Shown: positions 1 through 64,000 of the stretch, piece by piece | Position numbering within the stretch: position 1 is the first letter of the stretch | How the letters are laid out: each line of letters starts with the position of its first letter | DNA from: Chitinophagales bacterium | Lineage (GTDB): Bacteria; Bacteroidota; Bacteroidia; Chitinophagales; JADIYW01 | Reading direction: 5' to 3' | Length of the DNA: 64,000 nucleotides | Assembly: GCA_044227665.1 (NCBI GenBank) | Contig: JBGAWK010000001.1 | Span: forward strand, 96,793 to 160,792 | Translations under genes and position numbers: made by a program | Notes under the pieces: generated by a model | Told to the model about the DNA's origin: nothing | Databases searched by the model: none | The model's input: the letters and a program-made list of their open reading frames with translations, nothing else

Positions 1-840
1 CACCTGAAGCAGACGTATTAATACAAATCCAAAATATCGGTTCTTAAAATCTTCAAGATTTATATTGATTTTTTTGCCTACAAATCCAGCATATATATCG
101 AATAGCTCATCGCGGTCTTTATGGGGGATTTTGGCATTCGCCTGCCAAAGTAAGGATGCTGCGTCATATTGTAGGGCACCCTTCCTACCTCCCTGATAGT
201 CAATAAAATATGGTTTACCGTCTTTTATCATAATATTTCGTGACTGGCAATCACGAAACATGAAAAAGGTATTTTTTTCTTGTAAGAGATAATCACTAAG
301 GGTATGAAAGTCTTTGTTGAGCGCTGTCTCATTGAAGCGCACCCTTGCAGGACGGACGAAGTAATATTTAAAACTGTTCATATCCCAAAACATGGAAGAC
401 TTGTCGAAACTGCGAATAGGGTAACATCTGTTGAAGTTAAAATCCTTAGCACCATCAATCTGTAATTGCGTTAAGGATTCCAATACTTTGATATACAAGT
501 CTTTTATTTCAGGAGTAAAACCTTCTTTTTTGATAAGGTGATAAAGCGTAGTGTCGCCTATGTCCTCTTGAATATAGCATTTGCTATCTTCTGAAACAGA
601 ATATATGGCAGGTACGGGTATGTTCTTGTTGGCAAAGTGATGTGTGAATTGTATGAACGTCTCATTCTCTAAAACATCCTTATTGTATGTGCCTATGGCA
701 GAAAAACTACCTTTTAGCCTGAAATATTGTCTATCAGAGCCGGAAGCTGGGAGCGCGATGACGTCTCTTACTTCTTCTCCAAAAAAATTATTATATAGGT
801 TTTTTAGCGTTTCTATTATTTGGGAATAGTTCATAGACAT
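1..840 (-). CDS. Phosphotransferase of the APH/choline-kinase fold, AmgK (MurNAc/GlcNAc kinase)-like; its 3' end runs off the window
   Basis: Absent from the ORF track because it stays open to the window edge. My reverse-strand translation from ATG at 840 gives MSMNYSQIIETLKNLYNNFFGEE...FMFRDCQSRNIMIKDGKPYFIDYQGGRKGALQYDAASLLWQA. That is the catalytic-loop (RDxxxxN) and metal-binding (IDxQ) pattern of aminoglycoside-phosphotransferase-family kinases. Confidence 0.6.
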   Translation of the reverse strand, partial: MSMNYSQIIETLKNLYNNFFGEEVRDVIALPASGSDRQYFRLKGSFSAIGTYNKDVLENETFIQFTHHFANKNIPVPAIYSVSEDSKCYIQEDIGDTTLYHLIKKEGFTPEIKDLYIKVLESLTQLQIDGAKDFNFNRCYPIRSFDKSSMFWDMNSFKYYFVRPARVRFNETALNKDFHTLSDYLLQEKNTFFMFRDCQSRNIMIKDGKPYFIDYQGGRKGALQYDAASLLWQANAKIPHKDRDELFDIYAGFVGKKININLEDFKNRYFGFVLIRLLQV

Positions 841-858
841 TGGCAATAGTAATTTTCA

Positions 859-1860
859 TTAGTAAAGTCTGTGTTGTAACTCCCTCCATAGCACATCTTT
901 CAGCTCATCTATGCCGCGCTCTGTGATAGAGGAGAAAAACACTATGCTAATTTTTTTAGGCAATTCCTTGCGTATCAGTCCTTCCAATTCTTCATCCAAA
1001 AGGTCTGCCTTGCTGATACCCAGTACCAGCGTCTTATTTACCAGCTCATTATTATAGAGCTTCAATTCTTTTTTTAAAATCTGAAAGTCTTTTTTAATAT
1101 CAGCACTGTCCGCAGGGATAAGAAATAATAGGATTGCATTTCTTTCGATATGACGGAGAAATCTGTCACCCAAGCCCTTCCCCTTGTGTGCGCCCTGAAT
1201 AATTCCGGGGATGTCTGCCATCACAAAGGAGCGATTGTCGCGGTAATATACCATGCCTAGGTTGGGTGTGATAGTGGTAAAAGGATAGTCGGCTATTTCG
1301 GGCTTGGCAGCACTTACCACAGAGAGCAAGGTGGATTTGCCAGCATTAGGAAACCCTACGAGGCCTACATCCGCAAGAACCTTGAGTTCTAATATCTTCC
1401 ACGCTTCGCTACCTGCTTCTCCTGGCTGCGCGTAATGTGGAGCTTGATTAGTAGCACTTTTGAAATGATTGTTACCCTGTCCTCCTCGGCCTCCTTGTAA
1501 CCATATCACCTCCTGACCATCATCTAATATTTCGACTTCTTTTAATCCTGTATCTACATCTTTGGCAATGGTGCCCAAGGGAACTTCTATGATAATGTCT
1601 TTGCCAGATATGCCGCTACGCAACGCCCCTTCTCCCGACTTTCCATCTTCTGCATGAATATGTTTTCTATACTTGAGATGCAATAGTGTCCATAGCTGTT
1701 TGTTTCCCCGAAGGATGATATGACCACCCCGGCCTCCATCACCGCCATCGGGGCCGCCCTTGGGTACATATTTCTCTCTGCGAAAATGCACAGAGCCACC
1801 TCCGCCATTCCCGGAGCGCACAAATAATTTTACATAATCTACGAAATTTCCACCTTCCAC
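859..1860 (-). CDS. obg: GTPase Obg/CgtA
   Basis: 333 aa. The N-terminal glycine-rich Obg fold is present ([41 protein letters not shown]), followed by G1 GFPNAGKST and the G3/G4 motifs. Confidence 0.95.
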
Positions 1861-1864
1861 GCCA

Positions 1865-1872
1865 CAAAGGTA
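1865..1872 (-). promoter_or_regulatory. Bacteroidota-type -7 promoter box (TAccTTTG on the minus strand) upstream of obg
   Basis: The plus strand reads caaaggta and its reverse complement is tacctttg, matching the TAnnTTTG consensus. It lies 5 nt from the ATG. Confidence 0.3.
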
Positions 1873-1916
1873 GTTATTTGGGAATGAATAAAAAGCCTAA
1901 AGAAATTTGTATTCTA

Positions 1917-2408
1917 TTATCCCACAATGAGATGGAATACAAACGTAGTGAGGTAATAAGTGATCAGTCCAATAACTATTATACCGAACAGAAATAATAC
2001 TATAAACGGCAAAAAATACCTGACTCCCCGTCCGCTATGCAGGCCAGAAGTATAATATTCTTCTGCCAAGAGGATATTGCGCTTATTGGCTTTGAAAGCA
2101 AAGTCGAAAATATATCCTACAAAAGGTATGGCACTTACTAAGCTATCCAACAATGCGTTCCACAACATTTTGCCCACCAAAGCCCCGCTAGCACCATTTT
2201 TATATAAGGCAAAAACAATGTACAATGAGATAAACACATCTACGCCCTGACCTAATCCAGGTATGAGGTTCAATAAAGGGTCGAGACCAAAAGATAATTG
2301 CGTGCCAGGGATGGTAAACTTACTGTCCATCCATATTGCTAAAGACTTTAGCCTCTTTATCTCCAACGGTAGAGGGCGGATATCTCTTGTAAGATTTTCC
2401 TCCAGCAT
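1917..2408 (-). CDS. DUF4112-family small membrane protein
   Basis: 163 aa. WMDSKFTIPGTQLSFGLDPLLNLIPGLGQGVD and IPFVGYIFDFAFKANKRN match the DUF4112 signature as I remember it. A C-terminal TM segment is present. Confidence 0.7.
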   Translation of the reverse strand: MLEENLTRDIRPLPLEIKRLKSLAIWMDSKFTIPGTQLSFGLDPLLNLIPGLGQGVDVFISLYIVFALYKNGASGALVGKMLWNALLDSLVSAIPFVGYIFDFAFKANKRNILLAEEYYTSGLHSGRGVRYFLPFIVLFLFGIIVIGLITYYLTTFVFHLIVG

Positions 2409-2412
2409 ATTC

Positions 2413-2871
2413 TTAATAGTTTATCATACTGAGTTGGGCCAAATCCGACTCTGTATAACCTGCACCTACACCTATGATACCACCAGAAGTAGTAGCAATA
2501 CCCATGGCTAGGCTTCTAAGATTTTTTACAATAGCAGTAGCTAGTTTCTGATCTAATAAGGGCAAAATATCGTTGATTTTTGAAATTTCTTCGGCGATAA
2601 AATTTATTCGTTGTTCTTCCTCTAGGTTTCTGCATTTATCCTCATATATGGCTAAGTCTCTATCCAATTGTTTTTCTACTTGTGAGAAGAAATCAAATAG
2701 TAATGGATCTCCAATAGACTGACGAAAATGTACCGCCCTCTTGGCACGCTGTTCTTCATTGCTATCCATGTCGCCATCGGCAACGCCTATCAATACACTT
2801 ACCAATGCTGGCATTCTGAATAAAACTTCTTGATGCTCCTGTGCTAATTCCTGAATATTGAAAACTCCCAT
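2413..2871 (-). CDS. Hypothetical protein with a weak TerB-like acidic helical motif
   Basis: 152-aa ORF in a compact same-strand run with the two downstream genes. The motif LIGVADGDMDSNEEQRAKRA resembles TerB-type helices. No firm family assignment. Confidence 0.4.
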   Translation of the reverse strand: MGVFNIQELAQEHQEVLFRMPALVSVLIGVADGDMDSNEEQRAKRAVHFRQSIGDPLLFDFFSQVEKQLDRDLAIYEDKCRNLEEEQRINFIAEEISKINDILPLLDQKLATAIVKNLRSLAMGIATTSGGIIGVGAGYTESDLAQLSMINY

Positions 2872-2893
2872 AGTAAATAAAATATCTTTACTA

Positions 2894-2901
2894 CAAAGAT
2901 A
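2894..2901 (-). promoter_or_regulatory. -7 promoter box (TAtcTTTG on the minus strand)
   Basis: The plus strand reads caaagata, 23 nt upstream of the ATG at 2871. Confidence 0.35.
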
Positions 2902-2955
2902 ATGTAGTAAATAATGGTTTTAAGAAAACAAATGTTTAATTTTTTAGAAATATAA

Positions 2956-4263
2956 TTAAAAAACCTTTATAAAGTCCTGAACATAAATAGAGGTAGTAGA
3001 GGCGAGTTTTATTGTATAACATCCTGCTGCCAAGCTACTTACGTCCATAGAATAATGCTCGGCATTCACAAGATGTTCCTTTTTATCAAAAACAATATTT
3101 CCCGCCACATCTATGAGTTGTAGATGAAATTCTAAAACATTATTAGGGATAGTGATGAAAAGATGATCTGTTGCGGGATAGGGATAAACAGGTAGGAGAC
3201 TATAAGTAGTTTCTTTTACTGGGGTAGTGGTGCTTTTGGTATGATATACATTAACGAGTCGGAACTGTCCGTCTTTCCATTCTTTGTTGGCATCTGTCTC
3301 TACGACCTTACAAATATTGTAGCCGCCGTATGTGCTAAAAATATAATCCTCAAATCTATGTATATGCCCCGACATCCATAAAGCAATTTTGTCTCTAAAT
3401 GGAAATACCCCTTTGCTAAGTTTGTCATTTTCTATAGGATCAAATCCATTGACTATAGTAAAAAAATCCTTTGATACGGGATGATGTGATGTGATAAAGA
3501 TGTTTTTTCTATCATAATCGGGTAGCACAGAAAGGGTGTGTACCAACCACGGGAAAGTGCCTTGGTCAAAGTCCATAAGGCGTGCTGCGGCACTGATTCC
3601 TGGCTCAGCGATAATTACGTGTACCCTAGGGTTGAAATCTAAGAACACATAATAGTCCCCTTGATATGCATACCAAAAATTATAGAAATAATGACTTCGT
3701 CGTGATTCCGGATTATACGTTAATTGAGTTCTTGTAGTATCATTCTTTTCTGAAAAAAAGGAGGATAAGGTGTCAAAAGTACTGGAAAATACTTCATTCA
3801 TCACAGAGTCTCCATTGGCGGCGTATGCTTCCTCGCCATAGCGTACATAAGGCCACGCATCATGATTTCCTATCAGGGGGATGTAGGGAATTTCCAAAAG
3901 ATCCAGAATCTCTTTTGCTTTTTCGAATTCAGAACGTTCTCCGCTATCGGTAATATCTCCAGAAACAATCACAAAGCGTATATTTTTTTCTATGTGGTGA
4001 GCATTTATCCAAAGTACAGATTTTAGCAGCCTTTCAGCACTCCACCCACCACCGCCAGAGGGTGCTGTATCATCCATAAATCCGGGACGCCCATAGTCTC
4101 CTTCTCCTTCCCCTACATGTATGTCTGTAATTTGTATGAAAGAATAGGCATATTCCGCCCCCGGCAAACTTTTGTTTACATCTGTAGCAAGAAAAAAAGG
4201 CTCTCCACAATAAATATACGTCGAATACAGAAGCAGTATAAAAACTATAGATAAAACTTTCAT
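2956..4263 (-). CDS. Secreted calcineurin-like metallophosphoesterase with a T9SS type-A C-terminal sorting domain
   Basis: Metallophosphoesterase motifs are present: ITDIHVGEG, SGDITDSG, GNHD, SHHP, GHIH. The C-terminal ~80 aa (YPYPATDHLFITIP...LQLIDVAGNIVF...GCYTIKL...FIKVF) look like a Por_Secre_tail domain. The ORF extends to 4338, but MKVLSIVFILLLYSTYIYCG from ATG 4263 is the plausible signal peptide. Confidence 0.8.
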   Translation of the reverse strand: MKVLSIVFILLLYSTYIYCGEPFFLATDVNKSLPGAEYAYSFIQITDIHVGEGEGDYGRPGFMDDTAPSGGGGWSAERLLKSVLWINAHHIEKNIRFVIVSGDITDSGERSEFEKAKEILDLLEIPYIPLIGNHDAWPYVRYGEEAYAANGDSVMNEVFSSTFDTLSSFFSEKNDTTRTQLTYNPESRRSHYFYNFWYAYQGDYYVFLDFNPRVHVIIAEPGISAAARLMDFDQGTFPWLVHTLSVLPDYDRKNIFITSHHPVSKDFFTIVNGFDPIENDKLSKGVFPFRDKIALWMSGHIHRFEDYIFSTYGGYNICKVVETDANKEWKDGQFRLVNVYHTKSTTTPVKETTYSLLPVYPYPATDHLFITIPNNVLEFHLQLIDVAGNIVFDKKEHLVNAEHYSMDVSSLAAGCYTIKLASTTSIYVQDFIKVF

Positions 4264-4382
4264 TCTTACAATATTACTGCTAAAATCAATAATATTATAA
4301 CATAACGATAAAAGCATATATCCACAAATAATGGACATGCAATGTATTTTCGCAGATTAATTCAAATTTTTAGTAAGTCATT

Positions 4383-5381
4383 ATGATTCAGACGGATATA
4401 TGTATTATAGGCGCAGGACCGGTGGGTTTGTTCGCTGTATTTGAAGCGGGACTGTTGAAGATGCGATGCCATCTTGTGGACTATCTGCCACAGGTAGGGG
4501 GACAGCTTTCTGAAATATATCCCAAAAAGCCTATTTATGACATCCCCGGATTCCCGGTAGTCATGGCGCAAGAGCTGATAGACAATCTTATAGAACAGGG
4601 CAAGCCTTTCCATCCCACATTTACCCTGGGGGAGCGCATAGAATCCGTAGCTAAAACAGACACTGGGTTTATGCTCTTGACGCATAAAGGAACAGAAATT
4701 GCTGCCAAAGTAGTATGTATTGCAGGCGGTCTTGGGTGCTTTGAGCCACGTAAGCCCGAGATACCAAGTCTGTCTTCCTATGAAGATAAAGGGGTAGCCT
4801 ACATGGTATTAGATCCCGAAAAATTTAGAAATAAGAAAGTAGTCATAGCTGGTGGAGGGGACTCAGCACTAGACTGGGCTATTTTTCTTGCAGACCTAGC
4901 GGCAGAACTTCATTTAGTGCATAGAGGGGAAATGTTTCGGGGTGCGCCAGATTCAGCAGAAAAGGTGAAAAATTTACATGAGCAAGGCAGGCTTACCTTG
5001 CATCTAAATTCTAACGTTACAGCAATAAATGGAGATGGCAAAGTAGAGCAAGTTACCATATCTCATAAAGAGGGCAGCTCTATAGACATTGCCACAGATG
5101 ATTTTTTGCCCTTATTTGGACTCAGCCCCAAGTTGGGACCTTTAGCAAACTGGGGACTTAATCTCGAAAAAAATGCCATCCTCGTTAATACGGTAGATTA
5201 TTCTACCAATGTTGCTGGAATTTTTGCCATAGGGGATATCAATCAATACGAAGGAAAATTAAAATTGATACTTTGTGGTTTCCACGAGGCGGCACTTATG
5301 GCGCAGAGCGCGTATGAGATAGTAAATAATAAGAAAGCGAGTCTAAAATATACCACCGTAAACGGAATTCAAGAGTTCTAA
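4383..5381 (+). CDS. Ferredoxin-NADP+ reductase, thioredoxin-reductase-like type (YumC-like)
   Basis: 332 aa. It has an N-terminal FAD GxGxxG (IIGAGPVGLFA), a second dinucleotide site (IAGGGDSALDWA), and the conserved YPKKPIYDIPGFP stretch typical of TrxR-type FNRs. Confidence 0.8.
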   Translation: MIQTDICIIGAGPVGLFAVFEAGLLKMRCHLVDYLPQVGGQLSEIYPKKPIYDIPGFPVVMAQELIDNLIEQGKPFHPTFTLGERIESVAKTDTGFMLLTHKGTEIAAKVVCIAGGLGCFEPRKPEIPSLSSYEDKGVAYMVLDPEKFRNKKVVIAGGGDSALDWAIFLADLAAELHLVHRGEMFRGAPDSAEKVKNLHEQGRLTLHLNSNVTAINGDGKVEQVTISHKEGSSIDIATDDFLPLFGLSPKLGPLANWGLNLEKNAILVNTVDYSTNVAGIFAIGDINQYEGKLKLILCGFHEAALMAQSAYEIVNNKKASLKYTTVNGIQEF

Positions 5382-5383
5382 AA

Positions 5384-5719
5384 ATGGACAGCATAAAAAT
5401 TTATATCCAAAAACCAGACCTTACCTTTGACACCTTAGATATACCACTGGGGATAGACCTGAGCCTCATGGAAATTCTAAAAGGAGAAGGCTATGATATA
5501 GAAGCCACCTGTGGCGGCATGGCATTATGTGCTACCTGTAGAGTACAGGTTTTGAATGCAGCGGAACTGAACATCCGTAGTGCCTGTGATGACGAATTGG
5601 CTATGCTGGAGAGCCTGCCCTGCTATACGGGCAATTGCAGACTTTCGTGCCAAATCAGGATAGCAGAAGAAATAGATGGCTTAATGATAAAATTTCCTGA
5701 AGAGTCCTTCGTCTTTTAA
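5384..5719 (+). CDS. 2Fe-2S ferredoxin (adrenodoxin/putidaredoxin-like)
   Basis: 111 aa. Cluster ligand pattern CGGMALCATCRV ... LSCQI. It starts 3 nt after the FNR stop. Confidence 0.8.
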   Translation: MDSIKIYIQKPDLTFDTLDIPLGIDLSLMEILKGEGYDIEATCGGMALCATCRVQVLNAAELNIRSACDDELAMLESLPCYTGNCRLSCQIRIAEEIDGLMIKFPEESFVF

Positions 5720-5733
5720 TTTTTTTTATCTTT

Positions 5734-6837
5734 ATGATAAGAAAAAAAAATATGGAAGACCCAATAGTGGACGACTTAGCGTTCTCGTTGCCCGACAAGC
5801 AGAAAATAAAGCTGATTAGAGAAGAAGTAACGCTATCCGCTAAAGAAATCAAGCAGAAATATCCGCTCTTACAGCATCAAAATGCTATAGGCATGGGTAT
5901 AATGTTGTTTGCTGTGGCAATGATAGTCATACTGTCGTATTTCTATTGGCTGGGAAAGATTTCAGCATGGGTACTCATCCCTTGGAATGCTTTTTGGATG
6001 GCCATATTACATGAATTAGAACACGATACGATACATTATATGTATTTTAAAAGGAATAAAGCCATACAAGATTTTATTCTCCTTACCGTATGGCTGTTTC
6101 GCCCTACCACAATAAATCCTTGGTTTCGCAGACATTTACACTTCAATCACCACAGAGTATCTGGTACTAGAGCGGACATTGAAGAGCGGTCGGTGACAAA
6201 TGGAGAGCCGTGGTCTCTGAAAAGACTTATCTCTACGCCCGACCTTATAGTAGGGGGAATATTGAGGATGGCAACATTGAAGAAAGATATAATCGAAATG
6301 GTGAAAAGCGGTCAGATGACTAGAGAAGAAGCTCTGCGCCTAAAAAAACAAAATGCTCTAGGCTTTTTGCCTTTTGGAATTTTTATATACCTTATTTGGT
6401 ATGTCTTCCTTGCCCATTATGCCATACAGGGTGTGACTTCATGGATGCACATCCCCTATACTTCTCCCGATTGGATACAAGCGCAGTTTACATGGATAAA
6501 TCCCTTGGCAGCTATTTTAATTGCACCTAATATGTTGCGTCAATTTTGCTTACATTTCATCACTTCCAATATGCATTACTATGGCGATGTAGAGTCAGGA
6601 AATATCATGCAGCAGACACAGATACTCAATGTATGGTGGTTGCTACCACTCCAATTATTTTGCTTCAACTTTGGAAGTACTCATGCCATACATCATTTTG
6701 TAGTAGGAGAGACTTTCTATATACGCCAACTTACCGTTGCCCGTGCGCATCGCATCATGCGGGATATGGGTGTAAGATTCAATGATATCCAGACTTTTAT
6801 TAGAGCCAATAGATGGACTGTGACATATAGGCACTAA
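5734..6837 (+). CDS. Membrane fatty-acid-desaturase-family di-iron oxygenase
   Basis: 367 aa with three His boxes (HELEHD, HFNHHR, HAIHHF) separated by hydrophobic segments. An alternative start exists at 5752 (MEDPIV) after an A9 run. Confidence 0.7.
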   Translation: MIRKKNMEDPIVDDLAFSLPDKQKIKLIREEVTLSAKEIKQKYPLLQHQNAIGMGIMLFAVAMIVILSYFYWLGKISAWVLIPWNAFWMAILHELEHDTIHYMYFKRNKAIQDFILLTVWLFRPTTINPWFRRHLHFNHHRVSGTRADIEERSVTNGEPWSLKRLISTPDLIVGGILRMATLKKDIIEMVKSGQMTREEALRLKKQNALGFLPFGIFIYLIWYVFLAHYAIQGVTSWMHIPYTSPDWIQAQFTWINPLAAILIAPNMLRQFCLHFITSNMHYYGDVESGNIMQQTQILNVWWLLPLQLFCFNFGSTHAIHHFVVGETFYIRQLTVARAHRIMRDMGVRFNDIQTFIRANRWTVTYRH

Positions 6838-6967
6838 CGCCTAAAGATAAAAAGCACAGCGACTAGCATGTGGGATATAAGCCATTTATACGGACATATA
6901 GTTAAAAATTTTATAAATAAACAACAAACTATGAGTTGTTTCGTATAAATAGTAAACAACAAAACCA

Positions 6968-7888
6968 ATGAAAACCAAAATTATCGTATTGACATCTATA
7001 GCAATATTGGGGTGTCAAAAATTCGAGTCAGCAGAAGTAGGCGCATCGAATGAGAAATCAACAGCAGCAACGGAGGCGGCAATGGGTGATGCGTCGCCGA
7101 GTGCAGGCTATCAGAATTTTTATAATGAATATATTGGGAAAGACAATGGAGATACTACGGACTATCTCGATAAGAAAAAGCTGATAAAAAGAGCCAATAT
7201 TTCTGGTAGCGTTCGAGATGCCCACCGCGCTGTGAAAGAGGCCGAACTCATAGCAGAACGATATAGAGGTATCATCACAAAGTCAGAGACGAATGCTTCC
7301 ACGTATAAGGATAAAAAAATTGTCATTAATGCCGATTCTGTGTTACACGTCTTTTCCGCCTCTGCTACGGGCCTTGTGACCATGCGAGTGCCACATACTG
7401 CTTTGTTGGCAGTATTAGGAGCGCTGGATAGTGCATATACACAGGTAGAAATACGCAATATTACTACCGACGATGTTACTGCTCAATATATAGAGAATCA
7501 ATTGCGAGCCAATAGCGCACAAAGACGCACCAAAAGACTGGAAGGCTCTGCTGCTGTGGATAGCGAAAATAATTCTGTAGATGCAGAAAGATTTGCTGCT
7601 GAGCAGGAAGAGCAATACATCACGCACAAAATGGGGCAGTTCCGCCTCGAAGACGATATTCGCTACAGTGAGATAAACTGCACCTTTTATCAGGCAGAAA
7701 AAGTATTTAAGGAAAAGTTGCCAAATGCATCGCTGTCAAAGTATAATGTAAATATTCTATATAGAATCTGGAATAATGTGCTTACATCAGGAAGGTGGCT
7801 GCTTAATATCTTTACCTATCTATTTTATCTGTGGCCTGTAATACTGATTGGAGGTATATTGTATTACTATTTCAATAGAAAATCCTAA
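6968..7888 (+). CDS. DUF4349-like lipoprotein with a C-terminal membrane anchor
   Basis: 306 aa. Lipobox-like N-terminus (LTSIAILGC), central LVTMRVPHTALLAVLGALDS...DVTAQYIENQLRANSAQRR, and a C-terminal TM. Confidence 0.55.
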   Translation: MKTKIIVLTSIAILGCQKFESAEVGASNEKSTAATEAAMGDASPSAGYQNFYNEYIGKDNGDTTDYLDKKKLIKRANISGSVRDAHRAVKEAELIAERYRGIITKSETNASTYKDKKIVINADSVLHVFSASATGLVTMRVPHTALLAVLGALDSAYTQVEIRNITTDDVTAQYIENQLRANSAQRRTKRLEGSAAVDSENNSVDAERFAAEQEEQYITHKMGQFRLEDDIRYSEINCTFYQAEKVFKEKLPNASLSKYNVNILYRIWNNVLTSGRWLLNIFTYLFYLWPVILIGGILYYYFNRKS

Positions 7889-7906
7889 ATCTTAAAAAAG
7901 TATGTT

Positions 7907-7943
7907 TAGAGGCGGTAATAAAGATACCGCCTCTATTGTTTTT
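7907..7943 (+). terminator. Rho-independent terminator
   Basis: An 11-bp perfect stem, tagaggcggta (7907-7917) / taccgcctcta (7925-7935), with a 7-nt loop, followed by ttgttttt. Confidence 0.8.
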
Positions 7944-7994
7944 GCTCACTCTGTTTTTCGAAAATTATTATCCTATTACTATATAATAATCCTT

Positions 7995-8002
7995 TATATT
8001 TG
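7995..8002 (+). promoter_or_regulatory. -7 promoter box TAtaTTTG
   Basis: tatatttg lies 17 nt upstream of the ATG at 8019. Confidence 0.4.
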
Positions 8003-8018
8003 CTTAACATAGTTATAT

Positions 8019-9275
8019 ATGGAAGATTTTAAAGGATTATTGGGCATCATCGTCATTTTAGGCATTGCCTATTTAGCTTCAAATAATAGAAAAGCTGTAA
8101 ATTATAGACTTGTAGTAAGCGGCTTAATATTGCAAGTCGTTATAGCGGTATTGATACTAAAGGTAGAACCCGTAAAGAACTTTTTCCAGTGGTTGGGCAA
8201 GATTATGACGCATATTGAATCCTTTGCCCATGAAGGTGCCGCCTTCGTATATGGAGGGCTTATGACCGACAACTATGCAGGAGGCAGCGTATCTTATGGC
8301 ACACAGGGTGTTTTTGTCTTTGGCTTTAGTGTGCTGGCCACAATTATTTTGGTATGTGTACTCGTAGCAGTACTTTACCATTTCGGCATCATGCAATTTA
8401 TAGTATCTATAATTGCCAAGGCGATGAACTTTATCATGCGCGTATCAGGGGCAGAAGCGCTAAGCAATGTTGCAAGTGCTTTTGTGGGACAGGTGGAAGC
8501 ACAGGTGATGATTCGCCCCTACCTAGCCACCATGACCCGTAGTGAGCTTTTGGCTAGCATGTCGGGAAGTTTGGCATGTATAGCCGGAGGGATATTGGTG
8601 ATATATGTAAGCTTTGGCGCTAAGGCGGAATATCTCCTTGCGGCTAGCCTTATGGCAGCACCAGGTGCATTGGTGATATCTAAGATAGTGTTTCCAGAGA
8701 CGGAGGAGAGCCAGACTATGGGCAATGTGAAGTTGGAGGTGAAAACGCCGTATAGCAATATCATAGATGCTATAAGTCACGGAGCTTCTGACGGTATGAA
8801 GATTTCTGTAAACGTTATAGCTATGCTTATAGGGTTTATTTCCCTTATTGCATTGGTAAATTATATGCTAGGGAAAGTGGGGGTGTTAGCAAATTTAGAT
8901 TTTGTACTTTCTTTGGACTGGATTTTTGGTAAAATATTTTATCCTATAGCGTGGTGTATGGGTGTTCCCAATCAGGATGTAAATACCGTGGCCACTTTGA
9001 TGGGGCAGAAATTATCTATAAACGAGTTTGTAGCCTTCATGAACATGACCAAAGGAACTTTGATGCCTGTTACAGAAAAGGGACTGCTTATTGCTAGCAT
9101 TGCTATTTGCGGATTTGCTAATTTCTCCTCCGTAGGTATGCAGATAGGCGGTATAGGAGAATTGGCTCCTACACGTCGTGCCGACTTAGCTAAGCTAGGA
9201 ATGAAGGCCTTGCTATGTGGTACGCTGGCATCATACCTATCTGCAACATTGGCAGGGCTGCTCATGAATATTTAA
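8019..9275 (+). CDS. NupC/NupG-family concentrative nucleoside transporter
   Basis: 418 aa and polytopic. The N-terminus (LLGIIVILGIAYLASNNRKAVNYRLV) and C-terminal region (ICGFANFSSVGMQIGGIG) are typical of CNT transporters. Confidence 0.85.
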   Translation: MEDFKGLLGIIVILGIAYLASNNRKAVNYRLVVSGLILQVVIAVLILKVEPVKNFFQWLGKIMTHIESFAHEGAAFVYGGLMTDNYAGGSVSYGTQGVFVFGFSVLATIILVCVLVAVLYHFGIMQFIVSIIAKAMNFIMRVSGAEALSNVASAFVGQVEAQVMIRPYLATMTRSELLASMSGSLACIAGGILVIYVSFGAKAEYLLAASLMAAPGALVISKIVFPETEESQTMGNVKLEVKTPYSNIIDAISHGASDGMKISVNVIAMLIGFISLIALVNYMLGKVGVLANLDFVLSLDWIFGKIFYPIAWCMGVPNQDVNTVATLMGQKLSINEFVAFMNMTKGTLMPVTEKGLLIASIAICGFANFSSVGMQIGGIGELAPTRRADLAKLGMKALLCGTLASYLSATLAGLLMNI

Positions 9276-9341
9276 AAATATAATTTGTAATATATTTTAT
9301 AAAAAAAGTATATTTTTATCCGAATATCAGTAGAAACGATA

Positions 9342-9875
9342 GTGAAAAAGAAACTTTATTTATATGCTTCTGTACTATCCATAGTACTATGTGTAGTAGC
9401 ATATATGCTGCCTTCTAAAGTCTCTTTTACTCTCACACAGATAATAAATTATCCTGAAGAAGAGATTTTTGCGCAGCTCTCAAGTTTCAGAAACTGGCAG
9501 AATTGGGCTTTTTGGTATGATATGGACTCAGACCTTCAATCCAACTACAATTATAAAGATAGTAAATACAGTTATAGCTTTATAAGTGTAGAAGATGATC
9601 TTGGGGAAGGCATTCTTACTTATAAGAATACAGAGCCACCTACACATATTGTGGTAGATTTTAAATCTACCGATTGGGGTTTTCATATAGCGGATTTTAG
9701 GCTTAAAAAGATTTCTAGGGATAAAACACAACTCACCCTGAATGTTGAGCGTATAACTATAAATTTTATGGAAAAATTGGCTACCTATGTATTCTTTTTC
9801 AAGGATTTGCGCCCTCAATATCGGAAGTCTCTAACAAAGCTACATAAGTATTTGGAACGAAAAAAAGATGAGTAA
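9342..9875 (+). CDS. Membrane-anchored SRPBCC-like hypothetical protein
   Basis: 177 aa with a GTG start and an N-terminal TM. The motif FRNWQNWAFW is reminiscent of SRPBCC/polyketide-cyclase-like proteins. Confidence 0.4.
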   Translation: MKKKLYLYASVLSIVLCVVAYMLPSKVSFTLTQIINYPEEEIFAQLSSFRNWQNWAFWYDMDSDLQSNYNYKDSKYSYSFISVEDDLGEGILTYKNTEPPTHIVVDFKSTDWGFHIADFRLKKISRDKTQLTLNVERITINFMEKLATYVFFFKDLRPQYRKSLTKLHKYLERKKDE

Positions 9876-9886
9876 CAGACGGTTTA

Positions 9887-10576
9887 CTAAAATCTAGCTC
9901 CAATATAAGCAGCGATTTCCAGTATTTGCTCATATACAAAAAAATGTCCTCCGCTAAATACTTGTGTTTCTATGGGTGAAATGAAGGAATGTTGCCAAGG
10001 CAAGGTATCTTCTATAGCAATAGTATCCTCTTTGCCGATTAATATAGAAGCAGGCATAGGTAGTGGTGGAAAGTCGTAATTGGAAAACTTTTCCAAAGCC
10101 TGAAAATCGGCGCGAAGGATAGGCTCATATAGCTCCAATAATTCGGGGTGGGCAAGCATCTTTTCCGATACGCCTCCGTATTGCGCCACGCCATTCCAAA
10201 AGTCTGAAGTATTGAGGTGCGCAATGGCAATATGGCTGCGATAGCCCAATATGCTCTTGCGTGATGCTAAGAAAAGGTGTTGGGGTAGGGGGCATTTATC
10301 TTCAAATATGCGATGTGTCAGCAAGAATGCCTTCAGCGCTCCCATGCTCACCCCTACAAATGCATAATTATCAGTAAGCATAGGCTTTATTTGAGCATAC
10401 AAATCGTCAACCACCGAATCCATATCATATAATAAGGGCTCTGCATATCTATCACCTCTGCCCGGAATTTCTAAGGCTATAGCTTCATAATGCAATGACA
10501 ATTCCTGCTGTAATGCTCTATACGCATACTTGTCGCCACCGGCGTGATGCAATAAAAACATTTTTTTCATAGGCAT
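9887..10576 (-). CDS. Type II thioesterase-like alpha/beta hydrolase
   Basis: 229 aa. LLHHAGGDKYAYRAL...PGRGDR...FVGVSMGA...GGHFF follows the layout of stand-alone thioesterase-domain proteins. Its ATG directly abuts the hflX stop (TAGATG). Confidence 0.6.
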   Translation of the reverse strand: MPMKKMFLLHHAGGDKYAYRALQQELSLHYEAIALEIPGRGDRYAEPLLYDMDSVVDDLYAQIKPMLTDNYAFVGVSMGALKAFLLTHRIFEDKCPLPQHLFLASRKSILGYRSHIAIAHLNTSDFWNGVAQYGGVSEKMLAHPELLELYEPILRADFQALEKFSNYDFPPLPMPASILIGKEDTIAIEDTLPWQHSFISPIETQVFSGGHFFVYEQILEIAAYIGARF

Positions 10577-11755
10577 CTAAAAACCAGCTTTATAGGGGTA
10601 TCTTTTATAGTAGCTATCTTGTACCATCATCACCATAGTGGTGCGCAATTCTTCTAGGTTCTCTTTATGTGTTGCAGAGATAAATACGCAGTTACAGTTA
10701 TATGCTTTACGCATACTCTCCACAAAAGTATCTTCCAGCTCTTGCTTAATATCGCTAGGCAAGTGCTTGTCAAAGTGCAGCGTCCTATAATTGTCCATCT
10801 TATTGAATACCATAAGGATGGGAACATCTACAGCCCCTAACTCCGTAAGGGTATTATTTACCACATCTATTTGGTCTCTGAAATATTCGTGTGAGCTGTC
10901 TATCACATGTACAATAATATCTGACTCTACAACTTCATCGAGCGTGGACTTAAAACTTTCTACGAGGTGATGAGGAAGTTTCCGTATGAATCCTACCGTA
11001 TCCGACAGTAGGAATGGGACATTGTCTATAACCATTTTTCGCACCGTAGTATCAAGCGTGGCAAATAATTTATTTTCTGCTAATACGTCTGATTTGCTCA
11101 ACATATTCATGATTGTAGACTTACCCACGTTGGTATAGCCTACTAGTGCTACACGTATGAGCTCCCCGCGTGTTTTCCTTCTATTCGACTCCTGTCGGTC
11201 AAGCAGCAGCAGCTCTTTCTTCAGTTGGGCAATTTTATCCTTTATAACCCTACGGTCTGTTTCTATCTCTTTCTCTCCGGGACCTCTCATGCCTATACCC
11301 CCACGTTGCCTTTCGAGGTGTGTCCACATGCCTTTTAGTCGTGGCAATAGATACTGTAACTGTGCCAACTCTACTTGGGTTTTGGCTTGTGCCGTCTGGG
11401 CACGCATCGCAAAGATGTCCAATATCAGGGTAGTTCTGTCTAATATCTTACACTTTAGCACTTCTTCCAGATTGCGTTGCTGTGCCGGAGAAAGTTCGTC
11501 GTCAATAATTACACAGCTTATATCTTGGTCTATACAATATAGGGATATTTCCTGAAGCTTACCACTACCTATGTAGGTACGCGAGTCGGGGTGGGGAAGG
11601 CGTTGTGTAAATCGCTTATAGGTAATAGCACCGGCGGTAAGTGCCAAAAATTCTAGCTCGTCTAGGTGTTCATTGATTTGTATAGAATGTATATTGTCAG
11701 TTACTACAGCCACGAGTACGGCTCTTTCCTCAAATTTTGGATTTATTTCTATCAT
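10577..11755 (-). CDS. hflX: GTPase HflX
   Basis: 392 aa. The HflX N-terminal domain carries the GSGKLQE motif, followed by the ERQRGGIGMRGPGEKEIETDRR linker and G1 GYTNVGKST. Confidence 0.95.
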   Translation of the reverse strand: MIEINPKFEERAVLVAVVTDNIHSIQINEHLDELEFLALTAGAITYKRFTQRLPHPDSRTYIGSGKLQEISLYCIDQDISCVIIDDELSPAQQRNLEEVLKCKILDRTTLILDIFAMRAQTAQAKTQVELAQLQYLLPRLKGMWTHLERQRGGIGMRGPGEKEIETDRRVIKDKIAQLKKELLLLDRQESNRRKTRGELIRVALVGYTNVGKSTIMNMLSKSDVLAENKLFATLDTTVRKMVIDNVPFLLSDTVGFIRKLPHHLVESFKSTLDEVVESDIIVHVIDSSHEYFRDQIDVVNNTLTELGAVDVPILMVFNKMDNYRTLHFDKHLPSDIKQELEDTFVESMRKAYNCNCVFISATHKENLEELRTTMVMMVQDSYYKRYPYKAGF

Positions 11756-11763
11756 CTACAATG

Positions 11764-11771
11764 CAAAGATA
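11764..11771 (-). promoter_or_regulatory. -7 promoter box (TAtcTTTG on the minus strand) upstream of hflX
   Basis: The plus strand reads caaagata, 9 nt from the ATG at 11755. Confidence 0.3.
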
Positions 11772-11781
11772 GCGTCTATGC

Positions 11782-12075
11782 CTAATCTTCAAAGGACTTA
11801 CAATACTTCCTGAGTAGTTTAAAATTTTTTGACAGCGATTTTTTACGCAAGGTGTAGCCTAGAACACCCTCCTCTTGATACTTGATGAAGCCGGCTTCCT
11901 TTAGTTCTTTTAGATGTTGAGAAATTGTAGATTGAGCCAAAGGCAGCATCTCTACCAAGTCCTGTACTTTCACGATGTCATGTTTTTTTAGAATATTTAA
12001 TATTTCTAAACGTGCAGGATGAGAAAGAGCCTTGGTGATGGTTGTCAATTCCTCTTTGATGATTTCTGTACCCAT
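11782..12075 (-). CDS. ArsR/SmtB-family winged-helix transcriptional regulator
   Basis: 97 aa. ALSHPARLEILNIL...VQDLVEMLPLAQSTISQHLKELKEAGFI is the ArsR HTH signature. Confidence 0.85.
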   Translation of the reverse strand: MGTEIIKEELTTITKALSHPARLEILNILKKHDIVKVQDLVEMLPLAQSTISQHLKELKEAGFIKYQEEGVLGYTLRKKSLSKNFKLLRKYCKSFED

Positions 12076-12161
12076 GACTTTAAATATTTAAGTAAATGTA
12101 GAAATTCTAATTAGATATTGGAACGTTTAACAGGATAATATTGTTCATGGAATAAATTGTT

Positions 12162-13058
12162 ATGAGAAAACTTTTGTATCTTCTAGGAATAGTATTGACA
12201 ATTGCCATTGGATGCTGGCTTTACAGTAAATATTGTTGCAACTGCTGTAGTAATGAATGCGAAGAAAAAAAATCAGAACTAACTGATATGCAGAGACATG
12301 GATTTGCACTTAATTTTGACAATGAGTTGAATCTTAAAAGTGATTATAATATAGATTTCTTAAAAAATGGGTTCGATCACCTATCGCCAATTAATGCAGA
12401 GCTGGACGGACAATTAGTAGAACTTAAAAGTTATTTTGATAAAAATAGCGGAAAAAGAATTTTGAAAATTACAGGACTTTGCACTGCCGACGAGAAGAAC
12501 ACTTCGATGTTTCCAAATTTAGGCTTTGCTCGAGCCAATAATATCAAAAACTATCTAGTGTCCAAGGGTATGGCCGCACAAAGTATAGAGATAGATGGAA
12601 TAGTGAAAGATGCATTGTCTGCAAATGGGGATACTATTTTGGGCCCTGTAGATTTCTCTATTAGTAAAGTAGATGAAAGTACTCCCGTAGAAGATTATAA
12701 TGCCCTGAAACAAAAGATTAATGCCAACCCACTTACATTATATTTTGAAACGGGACAATCAGAAATTACTCTTTCAGAAGAGCAACGCAGCATCGTCGCC
12801 TCTATAGTAAGATATTTAGACAAAGTACCGAGTGCCAAAGCTGTAGCGGTAGGTCATACAGATAATGTTGGTGACAGACAAGCAAATATAAATCTTGGGA
12901 AACAAAGGGCGGATTTTGCAAAAGAAATATTGCAAAAAAATGGTATAAACAGCAGTCAATTACTTAGCGATTCAAAAGGCCCGGATCAGCCTATTGCGGA
13001 CAATGGCACAGCAGAAGGTAAGGCTAAAAACAGAAGAGTAACAGTTAATATTCAATAA
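12162..13058 (+). CDS. OmpA-family peptidoglycan-binding protein with an N-terminal TM and a Cys cluster
   Basis: 298 aa. C-terminal OmpA domain (GHTDNVGDRQANINLGKQRADFAKEIL...AKNRRVTVNI). The N-terminus has a TM followed by CCNCCSNEC. Confidence 0.8.
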   Translation: MRKLLYLLGIVLTIAIGCWLYSKYCCNCCSNECEEKKSELTDMQRHGFALNFDNELNLKSDYNIDFLKNGFDHLSPINAELDGQLVELKSYFDKNSGKRILKITGLCTADEKNTSMFPNLGFARANNIKNYLVSKGMAAQSIEIDGIVKDALSANGDTILGPVDFSISKVDESTPVEDYNALKQKINANPLTLYFETGQSEITLSEEQRSIVASIVRYLDKVPSAKAVAVGHTDNVGDRQANINLGKQRADFAKEILQKNGINSSQLLSDSKGPDQPIADNGTAEGKAKNRRVTVNIQ

Positions 13059-13075
13059 TTTTAAATATAAATATC

Positions 13076-13768
13076 ATGTGTATCACTTGTATTTTAATTC
13101 CACTACTTACGGGTTTGGTGGCAGCACTTTTGGGCTATCTATTAGGTAAAAAGTCCTGCAACGCTAATGCTAATGATATGGCATTAATCACACAGTTTGA
13201 AAACCTAAAGACAGAAAGAGACAGTCTTATTGGCAAAAATACTGACCTGAGCAACCGCCTTGCCACAATGGGTACTACGAGTTCTACTGAAGTGGAATTG
13301 AGAGCCAATATCAGTGCCTTGGAAACAGAACTTGACAAACTAAAGAAAGCACTTAGCGATTGTGAAAATAATGCGCACAAAACCGAGGGGGATGACTGGA
13401 AAGCAAAATTTGATGCTCTTGCCAATGAATTTACTACCCATAGGGCAGGTGCAGACAATAAAATTGCTTCGCTTACCAGTGAAATTGATGCACTTCGTAT
13501 AGCTTCGGCACCCATAGAGCCTGATGACCTCAAAATTGTAGAAGGGATAGGTTCCAAAATCGAAGAGTTGCTCAACAACCACAAAATTTTTACATTCAAA
13601 CAATTATCAAATACTGCAATTGACGTATTGCGAGATATGCTTGATAGTGCAGGACCTAATTACAAAATTCATGACCCCGGCACATGGCCACGTCAGGCAC
13701 AGTTGGCACATGAAGGCAAGTGGGATGAACTTAAAACTTGGCAGGATGAACTGCAAGGTGGCAAGTAA
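13076..13768 (+). CDS. Membrane-anchored coiled-coil protein with a C-terminal helix-hairpin-helix-like module
   Basis: 230 aa. An N-terminal TM (MCITCILIPLLTGLVAALLGYLLG) is followed by heptad-rich Q/E/K/L sequence, then IVEGIGSKIEELL...WPRQAQLAHEGKWDELKTWQDEL. Confidence 0.55.
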   Translation: MCITCILIPLLTGLVAALLGYLLGKKSCNANANDMALITQFENLKTERDSLIGKNTDLSNRLATMGTTSSTEVELRANISALETELDKLKKALSDCENNAHKTEGDDWKAKFDALANEFTTHRAGADNKIASLTSEIDALRIASAPIEPDDLKIVEGIGSKIEELLNNHKIFTFKQLSNTAIDVLRDMLDSAGPNYKIHDPGTWPRQAQLAHEGKWDELKTWQDELQGGK

Positions 13769-13867
13769 CGAATCATAACAGTATAGCCCCCACTTTTATA
13801 TTCCTATATTTATAGGTATTGTGTTGTGTTTTTCCAAAAATCATTTTATCCCAAAATGATAAATGGC

Positions 13868-13875
13868 TACATTTG
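13868..13875 (+). promoter_or_regulatory. -7 promoter box TAcaTTTG
   Basis: tacatttg lies 7 nt upstream of the ATG at 13882. Confidence 0.3.
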
Positions 13876-13881
13876 TAGTTT

Positions 13882-15504
13882 ATGCAGAAAAACCGACATC
13901 CGCTTACTATGCTCTATGGTGTAGTATTACTCTTGGTACTAGGTGCGGTACTTACACATAACCTAGAGTCATATATGGACATCCTTTTTTGGGATGAAAG
14001 TAATTACATGGTGGGTGGCTTGCGACTATGGAAGCGCTTCAATAGAGCTTGGGGTCCCTCCTATACCGTGTGGTATAAGATGCTGTCCTATATTCAGCCG
14101 GATAGTCTCTTGCTATATTATATAAATTATAAACTTACTTCTGTACTCACGCCTATTCTGTCATTCTTGTTTATGATAGGCATAGGGGTTTCCGTAGAAA
14201 TATCTTTCCTGCTGAGTTGTGGTTTTTTGTTTTCATCTTTTAATATGCCGGTATGGCCGCATGTGTCACATTTTTGCTTAATCGTATTTTTTACTGCGGG
14301 AATTATAAACTCATTTATTAAAGATGGAGCAGTCAAGTGGGCAATATGGGTGGTTACATTCTATATTTTGGCAAATACGCGTCCAGAATATTACTTGTCT
14401 TTCTTTATCTTCTTTGTGCTGTGGCTCAGCTATATTTTGTATAATAAGACCTTTAAAAAAATATATGTAGCAGCTATATTATTGTTCGTGGCAGCAGGAC
14501 ATTATGTAATAGGAATACCCTTATTACAAGGGAAAGTAGATAGAAGTGGCATGGCATTTACACAGCATCTTGCCAAGAATCACTATGACAAACTGGGGTC
14601 TTCCGACAAAAACTTTTGGCTGCATTGGCCAGATTATTATAAAGAAGTATTTGGCAACGACAGCTTGTCTTTTATGCAGGCCCTCTCTAGCAAGCCCAAA
14701 ATTGTTTTTGACCATATTTTGACCAATTTTTTACATTATTTTAAAGAAATGGCGGCACTGGGTTTGGATGTTTTTACACTTAGTGATAAGCTGCCGCTGG
14801 CATTTTCCATTTTGAAAATAATTGTAGTTCTTGTGTTGCTGTTTATAATCTATGGACGTACAAAATCTATAGACAAGACAAAGGCTTGGCAGATAAAGCA
14901 ACATAGCTTTTGGGCTTCAATTTTATTGGTACTTCCCTTGCCCATATCTATATTGCTCATCTATCCTCGGGAGCATTATTTGATATTGCAGTTGCCGCTA
15001 ATCTTTTGTGTCGTCTCGTTGTGGTTTACAGGGCGCACCACGCATAGCTATTTTATCACAGGAGTAGTGATGTTTGCAATATTTGGTTTTAGTCTTATGG
15101 CTTCGCCAAAAGCCAAAGATTTTACCTATTTCGATTTATATAGAAATAAGCCCCATGAAAAAAGGAATTACGATGCCGTACTATATATAAGACATCAAAA
15201 CATAAAGGATAGTATAAAAATGATAGACAATGAAGGCTATTTCAATAACTTTTTACACCCTTTCAAAGATAGAGGATGGGGTGGCTACGAAGCTAAAGAC
15301 GATTTCTCTGCTTTCATGAAGCAGAAGAAAATAAATCTGCTCTATGTAACGCCCACACTTATAGAAGACAAGTATCTGAGCAGAGATAGCAACTTTATAC
15401 ATTTTATTGCTAATCCAGAAGATTATGGCTTCTATAAGCAGACATTTGGCAACTACGATGCCTGTCTTATTATTGATAAAAAACTGGTAAGGCAATTGCG
15501 ATAA
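13882..15504 (+). CDS. Polytopic membrane protein of unknown function (possibly ArnT/PMT-like glycosyltransferase fold)
   Basis: 540 aa with roughly ten or more hydrophobic segments and a soluble C-terminal ~130 aa. No catalytic motif recognised with certainty. Confidence 0.5.
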   Translation: MQKNRHPLTMLYGVVLLLVLGAVLTHNLESYMDILFWDESNYMVGGLRLWKRFNRAWGPSYTVWYKMLSYIQPDSLLLYYINYKLTSVLTPILSFLFMIGIGVSVEISFLLSCGFLFSSFNMPVWPHVSHFCLIVFFTAGIINSFIKDGAVKWAIWVVTFYILANTRPEYYLSFFIFFVLWLSYILYNKTFKKIYVAAILLFVAAGHYVIGIPLLQGKVDRSGMAFTQHLAKNHYDKLGSSDKNFWLHWPDYYKEVFGNDSLSFMQALSSKPKIVFDHILTNFLHYFKEMAALGLDVFTLSDKLPLAFSILKIIVVLVLLFIIYGRTKSIDKTKAWQIKQHSFWASILLVLPLPISILLIYPREHYLILQLPLIFCVVSLWFTGRTTHSYFITGVVMFAIFGFSLMASPKAKDFTYFDLYRNKPHEKRNYDAVLYIRHQNIKDSIKMIDNEGYFNNFLHPFKDRGWGGYEAKDDFSAFMKQKKINLLYVTPTLIEDKYLSRDSNFIHFIANPEDYGFYKQTFGNYDACLIIDKKLVRQLR

Positions 15505-15507
15505 AAT

Positions 15508-15537
15508 AAAAAGGCGTTGGAACTCCAACGCCTTTTT
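15508..15537. terminator. Bidirectional rho-independent terminator between convergent genes
   Basis: aaaaaggcgttgg (15508-15520) / ccaacgccttttt (15525-15537) with a 4-nt loop. A-tract and T-tract flanks let it work on both strands. Confidence 0.85.
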
Positions 15538-15558
15538 ATACATTTTTGCTATCAATTA

Positions 15559-17961
15559 CTACTTACCTTTACAGCATTCTTTAGCCTCTGTTTTTGTGCA
15601 TTCGGCTTTGTCTTTATCACAATCACCTTTGTCCTTTTTACAACAGCTCTTATCCATGCCCTCGCATTTTTCCATCTTTTTGATACAAATCTGTTCTACA
15701 ATAGTATCCCCCTTTTCATTTACGTAAGTGGTATCTTTCATGCAAGAAGGATCGTTCATACAGTCCTTCATACATTCACCCATATCAGAAGTACACGCTT
15801 CTTTCTCACACATTTCTTTTTCGTGACACATATTGTTGCTGCCTGCTGAGGTGTCAGCCCAAGAGCCATTTCCTGCAATATATGGAGCGATAACTAATGA
15901 AACGATAGACATTAATTTTATCAAAATATTCATAGAGGGACCCGAAGTATCTTTGAATGGGTCGCCGACAGTATCGCCAGTTACTGCTGCTTTATGTGGC
16001 TCAGATTTTTTGTAATAGGTCTGACCATTTATCTCTACACCTTTCTCGAAAGATTTTTTTGCATTATCCCAAGCACCACCGGCATTGGACTGAAACATTC
16101 CCATCAATACGCCCGATACGGTAACGCCAGCGAGTAATCCGCCCAACACCTCTGGGCCAAAAATAAAGCCTATAACTATAGGCGTAATAAGAGCTATTGC
16201 TCCCGGTAACATCATCTCACGTATAGACGCCTGTGTAGAGATAGCCACACATTTCTCATACTCGGGTTTTGCTTGATATTCCATAATACCCGGAATCTCC
16301 CTGAATTGGCGTCTTACTTCATTTACCATGTCCATAGCCGCCCTACCTACTGCAGATATAGCCAAGGCAGAAAAGATAAAGGGAATCATACCGCCTATAA
16401 ATAATCCTGCCAGAACATTGGCTTTGTATATATCTATGGAAGATATGCCTGAGACCCCTACGAAGGCAGCAAATAATGCCAAAGAGGTAAGAGCAGCAGA
16501 GGCTATGGCAAAACCCTTACCAGTAGCAGCGGTAGTATTACCTACGGCATCCAATATATCAGTACGACCACGTACTTCTTCGGGAAGCTGGCTCATTTCT
16601 GCTATTCCACCTGCATTGTCAGCAATCGGACCGAAAGCATCAATAGCCAGCTGCATGGCTGTAGTTGCCATCATGCCTGCTGCGGCTATCGCTACGCCAT
16701 ATAGCCCTGCACAAAAATATGAGCCAAAAATACCGGCAGCCAACACCAAGATAGGCAATACCGTGCTTTCCATGCCTACTGCTAAACCACCAATAATATT
16801 GGTAGCATGACCAGTAGAGGATTGCTTTACGATAGACAGTACCGGACGCTTGCCCATTGCTGTATAGTATTCTGTAATGATAGACATCAATGCACCTACT
16901 ACGAGACCTACGGCAATAGCACCCAATACACCCCATTTGGTGAACTCATGGCCACGGAGACTCATGGTTTCTGGAAGTATATAATATACTAATCCTATAC
17001 ATGCCAAGCCTGTAAGTATTATAGAACCCCAGTTGCCTCTATTCAATGCCGACTGTACGTCTCCATTGTCATTATTTACGCTTACAAAAAATGTTCCTAT
17101 CCAAGAAAAAATTATTCCCGTACCTGCAATAGCCATAGGCAGTAATATGGGCGCAAGACCATTAAATCCATCTACGGAAATAGTTTCTTGCCCCAATACC
17201 ATCGTAGCCAATACCGTAGCCACATACGAGCCGAAAAGATCGGCACCCATACCCGCGACATCACCCACATTGTCACCCACATTATCAGCGATAGTAGCTG
17301 GATTTCTTACATCGTCTTCAGGGATGCCAGCCTCCACTTTTCCTACTAAGTCTGCACCCACATCGGCAGCCTTAGTATAAATACCGCCACCCACACGAGC
17401 GAATAACGCTATAGACTCTGCTCCCAATGAAAATCCTGTAAGTACTTCTATGGCTCTTTTTACATTTGAAGGGTCTATATCTCCTTGAAATATAGTATAA
17501 AAGACGATAAATAGACCACCTAGTCCCAGTACCGCAAGTCCTGCTACGCCCAGTCCCATCACAGAACCGCCGGTGAAAGAAACTTTTAGTGCTTGAGCCA
17601 AGCTGGTACGTGCTGCTTGTGTCGTACGCACGTTGGCAAGCGTGGCTACACGCATACCTATATATCCCGCAGTAGCGGAGAATACGGCACCTATAAGGAA
17701 GGCTATGGCAATAATCGGGGAGGACTCTTCTCCACCCTTCCATCCTAGAAAGGCCAAGAGTATAGCGGCAATGATACCGAAATACGTCAAAACTTTCCAC
17801 TCTGCCTTCAAGAAAGCTATCGCGCCATTGGCAATATATCCTGCCAATTCTTGCATATTTTCATTACCGGCATCTTGCTTGGATACCCACGCATACTTTA
17901 GCGCAGTAATGATTAGACCAAAAATACCCAAAAAAGGGATTACATAAAATAAATTATTCAT
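15559..17961 (-). CDS. hppA: Membrane-integral K+-dependent-type ion-translocating pyrophosphatase carrying an unusual C-terminal Cys/Met/Lys-rich extension
   Basis: 800 aa. Canonical mPPase motifs are present (GGIYTKAADVGADLVGK, DNVGDNVGD, GNTTAATGKGFAI, DTVGDPFKDTSGPS). Ala in GNTTAA marks the K+-dependent subfamily. The last 103 aa are not mPPase-like. Confidence 0.95.
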   Translation of the reverse strand: MNNLFYVIPFLGIFGLIITALKYAWVSKQDAGNENMQELAGYIANGAIAFLKAEWKVLTYFGIIAAILLAFLGWKGGEESSPIIAIAFLIGAVFSATAGYIGMRVATLANVRTTQAARTSLAQALKVSFTGGSVMGLGVAGLAVLGLGGLFIVFYTIFQGDIDPSNVKRAIEVLTGFSLGAESIALFARVGGGIYTKAADVGADLVGKVEAGIPEDDVRNPATIADNVGDNVGDVAGMGADLFGSYVATVLATMVLGQETISVDGFNGLAPILLPMAIAGTGIIFSWIGTFFVSVNNDNGDVQSALNRGNWGSIILTGLACIGLVYYILPETMSLRGHEFTKWGVLGAIAVGLVVGALMSIITEYYTAMGKRPVLSIVKQSSTGHATNIIGGLAVGMESTVLPILVLAAGIFGSYFCAGLYGVAIAAAGMMATTAMQLAIDAFGPIADNAGGIAEMSQLPEEVRGRTDILDAVGNTTAATGKGFAIASAALTSLALFAAFVGVSGISSIDIYKANVLAGLFIGGMIPFIFSALAISAVGRAAMDMVNEVRRQFREIPGIMEYQAKPEYEKCVAISTQASIREMMLPGAIALITPIVIGFIFGPEVLGGLLAGVTVSGVLMGMFQSNAGGAWDNAKKSFEKGVEINGQTYYKKSEPHKAAVTGDTVGDPFKDTSGPSMNILIKLMSIVSLVIAPYIAGNGSWADTSAGSNNMCHEKEMCEKEACTSDMGECMKDCMNDPSCMKDTTYVNEKGDTIVEQICIKKMEKCEGMDKSCCKKDKGDCDKDKAECTKTEAKECCKGK

Positions 17962-17989
17962 AAAGCAACTATTTTTTTAAAAAACGGTG

Positions 17990-17997
17990 CAAAGATA
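17990..17997 (-). promoter_or_regulatory. -7 promoter box (TAtcTTTG on the minus strand) upstream of hppA
   Basis: The plus strand reads caaagata, 29 nt upstream of the ATG at 17961. Confidence 0.4.
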
Positions 17998-18057
17998 ATA
18001 AGAATAACGCTATTTTTTTCAATTACTTTCAATTGTTATGTTTTTGATTATCAATAA

Positions 18058-18090
18058 TAAAAAAAGAGGCGAATCCCAAGGATTCGCCTC
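18058..18090 (-). terminator. Rho-independent terminator of the 18114-18923 gene
   Basis: An 11-bp perfect stem, gaggcgaatcc (18066-18076) / ggattcgcctc (18080-18090). On the minus strand it is followed by a T-run (plus-strand aaaaa 18061-18065). Confidence 0.8.
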
Positions 18091-18113
18091 ACAATATTAT
18101 ATGCAGATAAATG

Positions 18114-18923
18114 CTACTTAAATTGGAAATCAGTATCGCTTAATGTGACATTGATTTTTAGACTCTTGAATTCATACAATTCATATACCCCTTTGTCATC
18201 TTCCATTTTTTGATAGATAGGCAGATAGTTTGCTTTGTCAATATAAAGCGTAGTTTTTTTGGCGTATGCATTAGGTATTTTGATTTTCTGACCTACGGTA
18301 AGGGTATTTCCACAGCCGTTGAGTTCTTTTACCTTATATTCGGGGATGGCTCTAGATTCGCAAAATTTCCAAATATCTGTCTCTCCTGCTTTTACAGTAT
18401 ATTCTATAATTTTATAATCATCTTCAAGAAGCTCTACTTTATAGCAATCTTTGCCATCGTATGTAACGCTACCTAATAATTTGCAGAAATTATTCAGATT
18501 TTCACCCTTACGTTGCTCCATGCTCTTGAGAATTATTCTTCTAGTTTGTGCAAAACCCGCACGTGTAATAGGCTGGTGAGAATCTGCTATCAAAAGCTTG
18601 TTGGTAGGACTGAGGTTGAGCTTGAAGCCTTTTTTTACAGATACATCGGCAGATTTGGTAGGGATGTAAATTAATTGTGCAGCCTGTGGCTCACGCACAT
18701 CGGCATATACTTTTAAGGGACTCACCTGTAGTTTGAAGCTAATGTCACTTTTTTTAATTTTTCCACCATCAAAGCGCTCTTGAGCGTAGAAGGTGAAAGT
18801 TGCAGACTTTAAAGCAACTATGGCATCCATGCTTTTTTGCATGACTTCTACACCCGTAATTGCCAAAGATTGTACAATGCTCGTGCCTATCAAAGCAGCG
18901 GAAAAGAAAAACTTTTTCATCAT
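18114..18923 (-). CDS. Secreted hypothetical protein with an embedded LysM-like segment (possibly DUF1571/LolA-like)
   Basis: 269 aa with signal peptide MMKKFFFSAALIGTSIVQSLA. YTVKAGETDIWKFCESRAIPEYKVKELNG...LTVGQKIKIP resembles a LysM motif. Confidence 0.4.
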   Translation of the reverse strand: MMKKFFFSAALIGTSIVQSLAITGVEVMQKSMDAIVALKSATFTFYAQERFDGGKIKKSDISFKLQVSPLKVYADVREPQAAQLIYIPTKSADVSVKKGFKLNLSPTNKLLIADSHQPITRAGFAQTRRIILKSMEQRKGENLNNFCKLLGSVTYDGKDCYKVELLEDDYKIIEYTVKAGETDIWKFCESRAIPEYKVKELNGCGNTLTVGQKIKIPNAYAKKTTLYIDKANYLPIYQKMEDDKGVYELYEFKSLKINVTLSDTDFQFK

Positions 18924-18967
18924 AAATTATATTTTTATTAGATTCTGTAAATATTGTGCCAAAAATA

Positions 18968-20161
18968 TCAAAAACTTATAGGAAATCCACCATAATTTTC
19001 CATAAAGGTGCTTTTGCTCATCTTTTTACCTATGGGAGCATATACGCCTATATGATTTTGGGCATACATGCTTTCCGGATTTAGAATAGTTCCGATGCTA
19101 AGATTGGAAAGAAAATCGGGAATTTTTTCCATAGAATTTTCATAATCTGCTCGCGTTGCCAAGTTCCTATAGATAATAAATCCCCTACTGCCCATCTCAG
19201 GCTTCCATTCCATAAAGTTTATACCTTCAGCTTTGCTTCTAATCTCGGGGCCATCGGCAGCGATTACAATATTTACATAACCGTCGGAGGATGCCTTTAA
19301 TAGCTTGTGGTCTGCAAGGGTATTAAAATTATATGTGCTGCTATTGCTCAGGCTGATAGAATAATAGCGCACATCCGCTCCAGAAAAAGCATCTCTACTA
19401 GTAGGAAATTGCGGAGGTTTGAAGCGCATCACTACCACCTGATTATTTGCTAAAGTTACTGGAGCAAATACATAGTTGTTGTCTTTATTGGGATAAAGCC
19501 CTAATCCCGCAAAGCGCAAAAAATTTACCTGATAGGGTTCTTCATATAAAAACACTAAATCCAATAGTTTCTGTATTCTTTGCAACACTTCGGAATTATC
19601 TTCAAAAGATATGGCTATAGGTCTAGGAGGACTTGTGCTTTTGCCGGTGGCAATATCAAATGCTTCTATGGTAGGCAGTGTGACACCGGCATAGTTATCG
19701 CCTTCCGGTAAATAATACCGCAACATAATGCCTATATTGCGAACTCGGGCATCATATTTCATCACATTTTCAGCGGAATAATCTACATCATCGGGAACGA
19801 TATCTAGGACATATTCCCCTTGATTTTCGTTGCGATAGGGGTTGCCTCCTAACGAAGGAACAATGGCGGTATCTATAAGGCTGGCTATGCTGCTTCGTGT
19901 ATTGTTGTCATAGATATTATAACTCATATACCGTGCATTGCCATAGGATGCACGTAGGCGTATGCCTGTTTTTTCACTCGGCGTTCTATTAAAAGAATAC
20001 ATGAAATAATTGACGTTGGCATCGGGGAGGTATAATAGGTCGGTTCTGCTTCCTATATTCTCATACCAATAATTCATAAGAGTAGGGGGTGTGTCATCTT
20101 TTTTACAAGCACAAAGAAAAAAGAAGGGGAGGGCTATAATATATTTATACATATAAAGCAT
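18968..20161 (-). CDS. Hypothetical lipoprotein
   Basis: 397 aa. Lipoprotein signal (IIALPFFFLCACKKDD). No family recognised. Confidence 0.5.
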   Translation of the reverse strand: MLYMYKYIIALPFFFLCACKKDDTPPTLMNYWYENIGSRTDLLYLPDANVNYFMYSFNRTPSEKTGIRLRASYGNARYMSYNIYDNNTRSSIASLIDTAIVPSLGGNPYRNENQGEYVLDIVPDDVDYSAENVMKYDARVRNIGIMLRYYLPEGDNYAGVTLPTIEAFDIATGKSTSPPRPIAISFEDNSEVLQRIQKLLDLVFLYEEPYQVNFLRFAGLGLYPNKDNNYVFAPVTLANNQVVVMRFKPPQFPTSRDAFSGADVRYYSISLSNSSTYNFNTLADHKLLKASSDGYVNIVIAADGPEIRSKAEGINFMEWKPEMGSRGFIIYRNLATRADYENSMEKIPDFLSNLSIGTILNPESMYAQNHIGVYAPIGKKMSKSTFMENYGGFPISF

Positions 20162-20173
20162 CTTTTATTCATC

Positions 20174-20181
20174 CAAATTTA
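20174..20181 (-). promoter_or_regulatory. -7 promoter box (TAaaTTTG on the minus strand)
   Basis: The plus strand reads caaattta, 13 nt upstream of the ATG at 20161. Confidence 0.3.
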
Positions 20182-20228
20182 ATGATAGAAAATAGAGTAA
20201 GCAATAGTATCTTAGGATTTTAATTTAT

Positions 20229-21623
20229 ATGGTAAAAATAAATACATTCGACATCGGTATTCTTGGAAGAATGGATGCTACAGATATGGCGGAGTGCATC
20301 AAAAACAAGGACATTACCTCGCAAGAGGCGGTAGCATGTAGTATCACTAGGGCTGAAAAGATGCAACCGCTTATCAATGCTGTAGTAAGCGAACGCTATG
20401 ATAACGCTGCAACGGAAAGTAAAAAGCCACACAAAGGTATTTTTGGAGGAGTGCCTTCCTATATAAAAGATTTGAATGATTACGCAGGTCTCCCTACTTT
20501 TAAAGGAAGTGCAGGCGTGACAGATTATATTCCAAAAAAACACGATGCTATCGTAAATCAAATATTACATAATGGCATGGTGGTTCTAGGGAAGAGTGCT
20601 ACGTCTGAATATGGGCTGCTCCCGTGTGGCGAAACACTACAGCATGGAGAGACGCGCAACCCTTGGAATACAGAATATTCTACCGGGGGGTCTTCGGCAG
20701 GAGCGGCGGCATTGGTAGCCTCGGGAGTAGTGCCTATAGCTCACGCAAGTGACGGCGGCGGCTCCATACGCATTCCCGCATCATGTAATGGCTTAGTAGG
20801 ACTCAAGCCTTCGCGAAAGAGAATTATCACCTCGATGTCGGCAAAAGCACCCATAGATATTGCTACAGACAATTGTGTGTCCAGAACAGTAAGAGATACA
20901 GCCAACTTCATCTATGATATGGAGTGTGCCTATTATAACCCCAAGTTGCCCAAGATTGGCAAAGTAGTGTCGCCAAACAGCAAAAGGCTGAAAATTGCTG
21001 TGTTTACTGATACGCCGTCAGGCGTGGAGAGTCATCCTGCCAATAAAAAAGCGGTTCTTGATACTGCGCAGATATGTAAGGATGCCAATCATGAGATACA
21101 CTATATCAATAATCCTACGCCTCATGAGTTTATGAAGGACTTCATCGTTTATTATTCTATGCTCTCCTTGGGGAATACCTTTATGGAATATTCTTCTTTA
21201 GGTTTCAGATTCAATCATTTCAAGCTCACTAAGTTTGCTAAAGATTTGGCTTCCTTATTTCCACTTTTGGCATTGAGGGCACCATTAGCATTTAAGCGAC
21301 TTAAAGAGTCGCCGTATTGGTATGAAGATATTTTCAAAAAGTATGATGTATTGATAAGTCCGGTATTGTCACACCCAGCGCCTAAAATAGGATATTTCGG
21401 CACTGCGGTGGACTCGCTAGAGCAGTTGTTGCGTCTTAATAATTATGTGAACTTTACGCCTATACAGAATATTGTAGGAGCGCCAGCCATTTCTTTGCCT
21501 ATGGGCATTAGTGAGGACGGAATACCTGTGGGTGTGCAACTTGCAACAAAATATGGCAATGACAAAACTTTATTAGAACTAGCCTTTGAAATAGAAGAAA
21601 CAGGCACGTTTATTCAAATGTGA
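20229..21623 (+). CDS. Amidase-signature (AS) family amidase
   Basis: 464 aa. GGSSAGAAALVASG and SDGGGSIRIPAS are the AS-family Ser-cisSer-Lys region. Confidence 0.85.
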   Translation: MVKINTFDIGILGRMDATDMAECIKNKDITSQEAVACSITRAEKMQPLINAVVSERYDNAATESKKPHKGIFGGVPSYIKDLNDYAGLPTFKGSAGVTDYIPKKHDAIVNQILHNGMVVLGKSATSEYGLLPCGETLQHGETRNPWNTEYSTGGSSAGAAALVASGVVPIAHASDGGGSIRIPASCNGLVGLKPSRKRIITSMSAKAPIDIATDNCVSRTVRDTANFIYDMECAYYNPKLPKIGKVVSPNSKRLKIAVFTDTPSGVESHPANKKAVLDTAQICKDANHEIHYINNPTPHEFMKDFIVYYSMLSLGNTFMEYSSLGFRFNHFKLTKFAKDLASLFPLLALRAPLAFKRLKESPYWYEDIFKKYDVLISPVLSHPAPKIGYFGTAVDSLEQLLRLNNYVNFTPIQNIVGAPAISLPMGISEDGIPVGVQLATKYGNDKTLLELAFEIEETGTFIQM

Positions 21624-21740
21624 CCCATTTCTTTTCGCCGAAATAATTGATAATCATCTCTTCAAAAACTATTATCTAAACATTATAAATTTTTAGCGCA
21701 GCTACAGGTGTTGTAAATAATAATCATTTTTAATGCATAA

Positions 21741-23783
<2,043 letters not shown>

Positions 23784-23788
23784 GCGCA

Positions 23789-24499
23789 TTATACTATAAG
23801 TATCTCATGTAGTATTTCTATAGACTGAATAGTGCCAAACCCTGCAACATGTATGTAGAAGTAGTCTAAGAGGTATTGTAATAAAATTTTGCGTTGCGCA
23901 AAATTTATAGAGGCGTCTTTCTGCGCTAGGAGTAATCGCAAGTTTTTTGAGGAAGTAAGGTCTAGGGTGTGAATACCATCAGGCTGACTGACGTATATGC
24001 CTTCTTGTAAGTGGAAGTAATCTCCCGGGGTATCTGCATGTGGCAAAAAACCCAATAATAATGCGAGACCCAAGAGATAGCGATGGGGAGCAAGAGGCAA
24101 GTCCACAGAGGAAATTGTGCTGTCTAGTTTCTCATATTCATATTGTATAAAATCATAGAGAGGGACATTTACCTCATCTTCATGAATACACTTTGACAAT
24201 ACTTCTAAGTAAAAGATGGCTATAGATTTTTTAGTGAAATCAGTAAGAAGATGGTAATGGATGAGGCTGAGCTTGTATTCCTTGATGTGTAAGAGTTTCT
24301 TTGTATGCTGATAATAATAGTCTAAAGACAAAAAATGTGTAGGCTGTACAATATTACCTAGAGCCGCCTTTTTATTGCTTCTCACTCCCGGCAGTATAAA
24401 ACTCAATAGACCATGGTTGCGAGTAAAGATTTTAGCAATCAGAGTGCTTTCAGAATATTTTATTGTTTTAATTACTAAGCCCTCAGATTTTTCTATCAT
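23789..24499 (-). CDS. recO: DNA repair protein RecO
   Basis: 236 aa. The N-terminal OB-fold sequence MIEKSEGLVIKTIKYSESTLIAKIFTRNHGLLSFILPGVRS is typical of RecO. Confidence 0.8.
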   Translation of the reverse strand: MIEKSEGLVIKTIKYSESTLIAKIFTRNHGLLSFILPGVRSNKKAALGNIVQPTHFLSLDYYYQHTKKLLHIKEYKLSLIHYHLLTDFTKKSIAIFYLEVLSKCIHEDEVNVPLYDFIQYEYEKLDSTISSVDLPLAPHRYLLGLALLLGFLPHADTPGDYFHLQEGIYVSQPDGIHTLDLTSSKNLRLLLAQKDASINFAQRKILLQYLLDYFYIHVAGFGTIQSIEILHEILIV

Positions 24500-24867
24500 G
24501 ATACGCCAAGTTTTATTTGCATTAGTGCTGCGATATTCCTTGCGCGCTGCATTGCCATATCGGCGGTATCACCATTGAATAATCCATATAAGGATGCTTC
24601 AAACCAATATAGCCATCTGTCAAAATGCGCTCTTTCCAACGGGTATTTCTTGTGCAAATCAATATGCACTAGCATGACATTTTTTTTGTAACTATTGGGG
24701 CTGAGAAGGATATTTTCCCAAAAGTCCGTGAGCACAGGCAAATGTTCGGAAAGAGGATGACTAAGATGGTGTTGAAATATTTCTCCCAATATTTCGTCTT
24801 CAAGTAGATGGCTATAAAACACCTCCATGAACTTTTCGATGTCTTCTCTTTTTGTAATGTCCTCCAT
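24496..24867 (-). CDS. Truncated (2-on-2) hemoglobin family protein
   Basis: 123 aa. The FYSHLLEDEILGEIF...LTDFWENILL...H pattern is that of group II/III truncated globins. It overlaps the recO start by 4 nt. Confidence 0.65.
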   Translation of the reverse strand: MEDITKREDIEKFMEVFYSHLLEDEILGEIFQHHLSHPLSEHLPVLTDFWENILLSPNSYKKNVMLVHIDLHKKYPLERAHFDRWLYWFEASLYGLFNGDTADMAMQRARNIAALMQIKLGVS

Positions 24868-24879
24868 GAAAATTATATA

Positions 24880-27189
24880 CTATCTTCTCACAATTAGGAC
24901 TTTTACCGTCTTATGGTCTTTTTTTTCTTCCCCCTGTGCGGTGATGTAATATACGCCGGTAGCTACCGTATCATCATCAAAATCTTTCATATCCCAAATA
25001 ATCTGTCCGCCCGTTACTGTAGTCTTAAAGACCAGCCTGCCACCACTATCTGTGATATTTACTGCGGCATTATTGGGCATGTTTCTGATAGCAAGAAGAC
25101 CATCATAGTCTGGAGGCACAGGATTGGGATATGCATAAGGCGCATCAGAATTCTCATCGGTGATGGTAGCCTCACCTCTATAGCTGCTGATGCCTCTGTC
25201 CGTAATAAAAAAGACTTCGCCGTCTGAGGGCTGAATGCCTATATATTTGATAGTATTGGATAGCAAGGGAGAATTGTCTTTATTAAAATAATGCAGGGTT
25301 TTTAGCCCGTCAGCACTTACGAGGAAAACGCCGTTATTGGTGCCTATCCACTTTCTGTTAGCGGCATCTACGGTAAGGCAGGTGATGATTTCATCTTCCA
25401 AAAGGTTGTCACAGTTTCTAGTGCCATCATTGCGTGGAATACATATTTGTGTTGCGTCACATTGCCTGTCTAGCGCATATTCTGTACAGGTGATTACGGC
25501 GATACCCTCAGAAGTCCCCACCCAAATATCTCCTTCTGTATCTGCGGATAGGCACCATGTAGAGTTCGTAGGCAGTCCTCCTAGTCCCGGAATGTTGTTA
25601 AAAAGTATATATTGGTCGTCGCTTTTGTCTTCCAAAGTATTACCATAATTGAACATTGCCATACCTCCATCTATTATCGTCACCCATATTTGCCCGGTTT
25701 TGTCTATGGTGATGTCATTCAAAGGCTTGCCGTTGATTTGAAAATTTGAAAAATATACATATTTGCCGTCAGCCTTGCGGCAGATAATAGGGATATTAGA
25801 AAATGAATTGGCAATCCATACGTTGCCACCGGCATCTGTGACCATGCCTGATACCCTATAATTAGAACTTGCGCCTTCGGGTCTGTCATGCCGAAGTATA
25901 GACCAGTCTTGTGTAGAGACCTCCAAGAGACCGTAATTGTGCGCCCCTATTAAAAGCCTATCTTTGGACAGGGGCTCTGCTACAGAGGGGTCTGTAATAT
26001 CTACTAGAGATGCAGTATTAGTGGCATTAATATTACCCCACATTCCGCCATCATAGACATACCATCCAGCACGTGAGCCAGGAGGGCTAAGGCTACGGGT
26101 AATGCCAGAACCCATGATATACATCTTGCTGTCGTTTGCTATGGCATAAGAGCCGGAAATATCATAAGGGCCATTTGGATAATACTTTGAAATAGCTCCA
26201 TTGCTGAGCTTGTTGAGTCCTGTATAAATATCGGCATACCAAATGTCAGCATTTTTATCTATGACAATATTTTCTGGTATCTGAATGTATATCGGGTTGT
26301 CAAAATACTCAAAAGCCATGTTGCCGTTTTTTAGTGCTATCCTTTTGTCGGTAACATTTCCAGAAGCGTCCTTTTTCTGAAAAGTTGCAGCAAGCATATT
26401 ATTTTCTGCATTTATATCAGAACACACCCATGAGGTGTGACGCTCTAAAACATTCCATTGGAATTCATCATATTGATAGATAGCATCTCTAGCAACAGAG
26501 GCAGTCCATTTACCCTGATAGAGGCATATAGAGGTGACATTTCCCGACGGCAAACCGTCTATACCTGATAATAAGTTCCAGTTAGAAAAACTTAGTAAGT
26601 TCCTGTTCTTGTCACCCTTGTAGAGACCGTTTTCTGTGGCTGCAATAATTTGTGTGTCGTCAGCATATATGGCATTGGTGGCAAGGTATCCTGAGGGCAT
26701 GGTAAAGAAGTAACTGTCTCCCATTTCTTTTTTCTGTAGGTTCACGCTTACTACACCAAACCCTGTGGCTAAATAGGCCATTCCTTTATGACAATATATT
26801 TGACGAACTTCCTTGTCGGCAGTAATAGGGGCATTTTTATATGCGATAATATTATAAATTTTTCCGTTTTGCAGAATGTCAATATTTGCATTGGAATAGC
26901 AAATAATCAATACGGAAAGTGTGGTGTCGTATCCTATAGCAGCGACTCCTACATCATTCAATCCCGAAGACTTTGTGTAGGTCTTGATGGAATTATCACT
27001 AAGATGTACGGCAAATACCGTCTGTGGCGTAGCACAATAAATATAGTTGTTGCTTTCGCATACATCTACAGCCGTATTATATGGCAAGTGCGTGCGCCAA
27101 GTTCCCAATGGAAGCTGTTGAGCAACACAATATGACGATATACACAATAGTATTATGAGTACATACAATAATCTCACGCTTTTCATCAA
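24880..27189 (-). CDS. Two-propeller protein with a T9SS C-terminal domain, PorZ-like
   Basis: 769 aa with a signal peptide. It carries many Reg_prop-like beta-propeller repeats (e.g. GTNNGVFLV, GTSEGIAVI) and a C-terminal sorting domain (AYPNPVPPDYDGLLAIRNMP...GVYYITAQ...KVLIVRR). Size and architecture match PorZ of the type IX secretion system. Confidence 0.55.
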   Translation of the reverse strand: MMKSVRLLYVLIILLCISSYCVAQQLPLGTWRTHLPYNTAVDVCESNNYIYCATPQTVFAVHLSDNSIKTYTKSSGLNDVGVAAIGYDTTLSVLIICYSNANIDILQNGKIYNIIAYKNAPITADKEVRQIYCHKGMAYLATGFGVVSVNLQKKEMGDSYFFTMPSGYLATNAIYADDTQIIAATENGLYKGDKNRNLLSFSNWNLLSGIDGLPSGNVTSICLYQGKWTASVARDAIYQYDEFQWNVLERHTSWVCSDINAENNMLAATFQKKDASGNVTDKRIALKNGNMAFEYFDNPIYIQIPENIVIDKNADIWYADIYTGLNKLSNGAISKYYPNGPYDISGSYAIANDSKMYIMGSGITRSLSPPGSRAGWYVYDGGMWGNINATNTASLVDITDPSVAEPLSKDRLLIGAHNYGLLEVSTQDWSILRHDRPEGASSNYRVSGMVTDAGGNVWIANSFSNIPIICRKADGKYVYFSNFQINGKPLNDITIDKTGQIWVTIIDGGMAMFNYGNTLEDKSDDQYILFNNIPGLGGLPTNSTWCLSADTEGDIWVGTSEGIAVITCTEYALDRQCDATQICIPRNDGTRNCDNLLEDEIITCLTVDAANRKWIGTNNGVFLVSADGLKTLHYFNKDNSPLLSNTIKYIGIQPSDGEVFFITDRGISSYRGEATITDENSDAPYAYPNPVPPDYDGLLAIRNMPNNAAVNITDSGGRLVFKTTVTGGQIIWDMKDFDDDTVATGVYYITAQGEEKKDHKTVKVLIVRR

Positions 27190-27240
27190 TAGGAAATTAA
27201 TATATTGTTTGTAAAGGTGCTAAGGAAATAAGAATCTATA

Positions 27241-28887
27241 TTATTGCTCTATTATCTCTCCTTGCGCACTATACCATTTTTGGTAGTTTTCTTCAAATTT
27301 TTTCTCCAAGACATTTCTTTTTACTTTCAGGGTAGGCGTAAGGAGGTTGTTATCTACTGTCCATTCCTCGTTCATAATTACCATTTTTTTCATCTTCTCA
27401 TGCTTGTCTAGGCGCGAGTTGACGTCTTTCATGGTATCTATGAGACCTTGTTTTACCTCTTCTTTATCGATATTTTTCGCATCTGCAGAAAGCACTATTA
27501 GTGCCATAGTCTGAGGTAAGTTTGCACCTATCACACATACCTGTTCAATATGAGTGTTTTTAGAAAGTTCTAATTCTATAGGTGCGGGAGCAACGTATTT
27601 GCCTTTATCTGTTTTGAAAATATCTTTGACACGCCCTGTAATCTTGAGAAAGCCATCTTTGTCTATCTCTCCTTGGTCTCCTGTCCGTAAGAAACCATCT
27701 TCGGTGAACGACTCTTTAGTTTTTTCTTCTTCTTTGAAATACCCCAGCATATTACAGTCGCTTTTAGTAAGAATCTCTCCTTCTTCGGAGAGGCGTATCT
27801 GTACATTGGGCAGCAGCTGACCCACATATCCGGGTCGTCTATTTTCCAAGCGTGTAAGATGTGAATAAGCACAGTTTTCTGTCATGGCATAAGCCTCGCA
27901 AATACGTATATCCAACATCTCGAACCATTTCATGGCAGCTACAGGCATGGGCGCTGCTCCCGTGAGGACATATTTGGACTTGCCAAGCCCCAGCCCTTCT
28001 TTTATTTTGTTTTTTATTAGCTGGTTGACAAAAGGTATTTTGAGGAGCAGGTGCAATCTTTTCTCTGGCATCTTGGAGAGTATGCCCAACTGGAATTTTG
28101 TCCAGATTCTCGGTACTGCCAAAAATACGGTAGGTTGTGTGTCTTTGAGGTTTGTGGGAAATGTTTCCAACGTCTCTGCGAAGGATATTGTAGCGCCCGT
28201 ATAGAGTCCACCCATCTCTACGAGCATACGCTCGGCAATATGCGACAATGGAAGATATGAGAAAAAGCGTTCATTATCTGACAAGTCTTTGAGGATGCCC
28301 AAGGCATGGGTAGCGGCATAAGAAAATGCATGATAGTTATGAACTACGCCTTTGGGTAATCCAGTAGTTCCCGAAGTATATATGATAGTTATAATATCTT
28401 TAGGAGGGGGTATATGATTGCCTTGCAGCGGCTTGGTCTTTGCCATAATGTCGTCCCAAAAGTTATATCCAGGCTCCGTCCATAGGGGATAAGAGATACA
28501 GTGTACACCATCTGGCACTCCAGACTTTTGTTTCTCCCACGCATCTAACTTGCCTACAAATGCTACCTTAGCTTCGCTGTGTTCTAATACATAGCGTATG
28601 AGGTCGGCAGGGATTGTAGGATATAAAGGGACAGAAATGTGCCCTGACATCATGATGGCTAAGTCACTCATAATCCAGTGTACGCAGTTTTTGGAGATGA
28701 TAGCTATTTTGCTCTGTGGCGGAAGATTCAGCGACTGTAAATAGGAGGCCATCTTGCGTACTTGTGTACACACATCCTGCCAAGAGTAGTCTATCCATCC
28801 ACCTTGATAGGCTTGTCTCAAAAAAATTTCTTTGCTTTTTGATTGCTCAAAATGATATAGTTTCTCTAAGGGTGAAATTACCTGCAT
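27241..28887 (-). CDS. AMP-dependent acyl-CoA synthetase (long-chain-fatty-acid-CoA ligase-like)
   Basis: 548 aa. AMP-binding motif IIYTSGTTGLPKGV, with TGD and K motifs near the C-terminus. Confidence 0.85.
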   Translation of the reverse strand: MQVISPLEKLYHFEQSKSKEIFLRQAYQGGWIDYSWQDVCTQVRKMASYLQSLNLPPQSKIAIISKNCVHWIMSDLAIMMSGHISVPLYPTIPADLIRYVLEHSEAKVAFVGKLDAWEKQKSGVPDGVHCISYPLWTEPGYNFWDDIMAKTKPLQGNHIPPPKDIITIIYTSGTTGLPKGVVHNYHAFSYAATHALGILKDLSDNERFFSYLPLSHIAERMLVEMGGLYTGATISFAETLETFPTNLKDTQPTVFLAVPRIWTKFQLGILSKMPEKRLHLLLKIPFVNQLIKNKIKEGLGLGKSKYVLTGAAPMPVAAMKWFEMLDIRICEAYAMTENCAYSHLTRLENRRPGYVGQLLPNVQIRLSEEGEILTKSDCNMLGYFKEEEKTKESFTEDGFLRTGDQGEIDKDGFLKITGRVKDIFKTDKGKYVAPAPIELELSKNTHIEQVCVIGANLPQTMALIVLSADAKNIDKEEVKQGLIDTMKDVNSRLDKHEKMKKMVIMNEEWTVDNNLLTPTLKVKRNVLEKKFEENYQKWYSAQGEIIEQ

Positions 28888-29042
28888 AATATAATTTTTT
28901 GTTTAAAAATAAGACCTTCTTATTGCAATGTCAAATTTTCTTTGCAGAACAGATAATTTTGTGCTCTCCACAGGATATTTATGACATAGGACGGCCAGAT
29001 ATTATATTAACTTTGGTTAAGCCTACCTTTATTGAATCTATC

Positions 29043-29050
29043 TATATTTG
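29043..29050 (+). promoter_or_regulatory. -7 promoter box TAtaTTTG
   Basis: tatatttg lies 19 nt upstream of the ATG at 29069. Confidence 0.4.
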
Positions 29051-29068
29051 ACTATATAATTCAAAATA

Positions 29069-30526
29069 ATGAAGACGAATACATTTGATGTTATTATCAT
29101 GGGAGCGGGACTTTCTGGCATAGGCGCTGCCTGTCATCTACAAATGAAATGTAAAGACAAATCTTATATCATACTCGAAAATAGACCAACTATGGGAGGT
29201 ACTTGGGACTTGTTTCGCTATCCCGGCATACGTTCGGATTCTGATATGTACACATTAGGGTATAATTTTAAGCCCTGGAATCATCCTAAAGTAATAGCAG
29301 ATGGAGAAACTATTTTGGACTATATAAAAGAGGCGGCACAAGAAAATGATGTGGTTAAAAATATACGGTTCAACACCAAAATCAAGGAAGCTCACTGGAA
29401 TAGTGACACTAAAAGATGGACTATTATTTGTATGGATAATCTGAGCGGCAAAGAATTGCGCTATACAGGTAAATATATTATTTCGTGTATGGGGTATTAC
29501 AATTATGAGAAGGGATATAAGCCTGATTTTCCTGGGGAAGGAGATTTTCAGGGTAAAATTATTCATCCCCAATTATGGCCGGAAGACTTGGATTATAGCA
29601 ATAAGGAGGTGGTAGTAATAGGTAGTGGTGCTACCGCGGTAACTTTAGTTCCAGCTATGACCGATAAGGCAAGGCATGTCACAATGTTACAGCGTTCCCC
29701 AACGTATGTCGCAAGTATTCCGAACAAAAGCTTGTTGCCCGCGAATATTACCAAAAATCTCCCAGAAAAAGTTCGCTATGATGCCAATAGGGCAGCACAA
29801 ATTAGCTTTGCCATTTTTCAATATAACCTTTGTAGGGCACAACCTCAGATGATGAAGAATTTCTTTAAAACACAAATAAAGAAGCAATTGCCTTCGGATT
29901 ATGATGTAGAAAAACACTTTACTCCTAAGTACAATCCTTGGGACGAAAGACTGTGTGCTGTTCCTGATGGCGATATGTTTAAGGCTATTCGTAAGGGAAA
30001 AGTAAGTGTAGAAACAGACCAAATAGAGAAATTTACCAAAGATGGAATTCTTCTCAAGTCTGGTAAAGAATTGAGGGTAGACATCATTGTGACCGCTACA
30101 GGCCTAGAACTACAGATGGTAGGGGGCATACATACTTTTATAGATGGAAAATCCTTAGATCCAGGAAAAGGGCTTATCTATAAAGGAATGATGATCAAAG
30201 ACATTCCTAATTTTGTATTTATTCTGGGGTACACAAATTCCTCATGGACGCTCAAAGCAGATTTGGTATGTGAATATTTTTGCAAATTGATTAATGAAAC
30301 TGAAAAAAGGAAGAAAAGCATTTTTATTCCTACAACGGATGAACATATAGAGCGAGAACCGCTTATAAATATGAATTCCGGGTATATAAAAAGAGCAATA
30401 CAATCAGGAAAAATTCCTCAGCAAGGCAAAACATTTCCTTGGAAGTTGAAACAAAACTATTTAGTAGATGCCTTCGATTTTAAGACCAAGAAGATGGATG
30501 ACGGCATAATGAAGTTTTATGCTTAA
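29069..30526 (+). CDS. Flavin-dependent monooxygenase with the type I Baeyer-Villiger monooxygenase fingerprint
   Basis: 485 aa. FAD site IMGAGLSGIGAA, BVMO fingerprint FxGxxxHxxxWP present as FQGKIIHPQLWP (nt 29546-29581), and NADPH site VIGSGATAV. Confidence 0.8.
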   Translation: MKTNTFDVIIMGAGLSGIGAACHLQMKCKDKSYIILENRPTMGGTWDLFRYPGIRSDSDMYTLGYNFKPWNHPKVIADGETILDYIKEAAQENDVVKNIRFNTKIKEAHWNSDTKRWTIICMDNLSGKELRYTGKYIISCMGYYNYEKGYKPDFPGEGDFQGKIIHPQLWPEDLDYSNKEVVVIGSGATAVTLVPAMTDKARHVTMLQRSPTYVASIPNKSLLPANITKNLPEKVRYDANRAAQISFAIFQYNLCRAQPQMMKNFFKTQIKKQLPSDYDVEKHFTPKYNPWDERLCAVPDGDMFKAIRKGKVSVETDQIEKFTKDGILLKSGKELRVDIIVTATGLELQMVGGIHTFIDGKSLDPGKGLIYKGMMIKDIPNFVFILGYTNSSWTLKADLVCEYFCKLINETEKRKKSIFIPTTDEHIEREPLINMNSGYIKRAIQSGKIPQQGKTFPWKLKQNYLVDAFDFKTKKMDDGIMKFYA

Positions 30527-30534
30527 TTGTGCAG

Positions 30535-32430
30535 CTATTCTTGAGGGATTTTGTCCCCTCTAAGTATTCTATATCTTTTTTTTGCTTCTATACCATACGT
30601 GCTATCCGTATAATCTGTAATCACAGTTTCATACAAAGACATTGCTTTTGGCTTGTCTTCAAGATAGTTTTCATATAATTCTGCTAAATAGAATGTGGCG
30701 TTGTCGCCTAATATTTCTTCGGCGTAAGCTTCTCTAATATGTTCCAGCTCTATAGCTGCTTCTTTATATTTCTGCTGCCCTCGGTATATTTTATATAATT
30801 GAAAATATACATCATCCACTAGGGAGTTAAGAGGGAAATCCTTTAACAGTTGGATGAAGGCAACTACAGCCTCATCATTTTTATTTTGGAAACGAAGAAG
30901 GTCGGCTTTGGCATAGGCACGCAATGCATCGCCTATGGTATCCTGATTGAGATTGTCGAATATAAACACGGAGAGGTCTATGGCATCGTTGGAGATGAGC
31001 TCTGGCGTATTGGCTTTGATTACCCGCAGTTGTGTCTGTGACCATTCAAAGTCCCCTTTATAGAAAGATAGTCGCGCATTGCGAAGTTTTGCTTCTTCGC
31101 CTATCACGGAGTTTTTGAAATCCTTCTCCACCTGAGTATATAGGAGCAGGGACTCCCAAGGTTGCGCGGCAAGCAAGTAGTAGTCCCCAAGTGCCAGTTT
31201 TGCCTTTGCAGCCATTTCTTTGCTTACATTGGGCTTGTTCATATAGTTTTCTAGGGTAGTAATAGCACTGTCAGGTTCGTGGAGATACATAGCTTGAAAG
31301 TCGGCATAATCTATGGCTGCAGACGTGCTGGTATATGCATTGTAATAACTGGAAAGAAACTGAATATAGTCGCTTTTTATTGCTAAGAGCTGATCTTTGG
31401 TATATTGAGGTTGGTCAACAAGTTTGTCGCGAGTAGTATTTATAAGTTCTAAATTGGCTTGTACAAAATAATCGTTTTTTACCCCTTTTGCAATCACATA
31501 TTTGTAAGCTTTTATGGCGGCATTATAATCTTTTTGACTATAGGCGACCCGAGCCAGTTTCATTATGTTGCCACCATCTTCATTTCTGAGCATATCTAGT
31601 GATTTGGCTTGCCATAGTGCTGCTTCAAATTCGTTGCGCTGCATATATAGCCATACTAGTAAATCCTGATATACAAACTCCATCTTATTGTTGCCTACTT
31701 TTTCTAAGAGGGTTTCTTCCAGGGCATCAAATTCTTTATCATTGTCAAAAACTCTTTGCATACCCTCCTTTACTGCCTCCAAATTTTCGGGGTGGTATTG
31801 GGCTTCATCCAGATAGCCCTTCATCATCTCCTCGAATTTGCCGAGCTTCCCATATACATAAGCGGATTCTAATGCAAAGGCTGAAGGAGATTTTAGGAGC
31901 GATTTCCCTCTTTGATATACAGCTATGGCATCTTCGTAATTGCCTTTGGAAATATGTATTTGCGCCAAAGCAGCTATTTGGTAAGGGTTAGGACGTAAGT
32001 CCTCTATAGCTTTTTGGTAATATTTTTCTTTAGTCTTGCTGTCGCCCTGAATTTCATAGAGGTCTCCTAGTTCCAGCCAATATCTAGGGTCTTTGTCTGT
32101 AAGTAGATAAACTTTTTTAATGAGTTTTTCAGCATTTTTATAATCTTTTAGTTGTAGTAGTACTTCTTTATACTCATCATAATATTCCAGATAACTACTT
32201 TCCTCTGTAAGTATTTTGTTATAATATTCAAAGGCTTTTGTCCACTCCTGTTGTTCCACAAATTGTCTGGCAAGGAATAAATCATAGTTGTCTTGTGCCT
32301 GTAAATTCAATAGGCAGCAAAAGAATATGGAGATATAGAATATTTTTTTCAATAGATGCAAAATAACAAAGAAGTTGACAATGTGGGTGTTAAAAAGTAT
32401 TGTATTTGCCTGTAAATTTTTGATACACAT
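30535..32430 (-). CDS. Secreted tetratricopeptide-repeat protein
   Basis: 631 aa with a hydrophobic N-terminus. Repeated A/Y/L-rich TPR-like helices run throughout. Confidence 0.65.
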   Translation of the reverse strand: MCIKNLQANTILFNTHIVNFFVILHLLKKIFYISIFFCCLLNLQAQDNYDLFLARQFVEQQEWTKAFEYYNKILTEESSYLEYYDEYKEVLLQLKDYKNAEKLIKKVYLLTDKDPRYWLELGDLYEIQGDSKTKEKYYQKAIEDLRPNPYQIAALAQIHISKGNYEDAIAVYQRGKSLLKSPSAFALESAYVYGKLGKFEEMMKGYLDEAQYHPENLEAVKEGMQRVFDNDKEFDALEETLLEKVGNNKMEFVYQDLLVWLYMQRNEFEAALWQAKSLDMLRNEDGGNIMKLARVAYSQKDYNAAIKAYKYVIAKGVKNDYFVQANLELINTTRDKLVDQPQYTKDQLLAIKSDYIQFLSSYYNAYTSTSAAIDYADFQAMYLHEPDSAITTLENYMNKPNVSKEMAAKAKLALGDYYLLAAQPWESLLLYTQVEKDFKNSVIGEEAKLRNARLSFYKGDFEWSQTQLRVIKANTPELISNDAIDLSVFIFDNLNQDTIGDALRAYAKADLLRFQNKNDEAVVAFIQLLKDFPLNSLVDDVYFQLYKIYRGQQKYKEAAIELEHIREAYAEEILGDNATFYLAELYENYLEDKPKAMSLYETVITDYTDSTYGIEAKKRYRILRGDKIPQE

Positions 32431-32460
32431 ATTTTATTTATCGGTAAAAAATATAGATAC

Positions 32461-32468
32461 TATATTTG
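32461..32468 (+). promoter_or_regulatory. -7 promoter box TAtaTTTG
   Basis: tatatttg lies 10 nt upstream of the ATG at 32479. Confidence 0.35.
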
Positions 32469-32478
32469 GAATACATAT

Positions 32479-34278
32479 ATGAGTACTTACAACGTTTTTT
32501 TAGGCGATCAATATTATAATCGCAAACAGATAGATTTTATCCTTTATGATGTTTTGAAAGCGCAGACATTGACAGAATATGATTACTTCTCAGACTATGA
32601 CCGCGAGCAATGGGATATGTTCTTGGATGCGACAGATGCCTTCACTAAAGAGTATTTTTTCCCCTTGTTGGTTCAGATGGATAGAGAGCAACCAGAACTA
32701 AAAAATGGAACAATACGAGTGCATCCACGTATGCGTGAGATTATGCTAAAATGCGGAGAAGGAGGGTATATCAATGCAATAGCCAAAAAGGATGCAGGAG
32801 GCTTGCAGATGCCAATGACCGTTGCAAATGCTGCCAGCTTTATCATGGGTGCTGCCAACTATGATATCACGGCATATCCGGGCCTTACTATGGGTGCTGC
32901 ACACTTGATAGAGAACTTTGGCAATCAAAATCTGCGAGATAAGTACCTGCCAAAAATGTTTTCGGGTGAGTGGCAAGGGACGATGGCACTCACAGAGCCG
33001 GGAGCGGGAAGTTCTCTGTCAGATGTGGTTACTTCCGCACAAGATATAGGCAATGGGCAATATAAGATTAGAGGACAAAAGGTATTTATTTCCTGTGGGG
33101 ATAGCGATGCAGTAGATAATGTAATCCACTTGCTGCTGGCGCGAATAGAAGGAGCTCCCGCAGGGACTAAAGGCATATCACTATTTGTGGTGCCCCGCCA
33201 GCGCATATTGCTGGACGGTACATTGGAGAATAACGACGTAATTCCTGCGGGGGTATATCACAAGATGGGGTATAAGGGCGCGCCCATAGCGCATCTTGTA
33301 TTTGGTGAAAACGATGATTGTATAGGTACTTTGCTTGGAGAGCCACATAAAGGACTTTCCTATATGTTTCAGATGATGAATGAGGCGCGCATATCTGTGG
33401 GACTACATGCTACTGCTATAGCCAGTGCTGCTTACTATGCTTCATTGAAATATGCCAAAGAAAGGCTGCAAGGGCGACCCATATCAGAGAAAGACCCCTC
33501 CAAACCCCAAGTGCCTATCATCCGCCATGCCGATGTGCGAAGATTATTATTGGCGCAGAAGACTTTTGTAGAAGGGGCTCTATGCTTAGAGTTGTTATGC
33601 AGCTACTATGATGATATGAAAAAGGTGAGCAATGGTGAAGACTATGAAAGATATATGCTTATATTGGAATTACTGACACCCGTAGCCAAAAGCTATCCCG
33701 CAGAGACCAGTTGCCTAAGCACGAGTTGGGCATTGCAATGCTTCGGGGGTTATGGATTTACAAAAGATTTTGTAGCAGAACTCTATTATAGACAGACGAG
33801 AATACACACCCTCCATGAGGGCACTACTGCCATACACGGTATGGACTTATTAGGAAGAAAGATGATGCTGCAAGGCGGAAGGGCGACCATGTTATTACTC
33901 CAAGAAGTAATGGGGGATATAAAGAAAGTTTCTCAATATGATGATTTGAAGACTTATGGCGATACGCTTTCTAAAAACCTTGAAGACTTGCAGGCATTGA
34001 TGATGCACCTCATGGGTGTAGCGCAAAAAGAAGGTTCAGAAGCATTCCTATCGGATGCCACTCTTTTCTTGGAACTATTTGGCATAATAGTGATGGGATG
34101 GCTGTGGCTAAAAATGGCAGCAGTAGCGAAGCAAAATATACAAAGTGAACATTGTCGTTCTATATTGCTTTGTACGCAATACTACTACGCATACGAAATG
34201 CCAAAAGCTAAGGGGCTGTTTGTCAGACTTAGGGATACCACTAGAGTTACTACGGGAGATATAGAAGATTTGTTATAG
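32479..34278 (+). CDS. Large acyl-CoA dehydrogenase (FadE-like)
   Basis: 599 aa. ACAD middle and C-terminal domain motifs are present (GTMALTEPGAGSSLSD, QCFGGYGF, YRQTRIHTLHEGTTAIH). Confidence 0.85.
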   Translation: MSTYNVFLGDQYYNRKQIDFILYDVLKAQTLTEYDYFSDYDREQWDMFLDATDAFTKEYFFPLLVQMDREQPELKNGTIRVHPRMREIMLKCGEGGYINAIAKKDAGGLQMPMTVANAASFIMGAANYDITAYPGLTMGAAHLIENFGNQNLRDKYLPKMFSGEWQGTMALTEPGAGSSLSDVVTSAQDIGNGQYKIRGQKVFISCGDSDAVDNVIHLLLARIEGAPAGTKGISLFVVPRQRILLDGTLENNDVIPAGVYHKMGYKGAPIAHLVFGENDDCIGTLLGEPHKGLSYMFQMMNEARISVGLHATAIASAAYYASLKYAKERLQGRPISEKDPSKPQVPIIRHADVRRLLLAQKTFVEGALCLELLCSYYDDMKKVSNGEDYERYMLILELLTPVAKSYPAETSCLSTSWALQCFGGYGFTKDFVAELYYRQTRIHTLHEGTTAIHGMDLLGRKMMLQGGRATMLLLQEVMGDIKKVSQYDDLKTYGDTLSKNLEDLQALMMHLMGVAQKEGSEAFLSDATLFLELFGIIVMGWLWLKMAAVAKQNIQSEHCRSILLCTQYYYAYEMPKAKGLFVRLRDTTRVTTGDIEDLL

Positions 34279-36846
34279 ACCGAATTTTTGCTTATGGCTT
34301 TCCAATAGTAGGTATTTCCCAGACTTGTTGTAGATGTCTTGTAACTGAGAATTTTCATTACATTCTTCCAATAGAGACTTTATTGTAGATAGAGCATTTT
34401 TCTTGTGGCCCTCATTTTCCGCATAATTAAAAATGTCTGACAGTAGTAAAAGGCATTGTTCAAAAGCACTAAGATTTACGCCACGCATATATTGTTCCAT
34501 ATACCCCTTTAGTGCGTATGATGTGCTGTAATATTGCAGGGATAGAGCCCTTTCAAAGAATGAGAAATCTTCCGCCCGTGCACTATCAGCAAGAATGGAG
34601 GCAACCGAAGAAGTCATTACGGCATTTTCTATAGCGTAGTATTTCTTTGCCCAATGATAGGCTATAGCAGAGGAACTGTCACGCAAAGCCTGTAATGCCT
34701 CAGCTTTTACACTATAGGATGAGTCTCTCTCTAGGCGATCTAGGGCAGAGGAAAATGATTTTTGTGTGTGGATGCCCCTAAGCAACTTTAATGCCCTAGT
34801 GCGAACCTTGGGGTGTGCATCATAGAGTACTATCTTCTCCAGTATGGTGGCTAGGGGGGCTTTGTCTTTCCATTCTATGGGTAATAGACTTGTAAGCACA
34901 TCATATCTTACAGCCCAAAAACTGTCCTGTAGTGCGTGTAAGTAGAAATTGCGCACATAAGCATGGGACTGGAGGGCAGACAGGGCATTAATAGCGTCAA
35001 CTTTATCTATATAGTTGGTGGCATGGCGGTATGTATTTACCCACGCTGTGTCAGATTGATGGATGTTTTTTTCACTAAGAAGTACTTTGTCTTTGTCAAA
35101 TAATATCCATGAAGGCATCGTGCTAAGAGGGATGTAATATGTAGCAGAATCCCGTACTGACCATAGTGTAGTATCTTTAAAGCCCTTTTCATCTCCTATG
35201 CGAATCGCTAAGGGTAACTTAAATATAGGAATCTTCATGGTAAGGTCTTTCTGTTTTTGCACTATAGTAATCTGAAGCGAGCTACTTTCTTGATTGTAGC
35301 CATATCTTATATCTAATATGGGATGTCCTTTGGTGTACCACCATTGATTAAAGAACCAATTCAAATCTTCACCGCTCACCGCTTCCATAGCTTTGCGCAA
35401 ATCAGATACTTCTGCACTCTTGTAAGCATTGTCGTGAAGATATTTTTTTAGTCCCTCAAAAAAAGCTTCATCACCTAGATAATGTCGTAGCATATTTATG
35501 ACTCTTCCACCTTTTTCATATCTATGATTGTCAAAAATTTCCCATCTGTCGGAATAATAGTAATTTACAATAGGCTCTAATTTTTTCTTTTTGGCTTCAT
35601 CCAAGTATCCCTGCCAAGCTTCATAATGGTGTAGGTAGGCTTCGTCCTTTCCTAGGTCATGCTCATACCATAAATATTCGGCATAATCGGCAAAGGATTC
35701 ATTGAGGGTAAGATTAGCCCAAGACTCACAAGTCACCAAGTCGCCAAACCATTGGTGTGCCAATTCATGGGCAATGATACTTTCATAATGACGATCTATA
35801 AGGTCTTCATGAGTAGCAAACATAGGCTCATAAAATACGGAGGCACTAGTGTTTTCCATAGCGCCTGCTGTGTAATCATACAGTACTATTTGCTTGTATT
35901 TGTCCCAGGGATATGGTGTTCTGAATAGACTTGAAAAATATTCTATCATTTCTGGTGTCTTGCCAAATACTTTTTCTACATCTTCAAAATACTTGGCGAA
36001 AGTAAAATACTGTACAGACTTGTCGTGCCAGTGGTCGTCAAAAATTTTATACGGGCCTATACAAAGCACAAAGAGATATGGAGCGTGGGGCAAGTCTTGC
36101 TTCCAATAATCCGTTTTAGTACCATTATTGTTATATATACTATTTAAAAGCTTACCATTGCTAAAGGATACCATTGTGTCGGGATAGGTCACATATAATT
36201 CTTGTGTGCATTTTTGTTTTGTACTTTCTATGGTTGGAAACCAACAGGAGGCAGACTCTGTCTCTCCCTGCGTCCAAAAATGTAAAGGTTTATACTTGTT
36301 CTTTCCTTCGCTGTTGATGAAATAGGCACCTCTACCTTCTTCCAATATTGCAGAGTCCAATTGATAAGGCTGTGCTGTATAGCGAATATCCAATATTAGT
36401 GTATCAAGTCGGGTGATAGCCCTTGGAAAAGTGATAATAATATTTCTACCAGTATAGACAATAGGTAGGGTGTCACTACTTTTTGTATCTATAACATGAT
36501 GGATAATCATGCCTTTGGCATCGAGGGTAAGATTTTCTCTGGGTTGAAAATGAGGCACAAGTGTAAGGAAGGCATTGCCATCAACTATTTTTTTTTGGAA
36601 GTCTGGATGAAGGTCTAGTTTAGTATGCAATAAATCAAAATATTGGGTGTAACTACCCCGATAATCTGCAATATCATCTTTTGCAGTAATAACTATAGGG
36701 GCCAATGATACTTTATGGCTTTTCTTCTTTCGAGGCTTATGGTCTATGTTGCCAGCAAATGCAACATTTAGAAGAATAGAAAAGGATGCAAAACAAAACA
36801 ATAATTTATACTTATCCACAAGTATGTAAATATTCGTTAAAATCAT
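34273..36846 (-). CDS. Secreted M1-family zinc aminopeptidase (aminopeptidase N-like)
   Basis: 857 aa. GAMEN exopeptidase motif plus HELAHQWFGD(x18)E zinc site, and a helical C-terminal region. It overlaps the convergent ACAD gene by 6 nt. Confidence 0.9.
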   Translation of the reverse strand: MILTNIYILVDKYKLLFCFASFSILLNVAFAGNIDHKPRKKKSHKVSLAPIVITAKDDIADYRGSYTQYFDLLHTKLDLHPDFQKKIVDGNAFLTLVPHFQPRENLTLDAKGMIIHHVIDTKSSDTLPIVYTGRNIIITFPRAITRLDTLILDIRYTAQPYQLDSAILEEGRGAYFINSEGKNKYKPLHFWTQGETESASCWFPTIESTKQKCTQELYVTYPDTMVSFSNGKLLNSIYNNNGTKTDYWKQDLPHAPYLFVLCIGPYKIFDDHWHDKSVQYFTFAKYFEDVEKVFGKTPEMIEYFSSLFRTPYPWDKYKQIVLYDYTAGAMENTSASVFYEPMFATHEDLIDRHYESIIAHELAHQWFGDLVTCESWANLTLNESFADYAEYLWYEHDLGKDEAYLHHYEAWQGYLDEAKKKKLEPIVNYYYSDRWEIFDNHRYEKGGRVINMLRHYLGDEAFFEGLKKYLHDNAYKSAEVSDLRKAMEAVSGEDLNWFFNQWWYTKGHPILDIRYGYNQESSSLQITIVQKQKDLTMKIPIFKLPLAIRIGDEKGFKDTTLWSVRDSATYYIPLSTMPSWILFDKDKVLLSEKNIHQSDTAWVNTYRHATNYIDKVDAINALSALQSHAYVRNFYLHALQDSFWAVRYDVLTSLLPIEWKDKAPLATILEKIVLYDAHPKVRTRALKLLRGIHTQKSFSSALDRLERDSSYSVKAEALQALRDSSSAIAYHWAKKYYAIENAVMTSSVASILADSARAEDFSFFERALSLQYYSTSYALKGYMEQYMRGVNLSAFEQCLLLLSDIFNYAENEGHKKNALSTIKSLLEECNENSQLQDIYNKSGKYLLLESHKQKFGL

Positions 36847-36879
36847 ATAAGATATTAGTTATAATTTGGCAATCAGCAA

Positions 36880-36887
36880 TAAGTTTG
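36880..36887 (+). promoter_or_regulatory. -7 promoter box TAagTTTG
   Basis: taagtttg lies 5 nt upstream of the ATG at 36892. Confidence 0.25.
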
Positions 36888-36891
36888 CTTT

Positions 36892-37401
36892 ATGGCAGCG
36901 TACAAAGTAACACATTCCAACCAAGATAGTTATCAGGTTCGTTTCGAAAATGGATTAATTTATCTTAACGACGAGCCCCTAAAGATAGATTATAGCTTTA
37001 TTAAAGACAATGAAATACACTTTGTCATGGATAATAATGCCTCCATAACTGCCAAAATCATAGAAGAGAATTTTGATAATAAACAATATGTCATAGATAT
37101 TAATGGCACACATCATGTCGTAAAGATTGAAGACAAAATGGATCTTCTCATGGATAAGATGGGGCTAAAACGACAGAAGACCGATAAGATGGATGACGTA
37201 CGAGCGCCCATGCCTGGATTAGTATTACGAATATTAGTAGAGGAAGGACAGACCATTCAGAAAGGAGATGCTATGATAGTACTAGAAGCTATGAAGATGG
37301 AAAATATTATCAAGGCTTCAGGCGTAGGTATTATCAAATCCATTCCAGTCGCTGTGCAACAGGCAGTAGAAAAAAACCAAATTCTAATAGAAATAGAGTA
37401 A
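36892..37401 (+). CDS. Biotin/lipoyl-attachment domain protein (biotin carboxyl carrier protein-like)
   Basis: 169 aa. The C-terminal domain has the biotinylation motif EAMKMEN. Confidence 0.8.
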
Positions 37402-38039
37402 TGGCGGCAATAGTATCATATCAGATGGAACAATATATCGCAGCTCATTCGAGCTGTGAAGATGAGGTTTTGTCGGCACTCAATAGGAAAACACATACAG
37501 ATGTATTGATGCCACAAATGCTGTCCGGACAAGTGCAAGGGCAGTTTTTGCAAATGATTACCGCCATGCTTCGTCCCTTACGTGTTCTGGAGATAGGAAC
37601 ATTCACAGGATATACAGCAATTTGCTTTGCTAAACACTTACCCAAAGAAGGAAAAGTTTTTACCATAGATATCAATGAAGAGCTAGAGCCTATTATTAGA
37701 GAACACTTACTACAGGCAGCAGTGTCAGACAAAGTGACGCTTATTTTTGGAGAGGCGAAAGATGTGATTCCGAATATGGACGAGACCTTTGATTTGGTAT
37801 TTATAGATGCAGATAAAGGCAACTATTCCCTATACTATGACTTAGTCATCGACAAGTTACGACAAGGTGGAATAATATTGGCAGACAATGTACTGTGGGG
37901 TGGCAAAGTTCTTGACGAGAAGAAAGATAAAGACACGGCGGCCTTAGATACTTTTAATAAAAAAATACAAGCTGACGACAGGGTAAGTAATGTGATGCTG
38001 TCGGTCAGAGATGGAATAATGATGATAAGAAAACACTAA
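37401..38039 (+). CDS. Class I SAM-dependent O-methyltransferase (caffeoyl-CoA OMT-like)
   Basis: 212 aa. VLEIGTFTGYTA SAM-binding motif and FDLVFIDADKGNY metal/substrate motif. The start overlaps the upstream stop (TAATG). Confidence 0.8.
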   Translation: MAAIVSYQMEQYIAAHSSCEDEVLSALNRKTHTDVLMPQMLSGQVQGQFLQMITAMLRPLRVLEIGTFTGYTAICFAKHLPKEGKVFTIDINEELEPIIREHLLQAAVSDKVTLIFGEAKDVIPNMDETFDLVFIDADKGNYSLYYDLVIDKLRQGGIILADNVLWGGKVLDEKKDKDTAALDTFNKKIQADDRVSNVMLSVRDGIMMIRKH

Positions 38040-38042
38040 TAT

Positions 38043-39707
38043 ATGAAGAAATATATATTGCGGATAGGGTACATAAGCACACTGCTAATGGGGACAAATA
38101 AGGGGTATGCACAGCAGAATATGACTCCTGAACAATATATTAATATGTATAAGAACATTGCTGTCAGGGAGATGAAGAAAACCGGTATTCCTGCCAGCAT
38201 CACACTTGCCCAAGGACTGCTGGAAAGCGGCATAGGCAATAGCAGTCTCGCAAAAGAAGGCAAAAACCACTTTGGTATAAAATGTCATACCGACTGGACA
38301 GGCAAGACTATGCTACTGGACGATGATGCTCCCAATGAGTGTTTTAGGGTATATCCCAGTGCCGAAGCCTCATATATTGACCACTCCATGTTTCTGACTA
38401 CCAAGCCTCGATATTCCAATTTGTTTCTAATACCAAAAGAAAATTATCAAGACTGGGCGCGAGGGCTCAAGACCGCGGGCTATGCCACCAATCCACAATA
38501 TGCCGAAATATTAATTGGTCTTATAGAGAAGCATAAACTCTATGAACTGGATCAAGAAGAAATCCCTACAAACATTGAGGAAATAAGGCTCGCGGAGGTA
38601 GAAAAATGGAAAAAAGAACAACAGCATGACAAGCCTATAGCCGTATCTCAGCCTAAGACAGAGACAGATATATATATAAAGGGAACACCCGAATTTGCCA
38701 ATACGCCCAAACATCCTGAGAAAGAACCCGTATTCTATAATAATAAGATTAAAGCAGTCCGTGCCAAGGCTGGAGACACACCCATCCTTTTGGCACAGAA
38801 GTATGGAGTCTCCGTAGAAGAGTTGTGCGAATACAATGATATGAGCCCTATGGCATATTTCAAAGATGGCGATCCTGTATATCTTCAGCCCAAGCGCAAA
38901 AAATCTTCTGAAAAAATGCACCTCGTCCTTCCCAAGCAGACGATGTGGGACATATCACAATTGTATGGTGTAAAATTAGAGTCATTATATGAGCGCAACC
39001 TGATGACCCTTGGCGAAGAGCCCGCCGTGAAAGAACTGATATACCTCAATTCAGATGCACCTGTAAAGCCTGCGCTAATATCTACTAAGCCCAAGCCCGT
39101 AGTACAAGTACAAGAAAAACTATTAGCTACAGATAATAGTAAAGAGAATGATAAAGAGGCTCAGAAAAAGAAAGAAGACCTTCTTGCGCCAATAGAAAGC
39201 AACGTCACGCTGGCAGATATTATAGATCAAAATGCGCACACTGCCGGGCCAACTTCTACTACCGTAAATATTAATACACCCAAAATAGAAGATGTAGTAA
39301 AAGAGCAAGTATCGCCAGAAACCCCAGAATTAATATCTGCAAAAGAAAAGCTTCAAGAAGCCATAGAAAAACTGGAAGCCATAGAAAAAGAAATAATAGA
39401 GCCAGTGGCATTGTCTCGAGAGCTGGAAGCAGACTCTTCCTTATATCCTTACGACCCTACCCCTTTTAATCATGCAGAAGAATCTGTATCTTCGCCTACG
39501 CAACAACATCAAGATATAGCAGAAGAATCTTCTAAAAAACTGGCGGTAGCCGATAATGAAGATAAAAATATTATTCACAAAGTAGAAAAAGGCGACACCC
39601 TCTATAATCTTTCTAAAAGATATAATGTAAGTGTATCACAGATTGTATCTGCCAATAATATCTCAGATTTAAGCATTAAACTAGGACAAGATTTGATTAT
39701 AAAATAG
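38043..39707 (+). CDS. Peptidoglycan hydrolase: N-acetylglucosaminidase domain plus LysM repeats
   Basis: 554 aa with a signal peptide. Glucosaminidase motif ITLAQGLLESGIGNSSLAKEGKNHFGIKC. At least three LysM-like segments, the last being HKVEKGDTLYNLSKRYNVSVSQIVSANNI. Confidence 0.85.
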   Translation: MKKYILRIGYISTLLMGTNKGYAQQNMTPEQYINMYKNIAVREMKKTGIPASITLAQGLLESGIGNSSLAKEGKNHFGIKCHTDWTGKTMLLDDDAPNECFRVYPSAEASYIDHSMFLTTKPRYSNLFLIPKENYQDWARGLKTAGYATNPQYAEILIGLIEKHKLYELDQEEIPTNIEEIRLAEVEKWKKEQQHDKPIAVSQPKTETDIYIKGTPEFANTPKHPEKEPVFYNNKIKAVRAKAGDTPILLAQKYGVSVEELCEYNDMSPMAYFKDGDPVYLQPKRKKSSEKMHLVLPKQTMWDISQLYGVKLESLYERNLMTLGEEPAVKELIYLNSDAPVKPALISTKPKPVVQVQEKLLATDNSKENDKEAQKKKEDLLAPIESNVTLADIIDQNAHTAGPTSTTVNINTPKIEDVVKEQVSPETPELISAKEKLQEAIEKLEAIEKEIIEPVALSRELEADSSLYPYDPTPFNHAEESVSSPTQQHQDIAEESSKKLAVADNEDKNIIHKVEKGDTLYNLSKRYNVSVSQIVSANNISDLSIKLGQDLIIK

Positions 39708-39709
39708 CT

Positions 39710-40261
39710 ATGGAAGTAACCGTTCATAATAAAAAATTTGTAAAGTACCTCTCACAACAAGAGATAGAAGAAAGAATAGCGCAGATGGCAACAGCTATGG
39801 AGAATGACTATAGCGATACGCGCCCTGTGTTCATTATTATCCTCAATGGTGCCTTCATGTTTGGCACTCAATTATTAAAAGGCTTCAAGAGCGAGTGCTC
39901 CATAGAATTTGTAAAATTAATATCCTATGTAGGCACTGAAAGTTCTGGCGAAGTAATTACAGGCATAGATATAATAGCGGATAAGATTCGTGGCAAGGAT
40001 GTAGTAATCCTAGAAGACATCATAGACTCAGGTATTACTATGGAGTTTTTTATAGAGTATCTTTACGAACAATGTAAGCCCAAAAGTGTGGAGGTGGCAT
40101 GTCTGCTATTCAAGCCCGGAAACCTTAGGAAAGATTTGAACTTGAAATACGTAGGCTTTAGCATTCCTTCCTTATTTGTAATAGGATATGGCTTAGATTT
40201 TGATAGTCTGGGTAGAAATCTAAGTGACATTTATCAAATTGTTAATACGGAAGCAGAGTAG
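39710..40261 (+). CDS. hpt: Hypoxanthine phosphoribosyltransferase
   Basis: 183 aa. PRPP-binding motif VVILEDIIDSGITM in a type I PRTase layout. Confidence 0.85.
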   Translation: MEVTVHNKKFVKYLSQQEIEERIAQMATAMENDYSDTRPVFIIILNGAFMFGTQLLKGFKSECSIEFVKLISYVGTESSGEVITGIDIIADKIRGKDVVILEDIIDSGITMEFFIEYLYEQCKPKSVEVACLLFKPGNLRKDLNLKYVGFSIPSLFVIGYGLDFDSLGRNLSDIYQIVNTEAE

Positions 40262-40271
40262 CAATCTTTAC

Positions 40272-40279
40272 TATTTTTG
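40272..40279 (+). promoter_or_regulatory. -7 promoter box TAttTTTG
   Basis: tatttttg lies 20 nt upstream of the ATG at 40299. Confidence 0.4.
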
Positions 40280-40298
40280 CAGATACTGATATAAATTT

Positions 40299-40874
40299 AT
40301 GTTGAATCTCATCTTGTTCGGCCCCCCGGGAAGTGGTAAGGGTACACAAGCCGAAAAACTTATTGCCGCCTATAATTTACAGCACCTCTCTACCGGAGAT
40401 TTGTTGAGAAATGAAATCAAAGAAGAAACGCCACTGGGCATGGAAGCAAAAAAATTCATAGACAAAGGCGAACTAGTTCCTGATGAAGTAGTCATTGGAA
40501 TGATTAGCAATCAATTGGATAAATATATGGGTAGCGTGAGAGGATTTATCTTTGATGGATTTCCACGCACAGCAGCACAAGCTCTGGCCTTAGATAAACT
40601 GTTGCAGTTTAAAAACACGGAAATAAAAGCAGTGCTGGCGCTAGAAGTGTCCGAAGAAGAGATTGTAGAACGCATACTCAATAGAGGCAGAACATCAGGT
40701 CGTAGCGACGACAACAACCCCGAGATTATTCGCAACAGATTCAAAGAATATTTAGATAAAACTACTGCTGTTGCCGAACATTATAAAAAATATGACAAAT
40801 TACATTTAGTATCTGGTATTGGGAATGTGGAGGAAGTATTTTCGCTGCTTACATCTGAGATAGAAAGTTTATAG
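40299..40874 (+). CDS. adk: Adenylate kinase
   Basis: 191 aa. P-loop GPPGSGKGTQ, LSTGDLLR, and a short lid without a zinc knuckle. Confidence 0.95.
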   Translation: MLNLILFGPPGSGKGTQAEKLIAAYNLQHLSTGDLLRNEIKEETPLGMEAKKFIDKGELVPDEVVIGMISNQLDKYMGSVRGFIFDGFPRTAAQALALDKLLQFKNTEIKAVLALEVSEEEIVERILNRGRTSGRSDDNNPEIIRNRFKEYLDKTTAVAEHYKKYDKLHLVSGIGNVEEVFSLLTSEIESL

Positions 40875-40975
40875 ACTCTTGCCACATATTTTTTTGTTCG
40901 TATAAAAAGATGTTAAAAGTATAGTCTAAAATTGTTAAAAAATAGCAATGCTGTAGCGTGTTCGTTTTATCCTTA

Positions 40976-42511
40976 TTATGCTGCCCAGCTATCTCTATCC
41001 AGACTTCTGTATTGAATAGCTTCTGCGAGGTGTTCTATTTTTATGTCTTTACTCTCTGATAAATCTGCAATAGTCCTTGCTACTCGTAATATTCGATCAT
41101 AAGCTCTTGCAGAAAGACCTAGTCTTTTCATTGCAGTATTCAAAAGGGTTATTCCTGCTGAGTCTAAGTTACACACCTCACGAGTAGTCTGTGTTCCCAT
41201 TTGAGCATTTGCATGAATATTCAATGTTGAGAACCTTTCTTGTTGTACCTGTCGTGCCCTCATTACTCGCTCTCTGATTTTTGAACTTTCTTCTGATTTT
41301 TGTGAAGAGGATAATTGGTCGAGTTTTACAGGCGTTACTTCTACATGTAAGTCTATGCGATCTAATAGTGGTCCGGATATTTTGTTGAGGTATTTCTGTA
41401 CCGTTCCCGGCGGACATAGACATTCCTTTTCTGGATGGTTATAGTAGCCACAGGGACAAGGATTCATACTTGCGATAAGCATGAAATTGGCAGGGTAATC
41501 TACAGAACTTTTCGCACGCGAGATAGTTACTTTTCTTTCTTCCATAGGTTGTCGCATAACTTCTAGAACTGTACGCTTAAATTCCGGTAATTCATCCAGA
41601 AAGAGCACGCCATTATGTGCCAAAGATATTTCTCCAGGTTGTGGATGGGTGCCACCACCTACCAGCGCCACATCGCTTACTGTATGATGTGGCGACCGGA
41701 AAGGGCGTTCATACATCAGAGCACTGTCATGTCGCAGACGTCCGGCTACAGAATGTATTTTAGTGGTTTCTAGGGCTTCAGAGAGGGTAAGGGGAGGAAG
41801 TATAGAGGGCAATCGTTTGGCGAGCATGGTTTTACCGGCACCAGGAGGGCCTATCAATATGACATTGTGACCTCCGGCAGCAGCAATCTCCAGTGCTCTC
41901 TTTATATTTTCTTGTCCTTTTACATCGCTGAAATCATTTTCTATGAGTTGGAGGTGGTGATAGAATTCATCTCTAGTGTCCACTACTATAGGCGTAAATG
42001 ATTCCTTCTCTTCCAATAAGGAGACGACATCTTCGAGTGTCTCCAATCCATATACTTCTAGGTCATTTACAATAGCAGCTTCTTTAGCATTCTGCTTGGG
42101 AAGAATAATTCCTTTGAAGCCTTCTTTACGTGCTTGTATGGCAATTGGCAAGGCGCCTTTAATAGGCTGAAGTTTACCATCTAAGGACAACTCTCCCATC
42201 AGGATATACTGATGTAGGTTTTTTCCTTCTATCTGCCCCGAGGCAGCAAGAATACCCATAGCCATAGGCAAATCATAGGAAGAACCTTCTTTACGGATAT
42301 CTGCAGGAGCAAGATTGATGACAATCTTTATGCGGGGCATATTGTAGTCATTATGACGCAATGCCGTCTCTATACGCTGTTGGCTTTCTTGTACTGCTTT
42401 GTCAGGTAGTCCTACAATATAGCAGCCTGTTCCTTGTCCTACATTTACTTCTACTGTGATGGTGGTGGCATTAATGCCATACACCGCACTTCCATAAGTT
42501 TTTACTAGCAT
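40976..42511 (-). CDS. yifB: YifB/ComM-family Mg-chelatase-like AAA+ ATPase
   Basis: A Lon-protease-like N-terminal domain is followed by Walker A GPPGAGKT and VLFLDELPEF, with a C-terminal ChlI-like region. The ORF track extends to a TTG at 42529. ATG 42511 (MLVKTYGSAVYG) is the more likely start. Confidence 0.9.
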   Translation of the reverse strand: MLVKTYGSAVYGINATTITVEVNVGQGTGCYIVGLPDKAVQESQQRIETALRHNDYNMPRIKIVINLAPADIRKEGSSYDLPMAMGILAASGQIEGKNLHQYILMGELSLDGKLQPIKGALPIAIQARKEGFKGIILPKQNAKEAAIVNDLEVYGLETLEDVVSLLEEKESFTPIVVDTRDEFYHHLQLIENDFSDVKGQENIKRALEIAAAGGHNVILIGPPGAGKTMLAKRLPSILPPLTLSEALETTKIHSVAGRLRHDSALMYERPFRSPHHTVSDVALVGGGTHPQPGEISLAHNGVLFLDELPEFKRTVLEVMRQPMEERKVTISRAKSSVDYPANFMLIASMNPCPCGYYNHPEKECLCPPGTVQKYLNKISGPLLDRIDLHVEVTPVKLDQLSSSQKSEESSKIRERVMRARQVQQERFSTLNIHANAQMGTQTTREVCNLDSAGITLLNTAMKRLGLSARAYDRILRVARTIADLSESKDIKIEHLAEAIQYRSLDRDSWAA

Positions 42512-42587
42512 ATCTCTTTTGTATCTCAATTATATAGATACACAAGAGGATCTTTTTCCATAAAATGATGAAAAGAATTATATAATT

Positions 42588-43715
42588 TTAGTAGTTTACT
42601 ATCTGTTCTTCTATAGTATTTGGAATTTCTCTTTCTTCATACTGCTGATTGCGCAATTGGGGAAGATATCCAGCTTCTCTTATTGCGTCTTGCATCGTTT
42701 TATAGGTAAACCTATGGGGTGCTCCCGCCGCAGAAACCACATTTTCTTCTATCATGATAGAGCCAAAGTCATTAGCTCCCCCATGCAGACACAGTTGCCC
42801 GGTAGCCTTGCCTACTGTAAGCCAAGAGGCTTGAATATTTTCAATATTTGGGAGCATTATTCTACTTATTGCCAACATTCGGATATATTCTTCGGCGGTA
42901 ACTTTATTGCGAATGTTGCGTAGTTTCCTCAACAAAGTACCCTCATCCTGAAATGGCCACAGTATGAAGGCAATGAAGCCTTTAGCATCGGTGGGCTTTT
43001 CTGACTGTACTTGTCGAATCCAAGTGAGATGCTCCATGCGTTCTTCAAGGGTTTCTATGTGACCAAACATCATGGTGGCACTTGTAGTAAGATGTAGCTG
43101 GTGTGCCGCACGCATTACGTCCAACCATTCCTGTCCACTACACTTGCCCTTAGCAAGTAGTCTGCGCACTCTATCATTCAATATTTCTGCGCCTGCACCG
43201 GGCAGGGAATCCATGCCTGCCCCCATGAGTGCCGTTAAGACATCGCTATGCGTCATGCCTTCTAATTTGCATATATGTGCTATCTCTGGTGGTCCTAAGG
43301 CATGCAATTTGATAGCGGGAAACAAGGTTTTTATTTGTCGGAAAGTATCTGTATAGTATTTCAACCCAAGATCTGGATGGTGTCCACCCTGTAAAAGTAA
43401 TTGCTCTCCTCCGTATCTTATGGTTTCTTCTATTTTTGTCCTATAAGTTTCTATGTCTGTGATATAAGATTCCTCGTGCCCTGGCTTCCTGTAGAAGTTG
43501 CAAAATTTGCAATTAGCCACACATACATTCGTTGTATTAAGATTCCTGTCTATAATCCAAGTAACCTTCTCGCTATTCTTTTTATGGTGTTTGCGCAACA
43601 TATCCCCTACATACATCAATTCTGCCGTAGGCGCATGATGGAAAAGAAATAATGCCTCTTCTATATTCAGCCATTCAAGAGCCAAGGCTTTACTATATAA
43701 ATCTTTTAATTGCAT
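42588..43715 (-). CDS. Radical SAM enzyme of the MqnC/MqnE/CofH family (futalosine-route menaquinone biosynthesis type)
   Basis: 375 aa. CxxxCxxC cluster motif as CVANCKFCNF within NLNTTNVC..., and a GGxHP motif (LLLQGGHHPDL). I cannot separate MqnC from MqnE by eye. Confidence 0.7.
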   Translation of the reverse strand: MQLKDLYSKALALEWLNIEEALFLFHHAPTAELMYVGDMLRKHHKKNSEKVTWIIDRNLNTTNVCVANCKFCNFYRKPGHEESYITDIETYRTKIEETIRYGGEQLLLQGGHHPDLGLKYYTDTFRQIKTLFPAIKLHALGPPEIAHICKLEGMTHSDVLTALMGAGMDSLPGAGAEILNDRVRRLLAKGKCSGQEWLDVMRAAHQLHLTTSATMMFGHIETLEERMEHLTWIRQVQSEKPTDAKGFIAFILWPFQDEGTLLRKLRNIRNKVTAEEYIRMLAISRIMLPNIENIQASWLTVGKATGQLCLHGGANDFGSIMIEENVVSAAGAPHRFTYKTMQDAIREAGYLPQLRNQQYEEREIPNTIEEQIVNY

Positions 43716-43807
43716 AGGGTAAAGGTAGGATGTTGTGCCTATAGATTTGTAGTTGTACTCAATATTATTTTCTTAAATTAGACTACAGACCAACGGACTT
43801 CGAATGC

Positions 43808-43855
43808 TAAAAATCCCCGAAAATCAAAACTTAAACTGATGATTTTCGGGGATTT
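43808..43855 (-). terminator. Rho-independent terminator of the AAA ATPase gene; also copy 1 of a 39-nt hairpin repeat
   Basis: A 16-bp perfect stem, aaatccccgaaaatca (43811-43826) / tgattttcggggattt (43840-43855), with a 13-nt loop. On the minus strand it is followed by ttttt. Confidence 0.75.
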
Positions 43856-45032
43856 ATTTTGTTATAACAGGTAAAATATTTATTATAAAATATTTAAAAC
43901 CAACAGTATATATGTCTTTCCTCATTGGTATTTCTTTTTCGTCAGCAGGAATTATGATATAATTTTTTTTACATTGCAAATCTTTTATGCTCTCTGTCAT
44001 TCCTTTACTAATATTTGGCGAATGACTCCATTTTATTTCAATACAGCAGATAGGATTAATGCCTTTTACAAGTATGAGGTCTATCTCGCTTCCGTCGTGA
44101 GTTCTATAAAAGAAGGGCTGAATGTTTCTAGGTAATTTTTGGCATATTTGCTCTAAAACATAGGATTCCCAAGAGTATCCTACTATGGGGTGCACTTGGA
44201 GTGTCTTATAGTCGTGTATATCTAGTAGATGATGTAGAATACCCGTGTCGGTGATATAGACTTTGGGACTCTTTACAAGTCTTTTTCCTATATTGATATA
44301 GTATGGCATGAGTTTGCGAACGACAAATGCGCCTTCAATATAGTCTATATATCTGTTTACTGTAGTTGGGCTGATATCCAATCCTTTGGCGAAGGATTGG
44401 GCATTCCATATGCCACCATGATGGTGTGCCAACATTCGCCAAAGTTTGAACATAAGTGTAGAGGAGAAACTTACACCAAATAGTGTATTTAAGTCTCTTT
44501 CTATATATGTGCGCACAAATGCTGCTAACCATGTAGCCGCTGCTGCATCTGTTTTTGATAAAAACGCATCGGGAAATCCTCCTCGCAGCCAGTGTCTGCG
44601 TAGGGCATTGGGCTTCCCAGCTATTTCGCTGTAATGAAAGGGGAAAGCATGAATGTAGGCTATCCTGCCTGCGAGGGATTCGCTTACACCCCGTATAAGG
44701 CTTGGACTGGCAGACCCAAGCAGTAGAAAGCGCCCTGCAATGCGTTTTCTATCTATTATTGAGCGTAATAAGGCAAAAATTTCTGGCATCCGTTGTACTT
44801 CATCAAGGATGAAGAGGCTGTCTTCGTTTTGCGTAAACAATAATTCAGGGTCGCTAAGCTTTCGTATATCGGCGGGACTCTCCAAGTCCAAATAGAAACT
44901 GTCTCTTTTTTGGATGGACTGATAGTGCTTAGCGATGGTAGTCTTGCCACACTGTCGCGGCCCTAGCAGGCACACCACAGGAAATTGCCTGGCATACTGT
45001 ACCAAATCCGATTGTATATGCCGTGATATCAT
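43854..45032 (-). CDS. AAA+ ATPase with a DUF4143-type C-terminal domain
   Basis: Walker A GPRQCGKTT and Walker B LFILDEVQ. The C-terminal half (TDTGILHHLL...) follows the AAA_14 plus DUF4143 architecture. The ORF track extends to 45068, but that extension is made of repeat copy 2. ATG 45032 (MISRHIQSDLV) is the preferred start. Confidence 0.8.
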   Translation of the reverse strand: MISRHIQSDLVQYARQFPVVCLLGPRQCGKTTIAKHYQSIQKRDSFYLDLESPADIRKLSDPELLFTQNEDSLFILDEVQRMPEIFALLRSIIDRKRIAGRFLLLGSASPSLIRGVSESLAGRIAYIHAFPFHYSEIAGKPNALRRHWLRGGFPDAFLSKTDAAAATWLAAFVRTYIERDLNTLFGVSFSSTLMFKLWRMLAHHHGGIWNAQSFAKGLDISPTTVNRYIDYIEGAFVVRKLMPYYINIGKRLVKSPKVYITDTGILHHLLDIHDYKTLQVHPIVGYSWESYVLEQICQKLPRNIQPFFYRTHDGSEIDLILVKGINPICCIEIKWSHSPNISKGMTESIKDLQCKKNYIIIPADEKEIPMRKDIYTVGFKYFIINILPVITK

Positions 45033-45052
45033 ATAACAAATATATAAAAATA

Positions 45053-45095
45053 ATTCCCGAAAATCCAAACTTAAACTGATGATTTTCGGGGAAAA
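45053..45095. repeat. Copy 2 of the 39-nt hairpin repeat (imperfect stem)
   Basis: ttcccgaaaatccaaacttaaactgatgattttcgggga compared with copy 1 tccccgaaaatcaaaacttaaactgatgattttcgggga gives 37 of 39 identical positions in the same orientation. Confidence 0.8.
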
Positions 45096-45211
45096 TATTT
45101 GACTTTACTAGTGTACACGTTTTTTATTTTTAAAATAAATGTATCTATCAAAATAATCTCCAATAAGTATAACTTGTAAATGAATTGGAATAATTGGTGG
45201 ACTTACAATAC

Positions 45212-45233
45212 TTATTAAGTAGCTACTTAATAA
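45212..45233. promoter_or_regulatory. Perfect 22-bp palindrome in the AT-rich spacer; candidate operator
   Basis: ttattaagta gc tacttaataa has 10-bp arms that are exact reverse complements. Confidence 0.3.
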
Positions 45234-45473
45234 TCGAAATAATGCATTAAGTAAGCATAATAACATTCAAAATTTCATCATTAGATTATAAACGTCTCAT
45301 TTTTGTTTCTATTGTTTTAATGATTGTAAAATGAAATTAGTGCACATCTAATTTTACTCATATTGATTTTAAATTATTTATAATCAATGTTTTAAGAATT
45401 AAATATAAACTCATTTGTTAAAAATTTATTTATCCACAATGTTTTGTTTAATTTTATAAACTAAAACATTAGT

Positions 45474-46004
45474 ATGATAAAATATATACAATTTATTTTA
45501 GTCTTTTTTACTATTAATAATATATTTTCTCAAGGAATACTTAGAGATAAGGTTATTAAAGAAATTGCTAAGCAGATTTCTATTCAAGAGATTGATGGAG
45601 GTCAATCCGTTTCATTTAATGAATCTACAAAGATTTTGGCTATTACTTATTATAATCAAAATCTTCTTTCAGACACCATTCGTAAAAAAATATATACTTT
45701 GCTTTGTAGTGAATTGGATTTTTTTAATAGACTTCAAATAAATTCAAAGAAATTACTGATTAATAGTATAATAACTTATGATATGTCTCATCTGGGAAAT
45801 CCTTTGTATAAAGAAGAATATCGAGACTTTGAAAAAGTTGTAATGAATATCTTCATTAATCAATTTTCGGATTATATAAAGTACGACAATGATTCACGAA
45901 GCCTCACCTTTGTGAATGATGAAGTTAAAGTATCGTTTTTGGGTAAGGATTGGGCCTCAATAATTGAGGATTTGTCTGACAAATTATTGAATACAACAAA
46001 ATAA
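45474..46004 (+). CDS. Small secreted hypothetical protein, very AT-rich
   Basis: 176 aa with signal-like N-terminus MIKYIQFILVFFTINNIFSQ. It ends 6 nt before the start of the giant gene. No family recognised. Confidence 0.55.
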   Translation: MIKYIQFILVFFTINNIFSQGILRDKVIKEIAKQISIQEIDGGQSVSFNESTKILAITYYNQNLLSDTIRKKIYTLLCSELDFFNRLQINSKKLLINSIITYDMSHLGNPLYKEEYRDFEKVVMNIFINQFSDYIKYDNDSRSLTFVNDEVKVSFLGKDWASIIEDLSDKLLNTTK

Positions 46005-46010
46005 ATTCCT

Positions 46011-48302
46011 ATGAAAATATTCTACAAATTTATATTATTTGTATGCTTATATTGTGTAAGCACACAAAATAGTTCTGCTCAAAAAAATATAAAATTAAAC
46101 ATATCACAATTACGTTTATCTGGATTGAGTACTGGATGTGATGGTATTGGTGCAGAAGAACCGAGATGGTATTTTACTAATGATAAATCTGGAACAGATT
46201 GGTGTGATGAAGAAAGTTCATCCAGTTCTGGCAATCAAACTTGGGCTAAAAACAATGATATTTTTAATGAAAGCTATATATGTCCTTCGGATATACCAGC
46301 CACCATTAGTGTTCGGATGAGGGCATGCGAGAATGATGGGGCAAGTTGTTGGACTTTATCTTCGTGTGATGGAGGTCAACACGACCATTCAGAGTCCATT
46401 ACCACTACTGCTACTAATGGTACGTATACTAATACCAATGGTTGTGGTTCTTATTTTTATACAGATAACCATGGTGGCTGTGGCGATGCTGATTATGGGT
46501 ATACTATTCAGATGATAGTTTCAGGCTCTTGGCAAACCACTAAGAACCAAAATGCTAGCGGTAATATTACTAATACAACTTGTCTAACAGCCATAGATAT
46601 CACTAGTGGTATAGGAGCTATGCCTACTAATGATGGCTGGAGAGGTCCCATACGTGGACATATCAAACGGTGTGGCGATATCTACTATAAATTCAACCTT
46701 ACCACTAATGTGTCTTATTTTGAAATAGATATGTTTAATGGTGATGGTGATGTAGATGTTTACTACATGAATACGGATGGAACTTGCGGCTGTGCAGTAT
46801 CTAATGATGCAGGAATATTTGATTATGATTTCAAAGAAAACAGCCCTAAATTGGGATGGTATGTAATTAAATTGAGAAATGGTAGTGACTACGTTGATAT
46901 AGATTTCCGTACAGGTGGTGGTGTAACCCGCCCTGGTAATGACAACATATCTTGCGCTACTCTTATTGGTACTGGTGGTACTATAGATGTTTGCGAATCA
47001 GGCTCTTTGACGAGCAATAACATTAATGCTACTGATGAGGACGTGTGTGGTGTAGATGAACCGCAAGAAAATGATAATAGAACTGTATGGTACAAATTTG
47101 TAGCTGGAAGTACTATAGGTACTAATTTAAAGATAAAGGTTACGAATAATGGTGGCGATAATATGACACCAGATATTGCACTATTTAAGCAAGTGACAAC
47201 ACCAGGTCTCTGTCCCACACTATATGGATATAATACAGGATTACAATATCTTGCGGATAATAGTGGCACATATTTAGTGGATAATGATGCGGAGGTAAAT
47301 ATTACCTCTTGTTCAGGAGCATATACCGCAGGTGCCACCTATTTTTTGCAGATAGATGATGAAGGTGGGACAGCGGGTATTGGATATTATGATGGTGATT
47401 TTAAGTTGGAATGGTGGGATAATGGAAAGATAGAGGGACAAAATTATATTTGTAGTGCTGCAGATATGACGGCAGCACCACCCGCCACCTCAGGTGCTTG
47501 TTCCTATGGCAGTAATGCCGATGGTGATGGTATTCTGGAAGTTTCGGAAACGATATCTAGGCTAAACCAGTCCAACTATTGTGCCAATACAGAAGTTGGT
47601 GAGCCTGAATTAGGATCTGTAGTATGTGTAGATCAAATTGCAAGCACAGTATGGTATAAATTTACTACCGGCACTATTGCTGCTCCTATTACCGTAAGGG
47701 TATGGGATGATGGAGATGCAGGTGGTTCCGATGATATAGATCCCTATTTTTCTGTATATAAATCCTGCGTGGGATGTACTTTTGGTACTAACCTCGTTCA
47801 GGTAGGCGAAGCAGGAGGTACGGATGTGCTTGGTGGCGCCGAAGCTGATGACTACTCCATCACCTTCAATCCTGCGCCTAGTTCCACCTATTATATACAA
47901 GTAGGGGGTTGGGTAGATGGGGCTCTTTGTGGCAACAGCGAAAAGGGCGATTTCAATGTCTCAGCATCTATGGCGGCTACAGCGCTAAAGGGTGACTACA
48001 TCTGCGATGCACATATTGCAGGCAGCACAGGATGGTCGGAGACAGGAGGCACGAATAACGATTTACTGGATTTAGGTGAAACAATGCAAACCACAAGCGT
48101 ATTCACCAACAAAGGATTCTATTCGGTAGAAGATGGCTGTGGGCTAGATGAGCCAGATAATAGCGATGGCGATGAAACAGTGTGGTTTAAATTTAAAACC
48201 TCAGGCACAGTGGGTTCAGAGATAGCCGTAAATGTAGATGCTGTAAATGGTTCTGGAGAAGGGGCTGCTTGCCCAGGAGGAGTTGGTACCACCTTTGCTT
48301 AG
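46011..48302 (+). CDS. Giant T9SS cargo protein, segment A (signal peptide, N-terminal Cys-rich region, modules 1-3 and first half of module 4); ends at an in-frame TAG
   Basis: 763 codons. Signal peptide MKIFYKFILFVCLYCVSTQNSSAQ. Repeated motifs NDxxCxA / CxxxxxEP / VW[YF]KF. Same reading frame as the next ORF. Confidence 0.85.
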   Translation: MKIFYKFILFVCLYCVSTQNSSAQKNIKLNISQLRLSGLSTGCDGIGAEEPRWYFTNDKSGTDWCDEESSSSSGNQTWAKNNDIFNESYICPSDIPATISVRMRACENDGASCWTLSSCDGGQHDHSESITTTATNGTYTNTNGCGSYFYTDNHGGCGDADYGYTIQMIVSGSWQTTKNQNASGNITNTTCLTAIDITSGIGAMPTNDGWRGPIRGHIKRCGDIYYKFNLTTNVSYFEIDMFNGDGDVDVYYMNTDGTCGCAVSNDAGIFDYDFKENSPKLGWYVIKLRNGSDYVDIDFRTGGGVTRPGNDNISCATLIGTGGTIDVCESGSLTSNNINATDEDVCGVDEPQENDNRTVWYKFVAGSTIGTNLKIKVTNNGGDNMTPDIALFKQVTTPGLCPTLYGYNTGLQYLADNSGTYLVDNDAEVNITSCSGAYTAGATYFLQIDDEGGTAGIGYYDGDFKLEWWDNGKIEGQNYICSAADMTAAPPATSGACSYGSNADGDGILEVSETISRLNQSNYCANTEVGEPELGSVVCVDQIASTVWYKFTTGTIAAPITVRVWDDGDAGGSDDIDPYFSVYKSCVGCTFGTNLVQVGEAGGTDVLGGAEADDYSITFNPAPSSTYYIQVGGWVDGALCGNSEKGDFNVSASMAATALKGDYICDAHIAGSTGWSETGGTNNDLLDLGETMQTTSVFTNKGFYSVEDGCGLDEPDNSDGDETVWFKFKTSGTVGSEIAVNVDAVNGSGEGAACPGGVGTTFA

Positions 48303-51300
48303 ATGAAAGTTTGGGAATGGACAGGAACAGGAACAGGTCCTGCTTGTAATGATGCTACACGCTTTGATCCTTTGAAATTGGTAGATATCGGCACGCCTGA
48401 TTTAGTGGACCAAAGCAAGGAATATATAGAGTGTCCGAAAGCAAATACTTGGTATTTTGCACAGTGTGAACTAGGGTTTGGGTCAACTTGTGATAGAGCG
48501 AATTTTAATGCTACAATCACCGACAATGGCATTCCACAAGCACCTAATGACCGTATCTGTAATGCTACCGTATTGAGTACACCTACCTATACGAATCCAC
48601 AATCATTGGTGGGAACATATACGACACATACACTTATCAACCAAAATAATTTCTGTGCTACAAATACAGGGGAGCCTACACCGAGTTGTTTTGGCACTAA
48701 TGATCAGTCGGTATGGTATAAACTACCTGCCGCCGCTGCTCCAGGGGCTAGCGATATATCTAACCCAGGTAGGAAGGTAGTTATCGTCAACGCTTACAGT
48801 CAACATCCGGCAGGTGTCGAAGATGAGATAAACCTCCAACTGGCATTATATACCAATAGTAATATGGCTTCTTGCCCTACTAACCCTACAACTGGATTTA
48901 CACTTACTAGTGATATTCAAGGAAATAATTGTGCTTATGTAAGTCCATTAAGTATAGATCCGGATCAAGTTCTTCAATTGAGTGAATATCTTACTGCAGC
49001 TTGTCTTACACCAGAGACTGATTATTATTTGATGGTGGATGGTGAAGTTCCATTTTATGATGTCCTAACTCAGTATCTGAAAGAGGGCTGGTTTGAGTTT
49101 GATGCTTACTATCCCCGTGAAGTTGGGGACATACCTTGCAATGCTGTGCCTTTCAAATTATTTGGAAATAGTAATGGATTTAATACGGGTTATGACAATG
49201 CTGCCGGAGCATTTGGAACAGGCGATGCATCAAAGACGGGTTTGACAGACAATCTTTACAATAATTCAAATCTTTGTACTACTTATACGCCGGGTACCGG
49301 TGCTAATCAGGAACCGGGAACTACATTTACAACTGGTGATGGCAATGATAATCCGGGATGGGTATATTTCTATGCCCCACCGAGTGGCTCTGTACGTATT
49401 ACGGCTACTGCCGACCCTCAAGATATCATGAAAGATGGTACTTTTGATAATATTGATTTACAATTGGCTATATATCAAGAAACCACACCTGGTAATTGCT
49501 CGATAATACAACCGCCACAGTCTCCGGTGTCTTCTATCGTGAGTTATAATGTCTTAGATGGCTATGGCGAAGTTATGTATGTAAACTGCCTCACGCCCGG
49601 AAGAAAATATTATTTGGAAATAGATGGCTCCGCATCTCCTATCACACAAACAAGAGGTATTTTTGACTTAAAAATTGAAGACTACCAACCTAATGCTTAT
49701 GCGCCTAATGATGAGATGTGTAATGCGATTCCTTTTAGTGATTCTTATATAGCGACAAATACGTGGAATAGAATCAATTATAAAGACACTTTATATATTG
49801 CAGATACCAAAAACTGGTGTGCCGACAACCTCAACGAACCCGGAAGACCTGCTTTAGGCGGTTATAATGAAACAGGGGTGTGGTATAAATTTATAGCACC
49901 CCCCTCTGGAAAGATACATATTCTTGCAGAGAATACAGACTACGGCACATTGAGCAAGCCCTCAGGAGACCCCAACCATATAGACCTATCATTGGCAATC
50001 TATAAACTGAATTCTGGCTACTCCTGTACACAATATGCTATTCCTGAAGCTACTACACTGATTGTTCAGGATTATCAGAATCCACTTGTTACCTCTGGTG
50101 TTGCAATTGCGGGAACATCTGTAGAAGATGAAGAGATGGAAGTTTCATGTCTTATTCCGGGACAAGAATATTACCTTCTAGTATCAGGTAAAAAGTCAGC
50201 AGGCATAGGCTCCGACTGGGATTATGGTAGATTCAATCTTACTATAACTTCCGACCCTCGCAACCCTGCTTCCTGGAATGGAGCATATAATACGGTGAGT
50301 GGTAATCAATACTTACCAGCTACGATTAATCCAAGTATAGATACCGTATGTGGTGCTGCTAATTTGGGTACAATGCCTGCGGGTACAACCTGGTATCAAC
50401 CGTTTACAGACAGAAAAGTACCGAATAATTGTAGCTCCAATTTCTATATGTCTCCGACATTTAACAATTTCTGTGCTACCGCTACCAGCGACCCTACACC
50501 GGGGTATCAGCAGAGTGTTGTAAATGCATTTGGTAGCAATCACCAACCGGTATGGTTTAAGTTTACTACACCAGCAACAGGAGCTTATGACCCATCTATT
50601 ATTAGTGTAGAAATAGAGGCTATATCTGGAGATTGTTCTACTGCGATATTGGATGATTGGTTTGACAATGGATGTTCTCCTAGTGATGAAGTGTATCAAG
50701 ATTGTATAGACTTAGGCGTTTCTTTGTGGATGGCTAGTGACGGAACATGCTCAGGACCTTTATATGAAATGGGCAGTGATTATGATCCGGGCTTTTATGA
50801 TGAGAATGCCACCATACATTGCTTAGATCCTAATACTACCTATTATATCATGGTGGATGGATCGGCACTAAACAAAGAAGGGAACTTTAATTTAAGGGTG
50901 CGTCAGGTAAATCCTGATCCGCGCCCTTCAAATAATTTTATTTGCAATGCTAAAAAATTAACTACCGGTGCGGCAAGTTCTGCTGCTTCTTTCTGGGGCG
51001 GTGGTGCAGCATTTACTTATGAAAAAGACACAAATATTTGTGCAGATACTAGATTAAATGTGAGTAGTGCTGCGGGAACAGAACCTATTCCCTCAGGATG
51101 GGATGTGGTTTCACCTCCTTCAGATGCTGCTGATATGACGCATACAGTATGGTATAGCTTTATGACACCTACTGCTGCGGGAGATTATGCTGTACATATA
51201 GATGTAAATAGTGATCTTCCTTGGCCTTTTGGCGATTTGGTGAATCCAAAAATTGCCGTTTGGGAGTCTCAAGATGGTACTTGTAGTTATTCGCATCCTA

Positions 51301-54003
51301 ATGGTACCAATATGGTAGAAATGGCAAGCGAGTATGATCCTTTGGCCTTTTGGGGTGAATCTATAGATGTATATTGTTTGAAGCCAAATACATTATATTA
51401 TGTACAGGTGGGTGGAACACTCAATGTATATGGTCAGGAACAAGGATTCTTTGATATTGTGATTAATGACATTCCTCCAATTACTATACCCGCAAATGAC
51501 AATGTATGTAGTGCATTCAATGTAGGCACTACTACCAATGCAGGCTCTGTGACTATCTCCTCTACGCCGGGCAATAAGATAGGAAATGCATCTTCTGGTG
51601 CCAATAATTATCATAATTATTGCACTGATTTAGAGGCTGGAGAACCACAACCAGATGCTTTCACCGCAGATAATACGGTATGGTTTAAGTTCATGACACC
51701 TAATGTGGCGGGTAAGAGATATGATGTTACTGTCAATGCAAATTCTGATCCTGCTCCTGACCACAATGATGGCATAAATCTACAATTAGCGTTGTATGAG
51801 TCCTCAGATGGCACTTGTGATTTTGCGAAATTTACGGAGTTAGGGTCTGATTTTGATGCATTACTTTGGGACGAAACGCTGTCTGTTACTTGTTTGAAAC
51901 CTAATATGACCTATTATGTACAAGTAGATGGCACCAAAGGTTTCTTGGAACTGTTCAGGGCACAGGGTTTTGGGTACTTTGGCTTAGAAGTAGTGACCGA
52001 TGCCGTATATAATGCACCATCTAATGATGATGCATGTAATGCCACCAATTTAGGCACAGTGCCTATTGCAGGCAATATCAATAATGGAACATGGTACTAC
52101 AACAACTGTGCTACTACCCAAGTGGGAGAGCCTATAGATATACCTACAGATATCTCAAGCTATGATGTAGATAAATCAGTATGGTTTAGATTTACGGCGG
52201 CAAGGGATGCGGATTATACGATACAATTAGAATCAGATGCCTTATTAGGTACGGATCCTATAGATTTACAAGTAGCTGTTTTTAGAGCCACAAATGGATG
52301 CAGTGACTTCAGTGGATTTGTACAAGAAGCAGCCGATTATGATGCTGGATTTTTTGATGAAGATCTTACATTGCCTTGTGTAAAATCAGGACAAGAGTAT
52401 TATGTACAAGTAGATGGTTCTTCACTGAATATGGAAGGAAGATTCAAGATTCGCATCTATGATGATGGTGCTGCGACATCAGGCCCTGCCAATGATAATA
52501 TTTGTAGTCTTACTACGGCTGGGGCGGCGTTTGCTACCATAGCATTAACCGGGGCAACACAGGGAATTACTAATCAAAATAATATCTGTGCTACTACCGA
52601 GGTCGGTGAACCTAATGCACCTGCGGATGTACAAAAATCTGTATGGTACAGATTCCAAGCTTCAGCGTCAGGACGCTTACGCCTTACTTTACATGATGCA
52701 GATGGAGCATTTAGAGGGTTAGATCCTGAAATGTATCTCTACGAAGTAGGGCCTACATGGAATTGTAGTTTTGGTTCTTGGACGACTCCGGGTGTAGAGA
52801 TGGCTAGCGCATACAATCCTATTCCTGATGTTCCTATTATTTGTCCTAACTGCGGTGACGAAGAAATAGAATATGAGTGCTTCATTCCGGGATGGTGGTA
52901 TGTCGTTCAAGTGGATGGTACAACTGTAGGGGGTGCACAAGGTAAATTTGACCTTACTATAGAAGATTTATTATATCCTTATACAATACCTTCCGGTAAT
53001 CAACCTGCAAATAATGATATTGCGAATGCTGTAACTGTAACGGTACAAGATGAGCAATGTGTGGTAACTGATGGTGAAGAAATTCAGGGTAGTGGCTCGT
53101 GGCAGACCTATTTGCTCCATAACGGATCTTTGTGGCGATACATGGTATAAATTTACTGTGCCGGCAATAACGTGTGCTCCAGGCTCGCCTGCGGGAAGTA
53201 TGCCCGTATATACACCAATAATGGTTCAAGGTAGCGCACGTTATGATGCTAACCTTGTGGATGATGAAAGTAAACTCCACGTGATAGCTTATAAAGGAAC
53301 ACCTGGAAGTCTTACAGCAATAGGCTGTGGAACAGCAGGGAAACCTAATTTGACTACGGGAGATCAATTCTTTAACTTTGAAATTAGTGAAGCTCAAGGT
53401 ACTGTAATATATCTGCAAGTGTTTGGGGAACAGGCACTAGACTGGGATAAAGACTTCGATTTATGTGTGAGTGAGCGCAAAGGATTCGATGAGTGTATTC
53501 ATGCAGCACAAGCTCCTCCTATGCAATATGGCGTAGAGTATTGTTATAATATTAAAGGAGCAACATCAGAACCAGCAAGTAATGGCTATGCAGAATCCTG
53601 TCCTTTGACAGGTATTCCGGGTATTCCTGATCCGGATTCTGATGCACCTACAGAAAACTCTATCTACTTTAAATTTACTACGGACAATAGTTGTGCTGAT
53701 TATAGACTGACTTTTAAATATTACTTTACGACATATTCAGCATTAAATAACAAAGGAATTTCTTACAGTATTTACAAAGACAATACTCCTTGTGATGGAG
53801 CGCCTATAGGCTCCGGCACATTGGATTGTCAGTCTTTCTATAATACTTCTATTTCTAGTAATACATACGTGATTACTTATCAAAATAATATGTATCTCAC
53901 AGTTGCAAGTGGAATTGATACAAGTGCCACATATTATATTCAGATAGACGGTCCCGGACAAACTTTTGGGAACTTAGACGGCACAATTAAGATTGAGCAA
54001 GTT
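46560..54003 (+). repeat. Array of about 14 tandem protein-level repeats (about 118-220 aa each), PPC-like cysteine-bearing modules
   Basis: Module boundaries estimated from the recurring P.ND..C.A start motif. In nt: 46560, 46914, 47424, 47976, 48537, 49113, 49686, 50256, 50913, 51471, 52002, 52470, 52971, 53479, ending 54003. The repeats have diverged at the DNA level. Confidence 0.75.
48303..53150 (+). CDS. Giant T9SS cargo protein, segment B (second half of module 4 through first half of module 13)
   Basis: 1615 codons. Eight complete modules of 156-219 aa, each with P.ND..C.A, N.C[AT][TD]...EP, VW[YF][KR]F, [IL][DN]L[QS][LV]A[LIV][YF], C[LF].P...YY[ILV].[VI][DGS]G and G.F.L.[IV]. No signal peptide of its own. 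Confidence 0.85.
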   Translation: MKVWEWTGTGTGPACNDATRFDPLKLVDIGTPDLVDQSKEYIECPKANTWYFAQCELGFGSTCDRANFNATITDNGIPQAPNDRICNATVLSTPTYTNPQSLVGTYTTHTLINQNNFCATNTGEPTPSCFGTNDQSVWYKLPAAAAPGASDISNPGRKVVIVNAYSQHPAGVEDEINLQLALYTNSNMASCPTNPTTGFTLTSDIQGNNCAYVSPLSIDPDQVLQLSEYLTAACLTPETDYYLMVDGEVPFYDVLTQYLKEGWFEFDAYYPREVGDIPCNAVPFKLFGNSNGFNTGYDNAAGAFGTGDASKTGLTDNLYNNSNLCTTYTPGTGANQEPGTTFTTGDGNDNPGWVYFYAPPSGSVRITATADPQDIMKDGTFDNIDLQLAIYQETTPGNCSIIQPPQSPVSSIVSYNVLDGYGEVMYVNCLTPGRKYYLEIDGSASPITQTRGIFDLKIEDYQPNAYAPNDEMCNAIPFSDSYIATNTWNRINYKDTLYIADTKNWCADNLNEPGRPALGGYNETGVWYKFIAPPSGKIHILAENTDYGTLSKPSGDPNHIDLSLAIYKLNSGYSCTQYAIPEATTLIVQDYQNPLVTSGVAIAGTSVEDEEMEVSCLIPGQEYYLLVSGKKSAGIGSDWDYGRFNLTITSDPRNPASWNGAYNTVSGNQYLPATINPSIDTVCGAANLGTMPAGTTWYQPFTDRKVPNNCSSNFYMSPTFNNFCATATSDPTPGYQQSVVNAFGSNHQPVWFKFTTPATGAYDPSIISVEIEAISGDCSTAILDDWFDNGCSPSDEVYQDCIDLGVSLWMASDGTCSGPLYEMGSDYDPGFYDENATIHCLDPNTTYYIMVDGSALNKEGNFNLRVRQVNPDPRPSNNFICNAKKLTTGAASSAASFWGGGAAFTYEKDTNICADTRLNVSSAAGTEPIPSGWDVVSPPSDAADMTHTVWYSFMTPTAAGDYAVHIDVNSDLPWPFGDLVNPKIAVWESQDGTCSYSHPNGTNMVEMASEYDPLAFWGESIDVYCLKPNTLYYVQVGGTLNVYGQEQGFFDIVINDIPPITIPANDNVCSAFNVGTTTNAGSVTISSTPGNKIGNASSGANNYHNYCTDLEAGEPQPDAFTADNTVWFKFMTPNVAGKRYDVTVNANSDPAPDHNDGINLQLALYESSDGTCDFAKFTELGSDFDALLWDETLSVTCLKPNMTYYVQVDGTKGFLELFRAQGFGYFGLEVVTDAVYNAPSNDDACNATNLGTVPIAGNINNGTWYYNNCATTQVGEPIDIPTDISSYDVDKSVWFRFTAARDADYTIQLESDALLGTDPIDLQVAVFRATNGCSDFSGFVQEAADYDAGFFDEDLTLPCVKSGQEYYVQVDGSSLNMEGRFKIRIYDDGAATSGPANDNICSLTTAGAAFATIALTGATQGITNQNNICATTEVGEPNAPADVQKSVWYRFQASASGRLRLTLHDADGAFRGLDPEMYLYEVGPTWNCSFGSWTTPGVEMASAYNPIPDVPIICPNCGDEEIEYECFIPGWWYVVQVDGTTVGGAQGKFDLTIEDLLYPYTIPSGNQPANNDIANAVTVTVQDEQCVVTDGEEIQGSGSWQTYLLHNGSLWRYMV

Positions 54004-55194
54004 CCTGTATGCTTGCCAATAGTCATAGACAGTATGCCGGTAGTATCCATGACACAGTATTATACTTGTGGAGATGGGTGGCGTCATTACTATCATACTG
54101 TTGGCTCTCAGAGAAAATATAAGTTTTCGCTTTATGACAATGGCAATACTTCACTACAAGGTATAGCTAAAATCTATTACACTACAGATCATTATACAGA
54201 GTCTATTGGTTGCGAATATGCATCTCATGTAATGAGAAGATACTGGGATTTTGAAATTACTTCAGGAACTATTGATCCAGCGAAACCTGTGAAAATTAGA
54301 TTCTATTATTTACCCATAGAAAAACAAGAAATAATAGATACCATGATGAGTTTCCAAGCAAATGGCTGTCTTGGTACTGCGGAAGGATTCGAATGGTTTA
54401 AGTCTTGTAATGGTATTGCCTTCGATTATGCTGCGCATACGAATCCATACTATGTGTACGCATGTTATGGTAGTGGCTTAGCCACAGGGGCTGCTTTCTC
54501 CCTTACTACAGTAGATGATGTATCATGTAATAATGTAACGTATGTGGAATATCAAGGACTGACTGGTTTCTCAGGAGGTACAGGCGCCACGGGTAATGGC
54601 TATGCCCCTACGCCACTACCTATAGAACTAATATCTTTCACAGGCAGCTATAACGAAGCCAACCATACGAATGATTTACAATGGGCTACAGCTTCAGAAT
54701 TCAATAATGATTATTTTGTGGTAGAAAAATCTTTGGATGGTACAATATTCGTTCCAATAGGCACAGTGGATGGTGCAGGAAATAGTAATACAGTATTAAA
54801 TTATACTTTGATAGATCCTAATCCTGTCATAGGCAATAACTACTATAGATTAGTACAATATGACTTTGATGGTACAAGCACAACTTCGCCAATAATTAAT
54901 ATCAAAGTTGCAGATCCTGTCCCTTATCAGGCTACGTATATAGATAGAATATATCCGAACCCTACTAGTGGCAAGTTAAACATTGACATTATCGTATCTG
55001 TAGAACAACTTTCTCTCAATATGAGCGTTACAAATGTAATAGGTCAGCACATGAGAGATGAAGTGTTGAACTTACAGAAGGGCAAGAACACCATAGTGTT
55101 GGATGCTTCAGAATATGCCCAAGGGGTATATTTGATTAACTTAGTAAACAAACTTAAAGATATAAATCTCAAGAGTAAGTTTGTGAAACAATAA
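53071..55194 (+). CDS. Giant T9SS cargo protein, segment C (+1 frame: second half of module 13, module 14, two further domains, T9SS type-A C-terminal sorting domain)
   Basis: 707 codons. CGDTWYKFTV and SIYFKFTT module motifs. A pre-CTD domain LISFTGSYNEANHTNDLQWATASEFNNDYFVVEKSLDG...YYRLVQYDFDG. CTD IYPNPTSGKLNIDI...GVYLINLV...KFVKQ. No signal peptide of its own. Confidence 0.85.
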   Translation: MVKKFRVVARGRPICSITDLCGDTWYKFTVPAITCAPGSPAGSMPVYTPIMVQGSARYDANLVDDESKLHVIAYKGTPGSLTAIGCGTAGKPNLTTGDQFFNFEISEAQGTVIYLQVFGEQALDWDKDFDLCVSERKGFDECIHAAQAPPMQYGVEYCYNIKGATSEPASNGYAESCPLTGIPGIPDPDSDAPTENSIYFKFTTDNSCADYRLTFKYYFTTYSALNNKGISYSIYKDNTPCDGAPIGSGTLDCQSFYNTSISSNTYVITYQNNMYLTVASGIDTSATYYIQIDGPGQTFGNLDGTIKIEQVPVCLPIVIDSMPVVSMTQYYTCGDGWRHYYHTVGSQRKYKFSLYDNGNTSLQGIAKIYYTTDHYTESIGCEYASHVMRRYWDFEITSGTIDPAKPVKIRFYYLPIEKQEIIDTMMSFQANGCLGTAEGFEWFKSCNGIAFDYAAHTNPYYVYACYGSGLATGAAFSLTTVDDVSCNNVTYVEYQGLTGFSGGTGATGNGYAPTPLPIELISFTGSYNEANHTNDLQWATASEFNNDYFVVEKSLDGTIFVPIGTVDGAGNSNTVLNYTLIDPNPVIGNNYYRLVQYDFDGTSTTSPIINIKVADPVPYQATYIDRIYPNPTSGKLNIDIIVSVEQLSLNMSVTNVIGQHMRDEVLNLQKGKNTIVLDASEYAQGVYLINLVNKLKDINLKSKFVKQ

Positions 55195-55198
55195 TAAC

Positions 55199-55293
55199 AT
55201 AGCCGTCATCTTAGAAATGGGTATAAAAGCAAAGCATTGCAATCTTTACTTTTATAAAGGGTTTCTTTAACTAAGATGACGGCTATTGTTTTT
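55199..55293 (+). terminator. Long compound hairpin plus T-run downstream of the giant gene (terminator or structured RNA)
   Basis: Outer 16-bp perfect stem atagccgtcatcttag (55199-55214) / ctaagatgacggctat (55271-55286). Inner 13-bp stem with one mismatch, tataaaagcaaag (55222-55234) / ctttacttttata (55244-55256). Followed by tgttttt. Confidence 0.6.
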
Positions 55294-55337
55294 CATAGAT
55301 TTGAAAAAATAGTATAACTTCGGATAAAATTCCGAAT

Positions 55338-56546
55338 ATGTATGTTACCTCAGATATTGAAAATCTGCAAAAAGTAATCGTACACAGGCCTGATATGGGC
55401 ATAGAGTACATTACGCCGGAAATAGCAGAACAATTATTGTATGACGATATCGTATTTCTACCTCGAATCATTGAAGAACACGACAATTTTACAGATAGTC
55501 TGAAAAAATTCATTGGCAAGGATAATGTAATAGAAATCCAGCAACTTCTTACAGACATTATCAAAGATGACGATGCCAAAAATGATATTCTTGAGAGAAT
55601 AGCTTCTTATCACAACCTCAATCTGTCTAGGCGTGAGAAATTGAGAACATTAGAATATGAGCAACTATCAGAGACCTTGATATCTGGGCTACATCCCAAT
55701 ACAAAAGAAGTATTGTTGCCGCCACTTCCAAATTTGGTATTCACTAGAGATCTCGCCTGTGTCATCCAAGATATGATAGTAGTCTGCAAAGCACATAAGC
55801 AAGCAAGGCAAAGAGAAAACATCTTATTTTCGTATATTGTAAAGTACCATCCCTTATTTGTGGGGTTCTCTGATAAAGTCTTAGATTTTACCCGAGAAGA
55901 CTATTTTAGCAACACCGCTATATCTATTGAAGGGGGCGATATAATGGTTTTGGGAAATAAGCATGTTTTGATAGGTAAGAGTGAGCGCACCACGCTGGCG
56001 GCCATAGAGTTGCTAAAGAACTTTCTCTTTGACAGAAATATTTTAGATACACTTACAGTTGTAGAATTACCGGAGGCTCGATATTGTATGCATTTAGATA
56101 CCGTCTTTACATTAATAGATAGGAATACAGCGGTAGGCTATGCGCCATTAGTTTTTGAGGAAAACGAAGAACTAGGCGTAGTAACTTACATAAGGGATAA
56201 ACACAAACCCCTATTTTATCCTACCCTAAAGCATCTATTACATGATTATAATCCTGCAATGACACTCATCTCTTGTGGAAATGGCATACACCCATTCGAT
56301 AAAAGGGAACAGTGGACAGATGGGTGTAATTTGGTTGCAGTAAGACCGGGAGTAGCTTTTGCTTACGAGAGGAATATTTATACGCTAAAAGCATTGAAAG
56401 GTGCAGGATACGTATCTCTCAGTCCCCGAAAAATGGATACCCTACTACAAGAAAACCTTAAAGCTATTATTACTATATCTTCTTCAGAATTATCACGAGC
56501 CCGCGGAGGACCCCATTGCATGACCATGCCATTGTGGCGCGCCTAA
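55338..56546 (+). CDS. arcA: Arginine deiminase family protein
   Basis: 402 aa. Guanidino-group-modifying-enzyme fold motifs, including the C-terminal catalytic Cys context RGGPHCMTMPLWR. Confidence 0.7.
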   Translation: MYVTSDIENLQKVIVHRPDMGIEYITPEIAEQLLYDDIVFLPRIIEEHDNFTDSLKKFIGKDNVIEIQQLLTDIIKDDDAKNDILERIASYHNLNLSRREKLRTLEYEQLSETLISGLHPNTKEVLLPPLPNLVFTRDLACVIQDMIVVCKAHKQARQRENILFSYIVKYHPLFVGFSDKVLDFTREDYFSNTAISIEGGDIMVLGNKHVLIGKSERTTLAAIELLKNFLFDRNILDTLTVVELPEARYCMHLDTVFTLIDRNTAVGYAPLVFEENEELGVVTYIRDKHKPLFYPTLKHLLHDYNPAMTLISCGNGIHPFDKREQWTDGCNLVAVRPGVAFAYERNIYTLKALKGAGYVSLSPRKMDTLLQENLKAIITISSSELSRARGGPHCMTMPLWRA

Positions 56547-56593
56547 GCACCTATTATACAGGCAGAAATTTATGACAATACTTTTTCTTTATT

Positions 56594-57622
56594 TTAGGAC
56601 TGAGGCTCAAATGCAGGGATAGCCTTACAGATATGCTCTATGTCGGCAGGGCTGATGTCCAAATGTGTAACCATACGCATTAATCCTTCACCCATATCAA
56701 TGATCCATATATTGTTCTTTTCAAGATGTTCCGTAAATTGCTTTGCGAGCCGTGGGCTCTTCATGGCAAAGATGATAATATTAGTTTCAACGGGCAATAA
56801 GTGTTTTATATACTTGCAATCTTTGAGTGTATTTGCAATAATTTGAGCATGATGATGGTCAATATGAAGGCGGACAATATTATTGTCCAATGCATAAACA
56901 CAAGCCTGAGCGAGATATCCGGATTGGCGCATTCCGCCGCCAAAGGCTTTCCTGTATTTTCGAGCCTTTTTTATATATGAGGATGTTCCTAGTAATGCAG
57001 AGCCTACTGGTGCTCCCAAGCCCTTGGAAAAGCAGACAGTAATGCTATCACAATGCTTGCCTATAAATTTTTCGTCATACCCCTCATGGATAATAGCATT
57101 AAATATCCTAGCACCATCTATATGTAAAGGAATTCCTCGTTTTCTACAGAAAGTATAAATGTTGAAAATTTCATCTTGTGTATAGCAGATGCCACCAGCT
57201 CTATTTACAGTGTTCTCAATAGTTACAAGACCAGTAGTTGGCAACCAGTCGTGATGCTGGCGGATATGATTGGTGATGTCCTTTACATTGAGTTTGTTAT
57301 CCTTACCATGTATGATAGCGGCACATATCCCAGAAAACATTGCATATCCCCCATTCTCATATTGCAGTATATGGGAATTGTATTCAGCAATGACCTCCTG
57401 CATGGGCTGGGTATGTGTTTTTATTGCCACTTGGTTGCTCATAGTTCCGGAAGGCATAAACAAAGCTGCCTCCATGCCGAAGCGTTCTGCCACTTTCATC
57501 TCTAAGGCAAGAACGGTAGGGTCTTCACCAAAAACATCATCTCCTACTTCTGCCAAAAACATAGCCGCCAACATAGCTTTGTCCGGTTTTGTAACCGTAT
57601 CACTTCGTAAATCTATAATCAT
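56594..57622 (-). CDS. ltaE: Low-specificity L-threonine aldolase (PLP-dependent)
   Basis: 342 aa. DLRSDTVTKP N-terminus, GDDVFGEDPT, SGTMSNQ, and a PLP lysine region CFSKGLGAPVGS. Confidence 0.85.
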   Translation of the reverse strand: MIIDLRSDTVTKPDKAMLAAMFLAEVGDDVFGEDPTVLALEMKVAERFGMEAALFMPSGTMSNQVAIKTHTQPMQEVIAEYNSHILQYENGGYAMFSGICAAIIHGKDNKLNVKDITNHIRQHHDWLPTTGLVTIENTVNRAGGICYTQDEIFNIYTFCRKRGIPLHIDGARIFNAIIHEGYDEKFIGKHCDSITVCFSKGLGAPVGSALLGTSSYIKKARKYRKAFGGGMRQSGYLAQACVYALDNNIVRLHIDHHHAQIIANTLKDCKYIKHLLPVETNIIIFAMKSPRLAKQFTEHLEKNNIWIIDMGEGLMRMVTHLDISPADIEHICKAIPAFEPQS

Positions 57623-58263
57623 CAGAAACCTATTTGCATTCTAAACAAATCTAGTGCATTAGGGAATACAATAATTGTAAATAATACGCCAAAAATCGCA
57701 CCAAAAAAGTGTGCATCATGGCCTATGTTGTCATTACCTTGCTTCGAAAGATATGCAGAGAAAGCAAGGTATATGGGGCCAAAGATATAAGCCTTAACAG
57801 GAATAAAATAAAAATATATCTCACTGCGAGGACTCAGAATAATACTGCTGAATATCACAGCAGAAACAGCCCCGGATGCACCTAAGGCATTGTAGTAAGG
57901 GTTGTCTTTATGCTTCGCATAAGAATACAGGTGACTGAAGCACATGCCTAATAGATAAAGCAAAAGATACATTATCATGCCCTTGGTGCCTAAGGCTATA
58001 GAAAACATTTGCTCTACATATCTTCCAAATGAATAGAATGCCAGCATATTGAAACCCAAGTGTGCATAATCGGCGTGAATAAATCCGGCACTCCAAAATC
58101 TATACCACTCTCCTGTACTTTTTATTCGATACGGATTAAACATAAAACGATGTTGTAGAGTACCATTATTAAATGCTAATAGGGATATTACTACCGTTAC
58201 TACCAATATTGCCACTGTAACCATAAGATTTTTTACCAAATTTAGCATATTGCATAAGTTCAT
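57622..58263 (-). CDS. Rhomboid-family intramembrane serine protease
   Basis: 213 aa and polytopic. Catalytic GASGAV motif, a downstream His (HDAHFFGAIFG), and a WR-like loop (EWYRFWSAGFIH). Confidence 0.8.
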   Translation of the reverse strand: MNLCNMLNLVKNLMVTVAILVVTVVISLLAFNNGTLQHRFMFNPYRIKSTGEWYRFWSAGFIHADYAHLGFNMLAFYSFGRYVEQMFSIALGTKGMIMYLLLYLLGMCFSHLYSYAKHKDNPYYNALGASGAVSAVIFSSIILSPRSEIYFYFIPVKAYIFGPIYLAFSAYLSKQGNDNIGHDAHFFGAIFGVLFTIIVFPNALDLFRMQIGF

Positions 58264-58299
58264 AATAATTATTTACAAAAAAGAATATGTCAATAACAG

Positions 58300-58307
58300 T
58301 ATTTTTG
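58300..58307 (+). promoter_or_regulatory. -7 promoter box TAttTTTG
   Basis: tatttttg lies 14 nt upstream of the ATG at 58321. Confidence 0.35.
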
Positions 58308-58320
58308 AAAAAATTTACAA

Positions 58321-59052
58321 ATGGATTTTAGTGTCTTTACACAGCCGGCAGCATATATTAGTTTAATCTCCCTTACCTTTATGGAAATAGTATTGGGTAT
58401 AGATAATATTATTTTTGTAGCGATCAATACCCAGCGGGCAGCACCACATCAGCAAGAAAAAGCACGACGGTGGGGACTGTTTATGGCACTACTCATAAGG
58501 ATAGTGTTATTATTTTTTATCCAATTCATTATAGCCTCTACACAACCCTTGTTTTACCTGCCTATAGATTTTGAAGGCAATGCGATAAGTCTAAAAGACA
58601 TCGTCTTAGTAATGGGAGGACTATTTTTGCTGTATAAAAGTACTATAGAGATAGACCATAAGATTAATGAAGACGATCATGCTGAAACCGGAAAGAAAAC
58701 GCAGATGTCCTTCACACAGGTAGTAATTCAGATTGCACTCATAAATTTAGTGTTTTCTATAGATTCTATCATTACGGCCATAGGTCTCACACAGAGCATA
58801 GTTATCATGTTTATCTCTATTATATTGTCTATGATTATTATGGTGATGGTATCTAAGTCTATTAGCGATTTCATCGAAAGACATCCTACCATAAAAATAT
58901 TGGCACTATCATTCTTGTTAATGATAGGTCTATTATTAGTGGCAGAAGCATTCGATGTGCATGTGCCTAAAGGGTATGTCTATTTTGCTATGGCATTTTC
59001 TTTGGGCGTAGAATTTTTGAATATAAAATATAGAACAAAAAAAGGTATATAA
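58321..59052 (+). CDS. TerC-family integral membrane protein
   Basis: 243 aa. EIVLGIDNIIFVAI and VFSIDSIITAIGLT are the paired TerC DN/DS motifs. Confidence 0.85.
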   Translation: MDFSVFTQPAAYISLISLTFMEIVLGIDNIIFVAINTQRAAPHQQEKARRWGLFMALLIRIVLLFFIQFIIASTQPLFYLPIDFEGNAISLKDIVLVMGGLFLLYKSTIEIDHKINEDDHAETGKKTQMSFTQVVIQIALINLVFSIDSIITAIGLTQSIVIMFISIILSMIIMVMVSKSISDFIERHPTIKILALSFLLMIGLLLVAEAFDVHVPKGYVYFAMAFSLGVEFLNIKYRTKKGI

Positions 59053-60636
59053 ATGATTAGAAAATTCTTACTAATAGTCGGATTGCTTATTTGGCAATCG
59101 GATTCTTTTGCACAGACCTATCAGCAAAAGATGTCTCAATTTCTGCAACTACTGGACAGGCAGTATGTGGAGACGGTAAATATGGACTCCTTAGTAGAAA
59201 TAGGCATCACCAAAATGCTGGAAGAGTTAGATCCTCACTCTGTATATCTTACAGCAGAAGAGTTGCGCAAAGCCAATGAGCCCCTAGAAGGCAATTTTGA
59301 GGGAATAGGAGTACAGTTCAATATCTTGGATGATACTATAATTATTGTGAATGTTATATCTGGAGGTCCTTCCCACAAAGTGGGATTGATGGATGGCGAT
59401 AGGATAGTCTCTATAGACGGGGAAAATGTAGCCGGAGTGGGCATAAAAAATGATGGTGTCTTTAAGCGTCTGCGAGGGAAAAAAGGTACAGAAGTTACGG
59501 TATCTGTTAAGCGATATGGGGAAGTGTTGCCATTGGATTTCCTAATTACCAGAGACAGGATTCCCATCTATGCATTAGATGCGGCATACATGACAGACAA
59601 AAAAACGGGATATGTGAAACTTTCCCGATTTTCTGCCACTGCGGATGAAGAAGTGGCGCAAGCCATCGACAGCCTCAAGAAATTAGGTGCTGAAAATCTG
59701 ATTTTAGATCTGTCTGACAATTCCGGAGGATACCTCAATCAGGCACATGCGCTAGCCGATGAATTTCTTTCTAAAGATCGCCTTATCGTATATACAGAAG
59801 GGAAATCCTCACCACGGCAAGATTTTAATGCTACCGAAGCCGGCGTATTCGAGCATGGCAAGCTCGTAGTCATGATAGATGAAGGCAGTGCCTCAGCAAG
59901 TGAGATTGTGTCAGGGGCTATTCAGGATTGGGACAGAGGACTGCTTGTAGGCAGACGCACCTATGGCAAGGGACTGGTACAGAAAGGGTATCCTTTCATA
60001 GACCAGAGTGCCGTGAGACTCACCGTGTCCAAGTATTTTATCCCTAGTGGCAGATGCATACAGAAGCCCTACATCAAGGGCAACGGAGAGGATTATAGAG
60101 ATGACTTCACAGAAAGATATAATAGTGGAGAATATTTTGTGAAAGATAGCATGAAAGTACTAGACTCTACGGGCTATTTTACTGCCGGAAAGCGCATAGT
60201 ATATGGTGGCGGTGGCGTGATTCCCGATGTGTTTGTCCCTGCGGATACCTCATGGCGCAGCAGCTTCTATTCCGCCCTGCTACGCACAGGAAGCTTCAAT
60301 GGCTTCTGCCTACATTATGTGAACAACAACAGAAATTTATTGCAGCAACAATATCCTACGCAGGAAGACTTTATTAAAAAATTTGAAGTGACGAAAGAAG
60401 TTTGGGACGGATTTCTTGCTTTTGGAAAAACAAAAAAAGCAGATCCCGGCACGGAAAATTATAGCAAAAGTCTGCCTACTATTTCTTATAATTTAAAGGC
60501 TTTGATAGGCCAATACTTATTTGACAGTAAAATATACTATCAGATAATAAATGAACTCAATCCTATCTATAAGAAGGCGGTAGAATCACTGAAGGGCGAT
60601 GATTTCAAAGAGTATGGCATCAAATCCAAAGGCTAA
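59053..60636 (+). CDS. S41-family carboxy-terminal processing peptidase
   Basis: 527 aa with a signal peptide. PDZ domain (GIGVQFNILDDTIIIVNVISGGPSHKVGLMDGDRIVSIDG). Catalytic Ser/Lys regions (LDLSDNSGGYL, GSASASEIVSGA, TYGKG). Confidence 0.9.
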   Translation: MIRKFLLIVGLLIWQSDSFAQTYQQKMSQFLQLLDRQYVETVNMDSLVEIGITKMLEELDPHSVYLTAEELRKANEPLEGNFEGIGVQFNILDDTIIIVNVISGGPSHKVGLMDGDRIVSIDGENVAGVGIKNDGVFKRLRGKKGTEVTVSVKRYGEVLPLDFLITRDRIPIYALDAAYMTDKKTGYVKLSRFSATADEEVAQAIDSLKKLGAENLILDLSDNSGGYLNQAHALADEFLSKDRLIVYTEGKSSPRQDFNATEAGVFEHGKLVVMIDEGSASASEIVSGAIQDWDRGLLVGRRTYGKGLVQKGYPFIDQSAVRLTVSKYFIPSGRCIQKPYIKGNGEDYRDDFTERYNSGEYFVKDSMKVLDSTGYFTAGKRIVYGGGGVIPDVFVPADTSWRSSFYSALLRTGSFNGFCLHYVNNNRNLLQQQYPTQEDFIKKFEVTKEVWDGFLAFGKTKKADPGTENYSKSLPTISYNLKALIGQYLFDSKIYYQIINELNPIYKKAVESLKGDDFKEYGIKSKG

Positions 60637-60707
60637 GCAACATAAGGGCAAAATTAATTTTTTATAAATACAAAACATATTTTTTGAAAATCCCAAACTT
60701 GTTATTT

Positions 60708-60761
60708 ATGTTTGTTACTATGAAGGCAAAATATTCTTGTTGGTGTAATATTATTATATAG
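60708..60761 (+). promoter_or_regulatory. Candidate 17-codon leader ORF (MFVTMKAKYSCWCNIII) upstream of sulfite reductase
   Basis: ATG at 60708 and TAG at 60759-60761. Cys-Trp-Cys codons sit at 60738-60746. The stop abuts a segment that can pair with the 5' arm of the downstream terminator. Speculative. Confidence 0.25.
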
Positions 60762-60782
60762 GGCAAGGCATATTACTTCTAT

Positions 60783-60816
60783 AAATGCCTGTCCCTTAAT
60801 GACAGGCATTTTTTTT
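60783..60816 (+). terminator. Rho-independent terminator or attenuator 18 nt upstream of the sulfite reductase start
   Basis: An 11-bp perfect stem, aaatgcctgtc (60783-60793) / gacaggcattt (60801-60811), with a 7-nt loop and a run of 8 T. Confidence 0.75.
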
Positions 60817-60833
60817 AAAACAAAAATTAGTAT

Positions 60834-62951
60834 ATGGCATTAGAAATACTTCCAGGGGTTAGCGAAGCGGCAAGGAAAGACATCTTTGAGTTGAAGCAAA
60901 AAATAGAAGATTATAGGAATGATATTATTCCCGAAGACAAGTTCAAGCACTTTCGCCTCACTCGTGGTGTATATGGACAGCGTCAGCTAGGCGTTCAGAT
61001 GGTAAGGCTGAAACTGCCCTTTGGCAAAATTACACCTGTGCAACTCAGAAGGCTAGCAGATATAAGCGAAAAATTTACCAACGGCAACCTACACCTTACT
61101 ACTCGCCAAAACATACAGTTTCACTACATAAAAGTAGAAGACACCCCCGAACTTTGGAATCTTATAGAAGACGTGGGCGTTACGGCACGAGAAGCCTGTG
61201 GCAATACAGTGCGCAATGTAACAGGCTCTTCTATGGCAGGGATAGACCCTAGTGAACCCTTTGATATAGCACCTTATGTGCAGGCAGTATTTGAATACTT
61301 CCTACGCAATCCTATATGTCAGGATATGGGAAGGAAGATAAAAATTGCTTTCTCCTCTTCCGAAAGCGACAGCGCATTTACCTATATCCACGATTTTGGA
61401 TTTATCCCCAAAATTCAGGACGGCAAAAGAGGCTTCAAGGTATTGGTAGGCGGAGGACTTGGCGCACAGGCATTCTTGGCGCATACTGCCTACGAATTTT
61501 TGCCGGAAGAGCAAGTAATACCGTTTATAGAAGTAGGCTTGCGCATCTTCGACAGGTATGGAGAGCGCACCCGCAGACATAAAGCGAGGATGAAGTACCT
61601 TATCAAAGACATGGGCATGGAGGCTTTCATGCAATTGGTAGAGGGAGAATACCCTGCACTAAAATTAACTACTTGTACGATCGATACTACTACAGTGCAA
61701 AATATAGCACCCCCGACACCGCAGCAATTTCCCGATGTGCATATTGAAGACCAAGAGTGTTATCATAAGTGGCTAAAAACAAATGTTATAGAGCAAAAAC
61801 AAAAGGGATATTTCGCTGTGGGTTTAAAAGTTTCCAATGGAGATATTAAGGCACCGCAAGCGCGTATTATCGCGGACTTGGCAGAGCAGTTTGCTTCAGA
61901 AGATATGCGTATTACCATGAATCAGGGCTTGATGCTAAAGTATGTGTTGCCACAGGCGTTGCCTTATATATATAGTGTATTGGATAGCTTGGGATTTGCC
62001 CTTCCCGGCTTTGCTACTATTGCAGATATTACCACATGCCCAGGTACCGACACCTGTAATCTGGGTGTTACTAATAGTATGACATTGGCGAAGATATTAG
62101 AGGATGTCATACATGAAGAATATGAACATCTCATCTTTGACAACAAAATAGACATCAAGATGAGTGGCTGCATGAACTCCTGTGGTCAGCACATGGCAGC
62201 AAATATTGGATTACATGGCAGCTCTATAAAAGTAGGCGACAAAGTTGCTCCTGCCATGCAGGTCATCTTAGGAGGAGGGGTGAACCCTGATGGGATAGGT
62301 GCTGTAGGCGACAAAATTGTTAAGCTGCCTACGAAGCGTATGCCCGATGCTTTAAGGATTTTGCTCAATGATTTTGAACAAAAAGCCTTAGAGGGAGAAT
62401 ATTTCAACGATTACTACCACCGACTGGGAAAAAATTATTTCTACTCCTTGCTGAAACCAGTAGCAGACCCTTCCAAGTATGTAGATGATGACTTCTATGA
62501 TTATGGCAGTGAGATATATTTTACACCAGAGGTAGGTGTAGGAGAATGTGCAGGCATCATGTACGATATGGTGGGCATTATCATCCGCGAAGCAGAGCAG
62601 AAGCTTGTAGATGCAAAGGAATGTCTAGCGCAAAGCCTTCTGCCAGAAGCTATCTACCATGCCTATACAGGATATGTAATAGCCGCCAAAGCTATATTGC
62701 TAAGTCAAGATAAGGAGTGTAACACACAGATAAAGATTTTGAGAGATTTTGATGCTTTACAACAGGATAGTATTACATCCTTCGGTATAGTATCTTTGGA
62801 AGATACTGCCTTGGCCATCAATAAAAATAGCCCCGAGCGCCCCTTTGCTGACGAGTATATTGCGGGATTTGAAAGTTTTTTGCAAAAAGTTATTTCTTTT
62901 AGAAAAAAAGATAATACGAAGCAGGTAGTAGAAAGCCATTACAAGGCGTAA
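60834..62951 (+). CDS. Sulfite/nitrite reductase hemoprotein (ferredoxin-dependent type) with a ~150-aa helical C-terminal extension
   Basis: 705 aa. Two NIR_SIR repeats and the siroheme/4Fe-4S Cys motifs (TTCPGTDTCNLG ... SGCMNSCGQH). The residues after about 560 are an extra helical region. Confidence 0.85.
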   Translation: MALEILPGVSEAARKDIFELKQKIEDYRNDIIPEDKFKHFRLTRGVYGQRQLGVQMVRLKLPFGKITPVQLRRLADISEKFTNGNLHLTTRQNIQFHYIKVEDTPELWNLIEDVGVTAREACGNTVRNVTGSSMAGIDPSEPFDIAPYVQAVFEYFLRNPICQDMGRKIKIAFSSSESDSAFTYIHDFGFIPKIQDGKRGFKVLVGGGLGAQAFLAHTAYEFLPEEQVIPFIEVGLRIFDRYGERTRRHKARMKYLIKDMGMEAFMQLVEGEYPALKLTTCTIDTTTVQNIAPPTPQQFPDVHIEDQECYHKWLKTNVIEQKQKGYFAVGLKVSNGDIKAPQARIIADLAEQFASEDMRITMNQGLMLKYVLPQALPYIYSVLDSLGFALPGFATIADITTCPGTDTCNLGVTNSMTLAKILEDVIHEEYEHLIFDNKIDIKMSGCMNSCGQHMAANIGLHGSSIKVGDKVAPAMQVILGGGVNPDGIGAVGDKIVKLPTKRMPDALRILLNDFEQKALEGEYFNDYYHRLGKNYFYSLLKPVADPSKYVDDDFYDYGSEIYFTPEVGVGECAGIMYDMVGIIIREAEQKLVDAKECLAQSLLPEAIYHAYTGYVIAAKAILLSQDKECNTQIKILRDFDALQQDSITSFGIVSLEDTALAINKNSPERPFADEYIAGFESFLQKVISFRKKDNTKQVVESHYKA

Positions 62952-62952
62952 G

Positions 62953-63675
62953 CTATAAATCCAGCCACCATTTTGTAACAATAGAAAGTCCTGTAAGCAT
63001 TATCAGCGTCAAGACGATATAGCGAAAGCGTTGCTCACTAATCTTGGAAAGCAACAACTTGCCTATGTATGTTCCCACTATACTTACAAAAGGGAGGATG
63101 AGCATCGTTTTTATATCGTGTTTGTGGATATATCCATTGAAATAATAGACAATACTCCGACTTGCATCTATGGCAAAATCTATAAATGCTGAGGTGGCGA
63201 TGAAGACGCCCATAGGAATACTAAAACCTGCTAACGTAACACCGCGTATAGCACCACCAGTTCCTAGTAGTCCAGCAAAAAAACCCGACAGTATGCCGCC
63301 AAAAGCCGCATTAGCATTTGTAGGTGCAACGGCATAGTTCTTGAAAATAATAAGCAACACACTAAGGAGGATGAGGAAAACGCCTAAAGCAATTTCTAAG
63401 ACATCTGATTGTATAAATTTACTCAAATATGCGCCGATAATAACGAAAGCTACACCAGGGATGCCCATAGTAATTAGCAGTCTTTTATCCAAGCCTTCTT
63501 TAAAGAGTACCATCTTACTGAGGTTGCTCGTCAGGTGGAGGACTGCGGTTATGCCTAATGCAGACTGGAAGTCAAAGTAATAGTTGGCGATAGGCACGAA
63601 AAATAATGAAGAACCAAATCCTCCAATAGTGCCAAGAATTTCAGCCACAAAAGCTAATAAAAAAAACAATATCAT
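62953..63675 (-). CDS. TauE/SafE-family sulfite (anion) exporter
   Basis: 240 aa with 7-8 TM segments. Duplicated G-rich motifs (GTIGGFGSSLF, GLLGTGGAIRG) are typical of TauE/SafE. Confidence 0.8.
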   Translation of the reverse strand: MILFFLLAFVAEILGTIGGFGSSLFFVPIANYYFDFQSALGITAVLHLTSNLSKMVLFKEGLDKRLLITMGIPGVAFVIIGAYLSKFIQSDVLEIALGVFLILLSVLLIIFKNYAVAPTNANAAFGGILSGFFAGLLGTGGAIRGVTLAGFSIPMGVFIATSAFIDFAIDASRSIVYYFNGYIHKHDIKTMLILPFVSIVGTYIGKLLLSKISEQRFRYIVLTLIMLTGLSIVTKWWLDL

Positions 63676-63729
63676 GCCTTCTCAAAGATACAGCGAATAC
63701 ATACGCAGAGATACATATTTACTTATAAT

Positions 63730-64000
63730 ATGTTACATTTGAAAATGCATGAAATACTTGGAGATTTAGGAAATATAGTTTTAAGAAGCACTTCAGTATA
63801 TCTGTTTATGATATTTGCCTTTCGGATTTTTGGGAAGAGAGAGCTTTCACAATTGTCCATTGCAGACTTGGTATTAATAGTTCTTATCAGCAATGCAGTA
63901 CAGAATGCTATGGTAGGCGATAACACTACGCTATGGGGCGGACTTACGGCAGCAGCTACGCTATTTATATTAAATATGATTTTTGGGTGGATGATGTATA
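63730..64000 (+). CDS. DUF421 (YetF-like) membrane protein, 5' part only; runs off the window
   Basis: Not in the ORF track because it is open at the window edge. My translation from ATG 63730 is MLHLKMHEILGDLGNIVLRSTSVYLFMIFAFRIFGKRELSQLSIADLVLIVLISNAVQNAMVGDN.... The GKRxxxQLSxxDLVxxxxIxN motif is typical of DUF421. Confidence 0.6.
   Translation, partial: MLHLKMHEILGDLGNIVLRSTSVYLFMIFAFRIFGKRELSQLSIADLVLIVLISNAVQNAMVGDNTTLWGGLTAAATLFILNMIFGWMMY

Follow-up and report, generated by a model that had tools for sequence, protein, structure and literature searches.

The 800-residue membrane pyrophosphatase (mPPase) encoded here by a Chitinophagales bacterium ends in a 103-residue tail. This tail is one subtype of a set of undescribed Cys/Met-rich extensions that have so far been found only on pumps of this Bacteroidota clade. 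It is a genuine, coding extension under purifying selection, and we consider it very probable that the tail is at once real, conserved and periplasmic. In what follows, the window is the whole 64,000-nucleotide stretch of DNA that was analysed.

Layout of the gene and composition of its tail

The tail (residues 698 to 800, nucleotides 15562-15870) comes directly after the last membrane helix, the final hydrophobic stretch of the protein being residues 673 to 699. Its parts and the surrounding features are given in Table 1.

Table 1. Features of the pyrophosphatase gene and its 3' end, in window coordinates
Feature	Position	Strand	Basis and remarks
Whole gene: 800-aa membrane pyrophosphatase with C-terminal extension	15559..17961	-	ORF; Pfam PF03030, E = 2.4e-267; NCBIfam NF001955, 1244.7 bits; PDB homologues VrPPase, TmPPase
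Pump core, residues 1-697, 16-helix mPPase	15871..17961	-	Gate-residue alignment to VrPPase and motif tally
Linker, tail residues 1-14, NGSWADTSAGSNNM, directly after helix 16	15829..15870	-	Poorly conserved; AlphaFold pLDDT about 30-35
First Cys cluster, tail residues 15-43; 6 Cys (15, 21, 26, 33, 37, 43), 5 Met	15742..15828	-	C33, C37 and M30 invariant in alignments A1 and A2; weak helix predicted at 27-39
Conserved beta-hairpin core, tail residues 44-63, MKDTTYVNEKGDTIVEQICI	15682..15741	-	Invariant residues and AlphaFold strands
Second Cys/Lys cluster, tail residues 64-103; 7 Cys, four of them in two CC pairs; C-terminal KECCKGK	15562..15681	-	C76, C100 and K103 nearly invariant
TAG stop codon	15559..15561	-	In-frame TAA next, 15556-15558
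Hairpin with A and T flanking runs, between convergent genes	15506..15539	.	15 pairs, 6 G-C, loop of 4

The tail counts 14 Cys, 8 Met, 18 Lys, 23 Asp plus Glu and no Arg (pI 5.0), which agrees with the sequence and the K/E/D-rich background quoted in the earlier note. Cys makes up 13.6% of it, compared to 1.36% over the window's 44 other ORFs (binomial P = 1.6e-10), and no other stretch of 103 residues in the window holds more than 7. The intervals between consecutive Cys are 5, 4, 6, 3, 5, 18, 6, 6, 0, 6, 6, 7 and 0 residues, that is, one CxxxC, one CxxxxC, two CC, no CxC and no CxxC; the CxxxxC and CC spacings reported earlier are thus present, but CxxC is absent. There is no hydrophobic segment, the top 19-residue Kyte-Doolittle score being -0.22, and in GC content the tail DNA does not differ from the window as a whole. 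As first described, the frame closes at a TAG (15561-15559) that is followed by a 15-pair hairpin, likely a bidirectional terminator. An antisense ORF at 15517-15849 on the plus strand was dismissed as the mirror image of the Lys/Glu-rich coding sequence.

The earlier note held that membrane pyrophosphatases end shortly after the last helix. This is correct for the solved enzymes (the alignment with VrPPase stops at query residue 700, 6 residues before the end of the VrPPase chain), but not for this Bacteroidota clade, where C-terminal tails of 20 to 45 residues are the norm.

Type of pump

The Pfam H_PPase profile matches residues 13 to 691 over its full length (positions 1-645 of 645) with 889 bits against a cut-off of 29.7, which makes the protein a membrane pyrophosphatase. 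VrPPase is matched in the PDB with E = 1e-172. An identical protein is not on record, and the closest relative is from a Chitinophagales metagenome-assembled genome, at 82 to 84% identity. When aligned to VrPPase, the protein has E opposite S235, which we take to be position 5.43, and A opposite E301. The core signature is Glu 5.43, Gly 6.53 (in DLFGSY), Ala 6.57 and Ala 12.46, and the GNTTAA motif is present. Flavobacterium johnsoniae-type K+-dependent H+-pyrophosphatases are recognised by a gate glutamate at 5.43 rather than at 6.53 or 6.57, together with Ala, not Lys, at 12.46 (PMC10897367). This combination was found in the window's pump and in 78 of the 78 relatives whose motifs could be read; by residue signature, the pump is therefore of this K+-dependent, H+-translocating type. 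NCBIfam NF001955, which scores above its cut-off, labels it sodium-translocating, but a sodium pump would have Glu at 6.53, where Gly stands. The automatic label is probably wrong for the whole clade. The full H_PPase domain and the same residues at 5.43, 6.53, 6.57 and 12.46 are shared with the F. johnsoniae-type enzymes; what sets the window's protein apart is its NCBIfam name and its tail, no Cys-rich C-terminal extension being described for the characterised members.

Location of the tail

The core could be aligned to VrPPase and TmPPase as far as their ends, with 16-helix homology and no extra hydrophobic segment. At the same junction, other orthologues carry YceI, FKBP_N plus FKBP_C, or OmpA domains, the OmpA fusions being those of the Bacteroidota relatives L026, L041 and L076. 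Because these YceI, FKBP-isomerase and OmpA-like domains are periplasmic and hold the same position, the tail most likely lies in the periplasm as well; the location first proposed from helix topology is thus backed by two independent lines of comparison. The inner ring of helices, in which the ion gate and the exit channel lie, includes helix 16 (PMC10897367), so that the tail would emerge near the mouth of the ion exit.

Conservation and selection

Related tails, 39 to 53% identical, were found on independent pump genes: one in a genome (L001) and about 10 on metagenome fragments, among them proteins P0001-4, P0009 and P0121-124. They have in common an invariant DTTY..G.TIVE..CI hairpin, Cys at conserved positions and ECCKxK at the C-terminus. 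Residues D46, T47, T48, Y49 and G54 are invariant in 11 of 11 sequences, and among the near-full tails T56, I57, V58, E59, C62 and I63 vary little or not at all. Cys columns are 72 to 80% identical, compared to about 50% for the other tail residues, and 5 to 10 of the 14 Cys are matched in the relatives. We provisionally name this the 'DTTY hairpin' subtype, defined by C-x3-C, then DTTY-x4-G-x-TIVE-x2-CI, then a terminal [DE]CC-x-K, a pattern that is invariant in alignments A1, A2 and A3 and that the window's tail displays. Its profile recovered only three further members, all fragments of such tails, among 1.84 billion representatives. The subtype is thus rare and was not seen on other proteins.

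The ratio dN/dS is 0.06 to 0.33 in the tail (about 0.1 to 0.2), against 0.02 to 0.07 in the core. Together with the conservation among orthologues, which shows that the tail is not peculiar to one assembly, these values well below 1 bear out the view that the fusion is no run-on artefact. A missed stop or a frameshift joining the pump to unrelated sequence, at the level of assembly or annotation, is extremely improbable. Three metagenome contigs do point that way: L094 has an in-frame stop between the pump and the Cys module, and in L161 and L163 the pump was called as two genes, which overlap in L161, with the break well upstream of the tail. The two splits are likely frameshifts in low-coverage assemblies. 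Against an artefact, the window shares its continuous architecture with 13 independent species genomes and with 79 of 80 metagenome loci, the reading frame is under purifying selection, and the base composition of the tail is that of the window. In practice, long gene models of these pumps are not errors.

Distribution among Bacteroidota pumps

Cys/Met-rich tails of several sequence types occur in 13 of the 80 closest species genomes, including that of a cultured strain, Rurimicrobium arvi JCM 31921 (L024), whose tail has 8 Cys. Many relatives come from lake and soil metagenomes. The sister type that we call module A has at least 402 metagenome matches, and all 80 of those inspected were in line with a pump gene, just past the last helix. 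The number of Cys per tail varies widely between lineages, from 7 to 28. Over 44 unique Cys-rich tails, Cys averages 11.9% and Met 8.1%; for Met, the corresponding figures are 1.5% (Cys-free tails) and 2.5% (proteins of the window). V, I, L, F and W together amount to about 6.5%, too little for a hydrophobic core. The same 44 tails contain 83 CxxxC, 63 to 70 CxxxxC (two counts), 62 CC, 3 CxxC and 3 CxC. CC lies inside the last 12 residues in 22 of 95 tails, and tails of other types, too, have a terminal CC with Lys after it. In some sister tails the ends are rich in His, or M/H/C repeats are present (HEHNHEHGDHQH and repeated MAAMHKDGKEC, for instance); overall, His was not enriched in Cys-rich relative to Cys-free tails. 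A scan of all loci for further Cys-rich ORFs returned mostly non-coding frames.

Common ancestry of the tail types could not be shown by profile-profile comparison: the probability was 0.6% for the window's subtype against module A, and 3.4% against the short Cys-free tails, the latter match covering the hairpin turn only. On the tree of the core, five kinds of tail (Cys-rich, short, YceI, FKBP and OmpA) are interleaved. Such lability could mean that the C-terminus of the pump is a permissive site of accretion and drift, and the tail a tolerated low-complexity appendage of little function. The lack of detectable homology between subtypes fits this idea, as does the roughly tenfold higher rate at which the tail evolves (dN of 0.2 to 0.5, compared to 0.02 to 0.09 in the core). 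We nevertheless consider it improbable: dN/dS is far from the value of about 1 that drift would give, the hairpin residues are invariant and the Cys kept at an overall identity of only about 40%, and module A is retained in hundreds of metagenome stretches, always at the same place.

Searches for known families, folds and neighbours

Searches with the tail alone, as the earlier note had suggested, were run against Pfam, NCBIfam, the PDB and a protein index, and no family was matched. The window's tail had no match at E <= 10 in Pfam and NCBIfam, no accepted match among PDB sequences and no candidate in a word index of 5.8 billion proteins; four to five sister Cys-rich tails had no match at E <= 1 in Pfam and NCBIfam. 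A sub-threshold match to CHASE9 (E = 0.074) was regarded as chance.

AlphaFold gave the window's tail a mean pLDDT of 48.8. The model contains the hairpin and two short helices but no four-helix bundle, and is confident only in the hairpin (strands 44-50 and 56-63, pLDDT 73 to 85). Module A was predicted as three short helices (pLDDT 83 to 90) with 5 to 6 near-invariant Cys, and the Cx3Cx3C...Cx3Cx3C stretch downstream of it as a helical hairpin. With Foldseek, the module A model, the only one compared, had no match in the PDB (best E = 3.7).

Neither metal nor redox genes were found on the flanks of the pump gene in the window. Gene neighbourhood is not conserved, as none of the 13 genome loci with a Cys-rich tail shares any neighbour with the window.

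Possible chemistry of the tail

Our favoured reading, held tentatively and at less than even confidence, is that sulfur-ligand metal binding of the Cu/Zn type is the main chemistry of the tail. The tail would be a largely unstructured array of sulfur ligands tethered at the ion exit of the pump. Soft or borderline ions, Cu(I)/Ag(I) and possibly Zn/Cd, would be coordinated through its Cys thiolates (the CC pairs included) and its Met thioethers; the chain would fold around the bound ions, some Cys perhaps being stapled by disulfides, and serve in the periplasm as a metal buffer or sensor tethered to the membrane. The joint enrichment of Cys and Met in the 44 tails is consistent with this, as are their low content of hydrophobic residues and the His-rich ends or M/H/C repeats of some sister tails; Csp1, SilE and HMA4, compared below, are precedents. 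Cys counts over 95 tails are even in 51 and odd in 44, so that not all Cys can pair within one chain, and little fixed structure outside the hairpin is what one would expect of a chain that folds on its ligand.

Several observations argue against metal binding. No tail sequence matched a metal-binding family, nor did the module A model; the thiolate-cluster motifs CxC and CxxC are nearly absent; the pump gene has no metal-homeostasis neighbour in the window, and its surroundings are not conserved among tail-bearing loci; His is no more frequent than in Cys-free tails; and it is not evident why a proton pump should need a transition-metal site. Met was not enriched among the replacements of Cys, in a set of 35 substitutions only. 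A chain exported unfolded into the oxidising periplasm would also be a ready substrate for disulfide formation (DsbA). The label 'metallothionein-like' given in the earlier note holds for composition, but not for family profiles (metallothionein and copper-storage profiles are unmatched) or for motif usage, with 3 CxxC against 83 CxxxC in the 44 tails.

The tail might instead be a disulfide-stapled structural ectodomain, hairpin plus helices, without metal, serving as a protective cap, spacer, dimer clasp or redox-sensitive plug. We consider this possible but doubtful. The window's tail has an even number of Cys, Cys are the best-conserved residues, and the periplasm favours oxidation. The preferred spacings of 3, 4 and 7 residues (i+4, i+5, i+8) place Cys mostly on one face of a helix; similar spacing is seen in the twin-Cx3C/Cx9C helical hairpins of the mitochondrial intermembrane space, and the confident helices of module A and the helical hairpin downstream of it agree with such a fold. 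On the other hand, the 95 tails show no bias for even counts, the Cys number and framework change between lineages in a way that classical disulfide-rich folds do not, disulfides leave the threefold enrichment of Met unexplained, and the window's tail is mostly predicted without fixed structure. Metal binding and disulfide stapling cannot be separated by the in silico data.

Both oxidisable sulfur residues being enriched on an exposed, flexible chain, the tail could also be a sacrificial sink or redox buffer at the outer face of the inner membrane, shielding the pump or the membrane from peroxide, hypochlorite and the like; the lake and soil origin of many relatives would suit this role. It is quite unlikely, as it accounts for neither the invariant hairpin, the kept Cys positions nor the terminal ECCKxK, and no methionine-sulfoxide or thiol-reductase gene adjoins the pump.

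Finally, proton release may be gated by the tail, which would sense metals or redox state in the periplasm and dock on the exit-channel loops of the H+-PPase dimer. Catalysis reportedly responds to elements on the periplasmic or lumenal side close to the exit channel, as with loop 2-3 of the plant enzyme and with ATC, an allosteric inhibitor, in TmPPase. We know of no membrane pyrophosphatase that is gated by such a sensor, and we rate the proposal as rather unlikely. If it were true, pyrophosphate-driven energisation would be coupled to the chemical state of the periplasm through domain families present only on this pump.

Comparison with known systems

Membrane pyrophosphatases are usually treated as self-contained 16-helix pumps. 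In the pumps of this clade of environmental Bacteroidota, periplasmic modules are attached where helix 16 ends, at the ion exit, and the Cys/Met-rich extensions among these modules were found nowhere else and match no family. Were these extensions to bind metal or respond to redox state, they would represent new families of metal-binding sequence, and perhaps the first regulatory input from outside the cytoplasm to primary pumps of this class. We found no description of a Cys-rich mPPase tail in the literature, and the only appended module that we found mentioned is OmpA-like. It is that of the 810-residue enzyme of Paucibacter sp. KCTC 42545, whose C-terminal OmpA-like domain is stated to be of unknown role (PeerJ 2024 review, PMC11210485). 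The window's tail is likewise a module added after the last helix, on the periplasmic side; unlike OmpA-type tails, it has no Pfam domain (hence no OmpA match), is rich in Cys, Met and Lys, and has almost no hydrophobic residues.

Metallothioneins, such as the bacterial SmtA/BmtA, are small cytosolic proteins built on CxC, CxxC and CC that bind several metal ions in thiolate clusters. The tail resembles them in being Cys-rich, poor in hydrophobic residues and predicted to have little structure without ligand. It differs in being a periplasmic appendage of a pump with CxxC virtually absent; neither their profiles nor their motif arrangement was found, two CC pairs being the only such motifs in it. 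The copper storage protein Csp1 is periplasmic and stores Cu(I) on Cys-lined helices, with Met/His at the entry sites (PMC7558416). Periplasmic location and many Cys about one helical turn apart are common to both, whereas Csps are pre-folded four-helix bundles, Tat-exported, tetrameric and free-standing. The tails have no sequence or Pfam match to them, and no Cys-lined bundle was predicted.

SilE and PcoE are soluble, use Met/His ligands without Cys, and are encoded in metal-resistance operons, in contrast to the window's gene, which has no metal-resistance neighbours. The likeness is that of a disordered periplasmic polypeptide rich in metal-ligand residues: SilE is a disordered periplasmic metal sponge that folds on binding Ag or Cu (PMC5008109). 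HMA4, a plant P1B-ATPase of a family unrelated to the mPPases, transports the metal that its tail binds. That tail is cytosolic. As on the window's pump, it is a Cys-rich C-terminal tail with CC pairs carried by a primary ion pump, and its di-Cys motifs give it nanomolar affinity for Zn (PMC6255694).

The pump core and where it ends

The pump gene encodes 800 residues, and its core belongs to the Pfam family H_PPase, which covers residues 13-691 over its entire 645-position profile (E = 2.4e-267). The core has the full 16-helix architecture, without addition before or after. Glu 5.43, Gly 6.53, Ala 6.57 and Ala 12.46 were found in this pump and in all relatives with readable motifs (L001-L160); they form the signature of the Flavobacterium johnsoniae-type K+-dependent H+-PPase (PMC10897367). 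Because the core carries this signature, the best NCBIfam equivalog for the pump and its relatives, 'sodium-translocating pyrophosphatase', is probably misnamed for the pump of the window.

Alignment with the solved pumps of Vigna radiata and Thermotoga maritima reaches query residue 691-700, 6-10 residues short of where those chains end, and the final hydrophobic run is 673-699. The frame runs on for 103 residues past LMSIVSLVIAPYIAG, up to a TAG, with a TAA next in frame. A 15-pair hairpin with A and T runs on its sides lies 20 nt downstream of the stop, between convergent genes. The tail, identical to the sequence quoted in an earlier note, contains 14 Cys, 8 Met, 18 Lys, 23 Asp+Glu and no Arg, and no hydrophobic segment. 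Its Cys content is ten times that of the window's other proteins (13.6% compared to 1.36%, binomial P = 1.6e-10), and every other 103-residue stretch in the window holds at most 7 Cys. Successive Cys are separated by 5, 4, 6, 3, 5, 18, 6, 6, 0, 6, 6, 7 and 0 residues, so that the CxxC-like pairs claimed in that note are absent. The 110-aa Phe/Leu-rich ORF antisense to the tail is judged not to be a gene but a reflection of the Lys/Glu-rich coding sequence opposite.

Positions of the features; rows without a locus refer to the window
Feature	Locus	Position	Strand
Pump ORF		15559-17961	-
Pump core		15871-17961	-
Cys-rich tail		15562-15870	-
Antisense ORF		15517-15849	+
OmpA-family protein		12162-13058	+
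230-aa protein		13076-13768	+
YceI domain after helix 16	L019, L025, L044	about 4001-6700 in each	
FKBP_N + FKBP_C isomerase after helix 16	L002, L013, L014	about 4001-6700 in each	
OmpA-family domain after helix 16	L026, L041, L076	about 4001-6700 in each	
Stop between pump and module A	L094	about 500-840	
Split pump gene, overlapping ORFs	L161	3-1800	
Split pump gene, adjacent ORFs	L163	3-1256	

Conservation of the tail

The same architecture is present in independent assemblies, including that of the cultured Rurimicrobium arvi (L024), which excludes a run-on artefact (the note had held that it was not an obvious one); an artefactual origin of the tail is highly improbable. The closest relative, a Chitinophagales MAG (L001), has a core 84% identical and a 116-residue tail 41% identical to those of the window. 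The window subtype was also found on nine metagenome proteins (P0001-4, P0009 and P0121-124), P0006 being a truncated tenth copy. Alignment of these orthologues (A1-A3) confirmed its conservation: a DTTY-x4-G-x-TIVE-x2-CI core is invariant, Cys is kept at tail positions 33, 37, 62, 76 and 100, and a C-terminal [DE]CC-x-K is conserved. Identity was 72-80% in Cys columns compared to about 50% elsewhere, with an aligner scoring that leans toward Cys-Cys matches.

From the DNA of L001 and seven metagenome contigs, dN/dS, where dS was estimable, was 0.06-0.33 for the tail (mostly 0.1-0.17; dN 0.2-0.5) and 0.02-0.07 for the adjacent core (dN 0.02-0.09), the ratios being rough since synonymous sites are saturated in many pairs. 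From these values, the tail changes at roughly ten times the rate of the pump, yet it is clearly under constraint. That it is a largely functionless appendage is improbable.

Two metagenome contigs with window-type tails, L161 and L163, have the pump gene called as two ORFs; low coverage of these assemblies has likely produced frameshifts there. Downstream lie a CAP-domain protein in L161, L163 and L165 and, in L161, L162 and L163, a protein of 141 aa; both are absent downstream in the window.

Diversity of tails in the pump clade

In this clade of pumps the C-terminus is a hot spot. Every pump ORF of 80 species-level relatives from a genome scan was read to its stop. Thirteen carried a Cys/Met-rich tail (79-167 residues, 7-25 Cys); complete YceI, FKBP_N + FKBP_C isomerase and OmpA-family domains were found in three relatives each, and four pumps stop 3 residues past helix 16. 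Most of the remainder have a K/E/T/V-rich tail of 20-45 residues, a normal length in this clade, for which the note's statement that membrane pyrophosphatases end shortly after the last helix needs correction. In the YceI fusions a short conserved Cys motif, KCNINGQEYTCTSKAQCDSIM, stands ahead of the domain, and the OmpA fusions include the cultured Emticicia aquatica. Pumps from loci labelled Pyrinomonadaceae/Acidobacteriota (L035, L070, L072 and L078), ending just 3 residues past helix 16, are nested within the Bacteroidota clade of the core tree; either horizontal transfer or mis-binning could explain this.

On a neighbour-joining tree of cores the tail types are interleaved, Cys-rich tails occurring at no fewer than five places, and profile comparison among Cys-rich sequence types found no connection. 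The commonest type contains a 37-residue module, module A, with the spacing C-x4-C-x7-C-x3-C-x4-C-x7-C (consensus CDMxKCxxMTKEECAAYCDSMxCTPEQKxxC). AlphaFold models it as three short helices (pLDDT 83-90), with no PDB match by Foldseek and none in Pfam or NCBIfam. At least 402 stretches were confirmed by scanning metagenomes; each of the 80 fetched has the module in line with a pump gene, directly past helix 16. In one 1051-bp metagenome contig an in-frame stop separates the pump from its module, which is otherwise intact (ANLN-stop-CDMDKC); sequencing error, pseudogene and read-through are the candidate explanations. The window subtype is rare: its profile, run against 1.84 billion representative proteins, matched just three more tail fragments and no other protein. 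The Cys-rich modules therefore seem to have been invented in the tail of this pump and not to be mobile domains.

Location and chemistry of the tail

Both termini are non-cytoplasmic in the TmPPase and VrPPase structures, and the present core has all 16 helices; the tail is therefore placed, with high confidence, in the periplasm. An independent line of evidence is that orthologues bear YceI, FkpA-like isomerase and OmpA-like peptidoglycan-binding domains, all periplasmic, at the same junction. The topology proposed in the note is thus backed twice. Six inner-ring helices, helix 16 among them, hold the gate and the exit channel for the ion (PMC10897367); the tail thus emerges close to the ion exit. 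Elements on the exit face can matter for the pump, such as the plant lumenal loop 2-3 (PMC8657866) and, in TmPPase, an allosteric inhibitor site and exit-channel loops (PMC10897367).

The 44 unique Cys-rich tails contain 11.9% Cys, 8.1% Met (compared to 1.5% in Cys-free tails and 2.5% in the window's proteins), 3.2% His and 12.8% Lys; V+I+L+F+W reach about 6.5%, which is insufficient for an ordinary globular domain. Some sister tails have His runs at their ends, or M/H/C repeats. In the AlphaFold model of the window tail, pLDDT averages 48.8, with confidence confined to the hairpin (residues 44-63), and Cys counts in 95 tails showed no bias to even numbers (51 even, 44 odd). Because Met is co-enriched and both even bias and predicted structure are lacking, we tentatively favour a sulfur-ligand array that would bind metal.

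A purely structural, disulfide-stapled cap is possible, if rather unlikely. Cys spacings in the 44 tails peak at 0, 3, 4 and 7 and are almost never 1 or 2; stapled helices would fit this helical periodicity, the near invariance of Cys in module A and the oxidising periplasm. Against metal binding, no metal-related genes were found adjoining the pump and no metal-binding family was matched. A Cys-to-Met substitution test on the tails was uninformative. A mixed solution is possible, in which some Cys would be stapled while CC pairs and Met serve as ligands, as in mitochondrial Cox17. A role as oxidant sink seems slightly less probable even than a functionless appendage.

In the same genome, a protein of the OmpA family, with Pfam OmpA covering residues 194-291, is anchored in the membrane by its N-terminus; directly after the anchor comes a Cys cluster, KYCCNCCSNECEEKK, which may be another membrane-proximal periplasmic one. 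With 7 Cys in one 103-residue stretch, its density is the second-highest in the window. The 230-aa protein (start MCITCILIPLLTG..., no Pfam family) has Cys flanking an N-terminal hydrophobic segment, after which its sequence reads as coiled-coil-like.

Comparison with known systems

The label 'metallothionein-like' holds for composition only; there is no profile match, and CxC and CxxC are absent, which sets the tail apart from metallothioneins. It differs from Csp proteins in having no match and no predicted four-helix bundle, and it is not the OmpA-type extension of other mPPases, an OmpA-like C-terminal domain known from a betaproteobacterial mPPase whose role a 2024 review left open (PMC11210485). 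Periplasmic precedents for a ligand-binding array are Csp1 (PMC7558416) and SilE (PMC5008109); plant HMA4 is a further pump with a Cys-rich tail, in its case a di-Cys one (PMC6255694). Cys-rich tails on mPPases were not described in the literature searched, whose coverage left out most subscription journals. A regulatory link between tail and ion exit, if true, would be a real novelty. The pump itself is of a known kind; its periplasmic extension, an unusual feature, is undescribed, specific to this clade and widespread in environmental Bacteroidota.

Follow-up and report, generated by a model that had tools for sequence, protein, structure and literature searches.

The window, i.e., the whole 64-kb stretch of DNA analysed here, carries three consecutive open reading frames at 46011-48302 (ORF1), 48303-53150 (ORF2) and 53071-55194 (ORF3), all located on the plus strand and listed at the coordinates of the sequence-only reading. 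On this contig the gene caller predicted products of 763 aa, 1,615 aa and 678 aa, which are treated below as pieces of one giant gene. The frame relations described previously were recovered in the sequence: ORF1 and ORF2 lie in one frame, with nothing between them but a TAG at 48300-48302 that is followed by an ATG, while ORF3 lies in the +1 frame, with frame 0 ending at a TAA (53148-53150) and the +1 frame being open only past another TAA (53065-53067). A smaller ORF with a signal-peptide-like N-terminus precedes the giant gene (Table 1). Five other assemblies encode an identical protein immediately before the giant gene. This 176-aa protein had no match in Pfam or NCBIfam, and its ORF is a separate gene travelling with the giant gene. 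Promoter and terminator scans across the giant-gene locus yielded chance-level results.

Table 1. Features of the giant-gene locus in window coordinates
Feature	Position	Strand	Remarks
Upstream 176-aa ORF, signal-peptide-like N-terminus	45474..46004	+	6 nt 5' of the giant gene, same frame
Sec-type signal peptide	about 46011-46082	+	N-terminus MKIFYKFILFVCLYCVSTQNSSAQ of ORF1
Fragment 1	46011..48299	+	codons 1-763; signal peptide and first four repeat modules
In-frame TAG nonsense codon	48300..48302	+	aligned with TGG in related loci
Fragment 2	48303..53111	+	codons 765-2367; modules 4b-13a; frame of fragment 1
Representative repeat module	52011..52478	+	codons 2001-2156; predicted β-sandwich, collagen-binding/PPC-like fold
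Deletion junction	53111..53112	+	50 nt absent in comparison to orthologues; homologous frame changes to +1
Out-of-frame tail of frame 0	53112..53150	+	LLHNGSLWRYMV, then TAA; no homologous counterpart in three-frame translation and orthologue alignment
Fragment 3	53113..55194	+	+1 frame; last modules, unique C-terminal region, stop TAA 55192-55194
T9SS type A C-terminal sorting domain (Por_Secre_tail)	54949..55191	+	PF18962, TIGR04183

The export signals are distributed over the outer pieces. Signal peptides were assigned by eye from the translations, and one was found on ORF1 only, whereas the Por_Secre_tail domain was present on ORF3 only, scoring 41.7 bits for PF18962 (cut-off 27; 1.5e-10) and 28.9 bits for TIGR04183 (cut-off 23); the statement that no fragment possesses both signals therefore holds. 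The protein contains about 14 tandem repeat modules, which have diverged to 25-37 % amino acid identity (module alignment A3) and share their own Cys/NxCA..GEP/VWYKF/YY.QVDG motifs; they are also extended at the N-terminus by about 45 residues. No match to the modules was obtained in Pfam (E ≤ 0.01), PF04151 included, or in NCBIfam, and a profile search against the PDB gave nothing significant, the best hit being an unrelated protein at E 0.075. The AlphaFold2 model of a representative module (pLDDT 86.6, pTM 0.86) found its best Foldseek matches in the PDB in the collagen-binding domain of ColG (4hpk/1nqd), the C-terminal domain of the C. perfringens enterotoxin and a PPC domain (5sv5), with E values of 7e-5 to 7e-4, target-normalised TM-scores of 0.45-0.68 and a probability of 1.00. 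On this model the modules would adopt a β-sandwich resembling PPC and collagen-binding domains, and the protein as a whole looks like an adhesin-type T9SS cargo.

Orthologous loci, in metagenomic genomes of relatives, were reached via the adjacent arginine deiminase gene. A first protein search had missed the complete orthologue, P0159; this protein sits in a 90 % cluster that is represented by ORF2 of the window itself. P0159 has 3,425 aa and 92.8 % amino acid identity to the window gene, starts with MRYFYFSPKVVLYILAIFAINNAIAQ... and combines a signal peptide with the T9SS C-terminal sorting domain. In L019, a JGI contig of 249 kb, and in L020, a single gene for 3,425 aa with Por_Secre_tail immediately precedes the same arginine deiminase gene, and seven genes downstream are the same as in the window. 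Four further loci (L022-L025) present uninterrupted ORFs of 1,274-1,931 codons that reach the contig edge. The conceptual window protein aligned to L019 in a single HSP (aa 307-3060) with 92.8 % amino acid identity; the identities of fragments 2 and 3 to L019 were 94.4 % and 95.1 %. Two parts of the window had 100 % DNA identity to Logan contigs, the fragment 1 region 45352-47543 to L016 and the sequence from 53863 onward to L013; Logan contigs of SRR28480391, 100 % identical to the window, end before reaching either lesion. The TAG site is uninterrupted in L015, L019 and L020, the deletion site in L019, L020 and L022-L025; these loci read straight through the breaks they span, and no relative with the same three ORFs was found. 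L001, the only fragmented relative, was rejected as such a case: its gene copy has at least six frame changes, at least one of them at a T-run, and its breaks are located elsewhere and are more numerous. Among the loci compared, the disrupting changes are derived and specific to the window copy, with TAG in place of the TGG of four related loci and with 50 nt absent that are present in the six syntenic loci. The proposal of a single gene of about 3,060-3,080 codons with two breaks is borne out by the intact syntenic orthologues, which have one uninterrupted ORF each, and the protein alignment confirmed that both modules split by the breaks are unbroken in the orthologues. A real locus of three separate functional genes would be in line with the three ORFs listed by the gene caller on the window contig, but each of its gene boundaries would run through a structural module that seven related loci preserve without a break, ORF2 and ORF3 would be without signal peptide, ORF1 and ORF2 without C-terminal domain, and the orthologue P0159 is one protein. 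We give this arrangement practically no credence.

At the first break, the codon aligned with the TAG is TGG (Trp) in four related loci. L015, L019 and L020 have GC(A/G) TGG ATG AAA GT. at this site, and L001 has GCT TGG TTA AAA GTA. Judged from this alignment, the ancestral codon is TGG and the TAG arose through one G-to-A change, at 48301. The ATG at 48303 is conserved as an internal methionine in the three close loci, and in L015 the 1,214 codons from the ATG at which fragment 1 starts are free of stops. By this conservation, ATG 48303 is an internal methionine codon and not a start; the N-terminus of fragment 2 (MKVWEWTGTGTGPACN...) has no hydrophobic signal sequence.

The second break had been placed within 53068-53147. 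This interval is correct, and it was refined to an exact point by the DNA alignment to L019, L022 and L025 (alignment A1), which revealed a clean gap of 50 nt between 53111 and 53112. All three loci have AATTATGGCAAGCCTACGAGAGA..GG between ...ACNTAT and (T/A)TG(C/T)TC. The missing nucleotides represent 17 codons minus one base, thus the homologous reading frame is displaced to +1. The 17 codons (NYGKPTRDLNNGLGGGG) lost in the window gene are retained in six of six syntenic orthologues, with the protein sequence WQTY-NYGKPTRDLNNGLG(GG/SA)G-CSI(T/A)DLCGDTWYKF, and the distant L001 likewise keeps a long loop at this site. Homology picks up again at TGC 53113 (CSITDLCGDTWYKF...). The junction ...CAG ACC TAT/T TGC TCC... 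contains neither a homopolymer nor a slippery heptamer, and the deletion has no flanking repeat. An exact deletion accounts for the earlier failure to find a homopolymer or slippery site in the interval.

Recoding had been offered as one option, with a single protein expressed by read-through of the TAG, or by termination and reinitiation at TAGATG, in combination with programmed +1 shifting within 53068-53147. The perfect preservation of the pieces without extra lesions, the ATG immediately after the TAG and the offset of +1 agree with such an expression. However, the stop is not conserved and corresponds in orthologues to TGG followed by an ordinary internal Met, the frame change comes from the loss of 50 nt that encode 17 conserved residues, without slippery sequence or homopolymer at 53111/53112, and a reinitiated product of ORF2 or ORF3 would have no signal peptide. 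With the tryptophan at the stop, the conserved methionine and the deletion seen in the orthologue comparison, there is no support for programmed read-through, for reinitiation or for +1 frameshifting, and we regard recoding as very improbable. A second TAGATG junction does exist in the window, where the thioesterase gene (9887-10576) meets hflX (minus strand, 10577-11755); both are full-length separate genes. For the idea that this genome may use the motif for translational coupling, nothing speaks beyond ordinary operon packing. The TerC gene and the S41 peptidase gene adjoin equally tightly at 59052/59053. An alternative genetic code or a suppressor was rejected: tRNA genes, suppressor tRNA included, were absent from the 64-kb window, and TAG serves there as a normal stop, at the end of 14 of 49 reading frames with at least 150 codons.

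More weight has to be given to an intact gene in the organism, with one or both lesions introduced as an assembly or consensus artefact or as a minority strain variant in the assembly. The source, an NCBI contig of 161 kb, is, as a guess, probably from a metagenome-assembled genome, in which case the consensus could represent a minority or chimeric allele, and the frame changes of L001, the only other NCBI relative, illustrate that such assemblies can be error-ridden. Neither lesion was reproduced by any independent assembly: the exact products of ORF1, ORF2 and ORF3 occurred on no contig other than the window's own, and an exact search of the JGI metagenomes for the 27-nt deletion junction gave no match. 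The search of genome contigs with ORF3 found nothing but remote similarity to the C-terminal domain. An alignment-based scan of the JGI metagenomes with low-specificity peptides confirmed nothing, despite the JGI origin of L019 and L023, and is not evidence of absence. Against an artefact, sequencing or polishing errors do not typically take the form of a G-to-A substitution or of a clean loss of 50 nt without flanking repeat, and about 15 neighbouring genes with usable comparators had no frame-breaking lesion. All flanking genes tested were full length in comparison to Pfam profiles or equal in length to their counterparts in L014 or L019, which makes an assembly with errors throughout less likely. 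That both lesions lie within one gene is more easily understood if selection was relaxed once the first had occurred than if errors fell at random. A misassembly by repeat collapse was rejected; the gene has no long internal DNA repeats of high identity, the modules being too diverged in DNA, with the longest repeats of about 40 nt at 60-80 % identity. We infer that both lesions are real in the organism and not consensus artefacts.

The dN/dS values of fragments 1, 2 and 3 in comparison to the intact orthologue were 0.057, 0.035 and 0.031, and a value of 0.029 was obtained between the intact orthologues L019 and L022. The history of this gene is one of strong purifying selection. No further stops or frame shifts were found within the 9.2-kb gene, which together with a dN/dS of 0.03-0.06 in all three pieces argues for a very recent inactivation. 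A dN/dS without any relaxation is also the expectation for an intact gene, thus it points to a very young lesion or to an artefact.

Of the options offered by the sequence-only reading, we favour the inactivated gene; recoding is strongly argued against, and a sequencing or assembly error is unlikely, though it keeps an appreciable chance. The region 46011-55194 is probably a recently inactivated (pseudogenised) copy of one giant gene for a T9SS-secreted, adhesin-like surface protein. The intact gene would have encoded a signal peptide, about 14 β-sandwich modules, a unique C-terminal region and a type A sorting domain. It would have been hit by two independent lesions, first the G-to-A transition that turned a conserved tryptophan codon into TAG, and second the 50-bp deletion that removed 17 codons from a module loop and shifted the frame. 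At most an N-terminal fragment of 763 aa would be produced and presumably exported by Sec; without the C-terminal domain it would miss T9SS secretion, and the two downstream pieces would be non-functional because they have no signal peptide. As relatives carry the gene intact, the locus is to be seen as a case of ordinary recent gene inactivation rather than of unusual decoding.

In a variation of this scenario the lesions are real and the locus undergoes frequent recombination within and between species, with broken alleles that are transient and repairable by imported tracts. L015 (SRR14932693) is identical to the window on either side of a divergent tract of 1.3 kb (48150-49450) that spans the TAG site and restores the tryptophan, and the giant gene is much less diverged than its neighbours at synonymous sites. 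We consider this improbable; if true, loss and regain of the giant adhesin would be an on/off mechanism at the population level, e.g., under phage or grazer pressure. For the favoured pseudogene, the loss in one lineage may mirror strain-level variation in surface adhesion, and such losses are common. Annotation benefits most: a single pseudogene entry should cover all three ORFs, or a single gene entry should the lesions be artefacts, instead of entries for three hypothetical proteins or for a candidate of recoding. In addition, the locus brings to light a family, so far uncharacterised, of giant T9SS cargo proteins (3,100-3,400 aa) with PPC/collagen-binding-like modules outside Pfam and NCBIfam models. 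Purifying selection on this family is strong (dN/dS about 0.03), and it occurs in several environmental Bacteroidota.

T9SS type A cargo of Bacteroidota (TIGR04183/PF18962) includes large multi-domain adhesins and gingipain-type cargo. The giant gene agrees with this group in a Por_Secre_tail above both curated cut-offs, in the signal peptide and C-terminal domain of the intact orthologue, and in a long, repetitive gene body with predicted β-sandwich modules; it differs in that the window copy has signal peptide and C-terminal domain on separate fragments. Since P0159 has both export signals, the ancestral gene would be a member of the type A cargo and the window copy a broken one. SprB, the giant gliding adhesin of Flavobacterium, has a C-terminal domain of type B, not type A. 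The predicted module fold resembles PPC (PF04151), the ColG collagen-binding domain and the enterotoxin C-terminal domain, but the sequence identity is only 9-19 %. With +1 frameshifting of the prfB (RF2) type and with read-through the locus shares only the formal geometry of an in-frame stop and a +1 offset, whereas a conserved shift site or stop and a slippery or rare-codon context are absent from the window gene. It is of the same kind as the pseudogenes that annotators flag as 'internal stop; frameshifted', having a derived nonsense codon, a frame-shifting deletion and intact syntenic orthologues, and stands out among these only by its size and its unrelaxed dN/dS.

The ORF map of the window returned exactly the coordinates and frames that the sequence-only reading had given for the three pieces of the giant gene (46011-55194), broken by a TAG (junction 1, 48300-48302) and a frame change (junction 2, 53111/53112). 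The partition of export signals described there was likewise recovered: a signal-peptide-like sequence begins ORF1 alone, and the T9SS sorting domain was matched only on the last ORF, by PF18962 (41.7 bits) and TIGR04183 (28.9 bits), both above cut-off.

Reading frames of the interrupted giant gene
Feature	Position	Length	Remark
ORF1	46011-48302	763 aa	ends in TAG
ORF2	48303-53150	1,615 aa	frame of ORF1; start is the ATG immediately 3' of the TAG
ORF3	53071-55194	707 aa	+1 frame

A first protein search with a query across the second junction reached only a distant locus, L001 (NCBI metagenome-assembled genome GCA_016717665.1; 57-73 % aa identity). Its homologous gene is called as nine ORFs (L001:1-8404) and is also truncated by the contig start. 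This copy is interrupted by six or more frame changes, at positions other than those in the window, and so is a poor witness. At least one change lies at a T-run (GATTTTGTGG), some 30 nt 3' of the site that aligns with the window's deletion at junction 2, and a compensating pair lies near the position of the TAG; they resemble indel errors of long-read sequencing more than a biological feature. Exact look-ups of small neighbouring genes were more productive. The 176-aa upstream ORF was present in five other assemblies, and with the downstream arginine deiminase gene as query, syntenic loci were reached in two related lineages. The comparison with orthologous loci, proposed earlier as a check, revealed a single uninterrupted 3,425-aa gene with Por_Secre_tail in L019 (JGI, 249-kb contig) and L020, downstream of which lie the seven genes that also follow it in the window, and in L022-L025 unbroken ORFs of 1,274-1,931 codons extending to the edge of their contigs. 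Translated conceptually as one protein, the window gene aligned with L019 in one HSP (aa 307-3060, 92.8 % identity) and with L022-L025 at 88.6-89.2 % identity. In the full-length orthologue P0159, one protein carries both a signal peptide at the N-terminus and the sorting domain at the C-terminus. It was absent from the homologue search because it shares a 90 % protein-database cluster with the window's ORF2, the cluster representative; a query's own cluster can conceal close relatives.

At junction 1, the reading frame in L015 (Logan SRR14932693, one of the five assemblies with the 176-aa ORF) starts at the same ATG and runs for 1,214 codons to the end of the contig with zero stops, reading TVFA-W-MKVWEW where the window has TTFA-*-MKVWEW. 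On the DNA level the site is TGG ATG in L015, L019 and L020, TGG TTA in L001 and TAG ATG in the window. With TGG in four related loci, the stop arose from a conserved Trp codon by one G-to-A change. The following ATG is a pre-existing internal Met codon, its adjacency to the stop coincidental. The TAGATG of hflX and the thioesterase gene (10574-10579), previously taken as a possible sign of termination-reinitiation coupling, joins two unrelated full-length genes and reflects ordinary operon packing. The TerC/S41 peptidase pair abuts likewise as TAA ATG (59050-59055), and the biotin-lipoyl protein/O-methyltransferase pair overlaps (37399-37403). Zero spacing or a one-base overlap was observed for several unrelated full-length gene pairs in the window; genes packed this closely, stop against start, are the norm in this genome.

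At junction 2 the orthologues read ...EEIQGSGTWQTY-NYGKPTRDLNNGLG(GG/SA)G-CSI(T/A)DLCGDTWYKF.... DNA alignment showed that exactly 50 nt are missing from the window between 53111 and 53112; a flanking direct repeat was not found in this alignment. Past the deletion, frame 0 continues for 12 out-of-frame codons to the TAA at 53148-53150; from TGC 53113 onward the sequence is homologous again, in the +1 frame. The reported absence of a slippery site was borne out and is accounted for by the deletion. A programmed +1 shift was ruled out, since 17 conserved residues are physically absent from the window. With a conserved TGG at the stop and a 50-nt deletion at the frame change, the earlier suggestion of recoding found no support and is highly improbable.

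The dN/dS values against L019 (Nei-Gojobori) were 0.057, 0.035 and 0.031 in the three pieces and could not be told apart from the value for the two intact orthologues, L019 and L022 (0.029). No further stops or shifts occur in the 9.2 kb of the giant gene, which was under strong purifying selection until very recently. Compared with Pfam profiles the flanking genes are full length, and they equal their counterparts in L014 and L019 in length, thus the assembly is not generally indel-prone, and the internal repeats have diverged too far for collapse. Together these observations favour real, recent mutations. An assembly artefact or a minority allele has to be weighed against them: no independent assembly spanning either lesion in the same allele was found, the two Logan contigs 100 % identical to the window ending at 47543 (L016) and beginning at 53863 (L013); truncated products occurred in no contig other than the window's own 161-kb NCBI contig, and the deletion junction was not found in JGI metagenomes. 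Such an origin is unlikely, and the giant gene is probably a real pseudogene. The locus represents a commonplace inactivation of very recent date or, with lower probability, an artefact of assembly.

Several observations hint at recombinational exchange of the locus between lineages, with chimeric metagenome contigs as the alternative explanation. Over 45282-48100 and 49400-49654, L015 and the window are essentially identical, with 0-2 differences per 200 nt, but a ~1.3-kb tract (L015:3230-4530, window ~48150-49450), which covers the TAG site and has TGG there, is only ~76 % identical. Compared with L019, the window version of the tract is 84 % identical, like its flanks, and the L015 version 78 %; the window version is the native one, and the L015 tract was either imported by recombination or stems from a chimeric contig. 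Synonymous divergence from L019 was lower in the giant gene (pS 0.50-0.58) than in seven neighbouring genes (pS 0.66-0.83, dS saturated), with aa identities of 93 % versus 79-89 % for these adjacent housekeeping-type genes (within 55338-63675). The pattern points to a more recent exchange of the giant gene between lineages, or to unusual constraint on its synonymous sites. L014 (ENA contig k141_992249; L014:1-11521 = window 35525-46994) was 96.5-99 % identical to the window across the 176-aa ORF and the giant gene's 5' end; across the syntenic genes of the 10 kb further upstream, identity was only 75-85 %. This is a further indication of exchange at the locus or of contig chimerism. The 176-aa ORF (45474-46004) lies upstream of the giant gene, 6 nt away and in frame with it, and has a signal-peptide-like N-terminus; it had no family match. 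The identical protein occupies the same position in five independent assemblies and may be a dedicated partner of the giant gene.

Through the breaks a T9SS-secreted protein would be lost. ORF1 could yield a 763-aa Sec-exported fragment lacking the C-terminal domain, presumably retained in the periplasm or degraded; products of ORF2 and ORF3, if any are made, would lack signal peptides. The body of the giant protein is built of ~14 modules in tandem, each 155-200 aa long and sharing 25-37 % identity with one another, with the common motifs P.ND..C.A, N.CA...GEP, VWYKF, an internal Cys, YY.QVDG and G.F.L.I. The conserved part is preceded by ~306 aa in the window (46011-46930) and ~657 aa in P0159, which has roughly two extra N-terminal modules (3,425 versus ~3,077 aa in total), thus module number is variable there. 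The gene belongs to a class of giant T9SS cargo that is conventional, though uncharacterised. No sequence match of the modules to Pfam, NCBIfam or PDB was obtained. An AlphaFold2 model of the module 52011-52478 (pLDDT 86.6) is a β-sandwich. Taken together, this predicted fold, the signal peptide and the C-terminal domain of type A point to a putative adhesin-like T9SS cargo. The model's best matches in the PDB were the ColG collagen-binding domain, the C-terminal claudin-binding domain of C. perfringens enterotoxin, the C-terminal jelly roll of Tk-SP and a PPC domain.

Follow-up and report, generated by a model that had tools for sequence, protein, structure and literature searches.

PPC domains (PF04151) classically lie C-terminal to the catalytic domain of a secreted peptidase, where one to three of them form appendages of the protease. 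Their jelly-roll fold is known from the collagen-binding domains of the clostridial collagenases ColG and ColH (1nqd, 4hpk, 2o8o, and 3jqw) and from the PPC domain of a Bacillus anthracis collagenase (5sv5); the Pfam model has 70 positions, and the solved domains have 96 to 117 residues. C-CPE (2quo, 3am2, and 7kp4), the C-terminal claudin-binding domain of Clostridium perfringens enterotoxin, also has a PPC fold and a protein ligand; it is a single domain of a pore-forming toxin, with neither repeats nor a T9SS link. A different precedent for large repeat proteins is SprB of Flavobacterium johnsoniae, a giant surface adhesin with many beta-sandwich repeats that is exported by the T9SS.

The locus described here lies in a 64,000-nucleotide stretch of DNA (the window) from an uncultured Chitinophagales-like bacterium (Bacteroidota) and contains a gene whose product is a giant T9SS cargo protein. 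The product consists of a predicted signal peptide, a Cys-rich beta-sandwich of about 160 aa, 13 or 14 tandem modules, a region of 314 aa, and a type-A sorting domain. Compared with SprB, its repeat unit is PPC-like and not an SprB repeat, and its sorting domain is type A, in contrast to the type-B domain of SprB-like adhesins. Compared with PPC domains, its modules are 150 to 200 aa long, form arrays of 2 to 23, and are accompanied by no peptidase. The explanation that best joins these observations, to which we assign a probability of about 0.8, is that the gene encodes a giant T9SS surface protein with a PPC-fold array serving as a multivalent adhesin or binding array, and that the copy in the window is a recent pseudogene. 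The fold has been described before, and giant repeat proteins exported by the T9SS are common; no new principle is therefore involved.

The module array and its gene

We treat positions 46011 to 55194 as one gene because two intact homologs align across both of the lesions that divide it into three ORFs (Table 1). P0174 (3,425 aa, present in two independent assemblies) is 92.8% identical to the product, and a single BLASTP HSP to P0028 (3,475 aa, 57% identity) spans both lesions. Downstream of the gene, synteny is kept with the orthologous loci L001 and L002.

Table 1. Features of the array gene, in window positions
Feature	Position	Strand	Basis or remark
Whole gene, conceptual product of ~3060 aa, 9.2 kb	46011..55194	+	in three ORFs through two lesions
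The gene's three ORFs	46011-48302, 48303-53150, 53071-55194	+	ORF list
Predicted Sec signal peptide (MKIFYKFILFVCLYCVSTQNSSA, cleaved before Q; mature N-terminus Gln)	46011..46079	+	cleavage site inferred from sequence
Cys-rich N-terminal domain (NTD), beta-sandwich unlike the modules	46080..46565	+	
Module 1, doubtful short unit of 121 aa (aa 186-306)	46566..46928	+	marginal self-HMM matches
Modules 2-12, eleven canonical PPC-like modules, 155-197 aa each	46929..52976	+	boundaries approximate
Module 2	46929-47426	+	approximate
Module 3	47442-47975	+	approximate
Module 4 (carries TAG)	47985-48530	+	approximate
Module 5	48537-49121	+	approximate
Module 6	49122-49691	+	approximate
Module 7	49698-50264	+	approximate
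Module 8	50328-50918	+	approximate
Module 9	50922-51482	+	approximate
Module 10	51486-52010	+	approximate
Module 11	52014-52478	+	approximate
Module 12	52482-52976	+	approximate
In-frame TAG within module 4; TGG (Trp) in orthologs	48300..48302	+	
Module 13, divergent penultimate type, split by the deletion	52992..53481	+	profile-profile comparison
Site of 50-nt deletion relative to ortholog	53109..53110	+	DNA alignment to L001
Module 14, divergent terminal type	53482..54006	+	self-profile E 9e-30; hhalign 94.5%
Conserved 314-aa region between array and sorting domain	54007..54948	+	no named family
T9SS type-A C-terminal sorting domain and stop codon	54949..55194	+	PF18962, TIGR04183

In the conceptual translation, the motifs VW[YF][KR]F, YY.Q.DG, ND..C.A, and C[AT][TD]..EP are evenly spaced, as judged by regular expressions and a self-HMM. 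With the profile iterated on the protein itself, eleven modules (aa 308 to 2318) gave E values of 1e-30 to 1e-55. The module-13 type matched the profile of the canonical modules with an hhalign probability of 97.9% (E = 5.7e-13), and module 14 also scored well (Table 1). Module 1 matched the module profile with an hhalign probability of 1.2%; it lacks the ND, N.CAT, and EP motifs, has only the strand IYYKF in common with the other modules, and is about 76% conserved in P0013. An initial reading made from the sequence alone (the sequence-only reading) had described about 14 tandem modules with a fixed motif order between positions 46560 and 54003. This order proved real, with 13 solid modules and one doubtful one (module 1) by regular expressions, self-HMM, and profile-profile comparison, and the module boundaries that we found (46566 to 54006) agree with that span.

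Each module runs through a P.ND...A..L strand, WY.F, D.ID.Q.A.Y, C.P..TYY.QVDG, and G.F.L.I. This is the element order of PPC domains, in which ND...A..L, WY.F, D.DL.LY, and G.YY..V are followed by a final Y/F.L.V strand. What sets the modules apart from PPC domains is an extra loop insertion of 25 to 60 aa (N.C[AT]T...EP) after the first strand, together with four conserved Cys. The 70-position PPC model aligns with the modules only from the WY.F strand onward. This agrees with the earlier proposal that they are longer than a PPC domain and carry extra Cys and EP motifs; the segment with these motifs accounts for the added length. The ND motif is kept at the start of most modules. Linkers between modules comprise only 1 to 8 residues, and pairwise identity among modules within one protein is just 20 to 36%.

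The sequence-only reading had known of no described protein with so long an array. Long arrays are not rare, however: a full HMMER scan found the module family in 3,914 representative proteins with up to 23 modules per array, none of them specifically named; they are annotated as "T9SS type A sorting domain-containing protein" or as hypothetical. The family is common in uncultured Bacteroidota. The number of modules varies freely among relatives and the ends of the protein are kept. In short relatives with two modules, the same NTD occurs together with SprB repeats (PF13573) and with PF13585, the C-terminal domain of gliding proteins. A word-indexed search with the 14-module alignment returned no match, which is a limit of the word index, and a search of the 1,615-aa ORF against the genome collection returned no relative. 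Literature searches on PPC arrays in T9SS proteins and on PF23759 found nothing relevant. The module subfamily (about 3,900 representative protein clusters), the NTD, and the region before the sorting domain are unannotated today. A profile built for them would bring annotation to thousands of very large proteins of the Chitinophagales, the Saprospiraceae, and their relatives and would point out candidates for studies of adhesion or predation.

Fold, family relationships, and cysteines of the modules

If the modules belong with PPC domains, their predicted structure should resemble the solved jelly rolls. The AF2 model of module 11 (pLDDT 92.8, pTM 0.89) gave 47 Foldseek matches at E ≤ 1e-3, mostly to PPC-fold domains. 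Matches with a probability of 1.0 included the ColG collagen-binding domain s3b, the collagenase PPC domain 5sv5, the C-terminal domain of Tk-SP, and C-CPE, which was the top match (E = 7e-5) at a sequence identity of about 10 to 14%. The model superposes on the solved PPC and collagen-binding jelly rolls with target-normalized TM scores of 0.66 to 0.72 for ColG s3b and 0.52 to 0.72 across 4hpk, 1nqd, 2o8o, 1nqj, 5sv5, and 3jqw.

Sequence comparison connects the modules to the same superfamily less directly. PF04151 (gathering cutoff, 25.9 bits) matched none of the 14 window modules, even at E ≤ 5; in a family sample of 65 modules it matched 15 at E ≤ 1 (best, 1e-5). PF23759 (GBD_T9SS_assoc), which resembles the modules in that its model starts at the ND motif, includes the WY.F strand, and occurs in T9SS cargo, likewise matched 15 of the 65 (best E, 2e-4). 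It differs from them in the length of its model (116 positions) and in its scores: it touched one of the 14 window modules (module 7, E = 0.014, below the 27-bit cutoff), and its best single-domain scores, from the module-13 type in six homologs, were 17 to 24 bits. That type is the closest to PF23759, and neither module 13 of the window nor the intact ortholog P0174 gave a match there. Whole homologs clear the whole-protein cutoffs of PF04151 and PF23759 only by summing weak matches. Among PDB sequences, the profile of the window modules gave an E of 0.11 with 2luw, a PPC domain, and the deeper 65-module profile had no match at E ≤ 10. Across Pfam and NCBIfam, no window module scored above threshold, with PF04151 and PF23759 the nearest below it.

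Because the window modules pass no curated family threshold, their membership among PPC domains rests on the fold together with these weak sequence bridges. As modeled, the modules are jelly rolls of the PPC/collagen-binding-domain superfamily and constitute a subtype without a model in current domain libraries. Both the PPC-like character and the lack of a covering family had been proposed from the sequence, and the structure prediction and library searches bear them out. The missing threshold matches and the failure of the 65-module profile against PDB sequences could also indicate a new fold or family whose likeness to PPC motifs is coincidental. We regard this as very improbable: the PPC-dominated Foldseek matches largely refute it, and the sequence matches of PF04151 to family modules and the summed matches of whole homologs speak against it as well.

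Neither the three ORFs nor the homologs P0002, P0004, P0005, P0009, P0028, and P0029 yielded a match to a catalytic domain, whether of a peptidase or of another enzyme. A protease pro-domain reading was rejected, as the whole gene lacks a catalytic domain.

The modules might be carbohydrate-binding modules, which would make the protein a multivalent polysaccharide-capturing surface protein and not a general adhesin or stalk. The Pfam description of PF23759, the family nearest to the modules, is galactose-binding-domain-like, and the lower Foldseek matches include a porphyran-binding CBM (8xmz), CBM35 (3zm8), and sugar-binding domains of cycloisomaltooligosaccharide glucanotransferase. However, the best structural matches (the collagen-binding domain and C-CPE, whose ligand is claudin) bind protein, no CBM family was matched by sequence, and neither glycoside hydrolase, SusC/D, nor other polysaccharide utilization genes were found nearby. 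We consider carbohydrate binding rather unlikely.

The four Cys per module that the sequence-only reading had noted are at least 90% conserved in the 65-module alignment; its further suggestion of two disulfides is plausible in view of how the Cys co-occur. Among 870 modules, even Cys counts dominate, and two pairs of profile positions stand out by their odds ratios for co-occurrence, 9 with 93 (177) and 32 with 118 (35). By this co-occurrence, counted among related and thus not independent sequences, the two disulfides probably join Cys1 to Cys3 and Cys2 to Cys4 and not neighboring Cys. In ColG s3b, the ND-containing N-terminal segment binds Ca2+.

Interruption of the reading frame

The sequence-only reading had overlooked that the frame is broken, by an in-frame TAG in module 4 and by a frameshift at about position 53109 in module 13. 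The first lesion is a change from TGG to TAG (GCGTGGATG in L001, GCTTAGATG in the window); P0028 also has Trp at this position. The second, seen in the alignment to L001 and also in protein alignments to P0028 and P0002, is the deletion, through which NYGKPTRDLNNGLGGGG is lost and the frame moves by +1. L001 and L002 are 83% identical to the window in DNA and 93% in protein, and relative to these intact close orthologs the reading frame of the window is interrupted. Recoding of TAG and programmed frameshifting were ruled out, since the orthologs have Trp at the TAG position and the frame is shifted by a gap of 50 nt and not at a slippery site. With the sequence as it stands, translation from the first start codon would presumably yield only a 763-aa N-terminal fragment without the sorting domain.

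dN/dS relative to the ortholog is 0.038 overall; for the parts that follow the lesions it is 0.035 and 0.031. An intact ortholog with 93% identity and a dN/dS of about 0.04 imply that the damage is either recent or an artifact. If it is an artifact, the gene would be intact in the organism, and the TAG and the deletion would be metagenome assembly errors or minority variants in the consensus. This is consistent with a dN/dS as low downstream of the lesions as upstream and with the origin of the nearest relatives, all of which are metagenome bins, as the window probably is too. The character of the damage argues otherwise: two independent lesions of different kinds fall in one gene while all seven neighboring genes keep the ortholog length, homopolymer errors do not typically take the form of a G>A substitution or a clean 50-nt gap, and the DNA of the gene is free of repeats that might lead to mis-joins in assembly. 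We judge an intact gene to be unlikely, and the copy in the window is most likely a recent pseudogene. The window would then exemplify recent decay and 5'-end mosaicism in a gene of this kind; should the lesions instead have arisen by error in the assembly or consensus of a metagenome bin, the gene would be functional.

Ends of the protein and its proposed role

By sequence, the predicted signal peptide is hydrophobic, with SSA as its last residues before the Q, and AQ is conserved across 42 relatives. At least 90% of the 42 N-terminal domains have Q as their second aligned residue. Among 173 family proteins, 57 have the NTD directly behind the signal peptide; the domain matches no Pfam family. 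When it was compared with the module profile by hhalign, the match was confined to its overlap with the following module, in agreement with the proposal that the first ~180 aa are a different Cys-rich region. Its AF2 model (pLDDT 79.8) most frequently retrieved C2 domains in Foldseek, with a best E of 2e-3 and TM scores of 0.4 to 0.5; no match reached E ≤ 1e-3, which places the likeness below the usual significance. Like the NTD as modeled, the C2 domains of Jagged-1 (extracellular and disulfide rich, 4cc0) and cPLA2 (1rlw) are eight-stranded beta-sandwiches of similar size, and one family member gave a marginal match to the Pfam Notch-ligand C2-like family (E = 0.026).

At the other end, the 314-aa region, which 46 of 173 family proteins have in the same place, had no match in Pfam or among PDB sequences. 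The extreme C-terminus (residues 627 to 707 of the last ORF) is a T9SS type-A sorting domain by PF18962 (41.7 bits; cutoff, 27) and TIGR04183 (28.8 bits; cutoff, 23), and a sorting domain of the same type closes 87 of the 173 relatives. These scores indicate export by the T9SS, as had been proposed.

From this architecture we infer a role as an adhesin or stalk. The protein would undergo Sec export followed by T9SS translocation, after which the sorting domain would be removed and the protein attached to the cell surface, like other type-A cargo. The short-linked modules would form a long semirigid stalk with many repeated binding surfaces, display the NTD at its far end, and thereby make a multivalent adhesin or binding array of the protein.

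Alternatively, the array might be purely structural, a spacer stiffened by disulfides and possibly by Ca2+, and specific binding might reside in the Cys-rich domain at the N-terminal tip. The place of the NTD, which immediately follows the signal peptide in 57 relatives with 2 to more than 20 modules, would fit such an arrangement, as would the freedom of module number to vary between conserved ends and the linkers of merely 1 to 8 residues. Against it, the modules within a protein are only 20 to 36% identical, yet dN/dS between orthologs is about 0.04; therefore, the surface of each module is conserved in its own right, beyond the needs of a spacer. In addition, P0174 has no match to the NTD profile built here, although its N-terminus is similar in style by eye. 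A pure spacer is rather unlikely, and we think that the modules themselves more probably contribute binding surfaces, as in the multivalent array favored here.

A more speculative proposal, which we hold to be quite improbable, is that these proteins form an unrecognized class of T9SS surface fibers, with fixed ends, an expandable disulfide-locked PPC stalk, a Ca2+-dependent C2-like tip, and an exchangeable N-terminal cassette. The fixed N-terminal end would be the C2-like, disulfide-rich tip domain, and the fixed C-terminal end would comprise the terminal module pair, the 314-aa region, and the sorting domain. Binding of the tip to prey or host membranes or cell surfaces would depend on Ca2+, and swapping of the N-terminal cassette between genes at module boundaries would create a variable adhesin system. 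The 5' end of the gene in the window is mosaic, which suggests an exchange of this kind.

The genes around the array gene are housekeeping genes and give no functional hint. No array gene lies at 80 loci around the neighboring sulfite reductase gene in other Bacteroidota; therefore, synteny is not kept beyond close relatives. No RNA genes or DNA tandem repeats were found, and matches in a scan for sigma-70 promoters and terminators stayed at the level of shuffled sequence. A small ORF with a signal peptide directly upstream (45474 to 46004) was considered as part of the system and rejected, as its counterparts at L001 and L003 lack convincing similarity. At both of these loci, too, a small ORF lies just upstream of the array gene.

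Gene layout and module array

The array gene is disrupted, its coding sequence being divided among three ORFs. The first two share one frame and are separated solely by a TAG codon at 48300-48302; the third lies in the +1 frame and partly overlaps the second. Conceptual joining of the three yields a protein of ~3060 aa, to which all residue numbers of the array protein refer.

Features of the array gene, with positions in the window
Feature	Position	Strand	Description
ORF 1	46011-48302	+	763 aa
ORF 2	48303-53150	+	1615 aa
ORF 3	53071-55194	+	707 aa
N-terminal domain (NTD)	46080-46565	+	separate Cys-rich domain, residues ~24-185
Pre-sorting region	54007-54948	+	314 aa, after module 14; conserved in 46 of 173 relatives

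The motifs recognized earlier in the sequence-only reading, VW[YF][KR]F among them, repeat at regular spacing along this protein. A profile built from one module and iterated against the array protein itself detected eleven modules between aa 308 and 2318 (E values of 1e-30 to 1e-55) and a twelfth at aa 2492-2660 (E 9e-30), with a weak signal near the frameshift. Module length is 155-197 aa, and pairwise identities are only 19-36%. No nucleotide-level tandem repeat was found in the array gene, indicating that the module duplications are old. Profile-profile comparison revealed homology to the canonical modules over the full length of the penultimate module type (probability 97.9%, E 5.7e-13) and for the last module (probability 94.5%), but did not support it for the first 121-aa unit (46566-46928; probability 1.2%), which has the IYYKF strand alone in common with them. 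This gives 13 solid modules and one doubtful one. The array proposed at 46560-54003 was recovered with nearly the same boundaries (46566-54006), and 13 of its roughly 14 suggested modules are demonstrable, the first unit being the exception.

Fold, cysteines, and distribution of the modules

Searches of Pfam and NCBIfam returned nothing above threshold on any window module; the sole contact with a curated family was a match of PF23759 (GBD_T9SS_assoc) to the VWYKF strand of module 7 (E 0.014). An AlphaFold2 model of module 11, computed from a 65-module alignment, was confident (pLDDT 92.8, pTM 0.89) and contains nine strands and a long ordered loop at residues 24-55. Foldseek comparison of this model with the PDB gave 47 matches at E <= 1e-3, led by the C. 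perfringens enterotoxin C-terminal domain, the ColG collagen-binding domain s3b (target-normalized TM 0.66-0.72), the B. anthracis collagenase PPC (bacterial pre-peptidase C-terminal) domain, and the Tk-SP C-terminal jelly roll, all of which we take to be PPC/collagen-binding-domain jelly rolls. Sequence bridges agree with this result: PF04151 (PPC) and PF23759 each match 15 of the 65 family modules (best E values of 1e-5 and 2e-4, respectively), and the window-module profile reaches PPC domain 2luw at E 0.11. Whole homologs exceed the whole-protein cutoffs of both families only through summed weak matches. In the family protein P0009, the 70-position PPC model aligns at residues 1205-1282 of a module spanning 1153-1297, reaching from the WY.F strand onward and leaving the first ~50 residues uncovered. 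On the basis of the fold matches, the sequence bridges, and this partial alignment, we conclude that each module is a PPC-type core whose first strand (P.ND..C.A..L) is split off by a 25- to 60-aa insertion carrying N.C[AT]T...EP. Longer modules have a second insertion preceding C[LF].P..TYY. Of the module types, the penultimate one lies nearest to PF23759, which scores only 17-24 bits there in homologs against a cutoff of 27 and has no match on that module either in the window or in P0174, an intact ortholog. The array modules are a divergent, unmodeled subfamily of a known domain superfamily, and their host is a familiar kind of giant surface protein. Both the PPC-like character of the modules and the lack of a model for them among existing families, as suggested from sequence, were largely borne out, the former by the model and its structural matches and the latter by the family searches.

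In the 65-module alignment, four cysteine positions show conservation of 90% or more. Among 870 complete modules from 173 proteins, a sample of related sequences, the presence of Cys covaried most strongly for two pairs of profile positions, 9 with 93 (odds ratio 177) and 32 with 118 (odds ratio 35), compared with odds ratios of 2.7-6.3 for the remaining pairs. In this sample, modules having 4, 6, or 2 Cys greatly exceed those with odd counts. The covarying pairs and the even counts point to two disulfides per module, the most probable partners being Cys1 with Cys3 and Cys2 with Cys4.

When the 14-module profile was run in HMMER against the entire set of 1.84 billion representative proteins, E values of 1e-3 or below were obtained for 3914 of them, 1e-10 or below for 1161, and 1e-30 or below for 214; the largest arrays contain 23 modules. 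The rarity first attributed to long head-to-tail arrays was therefore overestimated. Where a source is named, it is a metagenome bin of Chitinophagales, Sphingobacteriales, Saprospiraceae, or Phaeodactylibacter, and existing labels go no further than "T9SS type A sorting domain-containing protein," "hypothetical," or "SprB repeat-containing"; literature searches found no published description of such module arrays. Relatives P0023-P0027, of ~1150 aa, join the NTD and a set of exactly two modules to SprB repeats (PF13573) and a gliding-motility C-terminal domain (PF13585), linking the module family to gliding-type surface adhesins. The window lineage is nearest to uncultured Chitinophagales, with a conserved neighboring enzyme at most 68% identical to that of any of them.

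Protein ends and proposed working

The N terminus resembles a Sec signal peptide, predicted to end with SSA immediately before Q. The AQ pair is near-invariant in relatives, which fits the preference of Bacteroidetes for Gln at the mature N terminus. The NTD that follows is unnamed but conserved; it occurs in 57 of the 173 family proteins, in each case immediately following the signal peptide. We found neither a Pfam family for it nor a relation to the module profile, in keeping with the earlier view of the first ~180 aa as a different Cys-rich region. Its model is a beta-sandwich (pLDDT 79.8) with a weak likeness to C2 domains in Foldseek (E 2e-3, TM 0.4-0.5), the top matches being those of Jagged-1 and cPLA2. 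At the other end, the pre-sorting region matches no Pfam family and no PDB sequence; over the final ~100 residues (LPIELISF...YYRLVQYDFDG...) it resembles what we take to be the beta-sandwich common before Bacteroidota sorting domains. A T9SS type-A sorting domain scoring above the cutoff comes next, which marks the protein as T9SS cargo and supports the predicted export by this route. The same kind of C-terminal end is present in 87 of the 173 relatives.

The analysis shows the architecture, the fold, the T9SS targeting, and the disruption of the gene; how the intact protein might work is extrapolated from what is established for type-A T9SS cargo and PPC/collagen-binding domains. It would be exported by Sec, fold and form its disulfides in the periplasm, and then pass through the T9SS, after which the sorting domain would be cleaved off and the protein anchored at the cell surface. 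With only short linkers between them, the jelly rolls would make up a stalk measuring tens of nanometers, the NTD sitting at its distal end, and the protein may thus act as a multivalent adhesin. The modules might themselves bind protein, they might bind carbohydrate, or they might be a spacer only. The neighboring genes are housekeeping and offer no functional clue.

Two lesions and an apparently mosaic 5' end

Alignments to two intact orthologs span both interruptions. P0028 (3475 aa) aligns in a single alignment with 57% identity over aa 217-3060 of the conceptual protein, and for P0174 (3425 aa) the identity is 92.8% between aa 307 and the C-terminal end. Two independent assemblies (loci L001 and L002) carry the P0174 gene in identical form, and these loci share with the window the downstream genes for arginine deiminase, an aminotransferase-like protein, rhomboid, TerC, S41 peptidase, sulfite/nitrite reductase, and TauE; DNA identity between the window and the ortholog locus is 83%. 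The window TAG, in module 4, corresponds to TGG in the ortholog, and P0028 likewise has Trp there. After 53109, in module 13, 50 nt are missing relative to the ortholog, with NYGKPTRDLNNGLGGGG lost and the frame shifted. Both lesions were overlooked in the sequence-only reading. Comparison of the window with L001 gave a dN/dS ratio of 0.038 for the whole gene and ratios of 0.035 and 0.031 downstream of the lesions, with dS ~0.9. The equally low ratios downstream of each lesion indicate that the gene was under strong purifying selection during nearly all of its divergence from L001. Either the lesions arose very recently or they are artifacts of assembly. We consider them probably real because they differ in kind, seven neighboring genes are intact, and there are no DNA repeats to mislead an assembler.

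Neither the 176-aa ORF upstream nor the initial 306 codons of the array gene (signal peptide, NTD, and module 1) show nucleotide similarity to L001; similarity begins precisely at 46929, where module 2 starts, and the rest of the locus is 83% identical. The ~170-aa NTD segment is ~76% identical to the start of another family protein, P0013, with 46% identity over the first 667 aa together and 24-29% in later modules. This loss of similarity to L001 and the likeness to P0013 suggest that 45098-46928 is a mosaic 5' end, possibly acquired by cassette exchange at a module boundary. The 176-aa ORF (45474-46004) has a signal-peptide-like start and ends 6 nt upstream of the array gene. Small secreted-looking ORFs also end 3-10 nt before the array genes in L001 (193 aa) and in L003, another relative's locus (152 aa); comparison of the three proteins gave no convincing similarity.

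Between the arginine deiminase and aminotransferase-like genes, L001 and L002 carry a 289-aa gene with no Pfam match; the window lacks it and has only ~125 nt at 56531-56654. Two extra genes (467 aa and HTTM-domain) occupy the L001 equivalent of 44001-46000, both missing from the window. This stretch has the lowest G+C in the window (0.337 versus ~0.40 elsewhere) and coincides with the sequence just upstream of, and extending into, the nonhomologous 5' region.
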